From Nemertoderma westbladi (taxonomy: Eukaryota; Animalia; Xenacoelomorpha), in contig JAUCBJ010008172.1 in the NCBI GenBank assembly GCA_032718475.1, positions 1 to 64,000 of the forward strand: a stretch of 64,000 bases of DNA, written 5' to 3'. The position numbers were made by a program, and so were the translations under genes. Every line of letters starts with the position of its first letter. Positions within the stretch are counted from its first letter, which is position 1. Of this stretch, positions 1 through 64,000 are shown piece by piece. The notes under the pieces are model-generated. The model made no database searches. It was not told the origin of the DNA and saw only the letters and a program-made list of their open reading frames with translations.

Positions 1-465
1 CCTTAAGTAATAATAAAAATAAAACATGTTCGCTAATAGTAGCTAATATACACTGATTTGTATCTGAATTCTGACTAGTACCTAATTTTGTACATGTCAG
101 CTTTGAAAAGTATCGTAAAATTTATATTTTATATTTAAAAATCCTCCAAATACAGAACATTGGCGGGAACGTTTGAAACGTCGGTTCTTGATCAAACCTC
201 ACATGTTAACATTGTTTAAATTCATTCACTTTGATTAGATAAGTAAATCCCCCCCCCCCCCCCCCCCCCCCCTTCTGGCTCTGGCCCCTCCCCTTGTGAT
301 GTCCTGGCTACGCCACTGATTATAATAATTATAATAAGTGTACCTTGTACTTGCACTAATCCACCCGTATTTGTTTTATTGTACCTCAGTATGGGGAAAG
401 TCATCCCTGGACATATCTGATTCATCCACCAACTAATCCATTACCTTGTCTCGGTAACCCCGGTA

Positions 466-1330
466 CTACTACTAGGATCGGCATGCTGCATTGCAGCTGC
501 ATTTTTAAGAATGCTGTGCCGGCTTGTCAACAAAATTGCACCGCCACAACTCCACTATCACCCATGACATTTGCTAGATCATCCGCATCTTTAAGGCCAG
601 TGTCCTTTAAGATGCGTCTCAAGAAAGTCATGGGCTGTCCACCATGCTTATTCACTCCATGAGGCTGCCAAAGTACAAGATTATGCACTGGCTGGTCCTC
701 ACGGCGAAAGCAATGTCCTGCAAAGCGGGGGCGATTTTGTTCTAGTGTCAAGCTTGGGGGAACCAATGAGACACCTCCAATGTTATATAGTGTCTGGTTG
801 GAGATGTGTGCATTGTACTTGACACAATGAACCCGGCGTAGCATTCTTGTGAATGTGCCATCCAGAGATTTGGTGTCCTCAGCAGTTAGAGCCCAGCATG
901 GACTCCCGTAGAGGAGTACGGGAACTACTGCTGCTCTAAATAATCGGACCTTAAGTTTCCGATTAATTCTCGGTGACTTCCAAATCCTGGAAAGCCGATT
1001 CAAGGCTGCCCATGCCTTTCCCTTACGTATTCGAAGGTCCTCACCTGACTTCCGGATCCATGATCCCAGGTAACAGAAGTCATCCACATGCTCAAGCATA
1101 CCATCCTTTGAGCTTATGCTCATCCGATCAGAGACTTGCTGAGGACTTTCAAAGATAACTGTCAGAATTTTGGTCTTTCTGGAGTTAATAAAAAGACCAA
1201 CACTAGAAGCAGCATGTTCTAATGAGCTGAGGAGCCGTTGGACTCCCTCTAATGATTCTGATAGTACTCCTAAGTCATCAGCAAAGTCTAGATCAGTTAG
1301 GTACTTGGCAGGATTTCCTCGACTTCTGCA
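466..1330 (-). mobile_element. 5'-truncated RTE-clade non-LTR retrotransposon (RT C-terminal region) with (TAG)n tail
   Basis: ORF 527-1123 has LINE RT C-terminal motifs (VDDFCYLGS, KVRLFRAAVVPVLLYGS, RFAGH); upstream frame has DLDFADDL. (TAG)n tail near 463-475. 10-bp TSD AACCCCGGTA at 456-465 and 1331-1340. Confidence 0.9.
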
Positions 1331-2816
1331 AACCCCGGTAACGGGCGGCGGTAATCCCTCGGTAAAGGCGAAAAAAAGAAAGAAAATGTGTATACCTCCG
1401 ATTCTCCCCGCATTTCAAGTAAAAGTTTACATAAGAAGCAACAAAAAGTCCAATATATTATATAAATCGACGTGGCCCTTCATTTGCACCATTATCGCGA
1501 GGTAATACCAAATATCTTTATTAGTTGTATGTAACTCACTTTTTTTTTTATCAAAGTCGTTAACAAGTTTGACAAAAAAGAACACATTTTTGTAAACAAA
1601 AAAAAGTAATGTTGAATTAAATTTCAAAGTAATTTCCATGACATTGACTATCTAGTTTTTGCTAATTTTTTATAAACGATATAGAACACGTGTTCGTTAG
1701 CTATCAAAATTTTATGATAAATATTTTTGTTCTAGAACACATTTTTTTGTAGAAAAATTGGTCAAACTATGGGTACATTAGGTACTTAGGTGTAGCAATG
1801 CCCGTATTTCACTATGGAAGAAGCTTCGATGGACGATATTTATGCTGAAATAGACCCAGATAAAAGTGAGAAGACTTACAACAAATAAAAACAAGCTCTA
1901 CAAAAAAAGTCACCATTTTTGCCACCACTTAGATAGGCCTAGTTATTATATTTCAAATTTCGTTGATCTACTAAAGTATGTTACCAATGATTTCCCTCCC
2001 TCCTCAAACCGGTTTCATCTTTACACAGTCATTAGAGAACAATCTAATTACTTCGTCTCGCCAATAATATGGAATAGTTTACCCCTTACAGTGCGACAGT
2101 CAAGTAGTATAGATACAGCTAGTTCTAAAAACAGGTTAAAAACTACATTCTCAACCCTAATTAAACAAACGAATACTTTGTTTTATTGCCCAATCAACTA
2201 TTACTTTTCTTAGTACTTACCGGTACATCGTTGGCTCACACTCACCTACTCTCTCCACCATTAGTTTACGTCTCCCGCTAGCCGTAGCTGCTGCTCCTTA
2301 CTGTTGTGTATCGCGTGGCTTGCCCCAAATAATATGATCTCCTGGTCAGCCACCATTCACGCATACGCATAATGCTTAAGCTTAACTACTTAAAATATTT
2401 ACTCTACAAAAATTATTGTTACTTACATCCATTGTGTGTGAAAAATTGTTATCAAAACATACCGCAACAGCTGCGCATACGTGTACCTGTACACTCACCA
2501 TTCACCTACTCTCAGTCACACCATAAATAATTTCACTGTGGGGCCGAACAGGCAGCAACAGAGAGATATTTTTAAACTCGCGATATTTTTCATGTCTCAA
2601 AATTTTTCAATATAACCTTCTGACCTTTAACTGTTTAAGCAAGGCAGCAAGGATCTAAATCACCCACTACCGGTACATCATGAAATACCGTGTCACGATC
2701 GATTAGAGGATCACTGAGCGGCACCCACACCACAGCCCAGCAGCCACCACTGACAGACAGAGAACTGTGTCAGGCAGGACAGGATGAAATCCAGAAATCC
2801 TTCCTTCCTTACTTAC

Positions 2817-3155
2817 CTGGGGTTCTAACTTGGGCGGCTCATCTTTCGTTGGTTTAACATTTTTCTCCATCTCGGCAACTTTCGCTCGAACCTCGCTCAG
2901 CTCAGGAGGAATGTTCCACGTGGACTCCTTTGTGGTCGCGTTGTAGTAGTACTTCTTCCCGGTCTCCGAAGAGTGCTCTTTCCACGGGCATTGCGCCAAC
3001 AGCCTATCCGCGTCAGTCTTTAAGTCATCGGGTTTCTCCCAAGAGGATACCTTGGTCGTTGAGTTGTAGTAGTACGGACGCCCGTCAGGGGATATGTGCT
3101 TAGTCCATCCCGAGGCTGACTGTTTTGGCTGATTGCTGCCCGAGCTCGTCTCCAT
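2817..3155 (-). CDS. PRPF40A: Coding exon of a PRPF40/Prp40-like splicing factor (two WW domains); gene continues toward lower coordinates
   Basis: [30 protein letters not shown] and [28 protein letters not shown] match the PRPF40 WW1-WW2 pair. ATG at 3155; canonical donor CAG|GTAAGT at 2817/2816, phase 0. Confidence 0.85.
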
Positions 3156-4367
3156 ATTAAATAAATTCAAAATGTTTAATTTGCTGCAATTGTCATATTC
3201 AGATATTGTATCACCTCAGCCTACAGCAGTACAGCAGTACAGTAAATAGGCCCTACTGAAATAGGCACAGCCAACAGCGACAGCACCGTTTCGTGATCAG
3301 AGAGTTAGACAGCAGCAGTGAGCAGCGCACAGCGGTCACAGTCAGGTGTATGGTGGCTCATGGCAGCATGGTCTGATGGAGGCCAACTGAAAAAAATATA
3401 TGTGGCACCCATGGTCCACACTTATAATTATGCCTAAGTCATTCGTGGATCATGGAGGCCACCTATAAAAATATAGGCCTACTTAGCTTGAGCTTCTACG
3501 GTTAAAATAATAAACAAGTACCGGTAACATATTTAATATTGTAGTAATAAATTGTATTGGCACTCACGGGCCAGTGTTACCTACATATTACAAAAACATA
3601 GGTGGCCCATGCCCATGGAGGCCAACTCCATAGAAAAGCATTAGTCTTGGCCCATGAAGGCAATCATGGCCGGAATTTTAAAACCACACTAGCTGACTGC
3701 ACTATACTTTCATTTCTGTCTACCTGTACCGGTAGGGTTGACTATTCAAATTCCGGACAAAATTTCATTTTTTTTTTAATTTGGGACACTTTAAATTGCT
3801 TAATTCTTGATATTATGTTTGCATCTGTACAAGGTGCTATTGTAGTTCATTATAAGATCAAATTGTCACCACGCAGTTCAACTGTTTAGTTGTAACTGGG
3901 TGGTTTTCATTTTATAAATTGACTGTCCGGAATTTGACTACCTGGTAAAATACCGGACATGTATATAATTCCGGACATGCCTTTTATTAGATGTGAGAGT
4001 TTATGTGAGGGTTGATATTAGGCCTATTTTAATAATTAAATTAAACTTTATTTCCATTAGTTTAGGTATCTGGGTGCTGTATTACATACAGCCATATACA
4101 GTATTCTACTCCTGTACTCAGTTCTGAAGTTATGCAATGCTTTGTGTTTTGCATATCCAGCCCAGATAGGGGGTGGGGGACTTTCAATTCAACGCAATAA
4201 TAATGCATGCATCCCTCTCCATGAAATTCGACACAAATAACAGTTTGATTACTCCCATAAATAAAACTATAACCTGTTTTATTGTGTTCCATTTATTGTT
4301 TTCGTTAGAAATACGTGTCACTATATCCTGCTCATTTGACATTTCCCTAAATTGGGAATTTAACATT

Positions 4368-5027
4368 TGTTCGCGCTTTTAGACCCTTTAGCAGTTTAAC
4401 CTGCCGATTTAAATGTCCTTTTAATTATAAATCGACTTTTGCCCTTACCAATTACCTGGTGTACTGAAGTTACATCCGCCGAAGGCAGTCCGTGCGCGGC
4501 GTATGACCCACGGTGTGGGAGACTGGATTCGGGTTCCGGAGGAAGTATTGCGGTGTAGGCTACTTTGTATCATTCGATTGATCTTCTACTATATAATCTC
4601 CGACAACTATATTTACTTTCGGGGAAATATTAACCGTTAGTTCCTTTGGGGCGTGGCGCTTTAAGTATAAAACAGAGTTATGACTTACACTAATCACAAC
4701 TACAGTAGATGGCTATAGAATCTCGTAAATAGCGCATTCTTTAGGAGATGCTTTATTAACCTTCACACTACTAGGATTCTCAGAAAAACTATAACTGCGC
4801 ATGCACCAATTTCCACAGGTCTCTATTGGCATAAGTGGGAAGATTCCTCTGATTGGCTGAAATATGCCCAAACAAAGAAACCTCCACGTACACAAAGAAT
4901 CAGCTGACAGATTTCGTCATCTTGGTTCTAATTTCTGACCGACGCGTAGTTGAACAATTTTTGGCCTTTTTAGAGTATTCAGCGCATTGCGTAAAAATGA
5001 CTCATTATGTCCGCAAAAGCTTTTACA
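4368..5027 (-). mobile_element. Solo LTR (660 bp) related to the LTRs of the RT-less Bel/Pao family at 21925 and 53869
   Basis: Termini TGTTCGCGCTTTT...CAAAAGCTTTTACA are shared with those LTRs, as are internal blocks (GTTTAACCTGCC, ATATAATCTC, GCATTCTTTAGGAGATGCTTT). 5-bp TSD ACATT at 4363-4367 and 5028-5032. Confidence 0.9.
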
Positions 5028-5142
5028 ACATTGATGCGAAATATTCATTCACCAAGATGGGATTTGCATTACATAATGATAATAATTTGTACCGGTATAC
5101 AATAATAACAAAATTATAGGCCCACTAAATGTATATGATATG

Positions 5143-5460
5143 AGTAGTATGATAAACAGCTGAAATAAAACAGCGTCTGCCATAGTCTACCATGTTAAAG
5201 AATTTGCCGAACGGCTCTTGCCCCGCCTACTTACTATGATTACCATTGTGTATATGTAACATATGTCACCACTGTGTATATGTGACATATGTGGTATAAG
5301 GCCAGTCCGCAGACGGAAGTAATTTAATTAATTCGTGTCTACCGGTTGGCGTTTGACCTTGAACCGCAATAGGTAAAACCCAATATCGCTAAGCAACAAG
5401 TTGTGGGGCGAGCCGCGAATTGGGTGTAAGGTTATAGTATTTATAATATTATTTTTAATT
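5143..5460 (+). mobile_element. Polinton/Maverick-like left terminus (AGTAGT...)
   Basis: Begins AGTAGTATGATAAACAGC, and its reverse complement recurs ending at 52551. AGT(AGT) ends are characteristic of Polinton TIRs. Contains GC-box and CGGAAGT motifs. Confidence 0.65.
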
Positions 5461-5515
5461 TGATTATTATACTTAAATCCATCACCATTACTATTTTAAA
5501 ATTTCTCCCACCACC

Positions 5516-5965
5516 TCACCCACTTATTCCACTATCGTCATCTACCCAATCTTCTTCTTCATCCTCCACATCATCACCTTCACCACCACCACCCAACATC
5601 CCCAACATTCCCCGCAACATTTCGATTTCCCCCTCCATTGCATTCTCCCGCGCACATCTCTCCGCCTCCCGCGCTCTCCTATCCCCCTCCGCCTCCATCT
5701 CCAACGTCCAATCTTCCCCCCACGCGCTGTTCTTTCTCGCCTCTTCTTCCAAATAATGCTTCTTCTCTATCTCCTCCCACTCGTTTCTTGGATTTAATAA
5801 CCTCTCCAACCGCGCTTCTTCTTTCTCCCTCGCATACATAGCCACCAATATTTCTTCATTCTCCGTCGCTATTTCAGCCGCCACATCCTCATCTTCCTCC
5901 TCTTCCACCTCTTCCTCCACATCCATATCCACCTCATCCACCACAAGCTCATTTTCCCCCAACAT
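5516..5965 (-). CDS. Acidic low-complexity ORF of the Polinton-like arm
   Basis: 149-aa Glu/Asp-rich ORF. Homologous pieces occur in the opposite arm at ~49820-49926 (GMLG...EDW.DGDSGISG*) and 51980-52140. Confidence 0.5.
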   Translation of the reverse strand: MLGENELVVDEVDMDVEEEVEEEEDEDVAAEIATENEEILVAMYAREKEEARLERLLNPRNEWEEIEKKHYLEEEARKNSAWGEDWTLEMEAEGDRRAREAERCARENAMEGEIEMLRGMLGMLGGGGEGDDVEDEEEDWVDDDSGISG

Positions 5966-6204
5966 ATCCGCGTATAATAAATAAAATAAAGTAATAAATA
6001 AATAAATATGTGTATAATAATGTATAATACTATAAATAAATAAATTTATATAATATTTATTTCCATCGATAATTCATTATACCAACAAATAATTTACCAC
6101 CACAAAATAATAATAATAATAATTTAACCGTGCCCAGCTCGTTGCAGCGACACCGCCTACGAACATCGTCTATTTATATAATAAAGTTTCTACCGCTCGA
6201 AGAT

Positions 6205-6726
6205 TCACACTGAATGTTTAATCTTCTTTATTTGAGGTTGCCCATTAGTCTCGATTTCATTGAAAATGTCTTCACCATCATCCGTATCATTGACGATGTC
6301 CTCTTCAAAGTCGCTGATATCTTCATACTCATAGCTAGGTGTTTTATTCACGATGAGATCAATTTTTCGCTTAAGCGCTTGTTCTTTCATGGCTTTAGGT
6401 GTTTTCATCTTCATCTGAGCGCTCACACCCCCAACGAGGGTATCAATATCCTTATAATCATTCTTTTTTTCAGCGCCGTCTACCCGTTCATTTTCTGCAA
6501 TCGCGGGCAACCAGATTTTTTTCTCATCCATTTTCTTAGCAGTGACTTTTACTGCTTCGGACGTCTTCAGCTGACTAGCGTTGTTCGGCATTACCACTTT
6601 CATTAGTTCCTCATCCACTAATTCATCAATCGCAGCCTCAACAACTAACTTTTTAATCGGTAGAAACTCACACCCAGACGGAATATCGTGGTCTGCGTAC
6701 TTCTGTAATTGCTTAATTATCTTGAC
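6205..6726 (-). pseudogene. C-terminal third of ORF X copy A (tandem PC4-like ssDNA-binding protein, acidic tail), split by insertions
   Basis: KIIKQLQKYADHDIP... continues the frame broken at 20883 (FIPRNNTNV|KIIK) and is colinear with the uninterrupted copy at 48286-49401. Confidence 0.8.
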
Positions 6727-7275
6727 TGTTAGCTTATTCAATTCCGCTAACACAAACCCATAAAGTCAACCATTAAGCAATATTGGGGGCCACGAGATTG
6801 GGTAACCAACAACTCGTGTCACCCCAACAAAGTGGGAAGGAGAACCACACAATAAGGGTCAGGGGCCAAACCCCTAACAGAGGGAGAATAGCTGGAGTGA
6901 GCGGAAACACTCCAAAGGGCGCCAACAGGGACATTAGCCAATCAGAGGGGGGAAAGGCATCGGTTAGGTACAGTAACAAGGCCAACCCGTGCAATATAAC
7001 CAATTGGCAGTAATCATCTCATTCAGTTATCTCAGTGTTATTGGTGTTACAGTAGCAATAGTTTAGCTAGGGAAGTACCGGGATTTCAATTACCGTTTCC
7101 CGCCTTCCGTGTACAACAACGTATTATCAGTTATCTCATTACCAGTTATCTATATCTATATATACCCGAATATTATACACGACGAATAACGCAAACTCTT
7201 TCACCTTTCACACACGGCGGGGACGCGTGAATTGACAAACCGGATAAACCGGGATCCTTCCAGGATCCCGTCACA
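6727..7275 (+). repeat. 5' LTR (549 bp)
   Basis: TGTTAGC...GTCACA. About 7 substitutions versus the 3' LTR by eye. CCAAT box ~6938, TATA-like AATATAA ~6993, Inr-like TCAGTT ~7023. Confidence 0.97.
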
Positions 7276-7526
7276 GTAATTGAATCAGAGCTGCCGCCCT
7301 AGTTGAACTCAGTGACTACCAGCCACCAATCTGTAGAAGAGAGATGAGTCAGTCAGGAGAGACGACACCGACGCGGACCCCGGACGAAGAACTAACGATC
7401 CGTGAGGCCGCGACCAGACGGTATAGGCCCACGACGCCGGACCCATCGGTAACGGGTGATCCGGCAGTTCGGGACTAGGGGGGCCGTCTGGAGCCAGAGG
7501 TCGAGTCGAGAGGAGGGGGAGTCGAG

Positions 7527-10500
7527 TTGAGAGACCGAGAGGGTGAGTTGGAAGGAGAAGGAGACGAGTCGACACGGAACGAGGGTCGACGTACCGATGT
7601 CGCCGGCCAGCCACAGGCCGAGGGCGACGGACGGCCCACCGGAACGGCGACGGTGGGGCCGCCGGTACGACGTCGGACCCGGAGAGACGGAGGAGAGGTC
7701 AGCAACGAGGACGTCGGGGTTTCTGATCGACTTCGACGGGCCTACAACGCGACCCGGAAGCTACTAAAGGAGGCCAAGAAGGGGGCGGAGATAGATGAGA
7801 TGAAGTTAACGAGAGGACTAGGTGAGTCGAATAGACATTTTAGCTATCTAATGCGTTTCGGGCAGAGGGAACTGGCCAAGGAGAGAGCGAGAGGGGTTGC
7901 AGAGGAACTGTGTGATTTATGGCGGTGTAGGGGTATGCAACCTAGTGCAGTGTATGTAGGGCCATACTTAGTCGATGCCCAGGGTGTAAAATTTGAGGGT
8001 TGGAGGAGACCTGAGGAGGGCGAATCCGAGGTTGAGCCCAAGGATTCGATCTCGTCGGTCGGGGGAAGTTCTGGGAAGAGGGGGAAAGCTAGCAGGTCGG
8101 GAAGGCGGAGGGAATCCGTCGTAACCGATAAGTCTGCTACATCCTCCGTGAAAGAAAGACGGGTGAGAGAGATAAATGCCACGTACCATCTCGACCTGAT
8201 AGAACAAGGTCAGAGAGAGTTAAATAGACGGTTAGAGGAGGGGAGAATACAACTAGAGAGGGAAGCGGTACTGATTAGAGAAACCAGGGAGAGGGCCGAG
8301 AAGGCCGTGGAAAGCCTTAAAGAGTGTGAGGAAATAGAAGGAGGGAACAAGAGGAGCGTGTGGCGAGAGAGAAAAGTGAACGCAAAGAGCGTGAGGCAGA
8401 ACGCAAGGAACGTGAGGCGAGAGAGGAAAAGGAACGCAAGGAACGTGAGGCGAGAGAGGAAAAGGAACGCAAGGAACGTTAGGCGAGAGAGGAAAAGGAA
8501 CGCAAGGAACGTGAGGCGAGAGAGGAAAGTGTGCGTAGAGAGCGTGAGGCGAGACGAAGGGAGCGAGCTAAGAGAGAGGCGGAATTGGCCGACCAGAACG
8601 CACGAGAGGATCGGGAGAGAGTAGCAAGAGAGGAGCGTGTGCGAGAGAAATTGGAAAGAGAGCAAAAGGAGCTTATAGAGTACAAAGCTAGACGCACGCG
8701 CGAACTAGAATTGGCGCGGATAGGGGCGTCTGAGAGCGGGACTGGCTCGAATATTTTCGAGGAGCCAAGGGCCGTGGATACATTTATTTATGCCCCACTT
8801 ACAGGGACCGCACGACAGACACAAAACTGGTGTGACCGTACGGGCGGGGGGGGGGGGGGGGGGGGGTAATAATAATGCTACTGTAGACGACGTTAATATT
8901 AATGGTACCGTATCGGATAATCCTAACCAAACTTATATTGCAGGAAATACTTTGCCTGGTAGTAGTAATTTGAATTTAAATACAGATAGCCTAAATAATA
9001 ATTTTGATTTAAACGTGCAAAATAATCCGAATAATAATTTAAATTTAGAAAATAATAATAACTCAAATAATTTAAATAATAATCCAAGCCCAAATTTACA
9101 AAATAATTCAAATAACGTAGTCGCGCAAAATAATCCAAATGATTCTATTTCGAACGAACAAAATAATTCCGTTTCTAATATAGGTGCTATTAACGCGAAC
9201 GCGTCGAACGTGTATGAGCCGACAGACGGCGGCATGGTAGGCCACGTAGTTAGGAGACAGGAGGTGGCGGGGTTGAGTCGACCCGACGGTGGCCTGGTAG
9301 GCCACGTAGTTAGTAGGCAGGAGGTGGCGGGGTTGAGTCGACCCGACGGTGGCCTGGTAGGCCACGTAGTTAGTAGGCAGGAGGTGGTGGGGTTGAGCCA
9401 ACCCGGAGTAGGCCCGATAGGCCAAGTAGTAGTGGAGAGAGAGGCAGGGGTAAGCGAACCCAGCCGCTGTAGAAATATTGTGTCGACTGGAGGGGGTGTA
9501 GAAGAGAAGTTAGAGGTAGCGGTGTGATATGTGGCGAGGGGGGGGGGCTACAGGATCCCCACAACGAGGAGTTAGTGGCGAGAGGGGGGGGCAGAGAGTG
9601 TCCCACAGCCGTCAGCGGATAATGCGCGGGCCGAATCAGGTAAACCGCAACACCCGGCGACGGAGAGTAATAGGGGGATTGCGAGTATCCCCAGCGGCGT
9701 GCGATCGAGCAGAGAGAAGCAGGTTGACGTCGCGAGAGGGCGGACGAAGCGTCGAGCCCGATCAGAAGAGGGAAGAAGAACAGTGGAGTTTAACCGGGAG
9801 GTCGACGAGAGATCTCACGAGCGGGAATACTGCACTGAGAGGAGAAGAAGAGAAGACAGCAGAAGGAGTATCGCCACGAACGACAGGAGAGCGAGGACGA
9901 ATAGCGAGCCGTTGGTGGTGGAGATGGAAAGGGAGAGTCGGTGGGGTCGAACTTCGGGAGATTGCCGTCGTCCCGGAGAGACATGACCTAACGAGACGCG
10001 TTACGCGTCAAGAGAGGGGTACGCGATGTACCGGCACATAGACGAGAGTAGTAGAGAGGGTCGAAGAGAAACTTTCCGACGGGATATACCTACGGATTGA
10101 GAGTACGGTAACCGCGGGGAGGATTATTCGAGAAGAATAAACTTCGATCCCGAGCAATACATACAGACTGTAGGACATACTGTAGGCCTTACTGCACATA
10201 CCATAGGCCATGCTGACAGGAATAATGTAGGCGATAGGATAGCGCGGACGATGGAACTAAACCCGGACGTCGCGGAGTACATACCGGCAGGTAGGCCAGA
10301 AGCTGATAGGCCTATACTGGCACCAGTGCAGCAGTATGACTACAGCACGAAAGGATATAACATATACCCAGGGGAGGGGGGAATTATTGCGGATAGATGC
10401 ATGGGCCCCAATATATTAACATCAACCCCAATACCAAACATACCGGTGGGGGGGGGGGGGGGGGGGCAGGGTGACATTCCCCCATCGCAATATCAACAAT

Positions 10501-11760
10501 ATGCCCCGATAGGAGCAAGGACAACGATAACATTGGATGAAAATAGGTCGTGTGACACAGAAATATGGAGGGGGTTGCTACCCCCAATGATATACCCAAG
10601 CCAAAGAAAGGCAGAAAATAGAACGAGCGGACCGCACCCAACAGGAGAAACTATACAACATCCATCGAATCCATTGGAAGCGCAGGCGATGGGGATGGCC
10701 ACATTGATCGATGCATTAAAAACAAGGATCGAATTACCACCCGTGGAACCATTCAAATTCGATGGGAGTAGGCCGGAAGAATATCTCCAGTTTCGGCGTA
10801 TGTATAGCAATGAAATACTAACAAAGAACTTAACGCAGGCGGAGTGCCTAAAGTATTTGCAAGTATACATAGGAGGCCCAGCATACGACATTGTGAGGCA
10901 ATATCAGGGCATATAGGGCGGCTTCACGACGGCATGGCGGGCACTGGACAGGGAATACGGGCACCCGGCCAAGATCATCAGGCAGACCCTGAGAGGCATA
11001 ACATCGGGTGGCCTACAGGATAATCCCGTTAGCATTAAGACATTTGCGAACAAGGTCGACAAGGCGCTGATCGTGTTAAAGACGCTAGACGCGCCATACG
11101 AACTCAACGTGTCCAACAACATCACCACGATAGCGCAGGCACTACCGATGTGGTTGCGCAACAAGTGGAGGAAAATCGCTTTCTCCACTCGAGATAGGAA
11201 GGGTGCGGAACCGGGTTTAGAAGAAATGTCGAGCTTCTTAAACTACGAAGCTGAACTAATAACCGACCCAGTCTATAGCGAAGATAGCCTGGGGAAGGGA
11301 TCGAAGCCGGATTACCATAGACCGAAACCAGAGCACAATACAGGCTCAGGCAATCACTGCCATATGCAGCGACGCAGGGGACTGCAAGTCCACAGGTAGC
11401 CGAAAGTAAGACCACACCATGGAACGGACAGGGGAACAATAACAACACGAATAAATATAACCCCAGTACGTCCAGTAGGCCGAACCCAAACAATAAGAAT
11501 AGTAGGGACTTTGGTACAAACGCAGCTGCGATACGCGATGCACTGTATAAGGAGGGCTACAACCCAAAGAGCAAATGCCAGCTACATACAAATGCGCTTC
11601 ATCAAACCATGAACTGCAGGTACTGGCAAGCGCTACCTAGGGAAGATCAGATAGATTACGCGAGGAAGAATGAGATCTGCCCGCGATGTGTGATGAGTGG
11701 ACACAGAGCTAGGCAATGCAAGGAGACGCCGGTCAAGTTCGGTCAAAGGAAAGGCCAAAC
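7527..11760 (+). pseudogene. gag: Bel/Pao gag, unusually long and broken by frameshifts and stops
   Basis: ORF pieces 7527-8624, 8531-8869, 8790-9527, 9529-10041, 10251-10916, 11073-11399, 11609-. Bel gag core LPPVEPFKFDGSRPEEY; knuckle CPRCVMSGHRARQC; internal 33-bp and 60-bp tandem repeats and an Asn-rich tract. Confidence 0.85.
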
Positions 11761-11789
11761 GATGGCAACGAGCACAGTAGGGGCGAAAA

Positions 11790-14700
11790 AGAGAGGAACG
11801 GTGCTACTTGGGGTAGTACCCGTGCGAGTGATTGGAGAAGGCAATCGATCAGTAACCACGCTAATGCTGGTTGATAGTGGAGCTGCCTTCACACTAGTCG
11901 AGGATTGGGTGGCCGAAGAAATATGATTGAGAACGAGGCCAAGCAGAATGGCGGTAACAACCATCTCCAGTAAAGATGAGGTCCTGGAGATGAGAACCGG
12001 ACGGTGCACCATCGCAGCAATAGCACCAGGATGCGACTATGGGGCGAGCATCGACCCCATCCAAGTGATAGAGTCAATAAACATCAATGCCAGACGGCCA
12101 ACCAACATCGAGGTCGAACAATATAAATTTCTGGACGATATTGACTTCTCAATCCCAGATGTGGACGTTAGGAAGGTATCCATCATAGTAGGAATGGACT
12201 GCCCAACGGCCCACGAAAGAATGCAAACGGTCTTCGGCGAAGACAATGCAGTATGACCCGGTGGCGATACTGACACCATTCGGGTGGACGCTAAGTGGCC
12301 CAATCAAGAGCAAGATACCATTTAGGATGTCGGAGACATCAGGATGCATGTTCGCGGGAACTATGCAGGAAATGAGTGATGAGAGAGCAGAGGAGCAACT
12401 TAAAAGACTGCTCAGACAGGATTTTGAAGGATTAAAGGAGACCGGGGTCGGGACCTCGGTGGAAGACAAACAGGCTCAGCAGAGCGTAGAGGAGTCTATG
12501 AAGTGCAACGAGGGGCGGTACACCATAGGAATGGTATGGAAACTACCGAAGTTACCACTGCCCGATAATAGAGGGATGGTACTCAGGAGACTCCGCAAGC
12601 TGAAACAAACACTAAAACGGAGCCCCGAGAAGAATGAGTACATCCACAGAACGATTAAGAAGTACGTCGAGAAAGGATGGGCCGTGGAGTTACCAGTCGA
12701 CGAACCAAACACGGACAGGACATATTACCTGCCACTCCACGTGGCTTTAGACCCAAAGAAAGGTAAACTGCGGATGGTAGTTGACGCATCGGCAAAGACC
12801 AACGGAAAATGCTTAAACGACTATCTGTTAGAAGGTCCAAACATAAACAACTCGGGCATAGAGGTCCTACTTAGATTTAGGAATGGGAAACACGCCTTCA
12901 CGTATGACATAGAAGGCATGTTCAACCAAGTCCGTGTAACGGAGGAAGATAGCGACAGTCAACGCTTCTTATGGTATAACGGCGAGGAAGAACCGTCGAT
13001 AATACCAGCGTACAAGATGGTAGTACAGAACATGGGAGCCAAGTCGTCTTCGTTTACGACCACTATGGCAGTGAGAGATACAGTGAAGGGAAAGGAAGAT
13101 AGATACAGCACTAGGGCCGTCGATATGATTCGACGCGGCTTCTACGTAGATGACGGAATGGAGTCTGGAAATACGGTTAAGGAGATACTGGACACAGGGC
13201 GCGAGGTTCGCGACATCCTAAAAGGATCCGGCTTTAACCTGACCAAATTCCAATCCAGTTCGGAGGAATTTATCAAGGTGATAGAGGACAAGAGACCAGA
13301 ATCGACCATGGATAATCCCACAACAGCCAAAGGGCAGGACATGGCGAACAAGAGAACAGAATCTCAACAGAAGGCATTGGGAATCGTGTGGAACAGAGAG
13401 ACAGATGAACTGAAGTATCAGCTGAGCCAGGAGGGCGCAGACATCCACACGAAGAGGGGCTATGTGTCGTATATAGCAAGGATATACGATCCCCTAGGTC
13501 TAGCATCCCCATTATTAGTCACGGGGAAACAGATACTCAAGAGAGTATACAAATTGAAGGATGAGTGGGACGTAGAGGTACCAGAGGAAATCAAGAAACA
13601 GTGGAGTAAGTGGACAGGAGACTTGGAGAAGATAGGAACATATAACATGCCACGAGTGTATTTCCCGGATGGGAACATGACGAATCTGGACCTACACATG
13701 TTCTCCGATGCGTCGTTGGAGCCGTACGGAGCGGCACTCTATTTAGTACAACGAGAGGGGGCTCACAAGCCCAGACTGGCCTTTAGCAAAGCAAAGTCAA
13801 CGCCGCCAGATTCAGCATCAGTTCCCAAATTAGAATTGACAGCTGCGAGACTAGGAGTTAGAGCCACAGCCTACCTAGTGGATACTATTCCCAACATAGT
13901 GGAGACACACTACTGGACGGACTCCATGGTAGTGCTTGGTTGGCTACATAACGAAAGGACGAGATACCCAATATTCGTCGCGAATAGGGTGGACGAGATA
14001 AGGGAGACCACAGAATTGGAAAGGTGGCACTACTGCCCAACGGACGAGAACCCAGCGGACTTGTTATCAAGGGGCGTGGCACGCCACACTTTCTTAAAAA
14101 AGGAAGCATTGTGGCAACACGGGCCGCAGTTTCTGAGCGACAAGGAGGCCTGGCCGCCGATGAGAAAGGTGGACCCGGACTCAGGAGAGGTAGTGTCAGA
14201 AGGAGAAGAGGGAGATTCAGAGGGAGAAGAGATATACTCCCAGATGGTGAGGGAGATAAGGGACGTGCAACCTAAACCAGAAGAACTGTGCGATAACCCG
14301 ACAGATAAACTCCTCAGCTACAGCTCTAGTTGGTATAAGACCAAGAAATTAGTGGCATACTGGAGAGCCTTCGGGAATTTCCTCGCGGGAGTTGGCAAAG
14401 ACAAGAAGATCAGGACAACCATAGATCTGGAAGGAGCGGCCAAGGCAGTCATCCACTATGTACAACGGAAGAACTATGGCGACGAGGTGGAACGCGTCGG
14501 TAACCAACAGCACCTTCGACGGGACAGCGAGCTGATCACGCTGTCGCCACAACTTAATGACGACGGGATTCTAGTAATGAATTCTAGGGTGGGATACAAC
14601 AACAGCATAGTCGTACCACCGAAACCCATCATCATTCCCACAGGATCGCCAATAGTCCACCAGATTATCTGGGACTCCCATAAGTCGATATTGCACGGGG

Positions 14701-15788
14701 GCACCAACCGAACCTTCACGGAGATAAGGAGGACCTTTTGGGTCAAGCAGTTGAGGAAGAAGGTAAAAGCGGTAGTGGGGCAGTGCCAGACCTGCTGACG
14801 AGCGAAGAAGGAGCGAGCCATACAAGAGATGGCACCACTACCAGCGAGTACAGTAAGACAGCACGACCCGCCATTTACACATTGCAGTGTGGACATGTTC
14901 GGGCCAATAAAGATCAAGGTGATGCGGCACACGGAGAAACGCTACGGTATTATCTTCGTATGTAACAACACGCGGGCGGTAGGGATAGAACTCGCCCAAG
15001 ATGCAACCGCATCAGCATTTATTAATGCATTAGAAAGATTCAGAGACCGCAAAGGTGGGACGATCGCAGTAATGTATTCCGACAGCGGAACCAACTTTGT
15101 GGGAGCAGAGAACGAGATGGCAGAGGCCTTGGACATCTTGGAAGGGGAGGAAGTCAGGGCGGCCATGAGACGACGACAAGTAAAGTGGGAGAGAAGGACG
15201 CCGTATGCACCACATACACTAGGATGCGTCGAGAGACTGGTGGGCAGTTCAAAGCGTCTGATGGCGAAGCTGATGAACACCCACATGGTCACTGAGGACG
15301 TCTTAAGGACAGTGCTTGCGAAGTGCGAGGGTATCATTAATAGCAGACCGCTATATCCGGAGAATGATGACCCTGAATCATTAGATGTGCTGACACCCAG
15401 CCATTTTCTAATGGAAAGGCCAGCGACCATCGATATGCGGGGTGTAGACCCAGATGACATACATTCCCGCCAGAGTTGGAAGGTCGCTAAAGCAATAAGC
15501 GCAGAGTATTGGAGGAGGTGGGTTGAGGAATACCTACCCACGCTTCATAAAAGAAGCAAGTGGAGGAAGTCAAATAGGGAGTTAAGAGAGGGAGATCTCG
15601 TAATCGTTACGGATGATACTATCATCAACAACCAGTGGCGGTTGGCGAGAGTCGTAGGCACTTACTCCGATGAGGACGGAAGAGTCCGATCGGTAGAAGT
15701 GCGGATAGGTGGAAAGATCGGTGCGAAAGACAGGAAAACCTACAGGAGAGCTGTAGGGAAATGCTGTCTATTAGAAGGGGCACCTTAG
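11790..15788 (+). pseudogene. pol: Bel/Pao pol: aspartic protease, RT, RNase H, integrase (in-frame stops at 11924 and 14796, frameshift ~12250)
   Basis: LVDSGA (protease); YYLPLH, RMVVDAS, DIEGMF, YVDD (RT); FSDAS, PKLEL, WTDS, NPADLLSRG (Pao RNase H/connection); HHCC, DMFGP, SDSGTNF, ERLVG (integrase). Confidence 0.95.
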
Positions 15789-15894
15789 GGTGGAGTTAGA
15801 GTGTAGTTTAGTCGTCCAAGTTTGGACTGAGGGGGGTGGGATTGAGGGCGAGACGCCCTTCCCACACATAAAAATGAAAAATAAAATAAATAAA

Positions 15895-16640
15895 AATTAG
15901 AGTTAGTTAGTTAGGAGTTAGTTAGAAGGTACGTAGTACCTAGAGTTAGTCGGTTAGAAGGTACGTAGTACCTAGAGTTAGTTAGTTAGTCAGTTAGAAG
16001 GTACGTAGTTCCTAGAGTTAGTTAGTTAGTTAGTTAGTCAGTTAGAAGGTACGTAGTACCTAGAGTTAGTTAGTTAGAGAGTTAGTAAGAGTTAGAGGGT
16101 ACGTAGTACCGATAGTTAGTGGAGTTAGGAGTAGTAAGAGGGTACGTAGTACCGTTAGTTAGAGAGTTAGTAAGAGTTAGAGGGTACGTAGTACCGATAG
16201 TTAGTGGAGTTAGAGGTTAGTAAGAGGGTACGTAGTACCGATAGTTAGTGGAGTTAGGAGTAGTAAGAGGGTATGTAGTACCGATAGTTAGTGGAGTTAG
16301 AGGTTAGTAAGAGGGTACGTAGTACCGATAGTTAGTGGAGTTAGAGGTTAGTAAGAGGGTATGTAGTACTGATAGTTAGTGGAGTTAGAGGTTAGTAAGA
16401 GGGTACGTAGTACCGATTAGTAAGAGTAGAGTTGGAAGTTAGTAAGAGGGTACGTAGTACCGTTAGTGGAGTTAGAGAGTAGTAAGAGGGTACGTAGTAC
16501 CGTTAGTAGAGTTAGAGTAAGAGTTAGAGGGTACGTAGTACCGTTAGTTAGTTAGTTAGAGAGTAGTAAGAGGGTATGTAGTACCGATTAGTAAGAGATA
16601 GAGGTGGAAGGGTATACATAGTATAGATATTAGTTAGTAG
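15895..16640 (+). repeat. Array of ~16 GGTAYGTAGTACC mini-hairpins separated by variable GTTAG/GAG-rich linkers
   Basis: Motif counted about 16 times at ~32-50 nt spacing between pol and the extra ORF. Stem GGTAC/GTACC with GTA loop. Confidence 0.9.
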
Positions 16641-17067
16641 TTAGTAGCGAGAGGGGGGCATATGAGTACAGTTGGGTAGATCGTGTAGGCCACGCGACAT
16701 ATACTGCTGTACTGCACAGGCCCATAGCGTAGGTCAGAATGTGGATTATGAAATAGAATAATCCATAAGCAGTAAATAGTAGAAATAGATTAGAAATAAA
16801 AATAGAATAAATAGGGCTAAGAAAATTACAAATGATGGTAACAGGAGGAAAATTATTCTGGAACATAATTAAAGCAACGGACAGAAATTGCAAATAGGGT
16901 ACATTTGTTAGCTACAAAATTAAGTAATAGAAATTAGGCTAAAAGGGCGTAGTTAGATAGAAAATAGGCCATTATCGGACCGTACAGACCATCCTAACTG
17001 CATCACTCACTTATATTGCGCCTTGGTAAGGCACCACCTTATAGGTGAGCGATCGGAGGAGTTCGAA

Positions 17068-19632
17068 ATGGCGGGAAAACTGATCAGAAAGAGAAAGGCG
17101 GAGTCAGGAGGAAAGGAGATACTGGTGGATTTCACCGAGAGGCATCCGGAAGAGAAGACGAGAGGATACTACGAGAGGTTGGAAAAGGGTCACGCGGCAC
17201 GAGCGCTGCAGGACCACTTCCGGGAGATGCACGAACAGCGGCTGGTCGGGACCTACGGGACGCCGTCGCTGGACAACGCGATCTTCCAACACTTCCACTA
17301 CGTGGTGAAAGGGGACGAGGCGAAGTTCGGGATTCCGAAGTACCCGAGGGAGTCACCGAGGAAGGATTGGAAGAGATTCATAGAGTCCGTCAACAGGGGA
17401 GGATATATGATCCTAGACGACGAGGGAACCGTGGAAGACGAGGAGGGTTCGAGACGAGGATCAGCGGGGTCGGCCAGGACCATACTCTTACATTTGGCTG
17501 CGCCAAATGGGGACATTTTCTTATTCGATCTAGGAACGTATGGGAAGAAAGAGGGGCCGAAATTAAACTGGTTGCCGAAAGCGGTGCAAGTCTTGGTAAG
17601 AGAGAAGTCGACGACGAAGGTGGGATCGGCGATTCGCGAGGACGCGGAGAGAATCATCGGTCCGGACGCCACCAACCTCCTGGATATGCAGAAGGTCTTC
17701 ATGGCTATGACGGCACCAGATGGGTTGTGGGTAGTCGGGAACACAGGCCAATGCGGGGCGGTGGCAATGGGCCAGCTATTGGGGCTCGTATGCCACAAAC
17801 CGATGGACTGGGGGAAGTTCAGGGAGGAATACGGAGCAGAACTAGCGAACTCGCTAAAGTGGGGAGCGAGACCGGGAAAGCAAGAGGTATATCAATTCCA
17901 CAGAGGAGCGATAAAGGTATATCAGAAGCGATATATCCTGCAGGAAGATTGGATGATGATAAGTTTACTTAACTTATTCATGACCGTGGTTATCGAGAGG
18001 GAACCAGCGGCATTTCTGTTATCGGGATCACCCCTAAGCTACAGGAGAGCCTTTAAGACGGCCTTCGACGGTCTGGTAGACCACCCGGGGCTGAAGGGCG
18101 AGTCGGTGTACTACAATAGCCGACATCTGATAGACGGGGAGACAGATACGCCGTATCAGAGATGGGAGCAGCTAGAGACGGATAGACGAGAGGCAAAGCG
18201 ACTGGAAGAAGTCGCTAGACGGGAGAGGATAGAAGCAGAGGAGAGGGAGGAGGAGGCCAGGACGCAGAGTTACGGCTTCGAGGAACAGGCAGGCTTAGAC
18301 GAACTTCGTTGGACTTCATCAGGGAGTTCGGGGGAGTCTCTAGGGCGAGAACTGGGATGGACGGTGGGATCGCCGAAACAGTCGACGTCGGGGTTGCAAG
18401 CGATGCCCATACCAGCGGGCGCCGAAGGCGACCAACCGCCAAGGAAGTTAAGGGAGCTAGAGGGATGGAGATCTACGGGCGAGAGCCAAGGCGGGAAGGG
18501 ACATAGTGGATCCATCGGGATACCGGGGTTGGAGCCACTGCCAGAGGAGGAGGAAGACGACGACGAGTTCGGAGAGGTGCCGCCCATCGAGAGGATTGGC
18601 CACTCGGACACGGACTGGGTTGGCGGGAGGGTGGTGACGGCCAGTGGGGCGAGGGCCTTCTGGGATAGACCCGGCAAGCGGGCCTGGGTGCACGAGGAGC
18701 CGGCGATGGATTTCGCGGGGAGCACTATCAGGTTGGGCGAGCAACCAGGGACGGCACCACGGGTAGTATTCGGGGAGACGATGCCCGAGAGGGGCGAGGA
18801 GATCGACATAGACAGGGACACTAACGTGCAGAAGTTCGCCTACCAGCGACTCCACAGACTGCGGAGATTGCTTGGGACGAAAGACGATGTGGGGTGGGAG
18901 ACATTGGTACTCGGTTGCGACTACTGTGGGAGACAGACCCACCAGGAAAGGAGCTGTTTGTACCTGTTCCAAAAGGGAACCTTTTGTCTCTACTGCCGCG
19001 AGTCGAGCCACAGGATGGGGGCGTGTCCACGGTTGCATAACCGATGTCCGAAGTGCAACTTTCGGGGACACTACGGATGCCAGTGCGACTGGATGGATGA
19101 CGAAGAGAAGTTCAGAAGATTCGAGGAGTGGGCCGACGTCGGGGCCATGACGCGCCAGCGCATGAAGGCCCAGGAGTTCAAGTGGGGTTTCTTCCTCATC
19201 AATCAGGAGGCTCACATGGAAATCATAAAGCGGAGGCTACCGTTTACCTATCAAGAGGTAGCAACGGCGGCGTCGTATGCCGGGGTGATGAATACACAAA
19301 GGTATTTGGACAGGTGGACGCCACAGAACCGAGGGGAGTTTAGGGATTTCCTGGCAGAGCACGTGCCGCGGGCAATGAAGATGATCATATGGGACGCCAC
19401 CAGGGGGAGACAACAGGGCCACTTGGAGGGGCCACCCGCGAAGCGATATCGGGAGCTGATAACACCAACACCCAGGGAGCCAACGACCGGGATCAGTAAG
19501 GAGGTGGTGGCGAGGGTCCGAAGACAGAAAGCGGATCCCAGAGGAGCGGTAGTGACCAGGAAACGACCCAGGGAGGAGGACGGCAAAAGGAAAGACTTGA
19601 GGTGGTTCCCAAAGTCAGGGGGGATGAACTGA
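17068..19632 (+). CDS. Extra ORF: DEDDy-type (WRN/EXD2/RNase D-like) 3'-5' exonuclease domain, acidic linker, three CCHC zinc knuckles, basic tail
   Basis: Open frame 17023-19632, first ATG 17068. ExoI ILDDEG (~17410-17427), LLHLA..IFLFDL, LPKAVQVLVREKSTTKVGSAIREDAERI (ExoII), NLLDM, ExoIII-like QKRYILQED. CX2CX4HX4C at 18916-18957, 18985-19026 and 19045-19086. Confidence 0.8.
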   Translation: MAGKLIRKRKAESGGKEILVDFTERHPEEKTRGYYERLEKGHAARALQDHFREMHEQRLVGTYGTPSLDNAIFQHFHYVVKGDEAKFGIPKYPRESPRKDWKRFIESVNRGGYMILDDEGTVEDEEGSRRGSAGSARTILLHLAAPNGDIFLFDLGTYGKKEGPKLNWLPKAVQVLVREKSTTKVGSAIREDAERIIGPDATNLLDMQKVFMAMTAPDGLWVVGNTGQCGAVAMGQLLGLVCHKPMDWGKFREEYGAELANSLKWGARPGKQEVYQFHRGAIKVYQKRYILQEDWMMISLLNLFMTVVIEREPAAFLLSGSPLSYRRAFKTAFDGLVDHPGLKGESVYYNSRHLIDGETDTPYQRWEQLETDRREAKRLEEVARRERIEAEEREEEARTQSYGFEEQAGLDELRWTSSGSSGESLGRELGWTVGSPKQSTSGLQAMPIPAGAEGDQPPRKLRELEGWRSTGESQGGKGHSGSIGIPGLEPLPEEEEDDDEFGEVPPIERIGHSDTDWVGGRVVTASGARAFWDRPGKRAWVHEEPAMDFAGSTIRLGEQPGTAPRVVFGETMPERGEEIDIDRDTNVQKFAYQRLHRLRRLLGTKDDVGWETLVLGCDYCGRQTHQERSCLYLFQKGTFCLYCRESSHRMGACPRLHNRCPKCNFRGHYGCQCDWMDDEEKFRRFEEWADVGAMTRQRMKAQEFKWGFFLINQEAHMEIIKRRLPFTYQEVATAASYAGVMNTQRYLDRWTPQNRGEFRDFLAEHVPRAMKMIIWDATRGRQQGHLEGPPAKRYRELITPTPREPTTGISKEVVARVRRQKADPRGAVVTRKRPREEDGKRKDLRWFPKSGGMN

Positions 19633-20295
19633 GACTTCAATGTGGTACGCCTGGAAGGCGCCACGTGGGACTTACAAACTATTAAGTACAAATTCAAACT
19701 GATGCAAATAATTAAATAAGTGCAATTATATGTACGTACGTAGTAATCAGTAGTTTAGCAATGAAATATACGTTCGAAGTAAGTACTATAGTCATTCAAC
19801 CTTTCTCAATTAGCTACTGGGACTGGGGGGCTAACTGACTATGGTACTATGGACGAGACACCAGACGACTTCACATTTCTTGAGTACGACGGCACAAAGG
19901 GGGAGTGAGATTCGTCAGAAGGGATGGGGTAGTCAAAGGGAGGTCGAGTAGAGGTGATAGTGCAGAGTGCAGAGAGAGTGCGAATACAATTCAAGTGTGT
20001 GGGAGGAATAAGAGGCTGAGTAAGGGACAGGGAAGTCCGAGAGTTAAGCGGTAGTGAGGAGAAGTAGAGGAGAGTCAGGGTGGGAGCAGAGTGGAGTTAA
20101 AGTGGCGAAGTGTTGGGGAAACAAAAGTCGTGTGAGGAGCGCACGATCGGCCCGACATGGGACGCCAGGCGAAACGGGTAGCGATATCATACCCATAGGG
20201 AGCGGCCTGGAAAGCCGGCTCCGAAAGAAAATAGTTCCACCCCACACCCGATAATAGATCGGGATCCAGCGGAATTGTAGCGCACTTTAAGGTGG

Positions 20296-20333
20296 ATGCT
20301 ATCTTCTCACCGGGAAGATAGCATGGGGGGGAG
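20296..20333 (+). promoter_or_regulatory. Hairpin plus polypurine tract (plus-strand primer)
   Basis: ATGCTATCTTC-N7-GAAGATAGCAT (20296-20324), then GGGGGGGAG (20325-20333) abutting the 3' LTR. Confidence 0.85.
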
Positions 20334-20882
20334 TGTTAGCTTATTCAATTCAGCTAACACAAACCCATAAAGTCAACCGTTAAGCAATATTGGGGGCCAC
20401 GAGATTGGGTAACCAACAACTCGTGTCACCCCAACAAAGTGGGAAGGAGAACCACACAATAAGGGTCAGGGGCCAAACCCCTAACAGAGGGAGAATAGCT
20501 GGAGTGAACGGAAACACTCCAAAGGGCGCCAACAGGGACATTAGCCAATCAGAGGGGGGAAAGGCATCGGTTAGGTACAGTAACAAGGCCAACCCGTGCA
20601 ATATAACCAGTTGGCAGTAATCATCTCATTCAGTTATCTCAGTGTTATTGGTGTTACAGTAGCAATAGTTTAGCTAGGGAAGTACAGGGATTTCAATTAC
20701 CGTTTCCCGCCTTCCGTGTACAACAACGTATTATCAGTTATCTCATTACCAGTTATCTATATCTATATATACCCGAATGTTATACACGACGAATAACGCA
20801 AACTCTTTCACCTTTCACACACGGCGGGGACGCGTGAATTGACAAACCGGATAAACCGGGATCCTTCCTGGATCCCGTCACA
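20334..20882 (+). repeat. 3' LTR (549 bp)
   Basis: Direct repeat of 6727-7275, followed by TSD TTGAC. Confidence 0.97.
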
Positions 20883-20887
20883 TTGAC

Positions 20888-21477
20888 ATTTGTGTTGTTT
20901 CGAGGGATGAAAATAACCTTGGTGTCGAAGTTGTGGGACAAATATATCCCGTTTTTGTTAACGGTTGATGTGTACCTCATACTAACCTCATCGATATTCT
21001 CGTTAACATTCTTATCTATGTTAAAGTCGAGCAAACAGAATTCATCCACTCTGAGATTCAACCCATCGTAATATAGAACACCCTTCCGCTGTCTACCTAT
21101 ATCATCCGCTTCCCAAACGCCGACAAATCGTTGCCCTTCAAAGTCGTAGATATATTCAATGTACCCACAATCTTCGAACTCCATAAAATTCTCATCATGA
21201 ATTTCCTTCTTTTTTGGTTCAATACGGGAAAGAACGACTTTGCTGTAGATGCTTTGTAAGACAGCTAGAATTTTTCGCGAGATAAAAATTGATGCGCCGT
21301 TTTTCCCAATGCGTAAGTACGCATGATTTATTGGTGTTATAAGCAAATTGCCTCGGGTGTATTCCTTGTAATATTCAACGGCTATTTTATTATAATTGAG
21401 GAAGTCAAACAGGAATCTTATGTTCTGGTAAGTAAGACTTACCGATTCTTGCACGACATTGCGTCCTTTGGTATCAC
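20888..21477 (-). pseudogene. Middle part of ORF X copy A
   Basis: KGRNVVQESVSLTY...FIPRNNTNV is colinear with 48478-49060 and bounded by the RTE and Bel insertions. Confidence 0.85.
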
Positions 21478-21924
21478 TACTACTACTACTACTAGGATCG
21501 GCATGCTGCATTGCAGCTGCATTTTTAAGAATGCTGTGCCGGCTTGTCAACAAAATTGCACCGCCACAACTCCCTATCACCCATGACATTTGCTAGATCA
21601 TCCGCATCTTTAAGGCCAGTGTCCTTTAAGATGCGTCTCAAGAAAGTCATGGGCTGTCCACCATGCTTATTCACTCCATGAGGCTGCCAAAGTACAAGAT
21701 TATGCACTGGCTGGTCCTCACGGCGAAAGCAATGTCCTGCAAAGCGGAGGCGATTTTGTTCTAGTGTCAAGCTTGGGGGAACCAATGAGACACCTCCAAT
21801 GTTATATAGTGTCTGGTTGGAGATGTGTGCATTGTACTTGACACAATGAACCCGGCGTAGCATTCTTGTGAATGTGCCATCCAGAGATTTGGTGTCCTCA
21901 GCAGTTAGAGCCCAGCATGGACTC
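21478..21924 (-). mobile_element. 3' part of a second truncated RTE copy with (TAG)n tail
   Basis: Near-identical to 466-905. TSD GTATCAC at 21471-21477 and 34609-34615. Confidence 0.92.
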
Positions 21925-23085
21925 TGTTTGCGCTTTTAAGACCTTTGACAGTTTAACCTGCCAAATTAGGATGTCTTTTGGATGATATATATTCTTTAGC
22001 TTATGACGAGTATTTGATACACTACATTAGCCGAAGCCAGTCTATGCGCAATCATTCACCCGCTGGATATACCCGGGAGACTGAATTCGGAGCTTAATGA
22101 TTGATGGTGTAAGCCTACCGTATTATTCGACTGATCGTAATATATAATCTCTGACAAATATTATTCACTTTCGGGAAATATTAACAGTTCCTTTAGGACG
22201 TGGCGCTCTAAATATATAAACAGAGTTATGGCTTAAACTAGACACAACGAAAAGGCTATAGATTTACGTATATGGCGCATTCTTTAGGAGATGCTTTGTT
22301 ATCAGTTACAATCATACACAATGCTGCACAATACTGCACACTAATCTGCCGACCTTCACTAAATTTGGTCACGTATAAAGAGAGCAATATATGTCGGGCA
22401 TATGAAATAGCATTAGATTCACTTCAAACCACTTAACATAGGTCGCAATCGTTTATTTGTAACCGGTCTCTCTAACCTTTAGTATATCAAGAAGGTGGGG
22501 TATCTGACTATTGATCAGTATTCCGATATAATATTTCATCAACCAATATAATGAATAATCGACAGTAAAAGCAGTAATATTAGTAAGATATGGTAAGTAA
22601 GTAAGATATGAATTGCATAGAATTGGTTTGATAAGATTGATAACAGATATACGTTCTATAATTAAGCCTACTAATGTAAAGCTAAAGAATGCTGATATAC
22701 GGAGGTGCCAAAAGCCGATGTTCTTAGGCTCTGGGCAAAAACATAACACTGAACTACTGAGTTCTGTATCCACCTCCAACACAGAGACAAAAAACGCTCT
22801 GATTGGTCAACCGAACAACGAGAGAACAAAGAAACAAAGAAATGTCGACGTGGCAATATCAGCTGTTAGCCGTCGTCATGGTAGCGACACTGTTTTCAAG
22901 AGTATCGAGCTTATTGCGTCCCGAAATTGCGGATTATGTCCTCTAAAGTACAAATACAGAAGAAATGGCTTTTATGTCCTCTAAAACACCAGTACAGTAA
23001 GGACACGGCCTTTTTATGCCCAGTAAACCAACTACAGAGTACTTTACGGGTAAAATAACCAGCTAATTACGCAAAAGCTTTTACA
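21925..23085 (-). repeat. 3' LTR (1161 bp) of the RT-less element
   Basis: Near-identical to 33315-34488 apart from 7-bp and 6-bp indels and a few substitutions. Confidence 0.95.
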
Positions 23086-23111
23086 CCGCTCCCAGAAAAT
23101 GGGATTTAAGT

Positions 23112-23448
23112 CTATAAAATATAACAAATCACAGTTTCTAAAATATAAAGATACTCTAAACAGTTAGTCTTTCTTACGCAGACGGCGTTTACGCAGTTTT
23201 TTGAGGCTAGCAAGAGTCCTTTTCTCTTTGGGGCGAGCCACTTTACTAGGAGGGCTATAAATCCTGGGTGAAGGGTGCAATATGATTGCATCAGAAGGTG
23301 TAGGATTATGGTCGGGGTATCCGCCGTTTCGATATGCTTCTCCTCGAGCTGATTTTCCTCCGCTCGTAGCTGGATACGTCCATCCAAAACTCTCGCAGAG
23401 AATGGGGTTGTCTAAGTTCGATACCTTCTTAGAGATTCCGGATTTCAC
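23112..23448 (-). CDS. Possible small accessory ORF(s) before the 3' LTR
   Basis: The 91-aa frame (23112-23387) stays open at the same length in the diverged copy (55151-55426). The overlapping 94-aa frame ends in a basic KKLRKRRLRKK tail. The coding frame is uncertain. Confidence 0.3.
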
Positions 23449-23555
23449 AATCGAACTGAGATAAAGACAATTCGTTTATCGCTTGGACTTGCTGTTACAA
23501 CTTACGTTTATCTGAACAAACGCAGGTTTCCTTTCTGATCTTTGTAGAATAGCGT

Positions 23556-24686
23556 TTAACTCGTTTGGTACAACGTTCTCCGCCACTCTGGTGACAGGTT
23601 ATATCGTGTCAAGCCGGGACGATGGTAAGGGTTAAACGGCGATATTAAATGTCCGCGTCCCAATCCGGCTAGGTAGAATGGGCTAATATCTAGGAAGCCC
23701 ACAACTAGGGTGCCACCGACTAATTGTTCAGGTAACACTAGATCTTTGAGCAGTGAGTACAGCTCGGGAGGATCCGTCATACTAATAGGATCAAGAGTCT
23801 GAAGTCTCACTAGGGAATGAGGAGTTCTGATCGAGTATTCCGAAACTCTGATCATTGGTTTATTTAAGGATCGTCTGAGTCGAACGAGCGTAGGTGATAC
23901 ATCGAACAAGTTTCGCTCGAAACTCCCGTAAGTATAGCGAGTAAAACCGTGTTTAAAGCAACGTCTCCGCGGATGTTTATGTCTTTCCGTTTGTTGGTTG
24001 GGTCTTGGGCATTCATCGCAATAATACCCAAAAACGTACGTCTTGTAGGGGAAACGCGAGTGATCTTTCTCCAGCTTACAATATTCCTCCATCCGTTCGA
24101 AGCTATTCGGTACAACAGGTAGCGGTCGATCGGCGGTAAGATACATCATAGGGGAATAGAGCCGTTTGAGTTCTACCATGCGGTCATGATGTATACCTTG
24201 AGGATATCGAGTTTCTAGATTTTGTTGACTGGCAATATTGAGATATGTTTCTATCAGGAATTCCAGATAATCGTTGAAGTCGCTGCGTTTATCCGGCTCC
24301 TCAACGTCTTCTCTTTCGAGTCTGTTTCGAATAGAATTCTCGTGTTCCATTCTCGGTTTATCGTTCCGCCTCCGCTGGGTAGGATATTTCAATCGTACCA
24401 TTTCCCTTTTGGTGTCGACATTGTCCGTATCGTGTAAATCGATAGGATGACCAGTAGTTAAGAAGTCCACATACGTACCATTACGATGCGTATAGCGAGC
24501 GGTGAATTTCTTATAGTCCAACTCACACGTGAGCTGCTCTTGGGACATTGGCGGTTCGATATAACGACCATCGTCCTCCGCAGCAGTTGGACCAGCGTCG
24601 CCGTGTATCAAGCTATCAACAAACGCTTGTAAAGGTAGAGTATATCGCTCCCTGATACCAAGATCATCTTCTATCAACTCAATCAT
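23556..24686 (-). CDS. Accessory ORF of unknown function (376 aa) in the env-like position; possible Zn-binding motif
   Basis: ATG-initiated, with a TAGCAG acceptor-like site just upstream. Motif YYCDECPRP...HKHPRRRCFKH. Decayed homologue at ~55590-56455. Confidence 0.6.
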   Translation of the reverse strand: MIELIEDDLGIRERYTLPLQAFVDSLIHGDAGPTAAEDDGRYIEPPMSQEQLTCELDYKKFTARYTHRNGTYVDFLTTGHPIDLHDTDNVDTKREMVRLKYPTQRRRNDKPRMEHENSIRNRLEREDVEEPDKRSDFNDYLEFLIETYLNIASQQNLETRYPQGIHHDRMVELKRLYSPMMYLTADRPLPVVPNSFERMEEYCKLEKDHSRFPYKTYVFGYYCDECPRPNQQTERHKHPRRRCFKHGFTRYTYGSFERNLFDVSPTLVRLRRSLNKPMIRVSEYSIRTPHSLVRLQTLDPISMTDPPELYSLLKDLVLPEQLVGGTLVVGFLDISPFYLAGLGRGHLISPFNPYHRPGLTRYNLSPEWRRTLYQTS

Positions 24687-25504
24687 ATCTGCTATATAAA
24701 TTTATCCATATTATAATGAGTTTATATTTAGGCGAGCGGGCGTCGCTGCCTACCCCTCTCTGCCCCCGGACAGTGCGAGATCCTCAGCGCTGGTGTACTT
24801 TCGCCGAAGTGCCTATCGCCAATGTCGTAGCTGCACAACGACTACAACAACCAGAACGAGCCACTCCACCGTCCGTCCCAAAGGCTTAGATATACTTCAG
24901 GTTCTTACTGGAGAGTTAGGGTTACTTTCACAATTGCGACTCGCTACTGTAAACACACCTTAGTAGTAACATTCACCTACAAACACACAAATTCAACACA
25001 ACTGCAACAAACTGCACACATTCGGGCCATTTGTCCGTTAGTCAGTACCTTCCAGAATGTCACTGTATTTATTATGTATCCTTGGATACTAGCAGTGCGC
25101 TATTTATTCCCTATGCTATTCAATGGGGCATGCTTTCTATTGTTCTTTTAACTCACTTCTAATTCTAGCGTGGTTGTTGCCATGGTGACATTATGGAAAG
25201 CTAGCGGTAGAATTAGGGTAATTCTCATGCATACAGATCTGGGATGCTATTTAATAGTAATTCTTTAATGGTCAATATCCCCTTTATACATGATTCTATG
25301 AATTTTATCGGCTATTGACTATACATTGGAGATTCTCGCACACAAATACACTTAATAGAGTGAATCTCTGCTCCCATGATCTATTAATTAATGGAATTTT
25401 GGGAATGTTATAAATTGTATAAAATGACAATTTATTAAATTCATTGAAATATCTGAATTTAAATTTATTCCCGTAAATTTTATTATTTAATGTTAAATAA
25501 ACGT

Positions 25505-25800
25505 AATGTTATTCCAGAACGTGTCTGGGGACTGGGATCCTGGATTCTAGGAATTTTGTCTTTTTAAGAGTATCGGTAAGTGCTACGATATCTTAATCGA
25601 CTAGAATGTTAAAGGATCTAAAATTTGACAGATTTTGTAAATATTAATAATTAATATTTAGGATGGGCACCAGTTTATTCCAGAACTTGTCTGGGGACGT
25701 TAACCACTGATTCTAGAATTTTGTCTTTCAAGTATATCGGTGGGTGCCGCGATATCTTAATCGACTAGAATTACAGATGGTCAAAGGGTTTAACAGATTT
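25505..25800 (-). repeat. Two diverged ~125-bp direct repeats with hairpin potential, between gag-PR and the accessory ORF
   Basis: TTATTCCAGAAC..TGTCTGGGGAC...TATCGG..GTGC..CGATATCTTAATCGACTAGAAT occurs twice here and twice again at ~57275-57580. Confidence 0.7.
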
Positions 25801-26318
25801 ATTTTGCGTTATACGCTACTGTTAAAGGGACATCACGCTACTATATGTATTATTTAATATACGGTATGAGAGCAATATCGCACGAAGCAATGTCAGTGTG
25901 AAGAGGCAAGTCGTTTCCAAGGTCTACCCAGAGCTTGGTTTAGCCGAGACATGAGGATCTGAACTTTGCATTCCTAATACTCTGCCTACCAATAATACTT
26001 AAATATAGTAGTGGCTTTATTGTACTTTAATAAGTACGGATATTTCATCTTACTGTAGTCACGTATTTATAATATGATACGGACAGTAAGGAAAGAGAAA
26101 AATAATTATTTCTCGCCGTCGCACTAAATATAATATACATAATTAACTAATAAACGCGAATATATTGCACTAATCTACTAAATAATCGCTAAAATAACAT
26201 TCTACTAAATAAAATTAAAGAAAACGATTATAATAAAATTACATAATAATACATACATAATATAAAATAATAAAAATAAATATAAAATAATGTAGTCACA
26301 CACCCACTCCGTATGTTG

Positions 26319-29300
26319 TTACGTTATGGAGTCCCTAGATATTTGTTGGATTAGGGAGGTGGTCGTGGGAAGAGTATCTTGCCTTCCATAGTTTCCGGAC
26401 AGTTTTCGGTCTCTTTCCAGTAAACATAAACGACCAGCTGGGCGATTGAGTGGTTGTGTTACTTTCTCCGCTCCCTTGGCCTGTCTAATCTTCGCCGGGT
26501 TAAGATGGGGAGGCCATTCATCTTCTTTACTTAGGAAGTCGGGTTCACCTAACCAGTCTGGAGTATCTGTAAGTTCTTGAGGAGTTGCTCCTCTGGAGGC
26601 GATGTCGGCTAGATTGATCGTCTCGGGGCAATGTCTCCGTTGATCTACATTGGAGTTGATGTCGTCATTATCTGAGGAGTATGGTGTTCCCTCAGTTGGG
26701 TCGTCAACTTCACTGCTCTCCACTTCCCGTTCACTTAATTGATATACCTGTTCTTTTGGTAATCTTTCCATAAGAGTTCTACGAGAAGGGCCAGTAAAGT
26801 ACCAACCTACTCTAGTTCTTCCCGCATAAACTTGTAGAGGTTGCGGTTGAGCAGGCCGTTTCTCCAATGTCTCGAGCGCTTCATGCGCATTTTGACCGAT
26901 GAGTATTTGGACTCCAGGGTAATCGGTGTTGAATCTAGGTATTTCAAACTGCTGGGTGAAATCGTCCTCATCCCAGTTATAAGGTTCCACTTGGCTGGTA
27001 GCGAAGTTCTTTATCGCTAACATTTTTACTGACCTTATGCTGTGTTCTCCTAGTTCATCCTGGGGGGTGGACAACGCACCTACATAATAATCTGCGATTA
27101 CTGTAGATTTCCAAACCTGCATAATTCCTGACATGTTTAGCTTAGTTCGGAACTTGGGTTGTCCAGCAAAGATGTCTTCGGCTAGTTCTTTGTCGATGAA
27201 TGTTCCTGTACTACCGGAGTCAAGGAGGGCGTTCACTACATAACTCCTTTTAGGTCCGTGGACCCTTACCTGTACTACAGGAAATTCTCGGATTCCTACA
27301 TTGGAAGGTGGTGCTTTCCAAGATGGTTGTCTGTCAGAAGTAGTTAGGGGGGGCTCGCTGTCGGTGTCTTTTTCATACGTAAGTGCTCGATACACTGCGG
27401 TATTTGTTAGGTAACAGGATTCGTTTTCGTCGGAGAATTCGTCCGTATAGAATCCTTCCATCTCAGAATATTGGTCAGTGTCGTTCACATCACTGAATTG
27501 GACATGTAGTTCGGACTCACTTACCTGACTCGGGCTGTTTCGTTCGAATTCCGTGTGCAACAAGATATGATGTTTTGCGCCGCACTTTGCACACCTTACG
27601 TCGGAGTAACAGGTTCGCCGTTGGTGTCCTCGTCTGAGGCAATTATAACACAACCGCTTATCCCACATGACTTCATGTCTGTCCTTTAGTGATTTCCTCA
27701 GGAATTCATCACACGCACTTAAACGGTGGGGCCCGTCGCACAACACACATTTGGGCTTGATGTTACTTACTTTAACATGTGCTGTGTGGTGCACGCTCGT
27801 TCTTTCCTCGGGCTTTCTCACCTGAATTCTCTTGGGAGACGTAGGAGGAGTTTTTCTTACCTGTTCTCTCCTGTCATTGGTTCGAGACTTGAATTTACTT
27901 ACCTGTTCTTTAGGCGTTTTATTGACATAATAAGCTCTATCAGTGTCTTTCCTGCTATCCTCTCCTTGAGAAGTCTGGCTTTCGCTGTCGTCTGTATAAC
28001 ACACTGGTATTACCCTTCTCCTAGAAACGGGTTTCTCACTTACCTTGTTTTCCAGTGTCTTCTCTCTGGACTGCCTTAGGAGCTGTAATTTCACTTCTCT
28101 ATCTAAGAATGACATGAGATCAGCCATGGTAGGGTCTCGTTGTTGTTGTTCCATCATATATAACACTTTCTTGTCCCAGCGTGTACCTACTCCACCCTTG
28201 GGCAAAGTAGATGCTAAGGCTCCTACAACCATAGAATTCTGGTATTCATGAGACTTACCTAACCAATCTAGTTGTCTACAGATCTCCTGAATCTCGTCGG
28301 AAAACTCTATAATCCCGCTGCTAAGAAACTTTCGGGGCGCCATTAATTTCGCATATAAATACCTAGCTATGTTAGTCCTATTACCATACCTGATGTTTAG
28401 TGTATCCCAAACTTGTCTTAATCCATCAGGATGTCCAATAAACTTTGACGCCATTAACTTGTGAGATCCTTCCAAGCACTCGATGAGGAATCTAAGTTTC
28501 TCTCCGTTGGATAGCACAGAGTTCTGTATGTTATCTTTGTAATATTCATTAAAAGGTAACCATTTCATCTCATCTCCATTGAACTTGACTATCTCTCCAA
28601 CCTTTACCGCTTGCCGGGCTTCGGATTTAGCCATTTGACGCGTAAAACTTTCTTGGGCCATCGTGTTATTTAATATCGAATTATCGGTATAGAAATTTCT
28701 CGGATTATGATCCGGTCTATAGGGAATATCATTATCAACAGGTCTATAATTACCCTTAATAGGGTTGACTATAGGAGTTTCTACTTCGCTAGCAGTATAT
28801 ATGCGTGTAGGCTCCACACCTTGTGCATGAGATACTTCAGACCTAACAGGTTGACACATTGTTACAGGGGGTGGTGGTATACCCTTTTGAGTATTTACTA
28901 ATTTATCGCGTTCTAGCGCGATACTTTGCTGCACTTCTTGCAACTCTAATCTACTTTCCCTTACTGTGCCCTTGAATTGCTGAACGGTCTCCTGCATCTG
29001 TCCGAGCAGGAGATCCATCCCCCGTCGTCTCTCATCCACCCATTCAACCGCCGAAGCGGGATTCGCCAACGTTGTAGCGGGCGGACGAGGGACAACGGGC
29101 GACAAATCATGAATATTTCGCTCGGAGTCCAGGGCATGAACTGTCTCATGGGCTGTTCTGCTGGGCACAGGTAGCTTAGTGCTGTGCAAAGGGAATTGAG
29201 AGGTAGGTTCAGGGAGTACAGGTGTCTCTACGACCGAAAGGGTGGCTTCGGGAAAAGGCCTAATTATTTCAGGCTCATCTACTATAGTAGGGAGTCTCTC

Positions 29301-31141
29301 TATTGTAATTATTTGGTCTGTGGGTTCTATACTACCTAAGTTGGTGTTATTTAGTTGCCTTCGTACAGCTGGAGGCAAATCAGGCAATTTCTGACGGTGG
29401 GATGTTCTTTTACGTCTGCTTAGATGAGATCTATTTCCTTTGCCTTCAGTGTCGGTGGTATCGCCTTCCTCAGATGATGTATAACCTTGTCTTTTAGGAG
29501 TAGATCGATTCATCATCTGCATATTACTAGCTGTTAACTGTTTATTAAAGTTGTCTTGTCTCTCTTGAAGATTTTCCAACTCTAGTTGGGTTGTCTCTTC
29601 AGATGCCCTCCGTTCTGCTTCTGCCACTGCTATTTTTCTTTCCGCTTCGGCCACCTTTCTTTCCGCTTCTGCTGCTGCCACTTTTCTTTCCGCTTCGGCC
29701 GCCTTTCTTTCAGCTTCTACTGCTGCAGCTGCCACCTTTCTTTCCGCTTCGGCCGCCTTTCTTTCCGCTTCTGCTGCTGCAGCTGCCACCTTTCTTTCCG
29801 CTTCGGCCGCCTTTCTTTCGGCTTCTACTGCTGCAGCTGCCGCTTTTGCCTCTGCCGCTGCCGCTTTTGCCTCTGCCGCTGCCTCTGCCGCTTTTCTATC
29901 CACTTCTACCGCTTTTCGTTCCGCTTCTGCCGCTGCCACTACCGCTGCTGCTGTCTTTCTATCTTCTATACGTTTTTTCTTTACTTGTTCTTCTTGAACC
30001 TTAGCGATGCGGATGCTTTCATTGAATTTAGCTTGGTTCGCAGCTAACCTATCCACATCGATTGCATCCAACACACGCTGGGCTCCTTCACTATTAGGGC
30101 TAAGCCCCTCTAACCTTCTCCTCAACTCTTCATCACCTAAAAAACGTTGATAGTCTGACAGATAGATGTCAATGGCATCCCTCTATGCGGTTTCTCTGCC
30201 GTCGCTTCACTTTCCACTTGGGAAAAAGTAGCGTCTGTTGATTCTCCATGGGTTGAGCGCTCCTCCAGCTGAGCTTTCCACTGAGCTGTTCCTTGAACCT
30301 GGCGACTCACCCGTTGAAACCAAGTCTTTACGGCAACTTGCAACGACGTGTCTTGTCTTCTTTTAGAAGCCTCCTCAAAGGCCGATAAGATTAGCCTAAT
30401 TCGCAGAATTCTTTCTCTAACTTGATAAAGCAGTTGTCCCTGCTCTTGAGGTCCTTGAGGTTGTTGAAACAGTTGTTCTTTTACTCGCTCCATAGAGCTG
30501 AAGAATCCCTGTGCGTATCCGGCTGCGGACCTCTTCCACACAGCTGGATCGATGGTTTCCTTGGCTACTCCCATCCGGTGTATGTCTTCCCAGGCAGCTT
30601 CTGATAAATCAAACGGGAGTCCGGGTCCGGGGAAGTTCCATTGCGACTCGACCATAGACTTCAGTTCTTCCCTTGTGTATCCCTCATAACTATCTTTAGT
30701 TGATCGCTTACTTCTCGCCCAATCGATCTGGTGTTCTTCCACCGCGATCAATAACCTAGTGAGTACGGCTGCAGGAAGGATGAGAAGGGGATCCGAATAA
30801 ACCGCATCCGTCATCCTTGCTCCGCGCTCGGGTGTCAGCTCTACAGTATCTTCACTACTGGAGCTGTCGGGCCGCTGAGAAATAAGTTCTTGGCTCGCGG
30901 GTTGTTGCTGTTCCGCTGCTTCTTGGTCCCGCTTGACCTGGGCTCGAGTGCCTATGATAGACCTACGATGTTGGACTAGCCTAGGTTCTGTTATTACTAC
31001 TGGAGGGATGACTTTCCTCACAGTGGGAGGTGAACTGAATTTAGGTGTGGACGGTTCTACACCCTTATCTGAGTCGCAGATAGTTACATCTAATAAACTG
31101 TCTGACAGGTTCTGCTTAGTATCAGACATGTTTGTTTGCAC
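26319..31141 (-). pseudogene. gag: Gag-protease polyprotein (~1600 aa, one frameshift ~30185) ending in fused remnants of the RNase H-connection and integrase C-terminus
   Basis: KFNGDEMKWLPF gag core; Bel-type knuckles CVLCDGPHRLSAC, CYNCLRRGHQRRTC, CAKCGAKHHILLH; ALLDSGS protease; then directly RHCPETINLADIASRG..WLGEPDFL..WP and RPAGRLCLLE. No YxDD. AEAERK repeat expansion. Confidence 0.9.
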
Positions 31142-32499
31142 AGTTGAATGCCTACTGCTATATTACAGTCTAAGCAAGTCTAGTAATTCAGCCTTAACTG
31201 CTAGCCTAGTAATTAATTACCGATACTGCTACTCAGTGTAGCGTGATATATATAATATTAGAATACCGGTATGCTTATGGTATATATAAGTATTATTATA
31301 CAGACTAGGTTTTTCACAAAATACCTTTATATAATCTTAGCACAAATATATATATATATAATAGGCCTATCGTGGATACCGGTATGCAGTTTACACTTAT
31401 AGTATATATAAGTATAATTATTAACTAGAATTAATTACAGAATACCGGTATGATTTCAGCTTAAGTTTATGAAAATAAAGATAATAAGCCTATTGTAAAT
31501 ACCGGTATATCAATTATTTTAAATAATTGAATTTCTGAATTTTAAGGGTTACTTGGTTACTTTAACTTACTTTATTGCCGTTATTTAAGCAGTAGTCCAA
31601 CTGATATTGAGACCTAATTGTTATATGGCAGGCCTACTATTTATAAATCGTTTGAGTTGATTTATAATATATATATACCCGTTTAATGGGTTTTGTCAAT
31701 GTTTGAAATAAATGTTATTATTTCTGGGGGAGTCACTACACATAAGCTGTGCGCTCTCAGTGGAGTGCTACTTGTTAGACACTAAAACAAATAATTCTAA
31801 TTTACCTAAGTTACTTAATACTACAAATTACGTACAATTCGGGTTGAGATTACAATCTCTAAATAAACACAAAAATTTAATTACAAATACACAAATACAA
31901 ATTTTTAGGGTAATTTTACAAGAAGTCTACTAACCAGCCTAACAAAGGGTTAGAATATCTGGTTATTACAACGGACAGGTTACTACGGTATTTGAAAATA
32001 ATAAGTAGTAGTAAATATACTGCGTTGTCCAGATAGGAAAATACCACCGCCTGACGACCTATAACCGTATCGCTATAGGTACTACGTTATGTATCACGGA
32101 GTGTCCCTACCTAGAAGTTAATTACCGCGGTCTACCAGAACCAACGTGCCTATTAACCACTTTACAACACAAATACACTGCCTACACACTAATTGCTTTC
32201 GGAAAGTACTGTACACTAAACCCTAAATTAGGTACAAGTACTTGTATAACAAATAATTAGTAGTTAAAAATACTTGAACAGATAAAAGAACCACGGTATC
32301 TGCCGGAGTGACCAAAGCACAAAATCTCCAGTCTTTACCTACGCCGAGCAGCCCTGATGTAGTACCGGGGTTAGTTTAACTATAACGGTATGTATAACAA
32401 ACACAATTACTGTAGGAATAAACTTGGGGATATGAATGTTGCGAATAATAGCATAAACTCTGAATAATAAATATTACGCTACGCGTACAAACCATTCAA

Positions 32500-33040
32500 A
32501 CAAAATGCAGACCAAATACTAACAGACTACTATCAAGCCTAAACAAACTACGGTATATGCAGACTCCGAAATGATTAAGTAGTATGCGTTCTAACCCAGT
32601 AGTACGACTTATTCTTTAGATGGGGGTTTACCTTACAGCTATGGCTGCCCCTACTTCCTAACCGTTCTTTATCGGACATACACTCTACACACACCGAAAT
32701 TTCCTCAAACCCAACAACAGCCAGACAACTATCCAGCCTACAAATTATCTAAATAAAATTATACGCTACCCATACAGACTACACAAACAAAGTACAGACC
32801 AAACGATGGCAGACTACTATCAAGCCTAAATAAACCACAGGACATGCAGACTCCGAAATGGTTAAGTAGTATGCGTTCTAACCCAGCAGTACGACTTATT
32901 CTTTAGATGGGGGTTTACCTTACAGCTATGGCTGCCCCTACTTCCTAACCGTTCTTTATCGGACATACACTCTACATGCACTGCAATCCGTTCAGACCTA
33001 ATCAACAGTTAGCCAACAGTCAAGCCTACAAATTATCTGT
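32500..33040 (-). repeat. Tandem ~287-bp repeat (2 units) in the 5' leader
   Basis: CAGACTACTATCAAGCCTAAA at ~32523 and ~32810. The same dimer occurs in the second copy at ~63505 and ~63793. Confidence 0.85.
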
Positions 33041-33314
33041 ACAATCTGAGCAGGCTTACACGCCTTCTGCTCAATACTGGCCTACAAATAAATAAAACTG
33101 ACAGAAATAGGCCTAAGTAAAATCCCAATAAAAACCAGGCGTCCCCGATTAATTATTAAGACCTACCGGTATATAATAATCAAATCGAATAATACTGCTG
33201 TACCTGCTGTAAGTACCGGTTCGGATGATCAGGCAGTCAGGCCTACAGGTTTCCGGTCGACCGGTACTTTCGACTAGATTGCTTACACCGCAATCCAGAA
33301 GCAATATCTGTTAT

Positions 33315-34488
33315 TGTTTGCGCTTTTAAGACCTTTGACAGTTTAACCTGCCAAATTAGGATGTCTTTTGGATGATATATATTCTTTAGCTTATGACGAG
33401 TATTTGATACACTACATTAGCCGAAGCCAGTCTATGCGCAATCATTCACCCGCTGGATATACCCGGGAGACTGAATTCGGAGCTTAATGATTGATGGTGT
33501 AAGCCTACCGTATTATTCGACTGATCGTAATATATAATCTCTGACAAATATTATTCACTTTCGGGAAATATTAACAGTTCCTTTAGGACGTGGCGCTCTA
33601 AATATATAAACAGAGTTATGGCTTAAACTAGATACAACGAAAAGGCTATAGATTTACGTATATGGCGCATTCTTTAGGAGATGCTTTGTTATCAGTTACA
33701 ATCATACACAATGCTGCACAATACTGCACACTAATCTGCCGACCTTCACTAAATTTGGTCACGTATAAAGAGAGCAATATACAATTTATGTCGGGCATAT
33801 GAAATAGCATTAGATTCACTTCAAACCACTTAACATAGGTCGCAATCGTTTATTTGTAACCGGTCTCTCTAACCTTTAGTATATCAAGAAGGTGGGGTAT
33901 CTGACTATTGATCAGTATTCCGATATAATATTTCATCAACCAATATAATGAATAATCGACAGTAAAAGCAGTAATATTAGTAAGATATGGTAAGTAAGTA
34001 AGATATGAATTGCATAGAATTGGTTTGATAAGATTGATAACAGATATACGTTCTATAATTAAGATTAAGCCTACTAGTGTAAAGCTAAAGAATGCTGATA
34101 TACGGAGGTGCCAAAAGCCGATGTTCTTAGGCTCTGGGCAAAAACATAACACTGAACTACTGAGTTCTGTATCCACCTCCAACACAGAGACAAAAAACGC
34201 TCTGATTGGTCAACCGAACAACGAGAGAACAAAGAAACAAAGAAATGTCGACGTGGCAATATCAGCTGTTAGCCGTCGTCATGGTAGCGACACTGTTTTC
34301 AAGAGTATCGAGCTTATTGCGTCCCGAAATTGCGGATTATGTCCTCTAAAGTACAAATACAGAAGAAATGGCTTTTATGTCCTCTAAAACACCAGTACAG
34401 TAAGGACACGGCCTTTTTATGCCCAGTAAACCAACTACAGAGTACTTTACGGGGAAAATAACCGGCTAATTACGCAAAAGCTTTTACA
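33315..34488 (-). repeat. 5' LTR (1174 bp) of the RT-less element
   Basis: Minus strand reads TGTAAAAG...GCGCAAACA; direct repeat of 21925-23085. Confidence 0.95.
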
Positions 34489-34493
34489 GACTC

Positions 34494-34608
34494 CCGTAGA
34501 GGAGTACTGGAACTACTGCTGCTCTAAATAATCGGACCTTAAGTTTCCGATTAATTCTCGGTGACTTCCAAATCCTGGAAAGCCTATTCAAGGCTGCCCA
34601 TGCTTTCA
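34494..34608 (-). mobile_element. 5' remainder of the interrupted RTE copy
   Basis: Matches ~906-1018 and ends at TSD GTATCAC. Confidence 0.9.
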
Positions 34609-34615
34609 GTATCAC

Positions 34616-34796
34616 CCCAACGGTTGAATCGAACGTATTTCCCGTTAAATGCTTTTATTTCTATTCCTTCCCCCAAACACTCGAGGCCCCACACACTCTT
34701 ACCTGTAATCACCGATACGTATGGGGCGGGCGCACTATCAGTAGAGCTACCGCTTAATGACATCATTTTTGGTTGTGATGGTTTCACAGATTCCAT
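34616..34796 (-). pseudogene. N-terminal part of ORF X copy A
   Basis: MESVKPSQPK...IEIKAFNGKYVRFNRWG matches 48286-48470 and joins KGRNVV at ~21470 once the RTE is removed. Confidence 0.85.
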
Positions 34797-35029
34797 CAAC
34801 AAATTTTGCGAAATATTAATAATTAAGTATAAAAATACAATAATATCGCGCTATACAATGTGCGAAAAATATGATAATGAATGAATTAACCCGAATGACG
34901 AAATAAAGTATTTTACGACATATTTATAATATAATGATGGGCTTTCGGGAAAACGGGTATATTTTAACCACTCAACCGGATTAATCGCTATTGTCCTGAG
35001 AGAATTTTTTTTTGAAAAACTTCCTATAA

Positions 35030-35186
35030 ATTTCAAGGGAAATATTTATTTACGCTTAAATTGGTTGACGTAAGTGGTAACAGCTTGCGGTGGCGATTAA
35101 TGCGGTCTATATAAATTTTTATAGACACACCCCTGAAATTCCACAGAATATTACTCACGGTTAAATTGATTGACGTCAACTGTATT
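35030..35186 (-). promoter_or_regulatory. Putative ORF X promoter with two CRE/ATF-type sites in direct repeats; inner end of the left arm
   Basis: TGACGTCA (35171-35178) and TGACGTAA (~35086) lie in duplicated ACGTCAAYCAATTTAA.CGT blocks, mirrored at 47902-48050. Confidence 0.5.
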
Positions 35187-35269
35187 AACTGTGTAGCTTC
35201 TTAGAAGTTTCATAATTTTAAGCATGAGCGAATTTAATTTAATGTTGGCATCGCAAACTTTCTCTCCCG

Positions 35270-36530
35270 ATCCACGAAGCTAAGGAAAATCAACTACTTT
35301 CGCTAAGAAAGATTTTCCTTAGCTGAGATGGTCTATTCATAGTGGGCTATTTTACTTGTGTGAGGCAGATTTGGTTTTTTTTGATTCCGGAAAAAACTAG
35401 CCTTTAAAAGTACCCTGAAATTTTGCATGTATGTACTACTCGTCGAGGCGCATCTTTTAGGCCGGGTCTCATATCCAGGAAAAATCTGGTTTCCATGGCA
35501 ACGGACTTAGAAAAAAGTCTATGTATTTCAAGTCAATATTTATAACTCTATTTGTAGGAAAACTATAATAGATATAAACTTGGGGTTTCTCAACTCAACT
35601 ATAAGTTCCATAGCAGAGCCGATTGAGGTTAAATAGAAAATCCAGTTACCTTGGCAACCGGGCTAAACAGATGTTAAAATTTATAAAATGTTAATTTGAA
35701 GCCTAAGGTTAAGGTGTTGTGACTTGGGACCAACCCCTACCCCCACTATATAACTTATTCTGCGTCCAAATTTCATTGTTCTATTTTGTAGTTTCCATGA
35801 CAACCGCTGAAAACAGATGTTTTAATACAAAAATTACTCATTTGGACGTAGACTTCGCGATAAAATTTTACGAAACTGGTTATGTGTTATCTGGACCACT
35901 AGTTCGAACTTTTAGTAAAACTCAAAACATTCCAGAAATATCTAGTTACCATGGTAACTGGAGTTTATTACAGATTATATCATTCAAGTCTATATTCATA
36001 ACTCTATTTATAGAATAACCGCAATAGATATAAACTTGGGGTTTCTCATCTCAATGATAAGAACAATAGTCGAGCTGATTGAGGTTAATTAGAAAATCCA
36101 GTTACCAGGGCAACCATGCTAAACAGATGTCCAAATTTATAAAATTGTTATTTGAAGCATAAATTTAAGGTATTACGACTTGGGACCAATCCCTACCCCC
36201 ACTATATCACTAATTCCGCATCCAATTTAAATTGTCGCATTTTTCAGTTTCCATGACAACCACTACAAACAGACGTTTTAACAATTAAATCCTTTGTTTT
36301 ACACATTAACTACTCAATGAAACTGAATTGAAGTATGTGTCACCTGGAACCACAAACCGGAGCTTAATGTAAACCTCAGCAGTTCTAGAAAACTCCGGTT
36401 GCCATGGTAATATGAGTTTTAAAGGCATATGCCTCTTAACTCTGTAAAGCAATGAAGTGATGAGTCAAAGAGTGTTTAATTTTCCTTAGCTTCGTGGTTG
36501 CATTTCCTTTAGGAAATGCCTTTCTAGTAG
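35270..36530 (+). mobile_element. Non-autonomous Helentron/DINE-1-like (HINE) element, unit 1
   Basis: 19-bp subterminal IRs CCACGAAGCTAAGGAAAAT (35272) and ATTTTCCTTAGCTTCGTGG (ends 36497). Short internal IR near the 5' end (GATTTTCCTTAGCT ~35311). 3' stem-loop GCATTTCCT-TT-AGGAAATGC then CTTTCTAG. Internal ~460-bp duplication. Confidence 0.7.
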
Positions 36531-37771
36531 ATCCACGAAGCTAAGGAAAATCAACTACTTTCGCTAAGAAAGATTTTCCTTAGCTGAGATGGTCTATTCA
36601 TAGTGGGCTATTTTACTTGTATGGAGCAGATTAGTTTTTTTTTGATAGGTGAAAAAACTAGTCTTTAAAAGTACCCTGAAATTTTGCATGTATATACTAC
36701 TCGTCGAGGCGCATCTTTTGGACTGGGTCTCATATCCAGGAAAAATCTGGTTTCCATGGCAACGGACTTAGAAAAAAGTCTATGTATTTCAAGTCAATAT
36801 TTATAACTCTATTTGTAGGAAAACTATAATAGATATAAACTTGGGGTTTCTCAACACAACTATAAGGTCCATAGCAGAGCCGATTGAGGTTAAATAGAAA
36901 ATCCAGTTACCTTGGCAACCGGGCTAAACAGATGTTAAAATTTATAAAATGTTAATTTGAAGCCTAAGGTTAAGGTGTTATGACTTGGGACCAACCCCTA
37001 CCCCCACTATATAACTTATTCTGCGTCCGAACTTGATTGTTCTATTTTGCAGTTACCATGACAACCGCTGTAAACAGATGTTTTTATACAAAAATTACTC
37101 ATTTGGACATAGACTTCGCTATAAAATTTTACGAAACTGGTTATCTGTTACCTAGACCACTAGTTGGAACTTTTAGTGAAACTAAAAAACATTCCAGAAA
37201 TATCTAGTTACCGTGGTAACTGGAGTTTATTACAGATTATATCATTCAAGTCTATATTCATAACTCTATTTATAGAATAACCGCAATAGATATAAACTTG
37301 GGGTTTCTCAACTCAATGATAATGACAATAGTCGAGCTGATTGAGGTTTATTAGAAAATCCAGTTACCAGCGCAACCATGGTAAACAGATGTTCAAATTT
37401 ATAAAATGGTTATTTGAAGCATAACATTAAGGTATTTCGACTTGGGACCAATCCCTACCCCCACTATATCACTAATTACGCATCCAATTTAAATTGTCGC
37501 ATTTTTCAGTTTCCATGACAACCACTACAAACAGACGTTTTAACAATTAAATCCTTTGTTTTACACATTAACTACTCAATGAAACTGAATTGAAGTATGT
37601 GTCACCTGGAACCACAAACCGGATCTTAATGTAATCCTCAGCAGTTCTAGAAAATTCCGGTTGCCATTGTAATATGAGTTTTTAAGGCATATGCCTCTTA
37701 ACTCTGTAAAGCAATAAAGTGATGAGTCAAAGAGTGTTTAATTTTCCTTAGCTTCGTGGTTGCAACCACGA
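36531..37771 (+). mobile_element. HINE-like unit 2 (head-to-tail tandem copy, 3' stem-loop absent)
   Basis: High identity to unit 1. Ends in the palindrome TCGTGGTTGCAACCACGA (37754-37771) abutting the PolB fragment. Confidence 0.7.
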
Positions 37772-37789
37772 TTTCATTGTCTCATTTTG

Positions 37790-38558
37790 CTTATGTAATT
37801 CAATCGAGAAATGTGACTTATTATTATCCAAGCCGAATCACGAAAATTTAATTATGTTCACTGATTCATTATCAGGTCACGTCCTATCTAAGACTGCGGT
37901 TTGTTTGCATAAACCTATTTTTTTAGGCCAAGCTGTATTGGACCTGTCGAAGTTAGATTATTACAGTTTCTTCTACGAGAAATTAAAGCCCCTGGAAGCC
38001 GAATTAAATTGTAGTATAAATTTGTTAGGTGGGGACACAGATTCTTTTTTTTTACAGTGTGTTGGTTTATCCCAACACCAATTTTTATCTGCGTTACAAT
38101 CAAAAAAAGTTTTAGACTGTTCAAATTATCCTATTACACATCCGTTGTATACAGTAGAACAGAAAGGGAAATATAGATATTTAAAGGATGAAGGGAAGTC
38201 TATCCCGTTTGACCAGGTTATTTTACTTAGACCAAAATATTATAGCTTTCGTGGGGGGTCAGTTCCAAAACGTGCCGCTAAAGGCGTAGGAAAAATGGTT
38301 ATAAAAAATAAACTCTCCCACGAATCATATTTAAAAGTATATAACGAGGTTAGCGAGCATTACGAATACAGTCAAAGGTTTCAATCTAATTTACATAAAA
38401 TATACACCGTTTCACAAAGAAAAAAATCGCTAACACTGTGGGAAGATAAAAGATACTACACATCGACTAATGAAAGTCTACCTTACGGCCATTATAAAAC
38501 ACATTTGGATCGTAAAGCGCCTGCCCCTAAGCTTTATATACCGCCCATTATAGAATAG
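37790..38558 (+). pseudogene. Polinton-type protein-primed family B DNA polymerase, C-terminal fragment
   Basis: KPIFLGQAVLDLSK, GDTDS, LRPKYY, AKGV, WEDKRY, SLPYGHY. The N-terminal part is missing. Confidence 0.9.
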
Positions 38559-38614
38559 CGGATTGCGATGTCTTTTAGTGTTGTCAACAGTAATATAAGT
38601 TTGAGGTTGGTTGG

Positions 38615-39151
38615 ATGGATGGTTGGTGGAGGTTGGATGGGTGCATATCATTCGATGTGCTGGCTAAACGAATTCGAAATGGAAAACTCATCTTAAAGCC
38701 TTTTCAATATATCACCAAAATTTGCGGATGGTCGTGTCTCTTTTTCCCGAGCGGTAAGGTCACTGTACTCGGTAAATCGCCTAAAATAAAAAAAATTATT
38801 AAGTATATATATAAGCATACTGATTATAAACTAACTTTTATTTCAATCAATAGCCAAACTTATATTATTAACAATCTAGACATAGACTATAGCAAATTAA
38901 TGAAAACGGTCGGGTTTCATTTTTTAGATAATTATTATAATGTGGAGGTGAAATATGAGCCGGAGATATTTAATAATATTCTTGTGCAGTTTTATCATCG
39001 GGGTAAAACTAGTTCTAATATCATAAAATTTTGCGTTTTTTACACACGAAATGTTGTATGTATGGCAAGACCCAGGATATTTCGAGTATTTTTTCCAAAG
39101 TTTTTGAATTTTATTGGTAATTTAGATAGTCATTTAGGTAGAAATATTTAA
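38615..39151 (+). CDS. Divergent TATA-binding-protein (TBP)-like protein
   Basis: Two TBP-repeat signatures, SCLFFPSGKVTVLG and VKYEPEIF...KFCVFYTRNVVCMA. 178 aa, about the size of a TBP core. Confidence 0.65.
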   Translation: MDGWWRLDGCISFDVLAKRIRNGKLILKPFQYITKICGWSCLFFPSGKVTVLGKSPKIKKIIKYIYKHTDYKLTFISINSQTYIINNLDIDYSKLMKTVGFHFLDNYYNVEVKYEPEIFNNILVQFYHRGKTSSNIIKFCVFYTRNVVCMARPRIFRVFFPKFLNFIGNLDSHLGRNI

Positions 39152-39576
39152 TATTTAATTTTTTCATTTCTGGTGCCAGTTAGGTTTGTCCGGTGGGATC
39201 TCGTTAGGTTTTTAAATAAACGTGGATATTAACATTATTCACATTATATATAACATGTTTTATCGGTAGTCTTAGGTTGTCAAGGGCGTCAATTTCATTT
39301 CTGATGTCGGTTTATATTTACATAAATCTAGTCTATCTGTCTATTTGTCGGTCTTTCTGTCAGTCAGTATGTCAAAATTAATTCATTGTTCGCGTTATAT
39401 AATGTATTTTATTAATTATTGATGTTAGGTTTTAAAGAGTGCCAGTTTCTATAATTGCTTGGTTTTATCGCGTGAAAAACCCCACCCACGCATATAATCG
39501 ATACTATTTATAACGGTGGTGGTGTTTTATTACTTACAATTATTGTTCTCGTTTATATAAGTTATTAATATATGTA

Positions 39577-39918
39577 ATGAAATCACTCAAAGCTTTAATT
39601 AAACAATTTGACGGGGATTTAAAGTTCTTATCTAACGCCTCCCTTAACCGTAGAAAAACCTTCTTACGCGTCGGCAGAACCGACGAACTTATAAGTTTTC
39701 TAATTAATATTAATCTAAATGTATTAAATGGTAACGTAAAAATTCCTGAGCAAACAATCGTGAGGTTAAAACGCCATAAAAAAACAATACGCGAGATCGC
39801 TAAAAAGCCAAAAGCAGCCAAGTATCCCATTCGAATTTATCGTAAACGATTGGTGCAAAGGGGCAGATTTATAAATCGACTAATCTCTGGTTTAATGAGT
39901 GGGCTTAACGCTTATTAG
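39577..39918 (+). CDS. Polinton basic core-type protein
   Basis: LNVLNGNVKI...RLKRHKKTIREIA...RKRLVQRGRF resembles the small basic protein with a QxGGF cleavage site found beside the ATPase in animal Polintons (recognised from memory). Confidence 0.65.
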   Translation: MKSLKALIKQFDGDLKFLSNASLNRRKTFLRVGRTDELISFLININLNVLNGNVKIPEQTIVRLKRHKKTIREIAKKPKAAKYPIRIYRKRLVQRGRFINRLISGLMSGLNAY

Positions 39919-40058
39919 AAAATATCACCCATAATAACGGCTGTAAGAGGCAGAAAATTAGCCCAATCCCGCCGGGGGTATAGACCTAGTACCTCTGGTA
40001 CACGCGTCAACCGTCAAGTTTCTAGGTTTCCCATCTACTGAGTGGCTACCTATCAACA

Positions 40059-40769
40059 ATGTCCCGAGAGCCGACGATATCGCAGGAACCAATCACATCA
40101 TACGACGCCTCTTTCAAGATGGGTTCGGCCATGATTATTGCGGGTCCAAGTTCTTCCGGAAAAACAGTGCTGGTATCAAAAATTGTAAAAAATAAAAATT
40201 TAGTTTTTGATATAACCCCGAAGCATGTATTATTCTTTTATGGCGCCACCCCACCAGAATTCCCAGGTATAACACATCTATTCAAAGGTTTACCGCAAAA
40301 AATTAATTCTATTTTCCGCGAAAACGATCTAATTATTATAGACGACTTGTTAAGCGAAAGTAAGAGTGATGAGAGTTTGACAGAAAGCTTCACAAAAACC
40401 TGCCATCATACTTCCTGTTTCATTATCTATATAACACAAAATTTCTTCAGTAAAGGGGCGGAAACACGGACTAGAAGTCTAAATGCCCAATATTGTATTT
40501 TCACAAAAAATCCCCACGACGCAAGTCAAATAAGTTATATAGCGCGGCAAGTGTACCCAAAAAATAGCAATTTTATTGTTCAAGCATATAGTGACGCCAC
40601 ACAAAAACCATTCACACACCTTCTCTTAGACTTTCATCAAAAAACGGATGATAGTATAAGAGTTAGGGGTGATATTTTAAACCCATTAGGGCAAACTGTT
40701 TATCAACCCACGAACACGAACTCTAACACACCTCACCAACGCCCTGAGGCTCAGTCTATACCGCAGTAG
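40059..40769 (+). CDS. Polinton A32/FtsK-like DNA packaging ATPase
   Basis: Walker A IIAGPSSSGKT, Walker B LIIIDD, ITQNFF, RSLNAQY, AYSDAT.KPF.HLLLDFH, RVRG. Confidence 0.93.
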   Translation: MSREPTISQEPITSYDASFKMGSAMIIAGPSSSGKTVLVSKIVKNKNLVFDITPKHVLFFYGATPPEFPGITHLFKGLPQKINSIFRENDLIIIDDLLSESKSDESLTESFTKTCHHTSCFIIYITQNFFSKGAETRTRSLNAQYCIFTKNPHDASQISYIARQVYPKNSNFIVQAYSDATQKPFTHLLLDFHQKTDDSIRVRGDILNPLGQTVYQPTNTNSNTPHQRPEAQSIPQ

Positions 40770-40890
40770 CGACGCCGCGCGAAAACCATTTTCACACCTT
40801 GTTTAGACTTTCACCAAAATTAGGTTATTATCGGTCCATGAACGTGAACTCTAGTATATAGTATTAATATATTAATAATGATATATAACG

Positions 40891-41340
40891 ATGAAAAATA
40901 ACGAGATTAGCCTCGGAAATTTTAAGAAGTTGTATCTAGTTTCTACTTTATTAACGGATACTTATAATAATAATAATAAGAAAAGCAATAATATAATACA
41001 ACCGCTAGATGGTGTGACAATTTTATCCCAGAAAGCCAAACGATTGTTGAGTTATTTGATGCGATTCTCGCGAGACAGAGTACGGTGGAGTGATAATAAT
41101 AAACTCTATATACAAAATAAACTTATACCCGGAGCGAATATTGATCATTTGATTGAATTGCTGACTACAAAAAAAAAATAAGAAAAACACCAAAATAATT
41201 CCAGGACAAACAACATTTTTGGGGTTATTAAAACGATTAAGGATACCAAAACGATTAATTGGTCGCGGTTGGTTGAAACGGCAAAGGGTCCGTGTGACCC
41301 CCTCCAACGCAAAACGCGTCGACGCGTGGAAACAATACGT
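40891..41340 (+). pseudogene. Conserved Polinton protein between ATPase and integrase (interrupted near poly-A at ~41170-41181)
   Basis: KAKRLLSYL...VRWSDNNKLYIQNKLIPGANIDHLI...IPGQ..F...LKRLRIPKRLIG pattern is typical of animal Polinton ORFs upstream of the integrase. Confidence 0.55.
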
Positions 41341-41469
41341 AGGACTACAATAAATCGACGTGCGGAAACAAAACGCGGGATAACATTAAAATAGTAGTAT
41401 GTTTTTTGAACGTTTCATATTAAGTATTAACTGTCATTGCAAGTGTTTTCTACCGCGACACGACACAAC

Positions 41470-42280
41470 CGATGGGGAGAATCGTAGAAAATCGAACAAA
41501 CAAACGACTGGGAAGAATATATTACGATGTTTCAAATGCTGCCGGTTTCGTTCGCCGGCTAGGCGCCATTACCCGACATCGGTTATTATCGGTCCATGAA
41601 CGTGAACTCTAGTATATAGTATTAATATATTAATAATGATATATAACGATGAAAAATAACGAGATTAGCCTCGGAAATTTTAAGAAGTTGTATCTAGTTT
41701 CTACTTTATTAACGGATACTTATAATAATAATAAGAAATGTACAGAATTTTCACGAGGAGACAGAATAGAGAATGGATGAGTATATTGCCAAAAATATTG
41801 GTTGCATATAATAATTCAATACATAGAACCATTGGTATGGCGCCAAACTCAGTCAATAAAAATAATGAAACTGACTCATTTTTAAAACTATATGGCAGTG
41901 TGGGCCATCCCAATAAAAAGAAACGCCGCGAACAGCGTCGAGTTTATTTCAAAGTTGGCGATAAAGTGTGTCTGAGTTTAACCGCGACGCCATTTTCCAA
42001 AGGATATACACCTAACTATACCAGGGAAATTTTCGAAATTTCTAGAATACGGATGGATCGAGAGCCGTACCCTATGTACGAAGTTATGGATGTGAATAGG
42101 CGTGTTATTAAAGGGACATTTTATCAATATGAAATGAAAAAGTTGAAAGAACCGTTTGAGTTCTTACCAATTGAAAAAGTAATCAAGGAAAAAGTAATAA
42201 ACAAAAAAACAGGGAAAAAACAATACCTGGTAAAATTCGTTGGTTATGCGAAGCACCGGTGGGTTGATAGGATACAATAA
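41470..42280 (+). pseudogene. Polinton retroviral-like integrase with C-terminal chromodomain; catalytic core deleted
   Basis: N-terminal YYDVSNAAGF (~41519). C-terminal AYNNSIHRTIGMAP, FKVGDKV, FSKGYTPNYT, GTFYQYE and chromodomain IEKVI..QYLVKFVGY..W. The middle is replaced by a copy of 40823-40983. Confidence 0.88.
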
Positions 42281-43140
42281 TGGATCGCTTACATTTGACA
42301 TTGACTTCTGACGCCAGTCTAGATAAATATCCTAACAACACCCTGAGCGATTTTACAATTGAATTGTCCAAACCTATTCCCATTACCACGGATTGGGTTG
42401 TGGGCCTAAAAGAAATACAATATGTATCAACTTATAGGAATATTGAGCAAAGATCCGGAATTTAAAATTGGCGAATACATGGAAGATGCGGATATACCAT
42501 TCCATATTGCTCCATATAATCTTATTGAAATCGATCTTAATCATGGGCTGTATGCTTCCGTTGAGTCAATTATAAATTATATTACCGTATATTTGAAAAA
42601 AAATTCCATAGCACATCATGGTTTCTCCGATGTTAAGTTTAATTATCACAAGCACACATCGAAAATACATTTGCATTCTATGAAAGGACGCTATTTCCAA
42701 TTCTACGGGGATTTAATAAATATATTTGGCTTATCGTCTTTAAAAAAAATAACATACTTGGTCTTGACGCGTTTTGGTCAATACTTTACAACCCAGAAGA
42801 CAACTTACTAAGTTTAGGCTCTAGAAATTCAGACAAAAATGGAATTGACTTTCCTGAACCCTGCGATATAACGAGGGATAGACATACAATGTTTATATAT
42901 ACAGATATAATTGAATCTTCCCACGTGGGGCATTCTATGGTTCCTCTGTTGCGGATAATCCCGTTAAAATGGCAATCATACTCATTTATAAGTCAAGAGT
43001 TCGAAGACACTCATTACAAACAGTTAAAAAATCAAAAATTTGTTAATACAATTAGTATAACGCTTCGCGATCATAAAGGAAAGCATATAGTGTTTCACGG
43101 TGGTAAAACAATTTTAGTTCTAGAACTAAAAAAACAGGAA
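42280..43140 (+). pseudogene. Polinton minor capsid (penton-like) protein, frameshifted
   Basis: LTLTSDASLDKYPNNTLSDFTIEL..WVVGLKEI at the N-terminus and MFIYTDIIE..VG..VPLLRII..ISITLRD..G..F..G.T.LVL at the C-terminus, spread over three ORFs. Confidence 0.8.
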
Positions 43141-46100
43141 CAGATTTCACGCTGAATTCTGAACTGTCTATAACACTTGACAGTGAACATACCCTAGTAT
43201 TATTTGGAGCAGAGGTTGTTACTGCTAATGACTTAATTTCTTTGAAATAACATGTCGATACATTGTGCTCATTGACTGTCTTATTTGGCCATGTGACCTC
43301 GCCCCCTAGACTCAGAAATTTGGGGCCATGTCTCCAAATATTTGAGTTTATTAATTGTTCTGCTGACAGACCTCTCGTTGGAATATCAGCCGGGTTCATT
43401 GAACCTGGACAGTGTCACCATTGGGCATTTAACTCGTTTGTTAATTTACGAATTTCTGCTAGGCGATTTTGAACAAACTGCTTACAGTTTTGGTTAGTTG
43501 ATTTTATCCAACACAAAACGTCGTAAGCGTCTGTCCACAAGTATACAGTACATTTTGTTGTTGAAAATCGTAGTCCTGTAAATGTGAACTTTGTTAATCT
43601 AGTCAAGATTAACGCCCCTAATAATTCTAGTCTGGGTATTGACTGTTTAGCCAGCTGGCATACTTTTGACTTGGTCGACAACAGTGTGACGCTGACTGAT
43701 GTATCAGAGTATTCTGCTCTGATGTATGTAACAGCCGCATATAATTGTTTACTTGCATCGGAGAACCCGCGCAATTGAATGGATACAATTTTTCGTGTTG
43801 TATTGAATAGACATCTGTTAATTTCGAAATGCCTGAAAACTAAAAGTCCATCAACCCATTTCATCCACAATGGAAGAAGGAGTGAAGGAATATTTTCATC
43901 CCATTCAACCTTTTCCTTTGCCAAAGTTTGTAGTGTCGCTTTCATTGGAGCAGTGTGTAAGGTGGGAGAAACCCCAGTGGGTTGTAAATTCTTGCAATTA
44001 ATTGCAGCACGCCCCTTTTTGATGGTGTAATGGTTCATATATATTTGCGAACACTACTTAGATCAAAACCTAATTTGTCATCATTTAGATGCCATAATTG
44101 CCCTAAAACGTGACTAGTGTTATTATTTTGTGGTTCAGGTTGTGCAATAGAAACTTTAGCATGTTTGAATATCTTCAAGTTTGTTATCTGTACTATCTAT
44201 AGGATTTTTTGTGATTACTATTTTTGCTAGTTTCTATTTGTTTCATTTCATTTTCTTCGGTTTGATTGAAAATTTGTCTTAGTTCTTTATCGTTTGTTTT
44301 CCAACGACGAATATTAAAACCGTCTCTAGCTAAGATTGCCTTTGTCGCCAATTGGAGTTGTCGACCTTCTGATATGTCATTGACCCCCGTATTTAAATCG
44401 TCTACATGCATATTATTGTCTTGTAGTTTAGGGATTGCAGTCGCTTCTGGAGTACTTGCGGATTTCGATTCTAATTGTAAGTGATGTTCTAACATGGCAC
44501 TTAATTAGGAACCGAAGGTTACTTTCTGTAAGAATTTGATGTAATAGTAGTAATAGTAATAGTAATATTTTGAAGCGAAATAACATAAAAACGGCTCTAA
44601 CGATTTTGTTAAAATTTTGCATAACGCAATGTTTTGATGACCACTATCGTTTCCCGCTGGTCCCATGTCTGTCCATAGAATGTGGGCTCGAAAAATAGTC
44701 ATAAACGAAAAAACGCCATAGGCGCAATGATAAAACACCAGCTGGAGTGCATGAAAAATGTATAGAGGGCCTAGTGATTCTATTCAATAGAGAAAGGGCC
44801 AACTAACAAGGATGTACTTTCTGTGCCAAGTTTTTATTTAATCACTCACTCTTTCAACCCAGACTATAAGCAAACTTTAACTTGGTTAGTAATCTACTAT
44901 TATCCCATCAGCTGAATAACTCTTCCCCGTGCTTCCTAAGGGAATATCTACAAGGTGGTGGTGGGTTGTGGGTCAGCGGAATGAATTTTAGTTACACACA
45001 TAGTGCTGGTTACCGTTAATGGTACTATACTCAGCTAATAATAAAATAATAATTGATGTATTTAAAAATCCGAGAGGGGGGTGAGTTAGTGACTTGCTTG
45101 GCAAACATTAATTATATTAATCTGTCAAACCAGAGGGAATACAGAGTGGGATCTACAGTACCTGTCTCTGTATAACTTTTTGCCCAGCTGATAGCTCCTT
45201 TAATCCAACACAAACTGTTGCCCTGGATTCAATGAATGCGAATGTCTATTACAGTAGGTTCCTGGGAAAAGCTGGCCACGTGAATGACTTTTTAGTTATA
45301 GAGTAGTGTACACGAGTGAGGCTTAACTCTCTCAGCGAACAATTATAATTATACTATGGCTAGTTATATATTCTGATATTGGCTTCCGACACACACACTG
45401 AAACCTACACCTAAGTTCGCTGGTTATTCGCAGTTCTGACTCGCCATATATGAACCTAACTGTATGGTACTATTGATAAACTATACTAATTGCAATGTTC
45501 AATTAAAATCAGAGTTTGGAGGTCTAATTATGTTTTGGCAACATTAATACTATGAGTGGTGTTTGGTATTATATATAATTTTGATGTAGACAGGATATAT
45601 GTTGCCCTAACTGCTTTAATAATTACTAGGAACAGATTATGAGATATATGAGTTTCTTTTCCCTAAATTGAGAATTTAACATTGAGGCGGGATATTAATT
45701 CGCCAAGGTAGGTTTTGCGTCCACTTCCCCCCCTGTCTCCTTTGTTCACTACCTTGGTGCAATTTTTTATTATAAATGCTGAACATACGTGCAAATTACA
45801 GTATTAGTATAGGTAGTGCTGGCTGATACTGGGTGCTCATATTTGTATTGTGACGACGTCAGACCGAAAGCTGCACCTGTGTATCTATATGCTTGGAGTT
45901 CTTGATTTTCTGAGTTTACATCTTTTATGTTTTTTATCCATAAAACGTAAATAGTTTCTGTCCGCTTGATCAATCTGACAACGCATAAATGCTTGTTCTT
46001 TATCGGCGCTTATTCCTATATTTTGGATGCGGAAATATAGTGAATTGTGGCATTTATAACGTTGTCATATCTTTCAAGGAGATCAGTTTTGATTAAACGC

Positions 46101-46861
46101 CGTAACAGCGATGATAGTTGCTTGGAGCAAAATGTGAAATGATCCAATAAACTTTCGGGATTAATTTTCCTCGGTATTCCTACTGAATATAGACCATCTA
46201 TTTTTGTTATATTTTCTATGATGTTTGTGGTTTTCTCATCAGCATCGTTTATTCCGATGCTTTCAAGTGACCAAAAATAATTCAACAAATTTATCAGATT
46301 ATCATTGTTATTGTTAGTTTGTGATTTGTTCGACTCCATTGTTTGAGTTTCTATTAAGTTGCATGTAACATTGTTTGATTTGGTTAAATTTGTTGAACCA
46401 TGAAAGTTTGTTCCATAAACTTTCCCTGATAGTAACCACCCTACTCCGCTGTCTATAGCTACGAAATTAGAGTCAGATGAGCGGATACAAGTACCACTGG
46501 CAAACTCCCAGTAGTAGTCTGCCCCTACAAGTAGTTGTACTGGAAATGTATCATGTGAGTCTGACATTAATGTAGGATCTGCGAGATCTGTTGCCTTGAG
46601 TGAAAGTTTTGCTCTCCATTCACTAGAAGTTATATTATTTTGTAATGGCTCACATATTTTTGGTACAACAACTGCTTCTATAGCAGCAATTGGCCCATTC
46701 CGCAACAACAAGTTTACTTTGAATATCTGGTGATTTAGCGCAACCTTCTTGCCTCCACCAAATCCTTGAACGGACATTCTTTCTTGTCCAATTGGCCTTA
46801 AATTATGCTCGTTAACAAATTCTTGTGTAATGAATGTCCAACAGTCTTCATAGAGCATCAA
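43140..46861 (-). mobile_element. Old degenerate Bel/Pao pol fragment (third family), interrupted by a ~1.3-kb insert at ~44520-45850
   Basis: Protease-RT linker (LLVGADYYW, SGVGWLLSG), AFGLTSS, HVDD, GFSDAS, SIPRLELLG, NPADIPTRG, WRHGPKFL. Many stops; no LTRs seen. Confidence 0.85.
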
Positions 46862-47144
46862 CTTGTGATATTCTGAGAGACAAAGTATTCTGCTACACGT
46901 TTAGTATAGAAGCTAAACTTCTTAGTGTAAATAGCTTTAGTAACCATCAACCAAACGCAGGTAAAGTATGTGACGCGCAGAAATTTTAAAATATATTTTT
47001 TTTAATGTAAGTCCAAAATCCAGCGAATTGAGCACCTTGAGGTAATAAATGAGTCCACAGCAGCCAAGAGGTAATATTGCTGTTTCCAAAACAGCCTTTA
47101 TTGACATTTCAAACTTAACAATATTGAGGGAATTTGATGTAAAA

Positions 47145-47545
47145 CAAAGTAAAGTACGTGAGGTAGACATATCGTTTTGCAGGCTTCAGTTGCAGGTGGA
47201 TAGAGTTGTCATCCAATAGACGCCGAGCTCCAGGTGGCCTGATGGGCAGGATTCACAGTGTGTGATGCGCTGGCACTGCTTAAGTGGTCAGTTATAGTCC
47301 ATACAACTGTCACCTACTTTTCGAAAAAATATTTTTATGTCACGTACTTTACGAAAAAATATTTTTATGTCACGTACTTTACCATTGTAAATGTGTCAAA
47401 AGCACAGAATTTTCGAGAAATGTTCTACGCAAAACATGTAAATATACTTTAATATTGTAGATTCCACTTTTAGTTACCTTGGAGCTAAATTTGACTTTAT
47501 AAAATAAAATAATACATATTTTTGGTAAAGTACGTGACATTCAAA
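47145..47545. repeat. Direct and inverted TGTCACGTACTTT motifs, probably a MITE or DNA-transposon remnant
   Basis: Three ~30-bp tandem units at ~47308-47385; inverted AAAGTACGTGA at ~47151 and ~47528. Confidence 0.4.
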
Positions 47546-48285
47546 TTGCCTCATGCAAAAATCAAAAGTATTAGTCAGTCAACTCGTTTTAGATCATGAA
47601 CAACGTGGCATTGCATTCCCAAAATGTATATATTCCATCTGAAAAGGCTGAAAATAGCAAAACTGTATTGCATTGTGTCAAATTTTCAAAATACAAAATG
47701 TCTCTAATTTTAAAAAAAAAGTTGAAATTTTAACGCACCAGCTACCAGAGCAATTTACGATACTAGAATTTATATATTTGAGATTTATAGTTTCAGATTC
47801 GTATTCTGCAATAAATTTTGATCTAGTAAAAGTTCACAAAAGCCAACCATACCTAATTTTTAGAAATGAGCCCTTGGTTGACGTTATCGTGGAACGTGCC
47901 AAATACAGTTGACGTCAATCAATTTAACCGTGAGTAATATTCTGTAGAAATTCGGGGGTGTGTCTATAGAAATTTATATCGGTCGCATTAATCGCCACTG
48001 CAAAGCTGTTACCACTTACGTCAACCAATTTAAGCGTAAATAAATATTTCCATTAAAATTTAGGAAGTTTTTCAAAAAAAAATTATCTCAGGACAATAGC
48101 GATTAAACCGGTTGAGTGGTTAAAATATACCCGTTATCCCGATAGCCCATCATTATATTATAAATACGTCGTAAAATACTTTATTTCATCATTCGGGTTA
48201 ATTCATTATTTCATATTTTTTCGTGCATTGTTTTAGCGCAATATTATTGATTATTTTTACACTTAATATTTCACAAAATTTGTCG

Positions 48286-49516
48286 ATGGAATCTGTGAAA
48301 CCGCCACAACCAAAAATGACGCCATTAAGCAGTAGCTCTACTAGCAGTGTACCCACCCCATACGTAACAGTGGCTACGGGTAAGAGTTCGTGGAGTCTCG
48401 AGTGTTTGGAGGAAGGAATAGAAATAAAAGCATTTAATGGGAAATACGTTCGATTCAATCGTTGGGGTGATGCCAACAAAGGCCGCAACGTCGTGCAAGA
48501 ATCGGTAAGTCTTACTTACCAGAACATAAGATTCCTATTTGACTTCCTCAATTATAAGAAAATAGCTATTGAATATTATAAGGAATACACCAGAGGTAAT
48601 TTGTTTATAACACCCATAAATCACGCGTACTTACGCATTGGGAAAAACGGCGCATCAATCTTTATCTCGCGAAGAATTCTAGATGTCTTACAAAACATCT
48701 ACGCCAAAGCCGTTCTTTCCCGTATTGAACCAAAAAAGAAGAAAATTCACGATGAGAATTTTATGGAGTTCGAAGATTGTGGGTACATTGGATATATCTA
48801 CGACTTTGAAGGGCAACGATTTGTCGGCGTTTGGGAAGCGGATGATATAGGTAGACAGCGGAAGGGTGTTCTATATTACGATGGGTTGAATCTCAGAGCG
48901 GATGAATTCTGTTTGCTCGACTTTAACATAGATAAGAATGTTAAGGAGAATATCAACGAGGTTAGTATAAGGTACACTTCGATCGTTAACGAAAGCGGGA
49001 TATATTTGTCCCACAACTTCGACACCAAGGTTATCTTCATCCCTCGAAACAATGCAAATGTCAAGATAATTAAGGAATTACAGAAGTACGTGGGCCACGA
49101 TATTCCGACTGGGTGTGACTTTCTACCGATTAAAAAGTTAGTTGTTGAGGCTGCGATTGATGAATTAGCGGGCGAAGAACTCATGAAAGTGGAAATGCTG
49201 AACAATGCTAGACAGCTGCAGACGTCCGAGGCAGTAAAAGTCACCGCTAAGAAAATAGGTGAGAAAAAAATCTGGTTGCCAACAATTGTGGGAAGTGAAC
49301 TAGGAGGCGGCGCTGAAAAAAAGAATGATTATAAGGATATTGATACTCTCGTTTGGGATGCGAGCGCTCAGATGAAAACACCTCAAGCCATGAAAAATTG
49401 ATCTCGTCGTGAATAAAACACCTAGCTATAAGTATGAAGATATCAGCAACTTTGAAGAGGACATCGAGGATGATGAAGACATACCTCAAATAAAGAAGAT
49501 TAAACATTCAGTGTGA
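48286..49516 (+). CDS. ORF X copy B: probable tandem PC4-like ssDNA-binding protein, frameshifted near the C-terminus (~49395)
   Basis: Two repeats resembling the PC4 pattern (F-x-G, aromatic strand, [GS][IV]-x-L, helix): IKAFNGKYVRFNRW...SVSLTYQNIRFL and YDFEGQRFVGVW...GLNLRADEFCLL. Acidic tail. Fold assignment is by eye only. Confidence 0.55.
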
Positions 49517-50616
49517 ATATTTCGAGCGGTAGAAACTTTATTATTATAAATAGGTCGCGTTCGTAGGTGGTGTCGCTGTAACGAGTCAGACATGGTTAAA
49601 TAATTATTATTATTTTGTGGTAGAAAATTATAAATTTGTTAAATTATTTGTTGGTATAATGAATTATCGGTTGAAATATTTGTTGGTATAATGATAATAT
49701 TATAAATACAATAACCTTACGTCCTTACCTTACGTTCCTTCGTCGTAGCTCGCCCCACAACTCATTAATGGCACCCATATGCTAAGGCTTCACTCGCTTC
49801 ATGGCTCGCCCCATTTTTTCAATGTTGGAAGGAATGATGGGGATGTTGGGTGATGGTGGTGGTGGTAATGATGCTGAGGATGAGGAAGAAGATTGGCCGG
49901 ATGGTGATAGCGGGATAAGCGGGTGAGGTGGTGGGAGAAATTTTTTAATAAAGCGGTGACGGATTTAAGTAAATGATCAAATTTAAATAATAATATTATA
50001 AATACAATAACCTTACTTCGATGCTATCACTCACTTCATGGCTCGCCCCATAGATAGAATAATCAAATTAAAATAATATTATAAATACTATAACAATGGT
50101 ATCGGATAAATACAATTATGTTCGAAATTTATTAATAGAAATGTTTTTATTATTTGGAGCTCAATAAGGCAAATATATTTCGATTTATATTAAAATCATT
50201 GTCAATAATAAGCACTATAGGTAGGTTGTAAGTATGTTATGAAATTGTTATAATTACTTGGTATTTCTAGCAAACTGCGATATTCTAACTGTACCGTACA
50301 TTATACAACATCTGTATGTGCTGATATGCACTGACTGAATATTACACAACTCTAATTCTTACAGACACCCTAAAAAGTACAAATAAACGAAATAAACCAA
50401 TAATAACACAATATTTAAATAACCAAAAACCAAAGACATAATGTGGAGCAGACATATACAGTATACATACAGTACAAATACAATTAACTATTCAACTGAC
50501 ACAAGCACAAATACACAAACAATAGCACAAACCACAAAAATATACCCCCCCCCCCCCCCCCCCACATATACACTCAATTACATACCGACATGGTTACGGC
50601 CTGGACCGAGCCCATG

Positions 50617-50970
50617 TCACTTTAACAATGCCGCCACACTTAGGTGGTCTACCTCTACTGATGTACGTTTGTTAATGGCACTATCCCCTAGCGCCCTAAT
50701 GTGAAGACTTTCCAGAATTTTTCGCCTACGTAATTGGTGTTCCCTCCCAACTACCTCCGCTAAATCGAAACGTGGGACATGTTCAGTGTTCACATGATGT
50801 GCTGCCAGGTCCGAGGCTTTAAACCTCCTGTGTCGTATGTCCCCGTCATGTTGTTTTAATCTTATATCTAAAGAATATTGTGTCTCCCCGATATACGTTT
50901 TACCACAATCACAGGGAATCTTATACACCACACCCCTTGGCTCACCACGTGGTTTGTGGCCCCTTAACAA
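50617..50970 (-). mobile_element. Penelope-like element 3' fragment (GIY-YIG endonuclease)
   Basis: GVVYKIPCDCGKTYIGET..RLKQH...RKILESLHI...INK; 5'-truncated. Confidence 0.9.
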
Positions 50971-50997
50971 AAAAGAACGTAGGTAGATAATAGGTAC

Positions 50998-51735
50998 TAA
51001 TAGGTAGACAACGGAAGGGTGTTCTATATTACGATGGGTTGAATCTCAGAGCGGATGAATTCTGTTTGCTCGACTTTAACATAGATAAGAATGTTAACAA
51101 GAATATCGATGAGGTTAGTATGAGGTACACATCAACCGTTAATGAAAACAGGATATATTTGTCCCACAACTTCGACACCAAGGTTATTTTCATCCCTCAA
51201 AACAACACAAATGTCAAGATAATTAAGGAATTACAGAAGTACGCGGGCCACAATATTCCGTCTGGGTGTGAGTTTCTACCGATTAAAAAGTTAGTTGTTG
51301 AGGGTGCGATTGATGAATTAGTGGACGAGGAACTAATGAAAGTGGAAATGCCGAACAACGCTAGTCAGCTGAAGACGTACGAAGCAGTAAAAGTCACTGC
51401 TAAGAAAATGGATGAGAAAAAAATCTGGTTGCCCGCAATTGCAGAAAATGAACGGGTAGACGGCGCTGAAAAAAAGAATGATTATAAGGATATTGATACC
51501 CTCGTTGGGGGGTATGAGCACTCAGATGAAGATGAAAACACCTCAAGCCATAAAAGAACAATCGCTTAAGCGAAAAATTGATCTCATCGTGAATAAAACA
51601 CCTAGCTATGTGTATGGAGATATCAGCGACTTTGAAGAGGACATCGTCAATGATACGGATGATGGTGAAAACATTTTAAATGAAATCGAGACTAATTGGC
51701 AACCTCAAATGAAGAAGAATAAACATTCAGTGTGA
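50998..51735 (+). pseudogene. ORF X copy C (5'-truncated, frameshift ~51510)
   Basis: Starts mid-gene at GRQRKGVLYYDG. Closer to copy A than to copy B (EVSMRYTST, AENERVDGAEKK). Confidence 0.85.
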
Positions 51736-51979
51736 ATCTTCGAGTGGTAGAAACTTTATTATATAAATATACCACGTTCGTAGGCAGTGTCGCTGTAACA
51801 AGCCAGACATGGTTAACTAATTATTATTATTTTGTGGTGGAAAATTTTAATTTGTTAAATTATTTGTTGGTATAATGAATTATCGATTGAAATAAATATT
51901 ATTAAAATGTTATATAAATATATTTATTTATAGTATCATACATTTATTATTATACACATATTTATTTTATTTATTATAC

Positions 51980-52246
51980 ATGGATGAGGAAGGAGAAAAT
52001 GAGATTGTGGTGGATGAGGTTGATAAGGAGGAGGAGGAGGAAAATGAGATTGTAGCGGATGAAATTGATAAGGAGAATGAGATGATACTGGTGGCGATTT
52101 ACGAGAGAGAAAAAGAAGAAGCTCCAAAAAGAAGAAGGAGAGATTGTAGAATAACTGTAGAATTAATTGCAATATTGGTAGCCACCGTTAGTCTGTGTTT
52201 ATTCACCTTTTTTAGTTGTTGCGTCTGTAATAGTCTATCATGTTAA
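51980..52246 (+). CDS. Acidic ORF variant of the right arm
   Basis: GENEIVVDEVD...ENEMILVAIYEREKEEA is homologous to 5516-5965, with a different, hydrophobic C-terminus. Confidence 0.4.
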   Translation: MDEEGENEIVVDEVDKEEEEENEIVADEIDKENEMILVAIYEREKEEAPKRRRRDCRITVELIAILVATVSLCLFTFFSCCVCNSLSC

Positions 52247-52269
52247 AGACACAAACGTCTGCAACCCAC

Positions 52270-52551
52270 TTACTATATTGGGTTTTACCTATTGCGGTTC
52301 AAGGTCAAACGCCAACCAGTAGACACGAATAAATTAAATTACTTCCGTCTGTGGACTGGCCTTATACCACATATGTCACATATACACAGTGGTGACATAT
52401 GTTACATATGCACAATTGTAACCATAGTAAGTGGGCGGGGTGACACAATGGTAATCATAGTAAGTAGGCGGGGCAAGAGCCGTTCCGCAAATTCTTTAAC
52501 ATGGTAGACTATGGCAGACGCTGTTTCATTTAAGTTGTTTACCATACTACT
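52270..52551 (-). mobile_element. Polinton/Maverick-like right terminus (...ACTACT)
   Basis: Inverted copy of 5143-5390 ending CATACTACT at 52551, with a duplicated GC-box block. Confidence 0.65.
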
Positions 52552-52964
52552 AACAGTATCCCCCTCTTACAGTTAATATAGTGTACGTACATGTGTTAGT
52601 TATATCGTTGCGTTTATTTATATTTATACAGGTTTGGATATGATCTCTATTAGTTTGATTTTTGTTTTGTCAATTAATTAATTGTGCGGTTAATTTGTCA
52701 ATCACAGCCTTAATTGGCTACATTGCTTATTGTATGAATGAATATAATTAATAATAATAATAGGAATTTATTATTCGTTTATGCATTCTAGTTAATTAAT
52801 TGATATACTGTAATTAACGACATAATTATGTAAATAAAAATTGTTAAATGAAACAAATCTTTGTTTCGGTTTATAATTGACAATAGCACACCCTCACAAT
52901 CACTTCAAATTGAGAGTTAAAGTGATTGACATTTTGTTAATGAACTACGCTTTTGTAAGGCATT

Positions 52965-53290
52965 GGCAAATTCCAACAAATTCCGATGGCGTCAAACATC
53001 TTCAGACAACTTCAAACAGTTTCAGACAATTTCAAACAGCTTCAGACAACTTCAAACAACTTCAGATAGCTTCCAACAACATCCAACAGAAATTTCAAAC
53101 ACTTTCAGAGGGATTTCAGACAGATTCAGATGGGCTCCAACAGACTAAACTTGTTGGAAATATTTTCTCCAACAGAATCAAACAGTACTAAATCTCCATA
53201 GGTTAGCATTGTGCTTGTTTGAAGCTGTCGGAGTGTGTTGGATCCGATCGGATCCGATGGCACTCTGTTGGTGAGCGGGACTGTAGCTTT
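52965..53290. repeat. Degenerate ~10-bp tandem repeat (TTCARACAAC) followed by TCGGATCCGA palindromes
   Basis: Repeated ttcagacaac/ttcaaacag units at 52990-53130; probable DNA-transposon subterminal repeats. Confidence 0.55.
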
Positions 53291-53868
53291 CAATAGGCTA
53301 CAAGAGGCATACTGCACAAGAAATATATAAGAAACAATATGGGTACAGTACAACCTGACTGGCGAAATATATATATAGAAACAATGTGATCCAGTCTCCT
53401 ATCAAAAATGAAACCTAACTACAAATAAACACATTAATAACTGCTCGAATAACTATCCTATATATTAGAAAATACAGGACTTTTAGTCCGCCGAAAGGGA
53501 TAAGTCTACATACTAAATTTGATAAAAATAAAGGGTTTCAGGATTTAAACAATGTACCCGGGGAAACACAGCTCCATCATCAGCAGTGTACTGTGAGTCC
53601 CTACCCTATCTAAATACAGCACAGTACCAATTGACCAATATAATACAGGAAATGAAACCAAATACTGAAATAGAGAAATAAACAAATCAGACCGGTAGTA
53701 AATAGATGAAACCCAAAAATTGATACCACTAAAGCCTAAATAAAATACATGAAACCAAAATAAGAATGAACCCAAATGAGAATAGTGACCAAATAGTGAA
53801 CTACTATAACTAACCTGCATAACAAATAAATCTATAATGGCTGTATTGCACAGTCTAATAATAGATAT

Positions 53869-55124
53869 TGTTCGCGCTTTTAAGACCTTTGGCAGTTTAA
53901 CCAGCCAAATCTATATGTCTTCTAGGTTATAAATCTACTCCAGCCTATGACAAGTATTGAACACCTATAATAATTCTAACATTAGCCAAAGCCAGTCTGT
54001 GCGCGACCATTCACCCGCTGGATATACCCGGTAGACTGGATTTGGATGCTTTAATTTGATTGCGGTGCAGGCCTACCGTACTATTCGATTGATAGTTAAT
54101 ATATAATCTCTGACAAATATTATTCACTTTCGGGAAATATTAGCAGTTCCTTTAGGATGTGGCGCTCTATCTATTTAAACAGAGCTATGTCTTACACTAT
54201 ACACAACAGTATGTCTTATAGATCACCAAAGTGCATTCTTTAGGAAATGCTTTGTTACTCGGTCAAGCACACACAGACTATTGCACACAACTGCACACTG
54301 AATTGCCGACATTCACTGATTTTAATCATATATAAAGAGAATAACAACCGACATTTGTAGGGCCTATTAAGTAGCATTGAACTCACTACAAACCACGATA
54401 ATGTATGTCGCAAATTGTTATATGTAACCGGTCTCTCTAACCTTAGTGTATCAAGAAGATTGGGTTTTCGGATCGTTATCAATATTCTTCCCAATAATAA
54501 TATGTAAACGAACGATACAATTAACAACACAGTAAATAGCAGTAAATAATGCGGCGAAAAGCAGTTTACGTCAGGGTGCTTAATCAGATGCCGAGGTGCT
54601 GTACCAAAACCGAGTTAACCGAGACCGAGACCGAGTTGACCAAGATAACAGTTTGATGATCTTATAATTAAAGACGCTCTAATGTCAGAAAACATTCCCC
54701 GGCCGGTGTTCTAGGCGTGGGGGAAACGTCCGTACTGAATCCTGTAATTCTGCTGTACAGCTTTTACACAAAGAGGGAATCTCTGATTGGTCGAATGACA
54801 AAAAGCTCCACATGGATACAGCTGATAGATGTCGTCATTTTGAGCTGAGCAGAACAAAGAACCAAGGCAAGGCTCCGGGCAAGCTACACGTGTAAAGCTC
54901 AGCCATTAGCTGTCGTCATAGTAACGACACTGTTTCAAGAGGATCTAGGGCGTTGCGTCATAGAATTGCTAATCATGTCCTCTAAAGTACACATACAGAA
55001 TAAATAACTTTTATGTCCCCTAAAAACACCGGTACAGCAATGACACGGCCTTTTATGCCTGCTAAACCAACTACAGAGTACTTTACGGGGAAAATAACCG
55101 GTCAATTCCGCAAAAGCTTTTACA
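53869..55124 (-). repeat. 3' LTR (1256 bp) with a diverged central part
   Basis: TGTTCGCGCTTT...CAAAAGCTTTTACA termini; both ends align to 21925-23085. Confidence 0.9.
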
Positions 55125-55589
55125 CCGCTCCCAGAAAATGGGATTTTAGTCTATAAAATATAAAAAATCACAGTTTCTAAAATATAAAGATACTCTAAAC
55201 AGTTAGTTTTTCTTGCGCGGACGGCGTTTACGCAGTTTCTTGAGACTAGCAAGAGTCCTTTTCTCTTTGGGGCGAGCCACTTTACTAGGAGGGCTATAAC
55301 TCCTGGGTGAAGGGTGCAATACAATTGCATCAGAAGGTTTAGGGTTACGGTCAGTGTCTCGTCCATTTCGATCTGCTTCTCCTCGAGCTGATTTTCCTCC
55401 GCTTGTCGTTGGACACGCTCGTCCAAAACTCTCGCAGAGAATAGGGTTGTCTAAGCTCGATATCTTCTTAGAGATTCAAGATTTCCCAATCGAACTGAGA
55501 TAAAGCCAATTCGTTTACCGCTTGGACTTGCTGTTATAACTTACGTTTATCTGAACAAACGCAGGTTTCCTTTCTGATCTTTGTAGAAT

Positions 55590-56455
55590 AGCGTTTAACT
55601 CGTTTCGTACAACGCTCTCCTTCACCTTGATGAAGGGTTGTATCGCGTTAAACTGGGACGACCATACGGTTGAATGGTGATATTAGGTGTCCGCGTCCCA
55701 ATACGGCTAGGTAAGATGGGCGGCTAGCTAGAGCTCGCTGCCGGAGTGTTACCGATTAATTGTTAGGGTAGCACTAGATCTTTGAACAGTGAATACAGCT
55801 CGTGAGGATCCGGGATACCATCAGAATCGAAAGTCTGAGGTCTAATCAAGGAACGAGGTGGTCTGACCGAGTATTCCGGAACTATGATCGTAGGTTTACT
55901 CAAGGATCGTCTGAGTCGAGCGAGCGTAGGTGATATGTCGAACAAGTTTCGTTTTCCGTGGATGTTTATGTCTTTCCGTTTATTAGTTGGGTCTAGGGCA
56001 TTTATCGTAATAATACCAAAGACGCACGTCTGGTAGGGGAAACGCGGATGATATTTATTTGTTGTCACAATGCTTCTATCAAGAATTCCAAATATACGTT
56101 AGAGTTACCGCGTCCATTTGTCTCTCTAATGTCTTTTCTTTCGAGTCGATTTCGAATAGAATTTTCGCATTCGAATTTCAGTTTATCGTTCCGACTCCGC
56201 TGGGTAGGATATATGTTCGACATAGTCCGTATCGTGTGAATCGATAGAATGGCCAATGGTTAAGAAGTCCATATACGTACTATTACGATGCGTGTAGCGA
56301 GCGGTGAATTTTCCATAGTCCAATTCACGCGTAAGTTGCTTCGAGGAAATCGTCGGTTCTATATAACGACCATCGTCCTCCGTAGTAGTTGGACTAGCGT
56401 CGCCGCGTATCAAACTATCAACAAACGTTGATAGTAGTCTATCAACTCCGTTATA
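55590..56455 (-). pseudogene. Decayed copy of the 376-aa accessory ORF
   Basis: Fragments 56183-56413, 56065-56256 and 55763-56068 align to 23556-24686 with deletions; the ATG has become ATA. Confidence 0.8.
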
Positions 56456-58099
56456 TCTGCTATATATGAGTTTATTAATATTATAATGAGCTTATAATTA
56501 GGCTAGCGAGCGTCGCTGCCTACCCCAACACCTACCACATGTACGATCCTCAGCGCAAATGTATCGTCGTCGCTGTGTTTTCCGCCAACGTGTAGCTACA
56601 CCACGACAACGACACTAGCACGAGTCACTCCACTGTCCGTCCCAAAGGCTTAGATACACTTCAGGTTCTTACTGGAGAGTTAGGGTTACTTTCACAATTG
56701 CGACTCGCTACTGTAAACACACCTTAGTAGTAACATTCGCCTATAAACTCACAAATTCCACACACACAACTGTCACAAATTACACATACTCGGGCCATTT
56801 GTCCGTTAGTCAGTGCCTTCCAGAATGCCACGTTATTATTATGTATCCTTGGATACTAGCAGTGCGCTATTTATTTCTTACTCTATGCAATGGGCAAGTT
56901 TTTATTGTTCCTTTTAACTTGCTTCTAATTCTAGCGTGGGTGTTACTATGGTGACATTATGGAAAGCTAGCGGTAGAATTAGGGTAATTCCAATGCATAC
57001 AGATCTGGGATGCTATTTAATAGTAATTCTTTAATGGTCCAATATCTCGTTTATATATGATTTTATAAATTTTATCGGCTATTGACTCATACATGGGAGA
57101 TTCTCACACTCTAACACACTTAATAAGATGAATCTCCGCTCCCGTGATCTATTAATTGATGGGATTTTGGGAATGTTATAAATTGCACAGAATGACAATT
57201 TATTAAATTCATTAAAATATGAATTCAAATTTATTCCCTGAAATTTTATTATTTGATAGTGCAATTGACACAATTTGATTCCAGAGCAGGTCTGGGGACA
57301 TAGGATCCTTAATTCTATGAAAATTGTCTTTTAAGAGTATCGGTAAGTGCTACGATATCTTAATCGACTAAAATTGTTAAAGGATCTGAATTTTACAGAT
57401 TTTGATTTATAGATTTATAAATATTAAATAATTAATATTTGAGATGGGCACCAATTTATTCCAGAACTTGTCTGGGAACGTTAACCACTGATTCTATAAT
57501 TTGTCTTTCAAGTATATCGGTGGGTGCCGCGATATCTTAATCGACTAGAATTACGGATGGTCAAAAGGTTTAACAGATTTATTTGCGTTTCACGCTACTG
57601 TTAGAGGGACATCACGCTACTATATGTATTATTATATATGGTATGAGAGCAATATCGCACGAAGCAATGTCAGTGTGAAGAGGCAAGTCGTTTCCAAGGT
57701 CTACCCAGAGCTTGGTTTAGCCGAGACACGAGGATCTGAACTTTGCATTCCTAATACTCTGCTTACCAATAATACTTGAATATAGTAGGAGCTTTATTGT
57801 ACTTTAATAAGTACGGACATTTCATCTTACTGTAGTCACGTATTTATAATATGATACGGACAGTAAGGAAAGAGAAAAATAATTATTTCTCGCCGTCGCA
57901 CTAAATATATATTATAAGTAATTACGTACGTAATAAACACTAATATATTGCACTAATCTACTAAATAATCACTAAAATAACATTCTACTAAATAAAATTA
58001 AAGAAAACGATTATAATAAAATTACATAATAATACATACATAAATATAAAATAAAAACAAATATAAAATGATATAGTCACACGCCCACTCCATATGTTA

Positions 58100-61000
58100 T
58101 TACGTTATGGAGTCCCTAGATATTTGTCGGATTAGGGAAGTGGTCGTAGGAAGAGTATCTTGCCTTCCATAGTTTCCGGACAGTTTTCGGTCTCTTTCCA
58201 GTAAACATAAACGACCAGCTGGGCGATTGAGTTGTTGTGTTACTTTCTCCGCTCCCTTGGCCTGTCTAATCTCCGCCGTGGTAAGATGAGGAGGCCATTC
58301 TTCTTCTTCTTTACTTAAGAAGCCGGATCCACTTAACCAGCCTGGAGTATCTATCAGTTCTTGAGGAGTTGCTCCTCTGGAAGCAATGTCGGCTGGATTA
58401 ATTGTCCCAAGGCAATGTCTCCATTGATCTATAGTGGAGTTAATATCGTCATTATCTGAGGAGTATGGTGTTCCCTCAGTTGGGTCGTCCACCTCACTGC
58501 TCTCCACTTCCCATTCCTTTACTTGGTATACCTGTTCTTGAGGTAATCTCTCTTTGAGAGTTCTACGGGAAGGGCCAGTGAAGTACCAACCTACTCTAGT
58601 TCTTACCGCATAGGTTCGTAGTGGCTGTGGTTGAGCAGGCCATTTCTCCAATGTCTCTAGCGCCTCATGCGCGTTTTGGCCGATGAGTATTTGCACTCCA
58701 GGATAATCTGTGTGGAATCGAGGTATCTTAAGCTGCTGGATGCTCTCGTCCTCGTCCCAGTTATAAGGTTCTACTTGCGTAGTAGCGAAGTTCTTTATAG
58801 CCACCATTTTTACTGACCTTATACTTTGTTCTCCTAATTTATCCTGGGGGGTGCACAACGCACCTACATAGTAATCTGCCGTTATGGTAGATTTCCAAAC
58901 CTGCATAATTCCTGACATATTCAACTTAGTTCGGAATTTGGGTTGTCCAGCAAAGATGTCTTCGGCTAGTTCTTGATCGATGAATGTTCCTGTGCTGCCG
59001 GAGTCAAGGAGGGCGTTCACTATGTAACTTTTGTTAGGACCGTGAACTCTTACCTGCACTACAGGAAATTCTCTGATTCCTACGTTGGAAGTTGGAGGTT
59101 TCCAAGATGGTTGTCTGTCAAAGGTAGTTGGGGGGAACTCATTGTCGGTGTCCTTTTCATACGTAAGTGCTCGATACACTGCGGTATTTATTAGGTAACA
59201 GGATTCGTTGGCATCGGAGAATTCGTCCGTATAGAATCCTTCCATCTCAGATTCTTGATCAGTGTCATTTACATCACTGAATTGGACATGTAGTTCGGGC
59301 TCACTTACCTGACTCAGGTTGTTTCGTTCGAATTCACTGTGTAACAAGATGTGATGTTTCGCACCGCACTTTGCACACTTTACGTCAGAGTAACAGGTTC
59401 GCCGTTGGTTTCCTTGTCTGAGGCAATTATAGCATAACCGCTTATCCCACATGACTTCACATCTGTCTACCAGGGATTTCTTTAGGAATTCAGCACACAC
59501 ACTCAAACGGTGGGGCCTGTCGCACAGCGCACATTTTGGTTTGATGTTACTCACTCTACCTTGGGTAACGTTATGCACTCTCGTTCTTTCTTCGGGCTTT
59601 CTTCCGTGAATTCTCTTAGGAGACGTAGGAGGAGTTGTTGTTACCTGTTCTCTCCTGTCACTGGTTCGAGACTTATATTTACTTACGTCTTTATAGGTCT
59701 TGTTGTCATAGTAAGATTTTGCTGTGTCTTTCCCGCTGTCCCCTTCTTGAGAAGCTTGGCTTTCGCCGTCGTCAGTATAACACACTGGTGTTACCCTTCT
59801 CCTAGAAACGGGTTTCTCACTTACCTTATTTTCCGATGTTTTCTCTCTGGACTGCTTTATGAGTTGTAATTTTACTTCACTATCTAAGAAGGACATGAGA
59901 TCAGCCATGGTAGGGCCTCGTCGTTGCTGCTCATTCATATACAACACTTTCTTGTCCCAGCGTGTACATACTCCACCCTTTGGTAAAGTAGAGACTACGG
60001 CTCCAATAACCATGGAACTCTGATATTCATGAGACTTACCTAACCAGTCCAATTGTCTACAGATCTCCTGAATCTCATCGGAAAACTCTATAATCCCGCT
60101 ACTAAGGAACTTTCGGGGGGCTACTAATTTTGCATACAAATACTTAGCTATATTATCCTTGTTACCATACCTGATGTTTAATGTATCCCAAACTTGTCTT
60201 AATCCATTCGGATGTCCAATAAACTTTAACGCCATTAACTTGGGAGGTCCTTCCAAGCACTTGATGAGAAATCTAAGTTTCTCTCCGTTAGATAGTACAG
60301 AGTTCTGTATGCTATCTTTGTAATATTCATTGAAAGGTAACCATTTCATCTCATCTCCATTGAATTTTACGATTTCTCCCACTTTGACCGCTTGGCGGGC
60401 TTCTGTTCTAGCCATCTGACGCGTAAAGCTTTCTTGGGCCATCGTATTATTTAATATCGAATTATCGGTATATAAATTTCTCGGATAATTATCAGGTCTA
60501 TAGGGAATATCATTAACAACAGGTTCATAATCACCCTTAATAGGGTTTGCTATAGGAGTTTCTACTTCACCAGCAGTATAGATGCGTGTAGGCTCCACAC
60601 CTTGCGCATGTAATACTTCAGACCTATCAGGTTGACACAATGTTACAGGGGGTATTGGTATACCCTTTTGTATATTGACTAAGTTGTCGCGTTCTAGCGC
60701 GATACTTTGCTGCACTTCTTGCAATTCTACCCTACTTTCCCTTAATGTTCCCTTGAGTTGGTGGACAGTCTCCTGCATCTGTCCGAGCAGGAGATTCATC
60801 CCCCGCCGTCCCTCCTCTACCCACTCGACCGCCGAAGCGGGAGTCGCCAACATTGTAGCGGGCAGACGCGGGATGACGGGAGACAAATCTTTGATTTCTC
60901 TCTCGGCATCCAGGACAGGGATATTCTCATGGACTGTTCTACCGGGTACAGGCAGTGTAGTACTGTGTAAAGGGAATTTAGAGTTAAGCTCTGGAAGTAC

Positions 61001-62124
61001 AGGGGTCTCTAGCACAGGAGTGGCTTTGGGAACGACAGGCCTAATTATTTCAGGCTCATCAACTATTGCTTTTGACCGAGTCTTTTGACCTTAATAATTT
61101 GGTCTGTGGGTTCTGTACTACCTAAGTCTGTGCTAGCTAGTTGTCTTCTAACAGCTGGGGGCAAATCAGGCAATTTGTGACGGTGAGATGTTTTTCTACG
61201 CCTGCTTAGACGAGAACTATTTCCTCCGCCTTCAGGATCGGTGGTTTCGCCTTCCTCCGATGATGTGTATTCTTGGCGTTTGGGAGTAGATCGACTCATC
61301 ATCTGCATTTGACTAGCAGTTAATTGTTTATTTATGTTGTCTTGCGTCTCTTGCAGATTTTCCAACTCCAGTTGGGTAGTCTCCTCAGACGCTCTCCGTT
61401 CTGCTTCTGCCACTGCCCTTGCCTCTGCTACTGCTGCTGCCTTTCGGTCCTCTATCCGTCTTTTCTTTACTTGTTCTTCCTGGACTCTAGCGAGGCGGAG
61501 TTTTTCATCAAATTTAGCTTGGTTTGCAGCTAACATTTCCGCATCGATTGAGTCCAACACAAGCTTGGTTCCTTCACTATTAGGGCGAAGTCCAGACAGT
61601 CGTCTCCTCAACTCTTCGTCTCCTAGGAATCGCTGATAGTCTGACAGATAAATATCAATAGCGTCTCTCTTTCGCGGCTCCCCCGCTGTCACTTCGCTTT
61701 CTTCTTGAGAAGAAGTGGCGTCGGTTGATTCTTCAAAGGTTGGCCGCTCATCATAAACCGTATCCGCCATCTTCGCTCCGCGTTCGGGTGTCCGCTCAAC
61801 AGTATCCGAACTACTGGAGCTATCGGGCCGCTGAGAACTAGGTTCTTGGCTAGGAGGTTGCTGCTGTTTGATAGCTGCTTCTTGATCCCGCTTGACTTGG
61901 GCCCGAGTGCTGATGATAGACCTACGCTGTTCTACTAGCCTAGGGTCTGACACTACTACTGTAGGGATGGCCTTTCTTACAATAGTAGGTGACTTAGACT
62001 TGGATCTAGGATGTTCTATACTTTGATCTTGGTCACAGATCCTTTTAATACGCTGTCTAAGTCTAATACTCATTCTAACACTTTCTAAGAGACTATCTGA
62101 CAGTGATTGGGTTGCGTCTGACAT
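58100..62124 (-). pseudogene. gag: Gag-protease polyprotein of copy 2 (frameshift ~61070)
   Basis: Colinear with 26319-31141, including the same pol-deletion junctions (WRHCLGTINPADIASRG...RPAGRLCLLE). Confidence 0.9.
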
Positions 62125-64000
62125 GTTTGTTTACACAGTTGAATGCCTACGGCTATAAATACAGTTAAAGTAAGTCTAGTAATTCAGTATCACTGTTAGC
62201 CTAATAATTAATTACCGATACTGCTACTCAGTGTAACGGGGTATATATATAAAATATATTAGAATACCGGTATGCTTATAGTATATATAAGTATTATTTC
62301 AGACTAGACTTATCACAGAATACCGGTATGTAATTTCAGCACAAATATATAAAAATATATAATAGGCCTATCGTGAATACCGGTATACAGCTTACACTTA
62401 TAGTAGATATAAGTATAATTCTGGACTAGAATTAATTACAGAATACCGGTATAATTTCAGCCTAAATTTATAGAATAAATATAATAAGCCTATTGTAAAT
62501 ACCGGTATGTCAATTATTTTAGAATAATTGAATTTCTGAAATTTTAGGGTTACGTACTTAGTTACTTTAATTTACTTGTTCACCGTTATTTAAGCAGTAG
62601 TCCAACTGATTTTAAGACCTAAGTGTTGTATAACAGGCCTACTATTTTATTAATAGATTTAGTGGATTTATATGTACCCGTATGAGGGGTTTTGTTACAA
62701 TATTGAAATAGATGTTATTATTTCTAGGAAGTAATCACTACATAAAAGCTGTGTGCTCTCAGTGAAGTGCTACTTATTGGACACTAAAACAGATAATTCT
62801 ACTTCCTAAGTTACTTATTTACGAATTACTTACGATACGGGTGAGATTAATTCTCTAACTAAACACAACAAAATATTACGTACGAAATTTTAGGGTAATT
62901 TTACAGGGAAACTACAAACCAGTCTAACAAAGGGTTAGAACTTCTGGTTATTACAACGGACAGGATACTACGGTATTTGAAAATAATAAGTAGTAGTAAA
63001 TACACTGTGTTGTCCAGATAGGAAAATACCACCGTCTGACGACCTATAGCCGTATCGCTATAGGTACTACGTTATGTATCACGGAGTGTCCCTACCTAGA
63101 AGTTAATTACCGCGGACTACCAGATCCAACGTGCCTATTAACCACTTTACAACACAATACACTGCCCACACACTAATTACTTTCGGAAAGCACTGTACAC
63201 CAAACCCTAAATTAGGTAGAAGTACTTATTAAACAGATAACTAGCAGTTAAATATACTTGAACAGTTAAAAGAACCACGGCATCTGCTGGAGTGACCAAA
63301 GCACAAAATCTCCGGTCTTTACCTACGCCAAGCAGCCCGTGTAGTACCGGGGTTAATTTAACTATAACGGTATGTATAACAAGCACAATTACTGTAGGAA
63401 TAAACTTGGGGACATGAATGTTGCGAATAATCGCATAAACTCTGAATAATAAATATTACGCTACCCGTACAGAATACTCAAACAAAATCCAAACCAAACG
63501 CTGGCAGACTACTATCAAGCCTAAATAAACTACAGTATGTGCAGATTCCAAAATGGTTAGTTAGTATGCGTTCTAACACGGTAGTACGACTTATTCTTTA
63601 GAAGGGGGTTGACCTTACAACTCAAGATGCCCCAACTTACTAACTGGCACTTTATCGGACAGACTCTACACACGCCACAATCTCTCCAGACCCAACAACA
63701 GCCAGACAACAATCCAGCCTACAAAATATCTGAGTAATAACTATTACGGTACCTGAACAGACCACACAAACAAACACAGGCTAAAACACTGGCAGACTAC
63801 TATCAAGCCTAAATAAACTACAGTATATGCAGATTCCAAAATGGTTAGTTAGTATGCGTTCTAACACGGTAGTACGACATATTCTTTAGGAGGGGGTTGA
63901 CCTTACAACTCAAGATGCCCCAACTTACTAACTGGCACTTTATCGGACAGACTCTACATGCACTGCAATCCGTTCAGACCCAACAACAGTCAGAACCACA

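Follow-up and report, generated by a model that had tools for sequence, protein, structure and literature searches.

How does an LTR retrotransposon begin its minus-strand DNA when the leader behind its 5′ LTR shows no site for a tRNA? The question is raised by a Bel/Pao-type element, here called element A, in a 64,000-nucleotide stretch of DNA from Nemertoderma westbladi (assembly GCA_032718475.1, contig JAUCBJ010008172.1, positions 1 to 64,000), which is referred to below as the window. The priming of Bel/Pao elements by tRNA is assumed rather than shown in the ICTV text (PMC8742986). A sequence-only reading of the window had proposed that the leader of element A pairs with its own LTR and that the element represents a self-priming, Tf1-like lineage of Bel/Pao. 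This proposal is examined here in element A itself, in two further elements of the window, in read contigs and in distant metagenome relatives.

Element A as a Bel/Pao retrotransposon

Element A lies on the forward strand between a 5′ LTR at 6727..7275 (549 bp, TGT...ACA) and a 3′ LTR at 20334..20882, which are 98.55% identical over 552 aligned bases. It is flanked by a 5-bp target-site duplication, TTGAC (left copy 6722..6726, right copy 20883-20887), and a polypurine tract (20325..20333) stands directly before the 3′ LTR. Since the duplication and the purine tract bound the element, the end of the 5′ LTR at 7275 is fixed independently of any pairing. The gag-pol region (7344..15788, first ATG at 7344) contains stops and frame changes in this copy, and these interrupted reading frames mark the copy as defective. 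Its pol part carries a reverse transcriptase (RT) YVDD motif at 13143, RNase H-type motifs at 13701-14060 and integrase core motifs at 14889-15240, which we take to be the catalytic motifs of the three enzymes. A Pfam search returned Peptidase_A17 (E 4.7e-40) and DUF5641 (E 2.5e-25), together with weaker matches to DUF1759, RVT_1 and rve that fall below their own Pfam cut-offs. An integrase zinc domain follows the RNase H, which gives the Pao-type RT-RH-IN order with the family domains present, and PF05380 was found in all of the top 120 listed homologues. The Bel/Pao hallmarks, namely paired TG...CA LTRs, target duplication and purine tract, are all present as well. Collectively, these features assign element A, as a defective copy, to the Bel/Pao LTR retrotransposons. 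Family membership is defined here by pol, and a tRNA primer-binding site (PBS) is treated as a described trait of Bel/Pao.

The length of element A, 14.2 kb, includes an extra ORF downstream of the integrase (16957..19632, forward strand, 891 aa from stop to stop). The N-terminal part of this ORF was assigned by a language model, with a score of 0.92, to an Atlas cluster of 3′-5′ exonucleases (PF01612), a family annotated on 50% of the cluster members. Pfam, PDB and two protein searches returned no homologues of the ORF, nor was a sequence homologue found among 1.84 billion representatives, and its single-sequence fold reached a pLDDT of 33, so that the exonuclease likeness is a lead only, without alignment support. 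In the C-terminal part, several Cys/His knuckle-like motifs can be seen by eye. A tandem array of 43-44 bp units occupies 15900-16640 in the 3′ untranslated region, behind pol and ahead of the extra ORF. The element itself interrupts a different repeat, which carries acidic ORFs and of which further inverted copies exist in the window (5143-6726, 20883-21470, 48477-49708 and 51000-52551). A separate tandem and inverted array with units of about 460-1235 bp lies at 35269-37764 of the window.

Pairing between the LTR and the leader of element A

The position at which a tRNA-type PBS would be expected, 7276..7284, reads GTAATTGAA and shows no TGG. It is the exact complement of TTCAATTAC at 7085..7093 in the 5′ LTR, as could be seen again in the letters, and the same 9-nt arm is present in the 3′ LTR. 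The candidate primer would end at C7093, which stands opposite G7276, the first base outside the LTR. The absence of TGG extends further than this position, because the trinucleotide does not occur anywhere in 7276-7350, nor before the first ATG at 7344, and thus a tRNA-type 18-nt PBS of the kind in the ICTV description was not found in 7276-7350. A second helix, also put forward by the sequence-only reading, joins 7060..7072, upstream of the primer arm, to 7297..7309. It was recovered with all of its 13 bp, including the G-U pairs T7064-G7305 and G7066-T7303, at a pairing probability of 0.99 in folds that begin at the predicted RNA start. One antidiagonal contains both the 9-bp and the 13-bp helix (7060+7309 = 7093+7276).

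Dinucleotide shuffling of the LTR produced the 9-nt match in 123 of 20000 cases, or in 318 of 20000 when offsets of 0-3 were allowed, and a 9-nt complement in the LTR exists at 29 of 13049 internal positions of the element. The match is above chance but modest, and it concerns a single copy chosen post hoc. Beyond leader position 11, the same diagonal holds 14 Watson-Crick (WC) pairs among 29 positions, compared with 5-10 on twelve diagonals shifted by 1-6 bases, and this level was reached in 501 of 100000 shuffles.

The position of the arm within the RNA could be estimated from a predicted promoter (6938..7036), with CCAAT at 6938, TATAA at 6995 and initiator-like TCAGT at 7023 and 7032. Presuming that these motifs act as a promoter, transcription would start at A7025, 30 nt after the TATA motif. 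The arm then begins 60 nt after this motif-predicted start and ends at about nucleotide 69 of the RNA. There is no AATAAA in the LTR of element A; the priming route proposed below needs a poly(A) site downstream of 7093. The initiator itself offers another possible arm, 7021-7030, with 10 bp of which two are G-U pairs; it was rejected because it begins upstream of the predicted start and is weaker. Primers built by splicing were likewise rejected for element A and for element B described below, because the best match over any GT/GC-AG pair gives 5 WC pairs in A and 8 in B, fewer than the contiguous 9 and 11.

The equilibrium fold of element A disfavours the 9-bp primer helix (p 0.001, +4.6 kcal/mol), and the arm prefers a partner in U5 at 7230..7235 (p 0.85). 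When the primer helix is forced, at a cost of 4.6 kcal/mol, it grows to 11 bp by pairing 7082-7083 with 7285-7286 and bulging 7084, and it joins two other structures at the predicted cut. These are an R-U5 stem directly 3′ of the cut (7097..7223, formed by 7097-7104 with 7216-7223, p 0.88) and a U5 terminal hairpin (7250..7270) that adjoins the LTR end. In addition, 7027-7033 at the predicted 5′ end of the RNA pairs with 7341-7347 and thereby covers the first ATG (p 0.97), which might provide a switch between translation and replication. Rfam, searched at E up to 5 over 6600-21000, returned five sub-threshold snoRNA matches, none of them in the LTR or leader.

The LTR and leader of family A are covered deeply by contigs of four runs, from which variants were taken in 40 of 445 rows. 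An A at 7305, which makes a WC pair in helix 2, holds the majority of the contig depth (X1 5630/6598). A G at 7089 is also common (depth 6432/19984 in X1, 4495/12088 in X2, 699/15209 in X3 and 106/106 in X5), and it would turn one pair of the primer helix into G-U. No PBS change that compensates G7089 was seen among these 40 of 445 variant rows. Without a matching change, the G7089 variant is hard to reconcile with a strictly templated transfer of the primer sequence into the PBS, unless the change is found in the remaining rows, and it is the main point against templated copying that is left unexplained in family A.

The pairing register in other families

A second Bel/Pao-type family, element B, lies on the reverse strand of the same window. 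It was identified after the self-pairing hypothesis had been stated. Its 5′ LTR occupies 33315..34488 and its 3′ LTR 21925-23085, with the target duplication GACTC. An 11-nt arm at 34037..34047 (LTR positions 442-452) finds its perfect complement at 33304..33314, immediately next to the LTR end. Complementarity of 11 nt at offset 0 was reached in 33 of 20000 shuffles and at 4 of 10205 internal positions. The diagonal beyond +11 has 21 WC pairs among 39 positions, compared with 5-14 at shifted diagonals (10 of 100000 shuffles); in both A and B the excess of pairs past position +11 is confined to shift 0. The LTR of B is unrelated to that of A, with zero matches in a BLAST search, and the similarity of their Gag proteins is weak (22% over 120 aa). 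As in element A, the equilibrium fold of B disfavours the primer helix, here by +7.3 to +10.0 kcal/mol. Pairing of the 5′ end of B through LTR positions 328-343, in two 6-bp blocks, appeared in one of six folds (p 0.76). An AATAAA is found at LTR position 635, downstream of the arm.

Element C, a sister of B on the reverse strand, carries the corresponding arm in its 3′ LTR at 54645..54655 and differs from that of B at 3 of 11 positions; its own PBS falls beyond the window. B-like leader contigs, one each in X1, X2 and X3, begin with 11 bases that complement the arm of C at 11 of 11 positions. X1 and X3 are one sample, so that the three contigs represent two samples, and this stretch of the reads was chosen to look for a leader complementary to the arm of C, an expectation that was not written down beforehand. 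Relative to B, the leader shows three compensatory changes, which match the arm of C. Its LTR end is unlike that of C, which points to a sibling family, and the linkage between this leader and the arm stays putative. No substitutions at a frequency of at least 1% are listed inside the PBS of B. Of the five such substitutions listed further into the leader, one converts a mismatched position of the diagonal into a pair and another disrupts a G-U pair.

B (21925-34488) and C (53869-64000) both encode Gag, protease and, behind these, a short segment resembling the end of RNase H, and no RT was found in them; for the Gag-protease part of B, the domains recognized were DUF1759 and a weak protease match. 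The LTRs of B are 98.55% identical, and B and C would be a young non-autonomous family in need of a helper able to use its self-primer. Their U3 and U5 regions align and their R regions are unalike. A solo LTR at 4368-5027 (reverse strand, 660 bp, target duplication AATGT) has a B/C-like U3 and U5 and lacks the whole arm-bearing R segment; an 11-mer identical to the arm of C at 4237-4247, about 120 bases beyond this solo LTR, is probably there by chance. A degenerate pattern for the B/C/D LTR end matched nothing in the metagenomes. The insertion site of element B lies in a LINE-like RT fragment that is also present at 464-1018.

Distant relatives were sought in a metagenome scan with alignment A1, in which 78 loci were kept from the best 80 of 533 confirmed. 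They are 31-38% identical to element A, which sits on a long branch at about 35% identity to them in a FastTree phylogeny with a midpoint root and no named Bel/Pao references; kinship of the priming mechanism between element A and these relatives is assumed. No relative came to light in viral contigs. ARAGORN found no tRNA genes in the 78 loci or in the 64-kb window. Thirty-eight loci were inspected by eye and gave 27 curated rows, or 26 after L015, of the same family as L009, was dropped. The other 51 loci were excluded because their upstream sequence was too short, they were permuted, they duplicated a family or their boundary could not be placed. In four of the 26 (L009, L013, L017 and L055), the LTR boundary is fixed by the divergence of two LTRs. 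The other 22 boundaries were placed by eye from a terminal repeat or motif after ranking by complementarity, which is partly circular; four boundaries were moved by one base, and the donor pattern was widened after L046 and L067 had been missed, the wider pattern being used for the controls too.

All four independently bounded families pair over exactly 11 nt at offset 0. Pairing of at least 10 nt was found in 17 of the 26 curated loci, compared with 3 of 627 control ACA sites, and pairing of at least 11 nt in 15, compared with none of the 627; exactly 11 nt is seen in 13. The 17 scoring loci represent 15 distinct PBS sequences, and in 16 of the 17 loci the PBS starts with GT, a feature outside the score. 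A leader matched a foreign LTR over at least 9 nt in 7 of 289 pairs and its own in 17 of 17, the latter set being a selected one. Fourteen of the 17 reach the match only when the LTR is joined at an internal GT-AG junction, and it is contiguous in the other three, namely the intron-less 3′ LTR of L009, L042 and L051. In L009, an intron end is present in the 5′ LTR and none in the 3′ LTR, as expected from the copying of spliced RNA. Intron-less LTRs were observed at 6694-7103 of L009 and 6925-7206 of L007, whose sister copies (L015, and L010, L012 and L013, respectively) carry the intron. The primer helix is again off equilibrium in L042 and L051 (+9.5 and +8.7 kcal/mol), and no extension on the same antidiagonal was seen by eye in the metagenome relatives, so that this trait belongs to A and B only. 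Nine of the 26 loci score below 10 nt. Among these, L002, L003 and L014 have an LTR that is incomplete in the contig, yet display an exon end at a donor, as expected; L023, L029, L041 and L078 reach 7-9 nt; and L057 and L073 have whole LTRs yet fall below 10 nt, for which no explanation was found.

The comparison for compensatory changes across A, B and the relatives indicates that the families keep the pairing between LTR and PBS with other letters and in the same register. No TGG lies within 6 nt of the LTR end in any of the 27 curated rows. With the same-register pairing across families, this supports the suggestion of a self-priming Bel/Pao lineage.

Priming route, rival explanations and known systems

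Element A probably primes its minus-strand DNA in cis with a 5′ segment of its own transcript, a reading to which we give a probability of about 0.7, and it is very likely that its own arm is the primer by one route or another. All steps after the pairing are modelled on Tf1. Transcription would start near 7025, and the 5′ 70 nt would fold back on the leader with helix 2 as a clamp, Gag chaperone activity shifting the arm from its U5 partner (7230-7235) to the PBS. A cut in the RNA behind C7093, for which the RNase H of RT is the likeliest agent given the precedent of Tf1, would provide a 3′ end that RT would extend into U5, with 7025-7093 rebuilt from the 3′ LTR. Plus-strand synthesis would then copy the attached primer back into the PBS. 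Such copying could explain why the PBS tracks the arm by WC pairing in each family, splice junctions included. The pairing on the same antidiagonal in A and B could likewise be the worn relic of a read-through copy, which would imply primers of at least 34 nt in A and 49 nt in B. The unfavourable cis fold of the primer helix in A, B, L042 and L051 counts against spontaneous folding in cis. A further point against the reading is that the 9-nt match of element A, which reaches 11 only with a bulge, falls short of the 11 nt usual among relatives. We see even chances for a wider picture, in which a broad animal Bel/Pao branch swapped tRNA priming for a long, capped piece of the RNA 5′ end that terminates in an 11-nt arm. 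In many families this arm would be built by splicing out an LTR intron, the intron-less A and B would have a contiguous arm and a leader with the read-through copy of a long primer, and the exonuclease-like ORF of A might trim the primer end.

The arm might also act as primer from elsewhere, either as the R copy at the 3′ end of the genomic or a second packaged RNA, or as a fragment cut by a host or element nuclease and annealed in trans. Its presence in both LTRs of A is consistent with this, as are the AATAAA of B, which would put the arm at both RNA ends, the exonuclease-like ORF of A, and the energies, since pairing in cis is disfavoured at equilibrium and duplexes of isolated strands reach -30.7 (A) and -34.7 (B) kcal/mol. 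However, helix 2 and further colinear helices clamp the predicted 5′ end to the leader in cis with p 0.88-0.99, and the third ORF of B has zero similarity to the extra ORF of A. Only a few hundred bases separate pol from the purine tract in most relatives with the 3′ end present, which argues that an extra nuclease is not general. We consider supply of the arm from elsewhere unlikely.

A purely regulatory role of the helices, in packaging, translation or a dimer switch with the 5′ end over the gag ATG, would leave priming to another primer. The duplex that covers the ATG and the alternative U5 partner of the arm, as in a switch, would both suit such a role, which nevertheless leaves unaccounted the onset of pairing immediately behind the LTR end in A, B and all four bounded relatives, the preference for exactly 11 WC pairs and the fit to exon-exon junctions. 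It also supplies no other primer site and is judged improbable. Still less credit goes to priming by an internal or half fragment of a host tRNA, as in copia, Osser and Bianca, with the LTR match secondary or due to chance. Half-tRNA primers do exist in copia lineages, according to the accessible text of PMC6317226, and the match of element A alone has p of about 0.006. Half-tRNA lineages keep one primer type, whereas the 15 distinct PBS of the relatives and those of A and B fit their own LTR and rarely a foreign one.

If priming by the own 5′ RNA is correct, self-priming would also occur in a third LTR superfamily, with a new architecture of internal arm, upstream clamp helix and splice-built primer. 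It would bear on whether hairpin priming preceded tRNA priming, as is proposed in the accessible text of PMC3601003. Furthermore, it would account for elements annotated without a PBS, and such elements would presumably be independent of the tRNA supply and of interference by tRNA fragments. The self-priming reading also predicts an exact RNA cut site, 7093/7094.

To our knowledge, self-priming has been shown by experiment only in a yeast element. The Tf1 primer is described in the accessible text of PMC7175516 as the RNA's first 11 bases after RNase H cleavage. According to what is accessible of PMC11042837, the PBS at the cDNA end of Tf1 is copied from this primer; it starts with ATAAC, as does that of element B. 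Element A resembles Tf1/Tf2 of Schizosaccharomyces pombe, Tj1, Tosmo1-3 and the Tf1/sushi group of Ty3/gypsy, as far as these are covered in the accessible parts of PMC7175516, PMC4600332 and bioRxiv 10.1101/2022.12.06.519325, in the lack of a tRNA PBS, an LTR-derived complement, a duplex of typically 11 nt and a cut predicted at the duplex end. The LTR segment complementary to the bases right after the 5′ LTR measures 9 nt in A (11 with the bulge) and 11 nt in B. The likeness to Tf1 claimed by the sequence-only reading stands for the principle and the typical 11-nt length, but not for the architecture. The superfamily differs, predictions place the arm of A about 69 nt and that of B 117-125 nt into the transcript, and the arm is formed only by splicing in 14 of the 17 scoring relatives. 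Both flanking duplexes of the Tf1 'pretzel' use LTR sequence downstream of the primer (accessible text of bioRxiv 10.1101/2022.12.06.519325), whereas helix 2 of element A uses 7060-7072, upstream of the arm.

Self-priming has also been predicted for the copia TAR elements Houba and Osr-1 and for plant Tcn1 from a match of at least 10 nt between the LTR and the first leader bases (PMC6317226, accessible text); these belong to other superfamilies and hosts, and there too it is a prediction only. Element B passes this rule and element A is one base short of it. Belpaoviridae (Semotivirus) are described by the ICTV with an 18-nt PBS for tRNA-Arg or tRNA-Gly and genomes of 4.2-10 kb (PMC8742986). 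Element A shares with them the LTRs, the purine tract and gag followed by PR-RT-RH-IN with Peptidase_A17, DUF5641 and a weak DUF1759, and departs from them in lacking a tRNA PBS, in its 14.2 kb and in the extra ORF. The terms 'PBS' and 'tRNA' have no occurrences in the accessible text of the Sinbad paper (PMC554778) and the BEL/Pao survey (PMC3118150), and no report of self-priming or of a splice-built primer in Bel/Pao was found in a literature search that had Repbase and most subscription journals outside its scope. A downstream ORF with a likeness to 3′-5′ exonucleases, in element A a language-model lead, recalls the DEDDy exonuclease ORF3 downstream in the bdelloid LTR retrotransposons Juno and Vesta (PMC5408684, accessible text). 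Membership of element A in Tf1/sushi itself was rejected, as the Pfam domains are those of Bel/Pao and there is no chromodomain. Taken together, element A is a member of Bel/Pao that likely works like Tf1 in principle and stands outside the Tf1/sushi group.

Follow-up and report, generated by a model that had tools for sequence, protein, structure and literature searches.

Analysis of a 64,000-nucleotide stretch of the Nemertoderma westbladi genome (the window: assembly GCA_032718475.1, contig JAUCBJ010008172.1, positions 1 to 64,000 of the forward strand) revealed what is nearly certainly the third gene, ORF3, of a multi-copy Bel/Pao LTR retrotransposon, a gene common to many distantly related elements. 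ORF3 is present family-wide as a separate ORF after pol with its motif residues, joins a predicted DEDDy 3'-5' exonuclease domain to three CCHC knuckles (Table 1), and is kept by purifying selection. Its protein likely acts on RNA. The best explanation that we can offer, a DEDDy-knuckle third gene that acts on RNA and blunts small-RNA silencing, is given a probability of about 0.4.

Table 1. Features of the element carrying ORF3, in window coordinates; catalytic residues are numbered from 17023.
Feature	Position	Strand	Basis
5' target-site duplication, TTGAC	6722-6726	.	sequence; identical 5-mer at 20883-20887
5' LTR, 549 bp, TG..CA	6727-7275	+	alignment with 3' LTR
Primer-binding position, start not TGG	7276-7293	+	first 9 nt complementary to LTR 7085-7093
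Bel/Pao gag-pol, broken: DUF1759, Pao peptidase A17, RT, integrase, DUF5641	7479-15788	+	domain search
Tandem array, ~44-nt unit, 14.5 copies, 16 short GGTAC-GTA-GTACC-type hairpins	15916-16588	+	lineage-specific
ORF3, 854 aa from first ATG	17068-19632	+	frame open from 16957
Predicted DEDDy 3'-5' exonuclease domain, RNase D/Nibbler type	17233-17997	+	profiles and structure model
ExoI D132 and E134	17416-17424	+	alignment of relatives
ExoII D207	17641-17643	+	alignment of relatives
Variant ExoIII Y304-x3-E308-D309	17932-17949	+	alignment of relatives
Long charged helix (coiled-coil-like), then ~200 residues predicted disordered	18151-18909	+	structure model
Three CCHC knuckles (18916-19086) and conserved helical extension	18916-19428	+	motif, family profile, structure model
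Polypurine tract	20325-20333	+	sequence
3' LTR, 549 bp, TG..CA	20334-20882	+	alignment with 5' LTR
3' target-site duplication, TTGAC	20883-20887	.	sequence

The carrier element is 14.2 kb long, with ORF3 located after the integrase and within the LTRs, which are identical at 544 of 552 positions when aligned locally; 3 of the aligned columns are flanking sequence, and the LTRs themselves differ at 7 sites. Its TG..CA LTRs, polypurine tract and short target duplication, together with Pao-type gag and pol domains in the order RT-RNase H-integrase, are those of the Belpaoviridae. Pfam recognised Peptidase_A17 (4.7e-40), DUF5641 (2.5e-25) and Integrase_H2C2 (2.1e-10) in gag-pol, and its DUF1759 and RVT_1 matches fall below their curated cut-offs. 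The several stops and frameshifts noticed in the preliminary description were placed at 10914, 11924 and 14796 (in-frame stops) and near 11320-11400 and 12190-12255 (frame changes). A quick RT tree, built without named Bel/Pao clade references or non-Bel outgroups, showed a long branch (2.76).

The reading frame at 17023-19632 was indeed found to be uninterrupted for 869 codons. Codon 1 is TTG, and ATG 17068 appears to be the best start: it is the first ATG, has G at both -3 and +4, and is close to where homology to other copies loosely stops (17052/17061). A CTAAC resembling a branch point, near 16995, and the AG at 17043-17044 were noted by eye as candidate splice signals. An intact ORF3 beside a broken gag-pol has a chance probability of ~0.11 under an even break rate, which is weak evidence alone; this argument was therefore dropped as stand-alone evidence, and the case for selection is made from variants and dN/dS instead. 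Among the listed ORF3 variants, 29 of 40 are synonymous against 11.4 expected, and a count of at least 29 was reached in 0 of 10000 simulations. Comparison between relatives, a check that the preliminary description had called for, gave dN/dS values of 0.036-0.262 in 26 of 28 pairs, the remaining two being saturated at synonymous sites. An env or env-like identity, already discounted in the preliminary description, was rejected for want of both a TM anchor and a fusion-protein fold: the highest 19-residue Kyte-Doolittle mean, 1.35, falls within a helix of the predicted nuclease fold and thus gives no sign of a TM segment.

Nor is ORF3 the one-off capture that had been entertained as a refutation, since Bel/Pao pol lies upstream on the same strand in 30 of the 32 relatives with at least 5 kb of upstream sequence, with the same Pao-type domain set as in the window element. 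In none of 36 relatives is ORF3 fused to integrase. The gene is retained over RT lineages only 27-33% identical to the window element, and the nuclease and RT trees give the same subgroups. Every ORF3 carrier falls on one side of a branch of the RT tree (support 84); the comparison rows were limited to 49 of the nearest 120 RT matches, with ORF3 status not established, so a single origin of the carriers is not claimed.

The N-terminal domain is predicted to adopt an RNase H-like DEDD fold of the RNase D type. Its model (pLDDT 83.6, pTM 0.86) superimposes on the Nibbler EXO domain with Z 14.7 and rmsd 3.2 over 202 aligned residues, and ranks 1-20 of the structure search are DEDD-superfamily folds throughout, as the preliminary description had anticipated. 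A family profile searched against the PDB matched EXD2 (E 3.6e-14), aligning with its DxE and ExoII D, and trypanosome RNase D (E 2.4e-9); a profile of the window nuclease domain with 40 locus-derived domains found EXD2 at 1e-11. The gene is invisible to simpler searches: Pfam assigned no family to ORF3 and a single sub-threshold DNA_pol_A_exo1 match across 42 homologues, PDB phmmer with the single sequence returned weak knuckle matches and missed the nuclease, and word-indexed protein searches gave no matches. Other structural neighbours include an apicoplast polymerase (Z 13.7), WRN (Z 13.5), TbRND (Z 12.8) and Egalitarian (Z 12.1), and a Foldseek search with the full ORF3 model was headed by Egalitarian bound to RNA localisation signals, with one structure containing I-factor RNA. 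Because these neighbours comprise both DNA-acting enzymes and an RNA adaptor, the substrate cannot be read off the fold.

The ExoI DxE, ExoII D and variant ExoIII motifs and the three CX2CX4HX4C knuckles were all confirmed in the order that the preliminary description gave, the knuckles beginning at residues 632, 655 and 675 (numbered from 17023). Judged from the alignment, the active site in the family of the window element looks competent, with D, E, D and an E that replaces the last D. This E308 occupies the column where most intact relatives carry D, with D309 one residue on, and the variants listed for ExoIII, at positions 17946 and 17949, are synonymous. Since E at this position is also common in a catalytically dead clade, the activity of the window copy is uncertain. 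All four acidic residues are retained in 22 of 45 scorable relatives, spread over deep lineages (13 of 59 rows were dropped from this scoring owing to a gap at a catalytic column). The dead domain was found in 13 of 41 rows, which form one clade (SH-aLRT 99) that keeps the knuckle module; two close elements, L047 and L059, have the knuckle module with no detectable nuclease. In the structure model, numbered from ATG 17068, a helix spans residues 362-409 and pLDDT is below 50 over 409-614. The knuckle module that follows, with its helical extension, shows the strongest conservation in the ORF3 family. The knuckle pattern had no matches in viral contigs, the module profile had none in the PDB, and its matches against Atlas were all below 0.9; the knuckle-profile match was absent at 4 of 120 loci, which were dropped (L014, L019, L041 and L071, the last of which looks like a chance match).

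In the dead clade the nuclease domain is under purifying selection despite the loss of its catalytic acids, which argues against a purely catalytic reading; as ORF3 is kept by selection even without cutting residues, it likely works by gripping RNA. In the mechanism proposed, the knuckles would hold on to single-stranded RNA, and the nuclease domain tethered to them would engage its 3' end, much as trypanosome RNase D does. The RNA would then be trimmed in the family of the window element, where the site looks competent, and only bound or capped in the dead clade. If this RNA is a host piRNA or siRNA, or a precursor, its over-trimming or sequestration could leave fewer guides on element transcripts. 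That host small-RNA silencing is the target, and is blunted, we regard as somewhat short of an even chance; a stand-alone, trans-acting ORF would suit a suppressor. The full scenario of an ancient, unannotated Bel/Pao accessory gene family that counters piRNA/siRNA silencing in animals, where small-RNA precursors are captured by the knuckles and over-trimmed by a Nibbler-like domain, and where the protein of one large clade has become a dead decoy that works through binding alone, seems rather unlikely. Two points of general background count against anti-silencing: an arms-race signature, not strong purifying selection, is often expected of suppressors, and mature piRNAs are usually 2'-O-methylated and resistant to such enzymes.

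That catalysis was lost in a whole clade is as compatible with a function in RNA chaperoning or transport as with anti-silencing, and ORF3 could instead serve the RNA of the element itself, as a chaperone, packaging factor or Egalitarian-like transport adaptor whose nuclease is secondary, for example in trimming the transcript 3' end. This alternative, though less likely than not, carries real weight: the knuckles are the most conserved part, the nuclease is catalytically dead in one clade and escapes detection in L047 and L059, Egalitarian heads the list for the full model, and the knuckles weakly resemble nucleocapsid and LIN28 fingers (E at least 0.24). A pure adaptor would, however, have no need of the four acidic residues that so many relatives keep; these elements already carry knuckle-type motifs in gag (a weak match), and a search confined to tandem repeats found no conserved cis-element between pol and the nuclease region. 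A role as a proofreading or end-trimming exonuclease for element cDNA is improbable. RTs lack proofreading, and the structural neighbours include WRN and polymerase proofreading domains, but the absence of any fusion to pol in 36 relatives leaves delivery into the particle unexplained, and an 11-row clade of the RT tree is thriving although its nuclease domain, kept under purifying selection, is dead. The DEDDy domain of Dada DNA transposons, proposed in the available part of PMC3706591 to process cleaved 3' ends, does offer this role a parallel. That ORF3 feeds host silencing or defence, in a self-limiting or host-beneficial manner, for example through mut-7-like production of small RNAs or an antiviral activity, is decidedly improbable. 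In its favour, the nearest solved folds are those of the piRNA-pathway proteins Nibbler and Exd1, and a mut-7-like function is considered in the available text of Rodriguez et al. (PMC5408684). Against it, the same text expects self-limiting elements to be out-competed, and ORF3 stays within mobile, LTR-bounded, multi-copy elements.

The preliminary description had also suggested that ORF3 matures a self-primer at ~7093 and belongs, along with the hairpin array and an LTR-leader helix, to a single system, which now appears extremely improbable. The window copy does lack a TGG primer site, the 9-nt complement between LTR and primer site is matched in length by only 86 of 5000 shuffled LTRs, and the 7020-7350 region is predicted to fold more stably than its shuffled versions (z -3.4). 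In its minimum-energy fold, however, LTR segment 7085-7093 pairs instead with ~7228-7237, and 15 of the 17 ORF3 relatives with at least 8 kb upstream have TGG tRNA-type primer sites. An array comparable to that at 15916-16588 was seen between pol and nuclease in none of 36 relatives, where the sole repeats are three short ones of 1.9-4.2 copies; Rfam gave three sub-threshold matches, regarded as chance. A 3'-5' exonuclease, moreover, can expose an internal 3' end only once the strand has been cut.

Natural copies of the gene come in three forms (intact site, dead site and no detectable nuclease), and with this set the question of its role can be put directly to purified proteins. Were host small RNA the target, ORF3 would represent a rare case of a transposon encoding a suppressor of an animal piRNA/siRNA pathway, made from the pathway's own enzyme fold.

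In common with the Belpaoviridae, the element has LTRs, a polypurine tract, gag, and a pol that encodes Pao peptidase, RT and integrase/DUF5641. The ICTV profile of that family (PMC8742986) gives gag, pol and env-like genes only, a primer site for tRNA and a length of 4.2-10 kb; the element differs in its 14.2-kb length, its enzyme-like ORF3 and its primer site without TGG. No Bel/Pao exonuclease-knuckle ORF came up in the article texts searched, nor did the papers examined that mention Cer13 give the link between an RNase D-like domain and Cer13 that the preliminary description had mentioned. The preliminary description had overlooked the nearest precedent in print: a DEDDy-exonuclease ORF3 is published for the bdelloid rotifer LTR retrotransposons Juno and Vesta, and is common to Athena/Terminon retroelements (Rodriguez et al. 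2017, PMC5408684). As described in the available part of that paper, the rotifer and Bel/Pao genes both place an RNase D-like DEDDy domain in a separate, non-env ORF3 downstream of pol, with a variant catalytic motif (DEED in the rotifer ORFs), and the nuclease is putative in both. The rotifer carriers are rotifer-specific, dUTPase-bearing lineages, and a Cys-His-Cys motif is described there in two Vesta ORFs, whereas our carriers are Bel/Pao elements with a long ORF3 ending in a triple CCHC. The same part of the paper reports that elements with an enzymatic ORF3 did not gain unambiguously in copy number, which also counts against an anti-silencing role, and that the DEDDy ORF3, whose role it leaves open, did not depart clearly from neutrality; by comparison of descriptions, ORF3 here differs in being under purifying selection over divergent RT lineages with the nuclease intact, dead or absent. 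DEDDy third ORFs in rotifer LTR elements were therefore already known, and what appears to be new is a Pfam-invisible nuclease-knuckle gene in deeply diverged Bel/Pao lineages.

Dada DNA transposons likewise encode a DEDDy exonuclease, which the available text of PMC3706591 places inside the DDE transposase of a DNA transposon and not in a separate knuckle-bearing ORF. Among cellular proteins, Nibbler/Mut-7, EXD2, EXD1, WRN exonuclease and Egalitarian share the predicted fold and motif layout, but at 11-22% identity and with partner domains that were not detected in ORF3. Nibbler gives the top Z scores (14.7 and 14.6) and EXD2 the top sequence-profile match, and Z scores span only 14.7-11.7 among the Nibbler/Mut-7, EXD1, EXD2 and TbRND families; with structure pointing to one enzyme and profiles to another, the donor cannot be narrowed to a single protein. 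Trypanosoma brucei RNase D (TbRND; PDB 7c42-7c4c; PMC7797062) has the same order of a DEDDy exonuclease followed by CCHC zinc fingers, and its family-profile match spans both domains. TbRND is a cellular enzyme with four fingers near the nuclease, whereas the ORF3 model has a charged helix and ~200 probably disordered residues between the domains and a family-specific helical extension after the knuckles. In TbRND, according to the available part of PMC7797062, the zinc-finger domain provides RNA binding and raises cleavage.

ORF3, the third gene of the Bel/Pao element, lies in a reading frame without stops between 16957 and 19632. The 869-codon frame of the preliminary description was confirmed, but its first codon is TTG; the first ATG is at 17068, which gives 854 aa. 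Pfam returned no match to ORF3. Among 1.84 billion representatives searched without filtering, 81 matched at E 0.001 or better, in every case with the best stretch in the knuckle region, and alignment revealed an N-terminal domain with ExoI, II and III motifs common to the window protein and 36 of the longer matches. In the PDB, the family profile matches EXD2 (3.6e-14) and trypanosome RNase D (2.4e-9, both domains covered), with further matches to WRN, Egalitarian and Mut-7/Nibbler. In the full ORF3 model (mean pLDDT 63.9), a charged helix and approximately 200 disordered residues lie between two ordered regions, and the Foldseek matches listed for it are RNase D-type proteins throughout. Modeled alone, the nuclease domain reached pLDDT 83.6 and pTM 0.86; when it was compared with 48,161 chains, Nibbler ranked first (Z 14.7, rmsd 3.2, 202 aligned), followed by apicoplast polymerase (13.7), WRN (13.5), RRP6 (13.1), RNase D (13.0), TbRND (12.8), Egalitarian (12.1) and Exd1 (11.7). 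The Atlas agrees with an RNase D-type fold (score 0.94 to a cluster where half of the members carry PF01612). The RNase D-like layout read from the sequence is supported, and the DEDDy fold is secure as a prediction; its donor is not. Numbered from 17023, the window copy keeps D132, E134, D207 and Y304; E308 stands at a position occupied by D in most intact relatives, and D309 adjoins it.

A degenerate knuckle pattern retrieved at least 120 metagenome loci (approximately 300 estimated; flanks for 80), which are not independent because most share a few contig-name prefixes; 116 of the 120 also match the knuckle profile. ORF3 is a family trait rather than a one-off capture: of the 32 loci with at least 5 kb upstream, 30 are preceded on the same strand by a Bel/Pao RT or integrase, and the nuclease domain is present in 30. 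In the two loci without pol (L012 and L022) the ORFs are short or split. Pfam detected the Pao peptidase and DUF5641 in all six long polyproteins checked, and DUF5641 in two further partial ones. ORF3 is fused to integrase in none of the 36 loci having both. Nuclease-profile E-values for the loci are somewhat circular, since the profile was built partly from their close relatives; a profile of 41 nuclease domains matches EXD2 independently (1e-11). The carriers' RTs show 27–33% identity to the window RT and form several deep lineages. The same subgroups appear in the nuclease tree (both trees are quick, with a long window branch in each), and this agreement suggests vertical inheritance over a long time. 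Very long ORF3s, of 1,300–1,600 codons stop to stop, occur at L005:40-4815, L051:5002-9657, L043:1226-5476 and L015:335-4318; the last three have 500–950 residues ahead of the nuclease, none matched by Pfam.

The nuclease exists in three states. D, E, D and D/E are kept in 22/45 scorable relatives (23/46 when the window is counted; 13 gapped rows were left out). One clade, comprising 13 of 41 rows (SH-aLRT 99), lacks the ExoI acids, is mirrored by an 11-row RT clade (support 100) and is still under purifying selection (13 pairs, dN/dS 0.036–0.262), and in a 6-row clade ExoI and III are retained and ExoII is altered. No nuclease was detectable in the long ORF3s L047:3341-6529 and L059:6880-9648, which share the knuckle module behind a different charged N-terminal region. 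All invariant columns of the family fall within the knuckle module; the loci were selected on knuckles, so knuckle-less versions lie beyond reach of the scan. Among the best-supported 40 of 103 variant sites in the window family's nuclease region, 31 fall at third codon positions. Synonymous changes number 29, versus an expectation of 11.4 ± 2.8 given the substitution types involved (29 was reached in 0/10,000 simulations); there are no indels among the variants listed. Nei–Gojobori dN/dS of the domain, proposed earlier as a check, is 0.036–0.262 in 26/28 pairs of relatives at 60–99.5% amino-acid identity (two saturated; the pairs are overlapping, and filtering on identity limits dN). Selection on the gene is purifying.

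The element housing ORF3 is a 14,156 bp LTR retrotransposon whose gag-pol is Bel/Pao by Pfam (Peptidase_A17 4.7e-40, DUF5641 2.5e-25, Integrase_H2C2 2.1e-10; DUF1759 and RVT_1 below cut-off) and is damaged, as had been claimed: between 10101 and 15788 it has at least three stops and two changes of frame. The family has many copies; the 721-nt nuclease region is matched at 80–100% identity by 1,735, 1,103 and 993 contigs in three runs (two samples) and by 3 in a fourth run. The data sets listed with matches all bear a single organism label. Empty-site joints, present in all four runs, may come from paralogues of the repeat that the element splits.

Features of the element and its surroundings in the window
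Feature	Position (strand)	Description
LTRs	6727-7275 and 20334-20882	549 bp each; 7 internal differences
Target duplication		TTGAC; flanks element on both sides
Hairpin array	15916-16588	between pol and ORF3; 16 five-base-pair hairpins, GUA-type loops, (GTTA)n/purine-rich linkers
Polypurine tract	20325-20333	
Split repeat	5143-6726 and 20883-21470 (-)	ORF of another multi-copy repeat, split by the element
Related copies of split repeat	48202-49401 (+) and 50994-52551	first: unbroken 399-codon version of the ORF, no Pfam match
Second Bel/Pao-type element	23012-32172 and 55051-63157 (-)	two copies, 84–96% alike in sampled blocks; gag and protease (DUF1759 match), most of RT apparently missing
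ORF in second element region	23556-24701	381 codons; no Pfam match
ORF run	37752-43155 (+)	by eye: polymerase-like piece, packaging-ATPase-like ORF (40026-40769), integrase-like piece (41735-42280); possibly a Polinton/Maverick-type element; Pfam: weak AAA match only
Host gene fragment	2703-3215 (-)	two WW domains
Non-LTR retrotransposon RT pieces	527-1414 (-); repeats at 21525-21935 and 33315-34363	near-identical copies

As one possibility, ORF3 had been proposed to mature the 3′ end of a self-primer, perhaps forming one system with the hairpin array and the LTR-leader helix. The window-copy primer site does lack TGG, and a 9-nt complement to it lies at 7085-7093 (a match this long arises in 86 of 5000 shuffles). 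The predicted fold pairs this segment elsewhere; the LTR/leader region 7060-7300 is predicted to fold better than shuffled sequence (z -3.4): a 13-bp helix links approximately 7060-7072 to the leader, and the end of the LTR forms a 9-bp hairpin. Against the proposal, 15/17 relatives with RT and at least 8 kb upstream have a TGG tRNA-type site (matched by pattern close to the start of the contig and assessed by eye), and an array like the window's was found in 0/36; its length also differs among copies, as joints show. The single system is not supported: the non-TGG primer site and the array are local to the window lineage, the gene does not require them, and primer maturation is very improbable as the role of ORF3.

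According to PMC7797062, the zinc fingers of TbRND provide RNA binding and strongly boost trimming. By analogy with this architecture, the ORF3 knuckles would bind RNA as their core function, and cutting would be optional. We favor host small RNAs as the target, with ORF3 acting in counter-silencing (probability roughly 0.4), because ORF3 is free-standing, trans-acting, of a piRNA-pathway fold and kept as enzyme or decoy. Close behind, as a serious if tentative competitor, comes an Egalitarian-like function acting on RNA of the element itself. Proofreading of cDNA fits worse and is unlikely, and a role serving the host, which also fits worse, is slightly less probable still.

The exonuclease–knuckle ORF3 is a real observation. 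The ICTV Belpaoviridae profile (PMC8742986) describes gag, pol and env-like genes only, neither a Bel/Pao survey (PMC3118150) nor an LTR network paper (PMC2774666) uses the term "exonuclease" in its main text, and what four papers say about Cer13, for which an RNase D-like domain had been suggested, mentions no nuclease. A Bel/Pao nuclease–knuckle ORF was not found in the literature searched, which lay outside Repbase, GyDB, subscription papers and supplements. DEDDy domains also occur in Dada transposons (PMC3706591). DEDDy ORF3s of LTR elements are already known from the rotifer elements Juno and Vesta (PMC5408684; cited in the reviews PMC5718144 and PMC6338049), and the Bel/Pao gene with its knuckles is a variant of that arrangement.

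Follow-up and report, generated by a model that had tools for sequence, protein, structure and literature searches.

A BEL/Pao LTR element of Nemertoderma westbladi with a primer-binding position complementary to its own LTR: a likely case of self-primed reverse transcription

How does an LTR element begin reverse transcription if the sequence behind its 5' LTR does not look like a tRNA-binding site? The replication of BEL/Pao elements is poorly understood and, according to the ICTV, is assumed to be primed by tRNA (PMC8742986). Members of the Belpaoviridae such as Tas have an 18-nt primer-binding site (PBS) for tRNA-Arg or tRNA-Gly and tRNA-primed replication (PMC8742986), and a tRNA-Tyr site is given for Achilles (PMC4580426, excerpt). 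A stretch of 64,000 nucleotides from Nemertoderma westbladi, here called the window, contains an element of this kind that departs from the pattern. It has no tRNA-type PBS, and its primer-binding position pairs with its own LTR. On the analysis presented below, self-primed reverse transcription is the likely explanation.

The element was found by self-comparison of the window and occupies 34488-21925 of the minus strand. Its 5' LTR (33315..34488, 1174 nt) and 3' LTR (21925..23085, 1161 nt) have TG...CA ends. They are bounded by a 5-bp target duplication, GAGTC (34489..34493, with the second copy at 21920-21924), and a short purine tract (23086..23093) adjoins the 3' LTR. The LTRs differ by 4 substitutions in 1161 aligned bases and by 13 gap columns, a near-identity that points to recent mobility of an element with the present PBS. 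The insertion target was a LINE, of which the empty site lies near 901-905. The leader carries a tandem duplication of about 287 nt (33012-32440, minus strand), which is also kept in the diverged copy described below.

The reading frame at 26319..30182 (minus strand) was identified by Pfam and tblastn as Gag plus an aspartic protease with a terminal remnant of BEL/Pao Pol. Gag is recognised by DUF1759 (Pfam, E 9.9e-13) and by zinc-knuckle-like motifs, and the protease by a weak Asp_protease_2 match (Pfam, E 0.0037). The Pol remnant, about 75 aa at 26654-26412, comes from the RNase H-distal part of the protein. All five full BEL/Pao proteins tried in tblastn match the Gag, protease or Pol-remnant stretch. 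No tblastn match to a reverse transcriptase (RT) or integrase was found between the LTRs. The element is a young, non-autonomous BEL/Pao derivative. Two more minus-strand frames are present: one of 341 aa from stop to stop (30137..31162), which lies upstream, overlaps the gag frame and has no Pfam family, and an extra sense frame of 381 aa (23556..24701) without a family, whose best atlas score of 0.79 is uninformative. The DUF1759 Gag, the protease, the Pol remnant, TG...CA LTRs in the 0.2-1.2 kb range, the target duplication and the purine tract are all shared with the Belpaoviridae. The length of 12.6 kb is greater than the 4.2-10 kb given by the ICTV (PMC8742986), even without RT and integrase.

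Other parts of the window hold a host-gene exon with two WW domains (2703-3215, minus strand; Pfam WW, E 2.5e-23) and a third, decayed BEL/Pao element (43160-46900, minus strand; Peptidase_A17, E 9e-34), for which an LTR pair was not found. Fragments at 37752-43155 (plus strand) resemble the family-B DNA polymerase, packaging ATPase (AAA_14, E 0.0005) and integrase of a putative Polinton-like element.

The PBS position consists of the 11 nt directly 3' of the 5' LTR (33304..33314, minus strand). It reads ATAACAGATAT from 33314 to 33304, and its reverse complement occurs without a mismatch as ATATCTGTTAT at 34047-34037. The first base beyond the LTR is already paired, as the first-pass annotation had claimed, and the stated absence of TGG was confirmed, since the first TGG lies 18 nt beyond the LTR. 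The segment 34037..34047 (minus strand), complementary to the PBS at 11 of 11 positions, is the candidate self-primer core; the loop between the two is 722 nt long. The sole exact copies of this 11-mer in the window are one per LTR, the second being at 22640..22650 (minus strand) inside the 3' LTR.

A Watson-Crick run of 11 starting from leader base 1 arose in 6 of 5000 dinucleotide shuffles of the LTR, and in 84 of 5000 when G-U pairs were allowed. As a control, the flanks behind four 3' or solo LTR ends were compared with their own LTRs and gave runs of 4, 4, 5 and 5. Another perfect 11-nt match between leader and LTR exists at leader offset 119, among 150 offsets tested. Self-primers have been recognised by at least 10 bp of LTR complementarity that starts 0-5 bp from the LTR (PMC6317226, excerpt), and the 11 nt from +1 found here fall within this range.

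The pairing had also been described as continuing in patches for about 40 nt. With the 5' LTR the extended pairing is better than that of shuffles, which equalled it in 18, 6 and 27 of 1000 cases at 30, 45 and 60 nt. With the 3' LTR it is not (366 and 364 of 1000, the latter in the 45-nt comparison). The 3' LTR is without a 6-nt duplication that the 5' LTR has within the extension stretch. Without support from the 3' LTR, the extension does not qualify as a trait of the family.

The same geometry had been reported for a first element of the window, and it was recovered there. This element, at 6727-20882 of the plus strand with LTRs at 6727-7275 and 20334-20882, belongs to BEL/Pao by its Peptidase_A17 domain (Pfam, E 4.7e-40). 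Its PBS position (7276..7284, plus strand) is complementary to 7085-7093 at 9 of 9 bases from +1 (34 of 5000 shuffles). Here the pairing extends further upstream; out of 1000 shuffles, 5 equalled the extended pairing when the 5' LTR was used and 4 when the 3' LTR was used. Each PBS fits its own LTR better than that of the other family, with runs of 11 versus 6 for the 34488-21925 element and 9 versus 5 for the first element. The two families had been called unrelated. This holds for their DNA, in which no similarity is detectable, but both are BEL/Pao and share 22-40% identity over short protein stretches. As both belong to BEL/Pao, the proposed self-priming may have a single shared origin in them and need not have arisen independently.

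Pol homologues show 24-33% identity among 120 of 162 listed and lead to no clade assignment. No relatives were confirmed in viral contigs searched with the first element's Pol and with a 30-protein alignment. A pattern of LTR-end DNA gave 17 metagenome and 2 viral-contig loci, and none of the 19 was LTR-like beyond the pattern itself.

The first element has several features of its own. Its gag-pol region (10101-15788, plus strand) is split over several frames with stops, its LTRs differ at 7 of 549 bases, and its long 5' region contains further reading frames (7479-10041). An extra frame of 891 aa (16957-19632, plus strand) follows the integrase and has several CCHC-like motifs and no Pfam match. 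For its first 360 aa, the atlas gives a lead (score 0.92) to clusters of 3'-5' exonucleases in which 50% of members carry PF01612; as speculation, an exonuclease-like product could trim the primer end. The repeat that hosts the element (6410-6726 with 20883-21470) has a 399-aa frame of no known family, and uninterrupted copies of this repeat lie at 48202-49401 and near 51000-52551.

A diverged copy of the 34488-21925 element, copy 2, runs off the end of the window, leaving its 3' LTR at 53869..55124 (minus strand). As the first-pass annotation noted, it reads ATAACAGTTTG at 54645-54655 of the plus strand. This primer-like site (54655-54645) can pair with the copy-1 PBS at 7 of its 11 positions. 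The primer core sits in a part of the LTR that cannot be aligned between the two copies, and within this otherwise unalignable stretch both retain TTAATTATA followed by CTGTTATC. The first of these motifs lies at 34054..34062 (minus strand), just upstream of the primer core. The 7-mer that pairs with the start of the PBS appeared in 61 of 5000 shuffles of the copy-2 segment. A third subfamily is represented by a solo LTR at 4368..5027 (minus strand, target duplication AATGT), which is without the primer-core stretch.

The comparison with sequencing runs covered four of seven, all of them contigs. The LTR-leader junction was compared with contigs of two public DNA runs (197 and 62 records), one of which may be the window's own source. 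Among 12 of 20 loose ends, two contigs stop fitting at 33304 (X1) and two at 33303 (X3). A contig of 97 nt matches 33303-33352 except at one base and then departs. These end points lie 11-12 nt beyond the LTR, so in some diverged leaders the PBS is kept while the sequence right behind it has changed. A loose end at 33308, expected for a leader of the copy-2 type, was not seen among the same 12 of 20. No pair of compensatory PBS and LTR changes was seen directly, and the variant-letter table for the junction is empty. Among 40 of 314 variant-letter entries for the LTR, one X5 contig has 6 changes within 34008-34033 and no entry within 34034-34064; this is too weak a signal to be counted. Another observation from X5 is a low-depth contig that joins 34063, just upstream of the primer core, to 33217 in the leader.

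A CCAATCAGAG box lies at 34200..34209 (minus strand), and each of the window's four LTR types has one such box. The position of the CCAAT box, previously given as near 34205 and about 150 nt from the complementary segment, is 34209, which puts it 162 nt upstream of the primer core. Two TCAGT motifs (34151..34163, minus strand), with their A at 34161 and 34153, follow it by 48 and 56 nt and precede the primer core by 106-114 nt. They are initiator-like and are candidates for the transcription start. In copy 2 a counterpart is present at 54736, and its spacing from the CCAAT box of that copy is almost the same. The motifs suggest that transcription begins about 110 nt upstream of the primer core. 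A start near 34153 would place the pairing segment inside the RNA and give a primer of about 115 nt.

Two observations bear on the promoters of both families. The two LTR families, unrelated in sequence, have in common the CCAATCAGAG box and, downstream of it, TCAGTGTTAT (6727-7275, plus strand; 34209-34146, minus strand), possibly a common core promoter design. In the LTR of the first element, the site 7021-7030 (plus strand), whose start coincides with an initiator-like motif, pairs with the PBS over 10 nt, two of the pairs being G-U. The pairing is weak against shuffles (230 of 5000), and a Tf1-like 5'-terminal primer at this site is possible.

The 11 nt had been taken as significant for being the length of the Tf1 self-primer. 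In Tf1, the RNA's initial 11 bases anneal to the PBS, and RNase H cleaves between bases 11 and 12 (PMC7175516, excerpt). A duplex of 11 bp is predicted here as well. The argument from length is weak, given that the first element has 9 bp and that the initiator-like motifs lie about 110 nt upstream, and the agreement is probably coincidental. The Tf1 primer is the first 11 nt of its RNA, whereas the motifs suggest that the primer segment here is probably internal.

Priming by tRNA would be the conventional answer for a BEL/Pao element. ARAGORN found no tRNA gene in the window, and Rfam gave no tRNA-like match in 32900-34600, with two sub-threshold chance matches only. Two less usual primers were tried and rejected. 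A primer formed across a splice junction would pair over at most 8 nt, compared with 11 unspliced, when all GT..AG combinations of 78 donors and 66 acceptors are considered; for the first element the values are 4 and 9. A tRNA-like primer encoded elsewhere in the element is contradicted by the restriction of the 11-mer to the two LTRs and by the lack of any tRNA found by ARAGORN.

The strongest competitor of self-priming assigns the complementarity to RNA structure. In this explanation the primer-PBS helix is a long-range structural helix that serves packaging or dimerisation or, as a switch, masks the PBS, and priming falls to a host RNA, for example a tRNA fragment or another small RNA. The 5' region (34488-33160) contains four perfect stems of at least 11 bp, the primer-PBS helix being one of them, where 0.29 are expected (0 of 300 shuffles). 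The other three are 11-12 bp long, and their existence makes a structural helix a real rival. For the second perfect 11-bp stem, the leader arm is 33185..33195 (minus strand) and the LTR partner 33520-33510. As for other pairings in the region, the LTR stretch 34095-34082 (minus strand), upstream of the primer core, can pair perfectly with 33677-33667 and with 33392-33381, and the three subfamilies show no variation in the 33677-33667 arm.

Folding was predicted with a program that models nested pairs only, without pseudoknots. The primer-PBS helix formed in one of eight start and end settings (34047 to 33234), with a pair probability of 0.6-0.9; its probability was near 0 in the other settings and in all five settings of the first element. 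In longer RNAs it is outscored and displaced by helices between U5 and the leader, a result that also favours a structural role. One U5-side arm (33481..33510, minus strand) has as its predicted partner the leader at 33303-33274, just after the PBS. Together with the primer-PBS helix, the resulting helix, which has an energy of -25.7 kcal/mol (4 of 200 shuffles), would make up a pseudoknot. No comparable U5-leader helix is found in the first element (84 of 200 shuffles).

A host primer has precedents, in that half-tRNA primers without TGG are described for copia lineages (PMC6317226, excerpt). Against this explanation, a structural helix need not begin exactly at +1 in two unrelated families. 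The PBS also differs between the families and in each fits its own LTR, so that host priming would need two different primers, both of them mimicked by the LTR. A structural helix combined with a host primer is on balance unlikely.

Less probable still is priming from the 3' LTR. The RNA would end or be cut at the second copy of the 11-mer (22650-22640), and this end would fold onto the PBS of the same or a co-packaged RNA. Such a route is compatible with the presence of the 11-mer in both LTRs. An AT-rich 9-mer, found in copies 1 and 2 at 17-18 nt upstream of the 3' end of the core, is roughly where a 3'-end signal would be; AATAAA is not conserved between the copies. If the RNA carried a poly(A) tail, its 3' end would be blocked, and no precedent was found in the literature examined. 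The conserved 9-mer is not a canonical poly(A) signal, which counts against the route as well.

Least probable, by a little, is a chance match or a historical leftover without present function, such as a one-off template switch that copied LTR into leader: the sequence is AT-rich and a second 11-nt run occurs at one other independent position among the 150 leader offsets, but both families match from +1 (6 and 34 of 5000 shuffles), the first 11-12 nt are kept in diverged leaders, and the LTR-side core is kept in copy 2.

Self-priming could proceed as follows. RNA polymerase II would initiate within the 5' LTR at a point upstream of 34047, with the TCAGT motifs near 34153-34161 as the probable place. 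The RNA would then fold so that 34047-34037 pairs with 33314-33304, perhaps aided by the U5-leader helix in a Tf1-like pseudoknot. A nuclease would cut 3' of 34037 and free a 3'-OH; by analogy with Tf1, this could be the RNase H of a helper RT. RT would extend the primer, and the first base copied would be the terminal A of the LTR. Pairing of the primer's 3' end with base +1 would set the LTR end at CA without a spacer, as is seen in the sequence. RT and integrase would arrive in trans from an autonomous BEL/Pao partner. For a start near 34153, this scheme would give a capped primer of about 115 nt that is held in place by 11 bp.

A broader proposal can be put forward tentatively, with somewhat less than even confidence. 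A lineage of animal BEL/Pao elements may have dropped tRNA priming and may prime instead with a long capped fragment of its own 5' end (about 70-115 nt). This fragment would be cut internally, docked by 9-11 bp in a pseudoknotted fold of LTR and leader, and processed in trans by autonomous members for their RT-less dependants.

The closest known systems are found in the Tf1/sushi group, which includes Tf1 and Tf2 of Schizosaccharomyces pombe, Tj1, Tosmo1-3 and Tcry1. They likewise have no tRNA site, and their PBS, directly behind the 5' LTR, has its complement within the LTR. The Tf1 "pretzel" structure has two duplexes that join sequence next to the PBS to LTR sequence downstream of the primer (bioRxiv 10.1101/2022.12.06.519325, excerpt), and 33510-33481/33303-33274 is a possible counterpart of such a helix. 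The group consists of Ty3/gypsy chromoviruses; the present element is BEL/Pao by Pfam and by its homologues, and hence is not a member. It further differs from Tf1 in the 722-nt loop and in having no RT of its own. Self-priming was likewise deduced from LTR-PBS complementarity, with the same criterion, for the systems of PMC6317226 (excerpt), which belong to another superfamily and another host kingdom.

No report of self-priming in BEL/Pao was found in the literature examined, a body of work that largely excludes subscription journals, Repbase reports and supplements. A term look-up in the available text of the BEL/Pao papers PMC3118150 and PMC554778 gave no mention of PBS or tRNA. Self-priming of BEL/Pao is likewise not reported in the portions consulted of PMC3601003, PMC5445492, PMC6934838, PMC8220671, PMC13524379 and PMC3391268. 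Hairpin or self priming has been proposed as the ancestral state, with tRNA priming as a late addition (PMC3601003, excerpt).

If the present reading is true, tRNA-free self-priming reaches a third superfamily of LTR elements, and the finding bears on the choice between ancestral self-priming and repeated origins. A long capped fragment, if that is what primes, would be a primer unlike the 11-mer of Tf1. The window supplies exact coordinates for two such families, one of which is abundant in public runs. Elements of this type would be freed from the host's tRNA supply, and self-priming would also account for elements that annotation pipelines label "no PBS".
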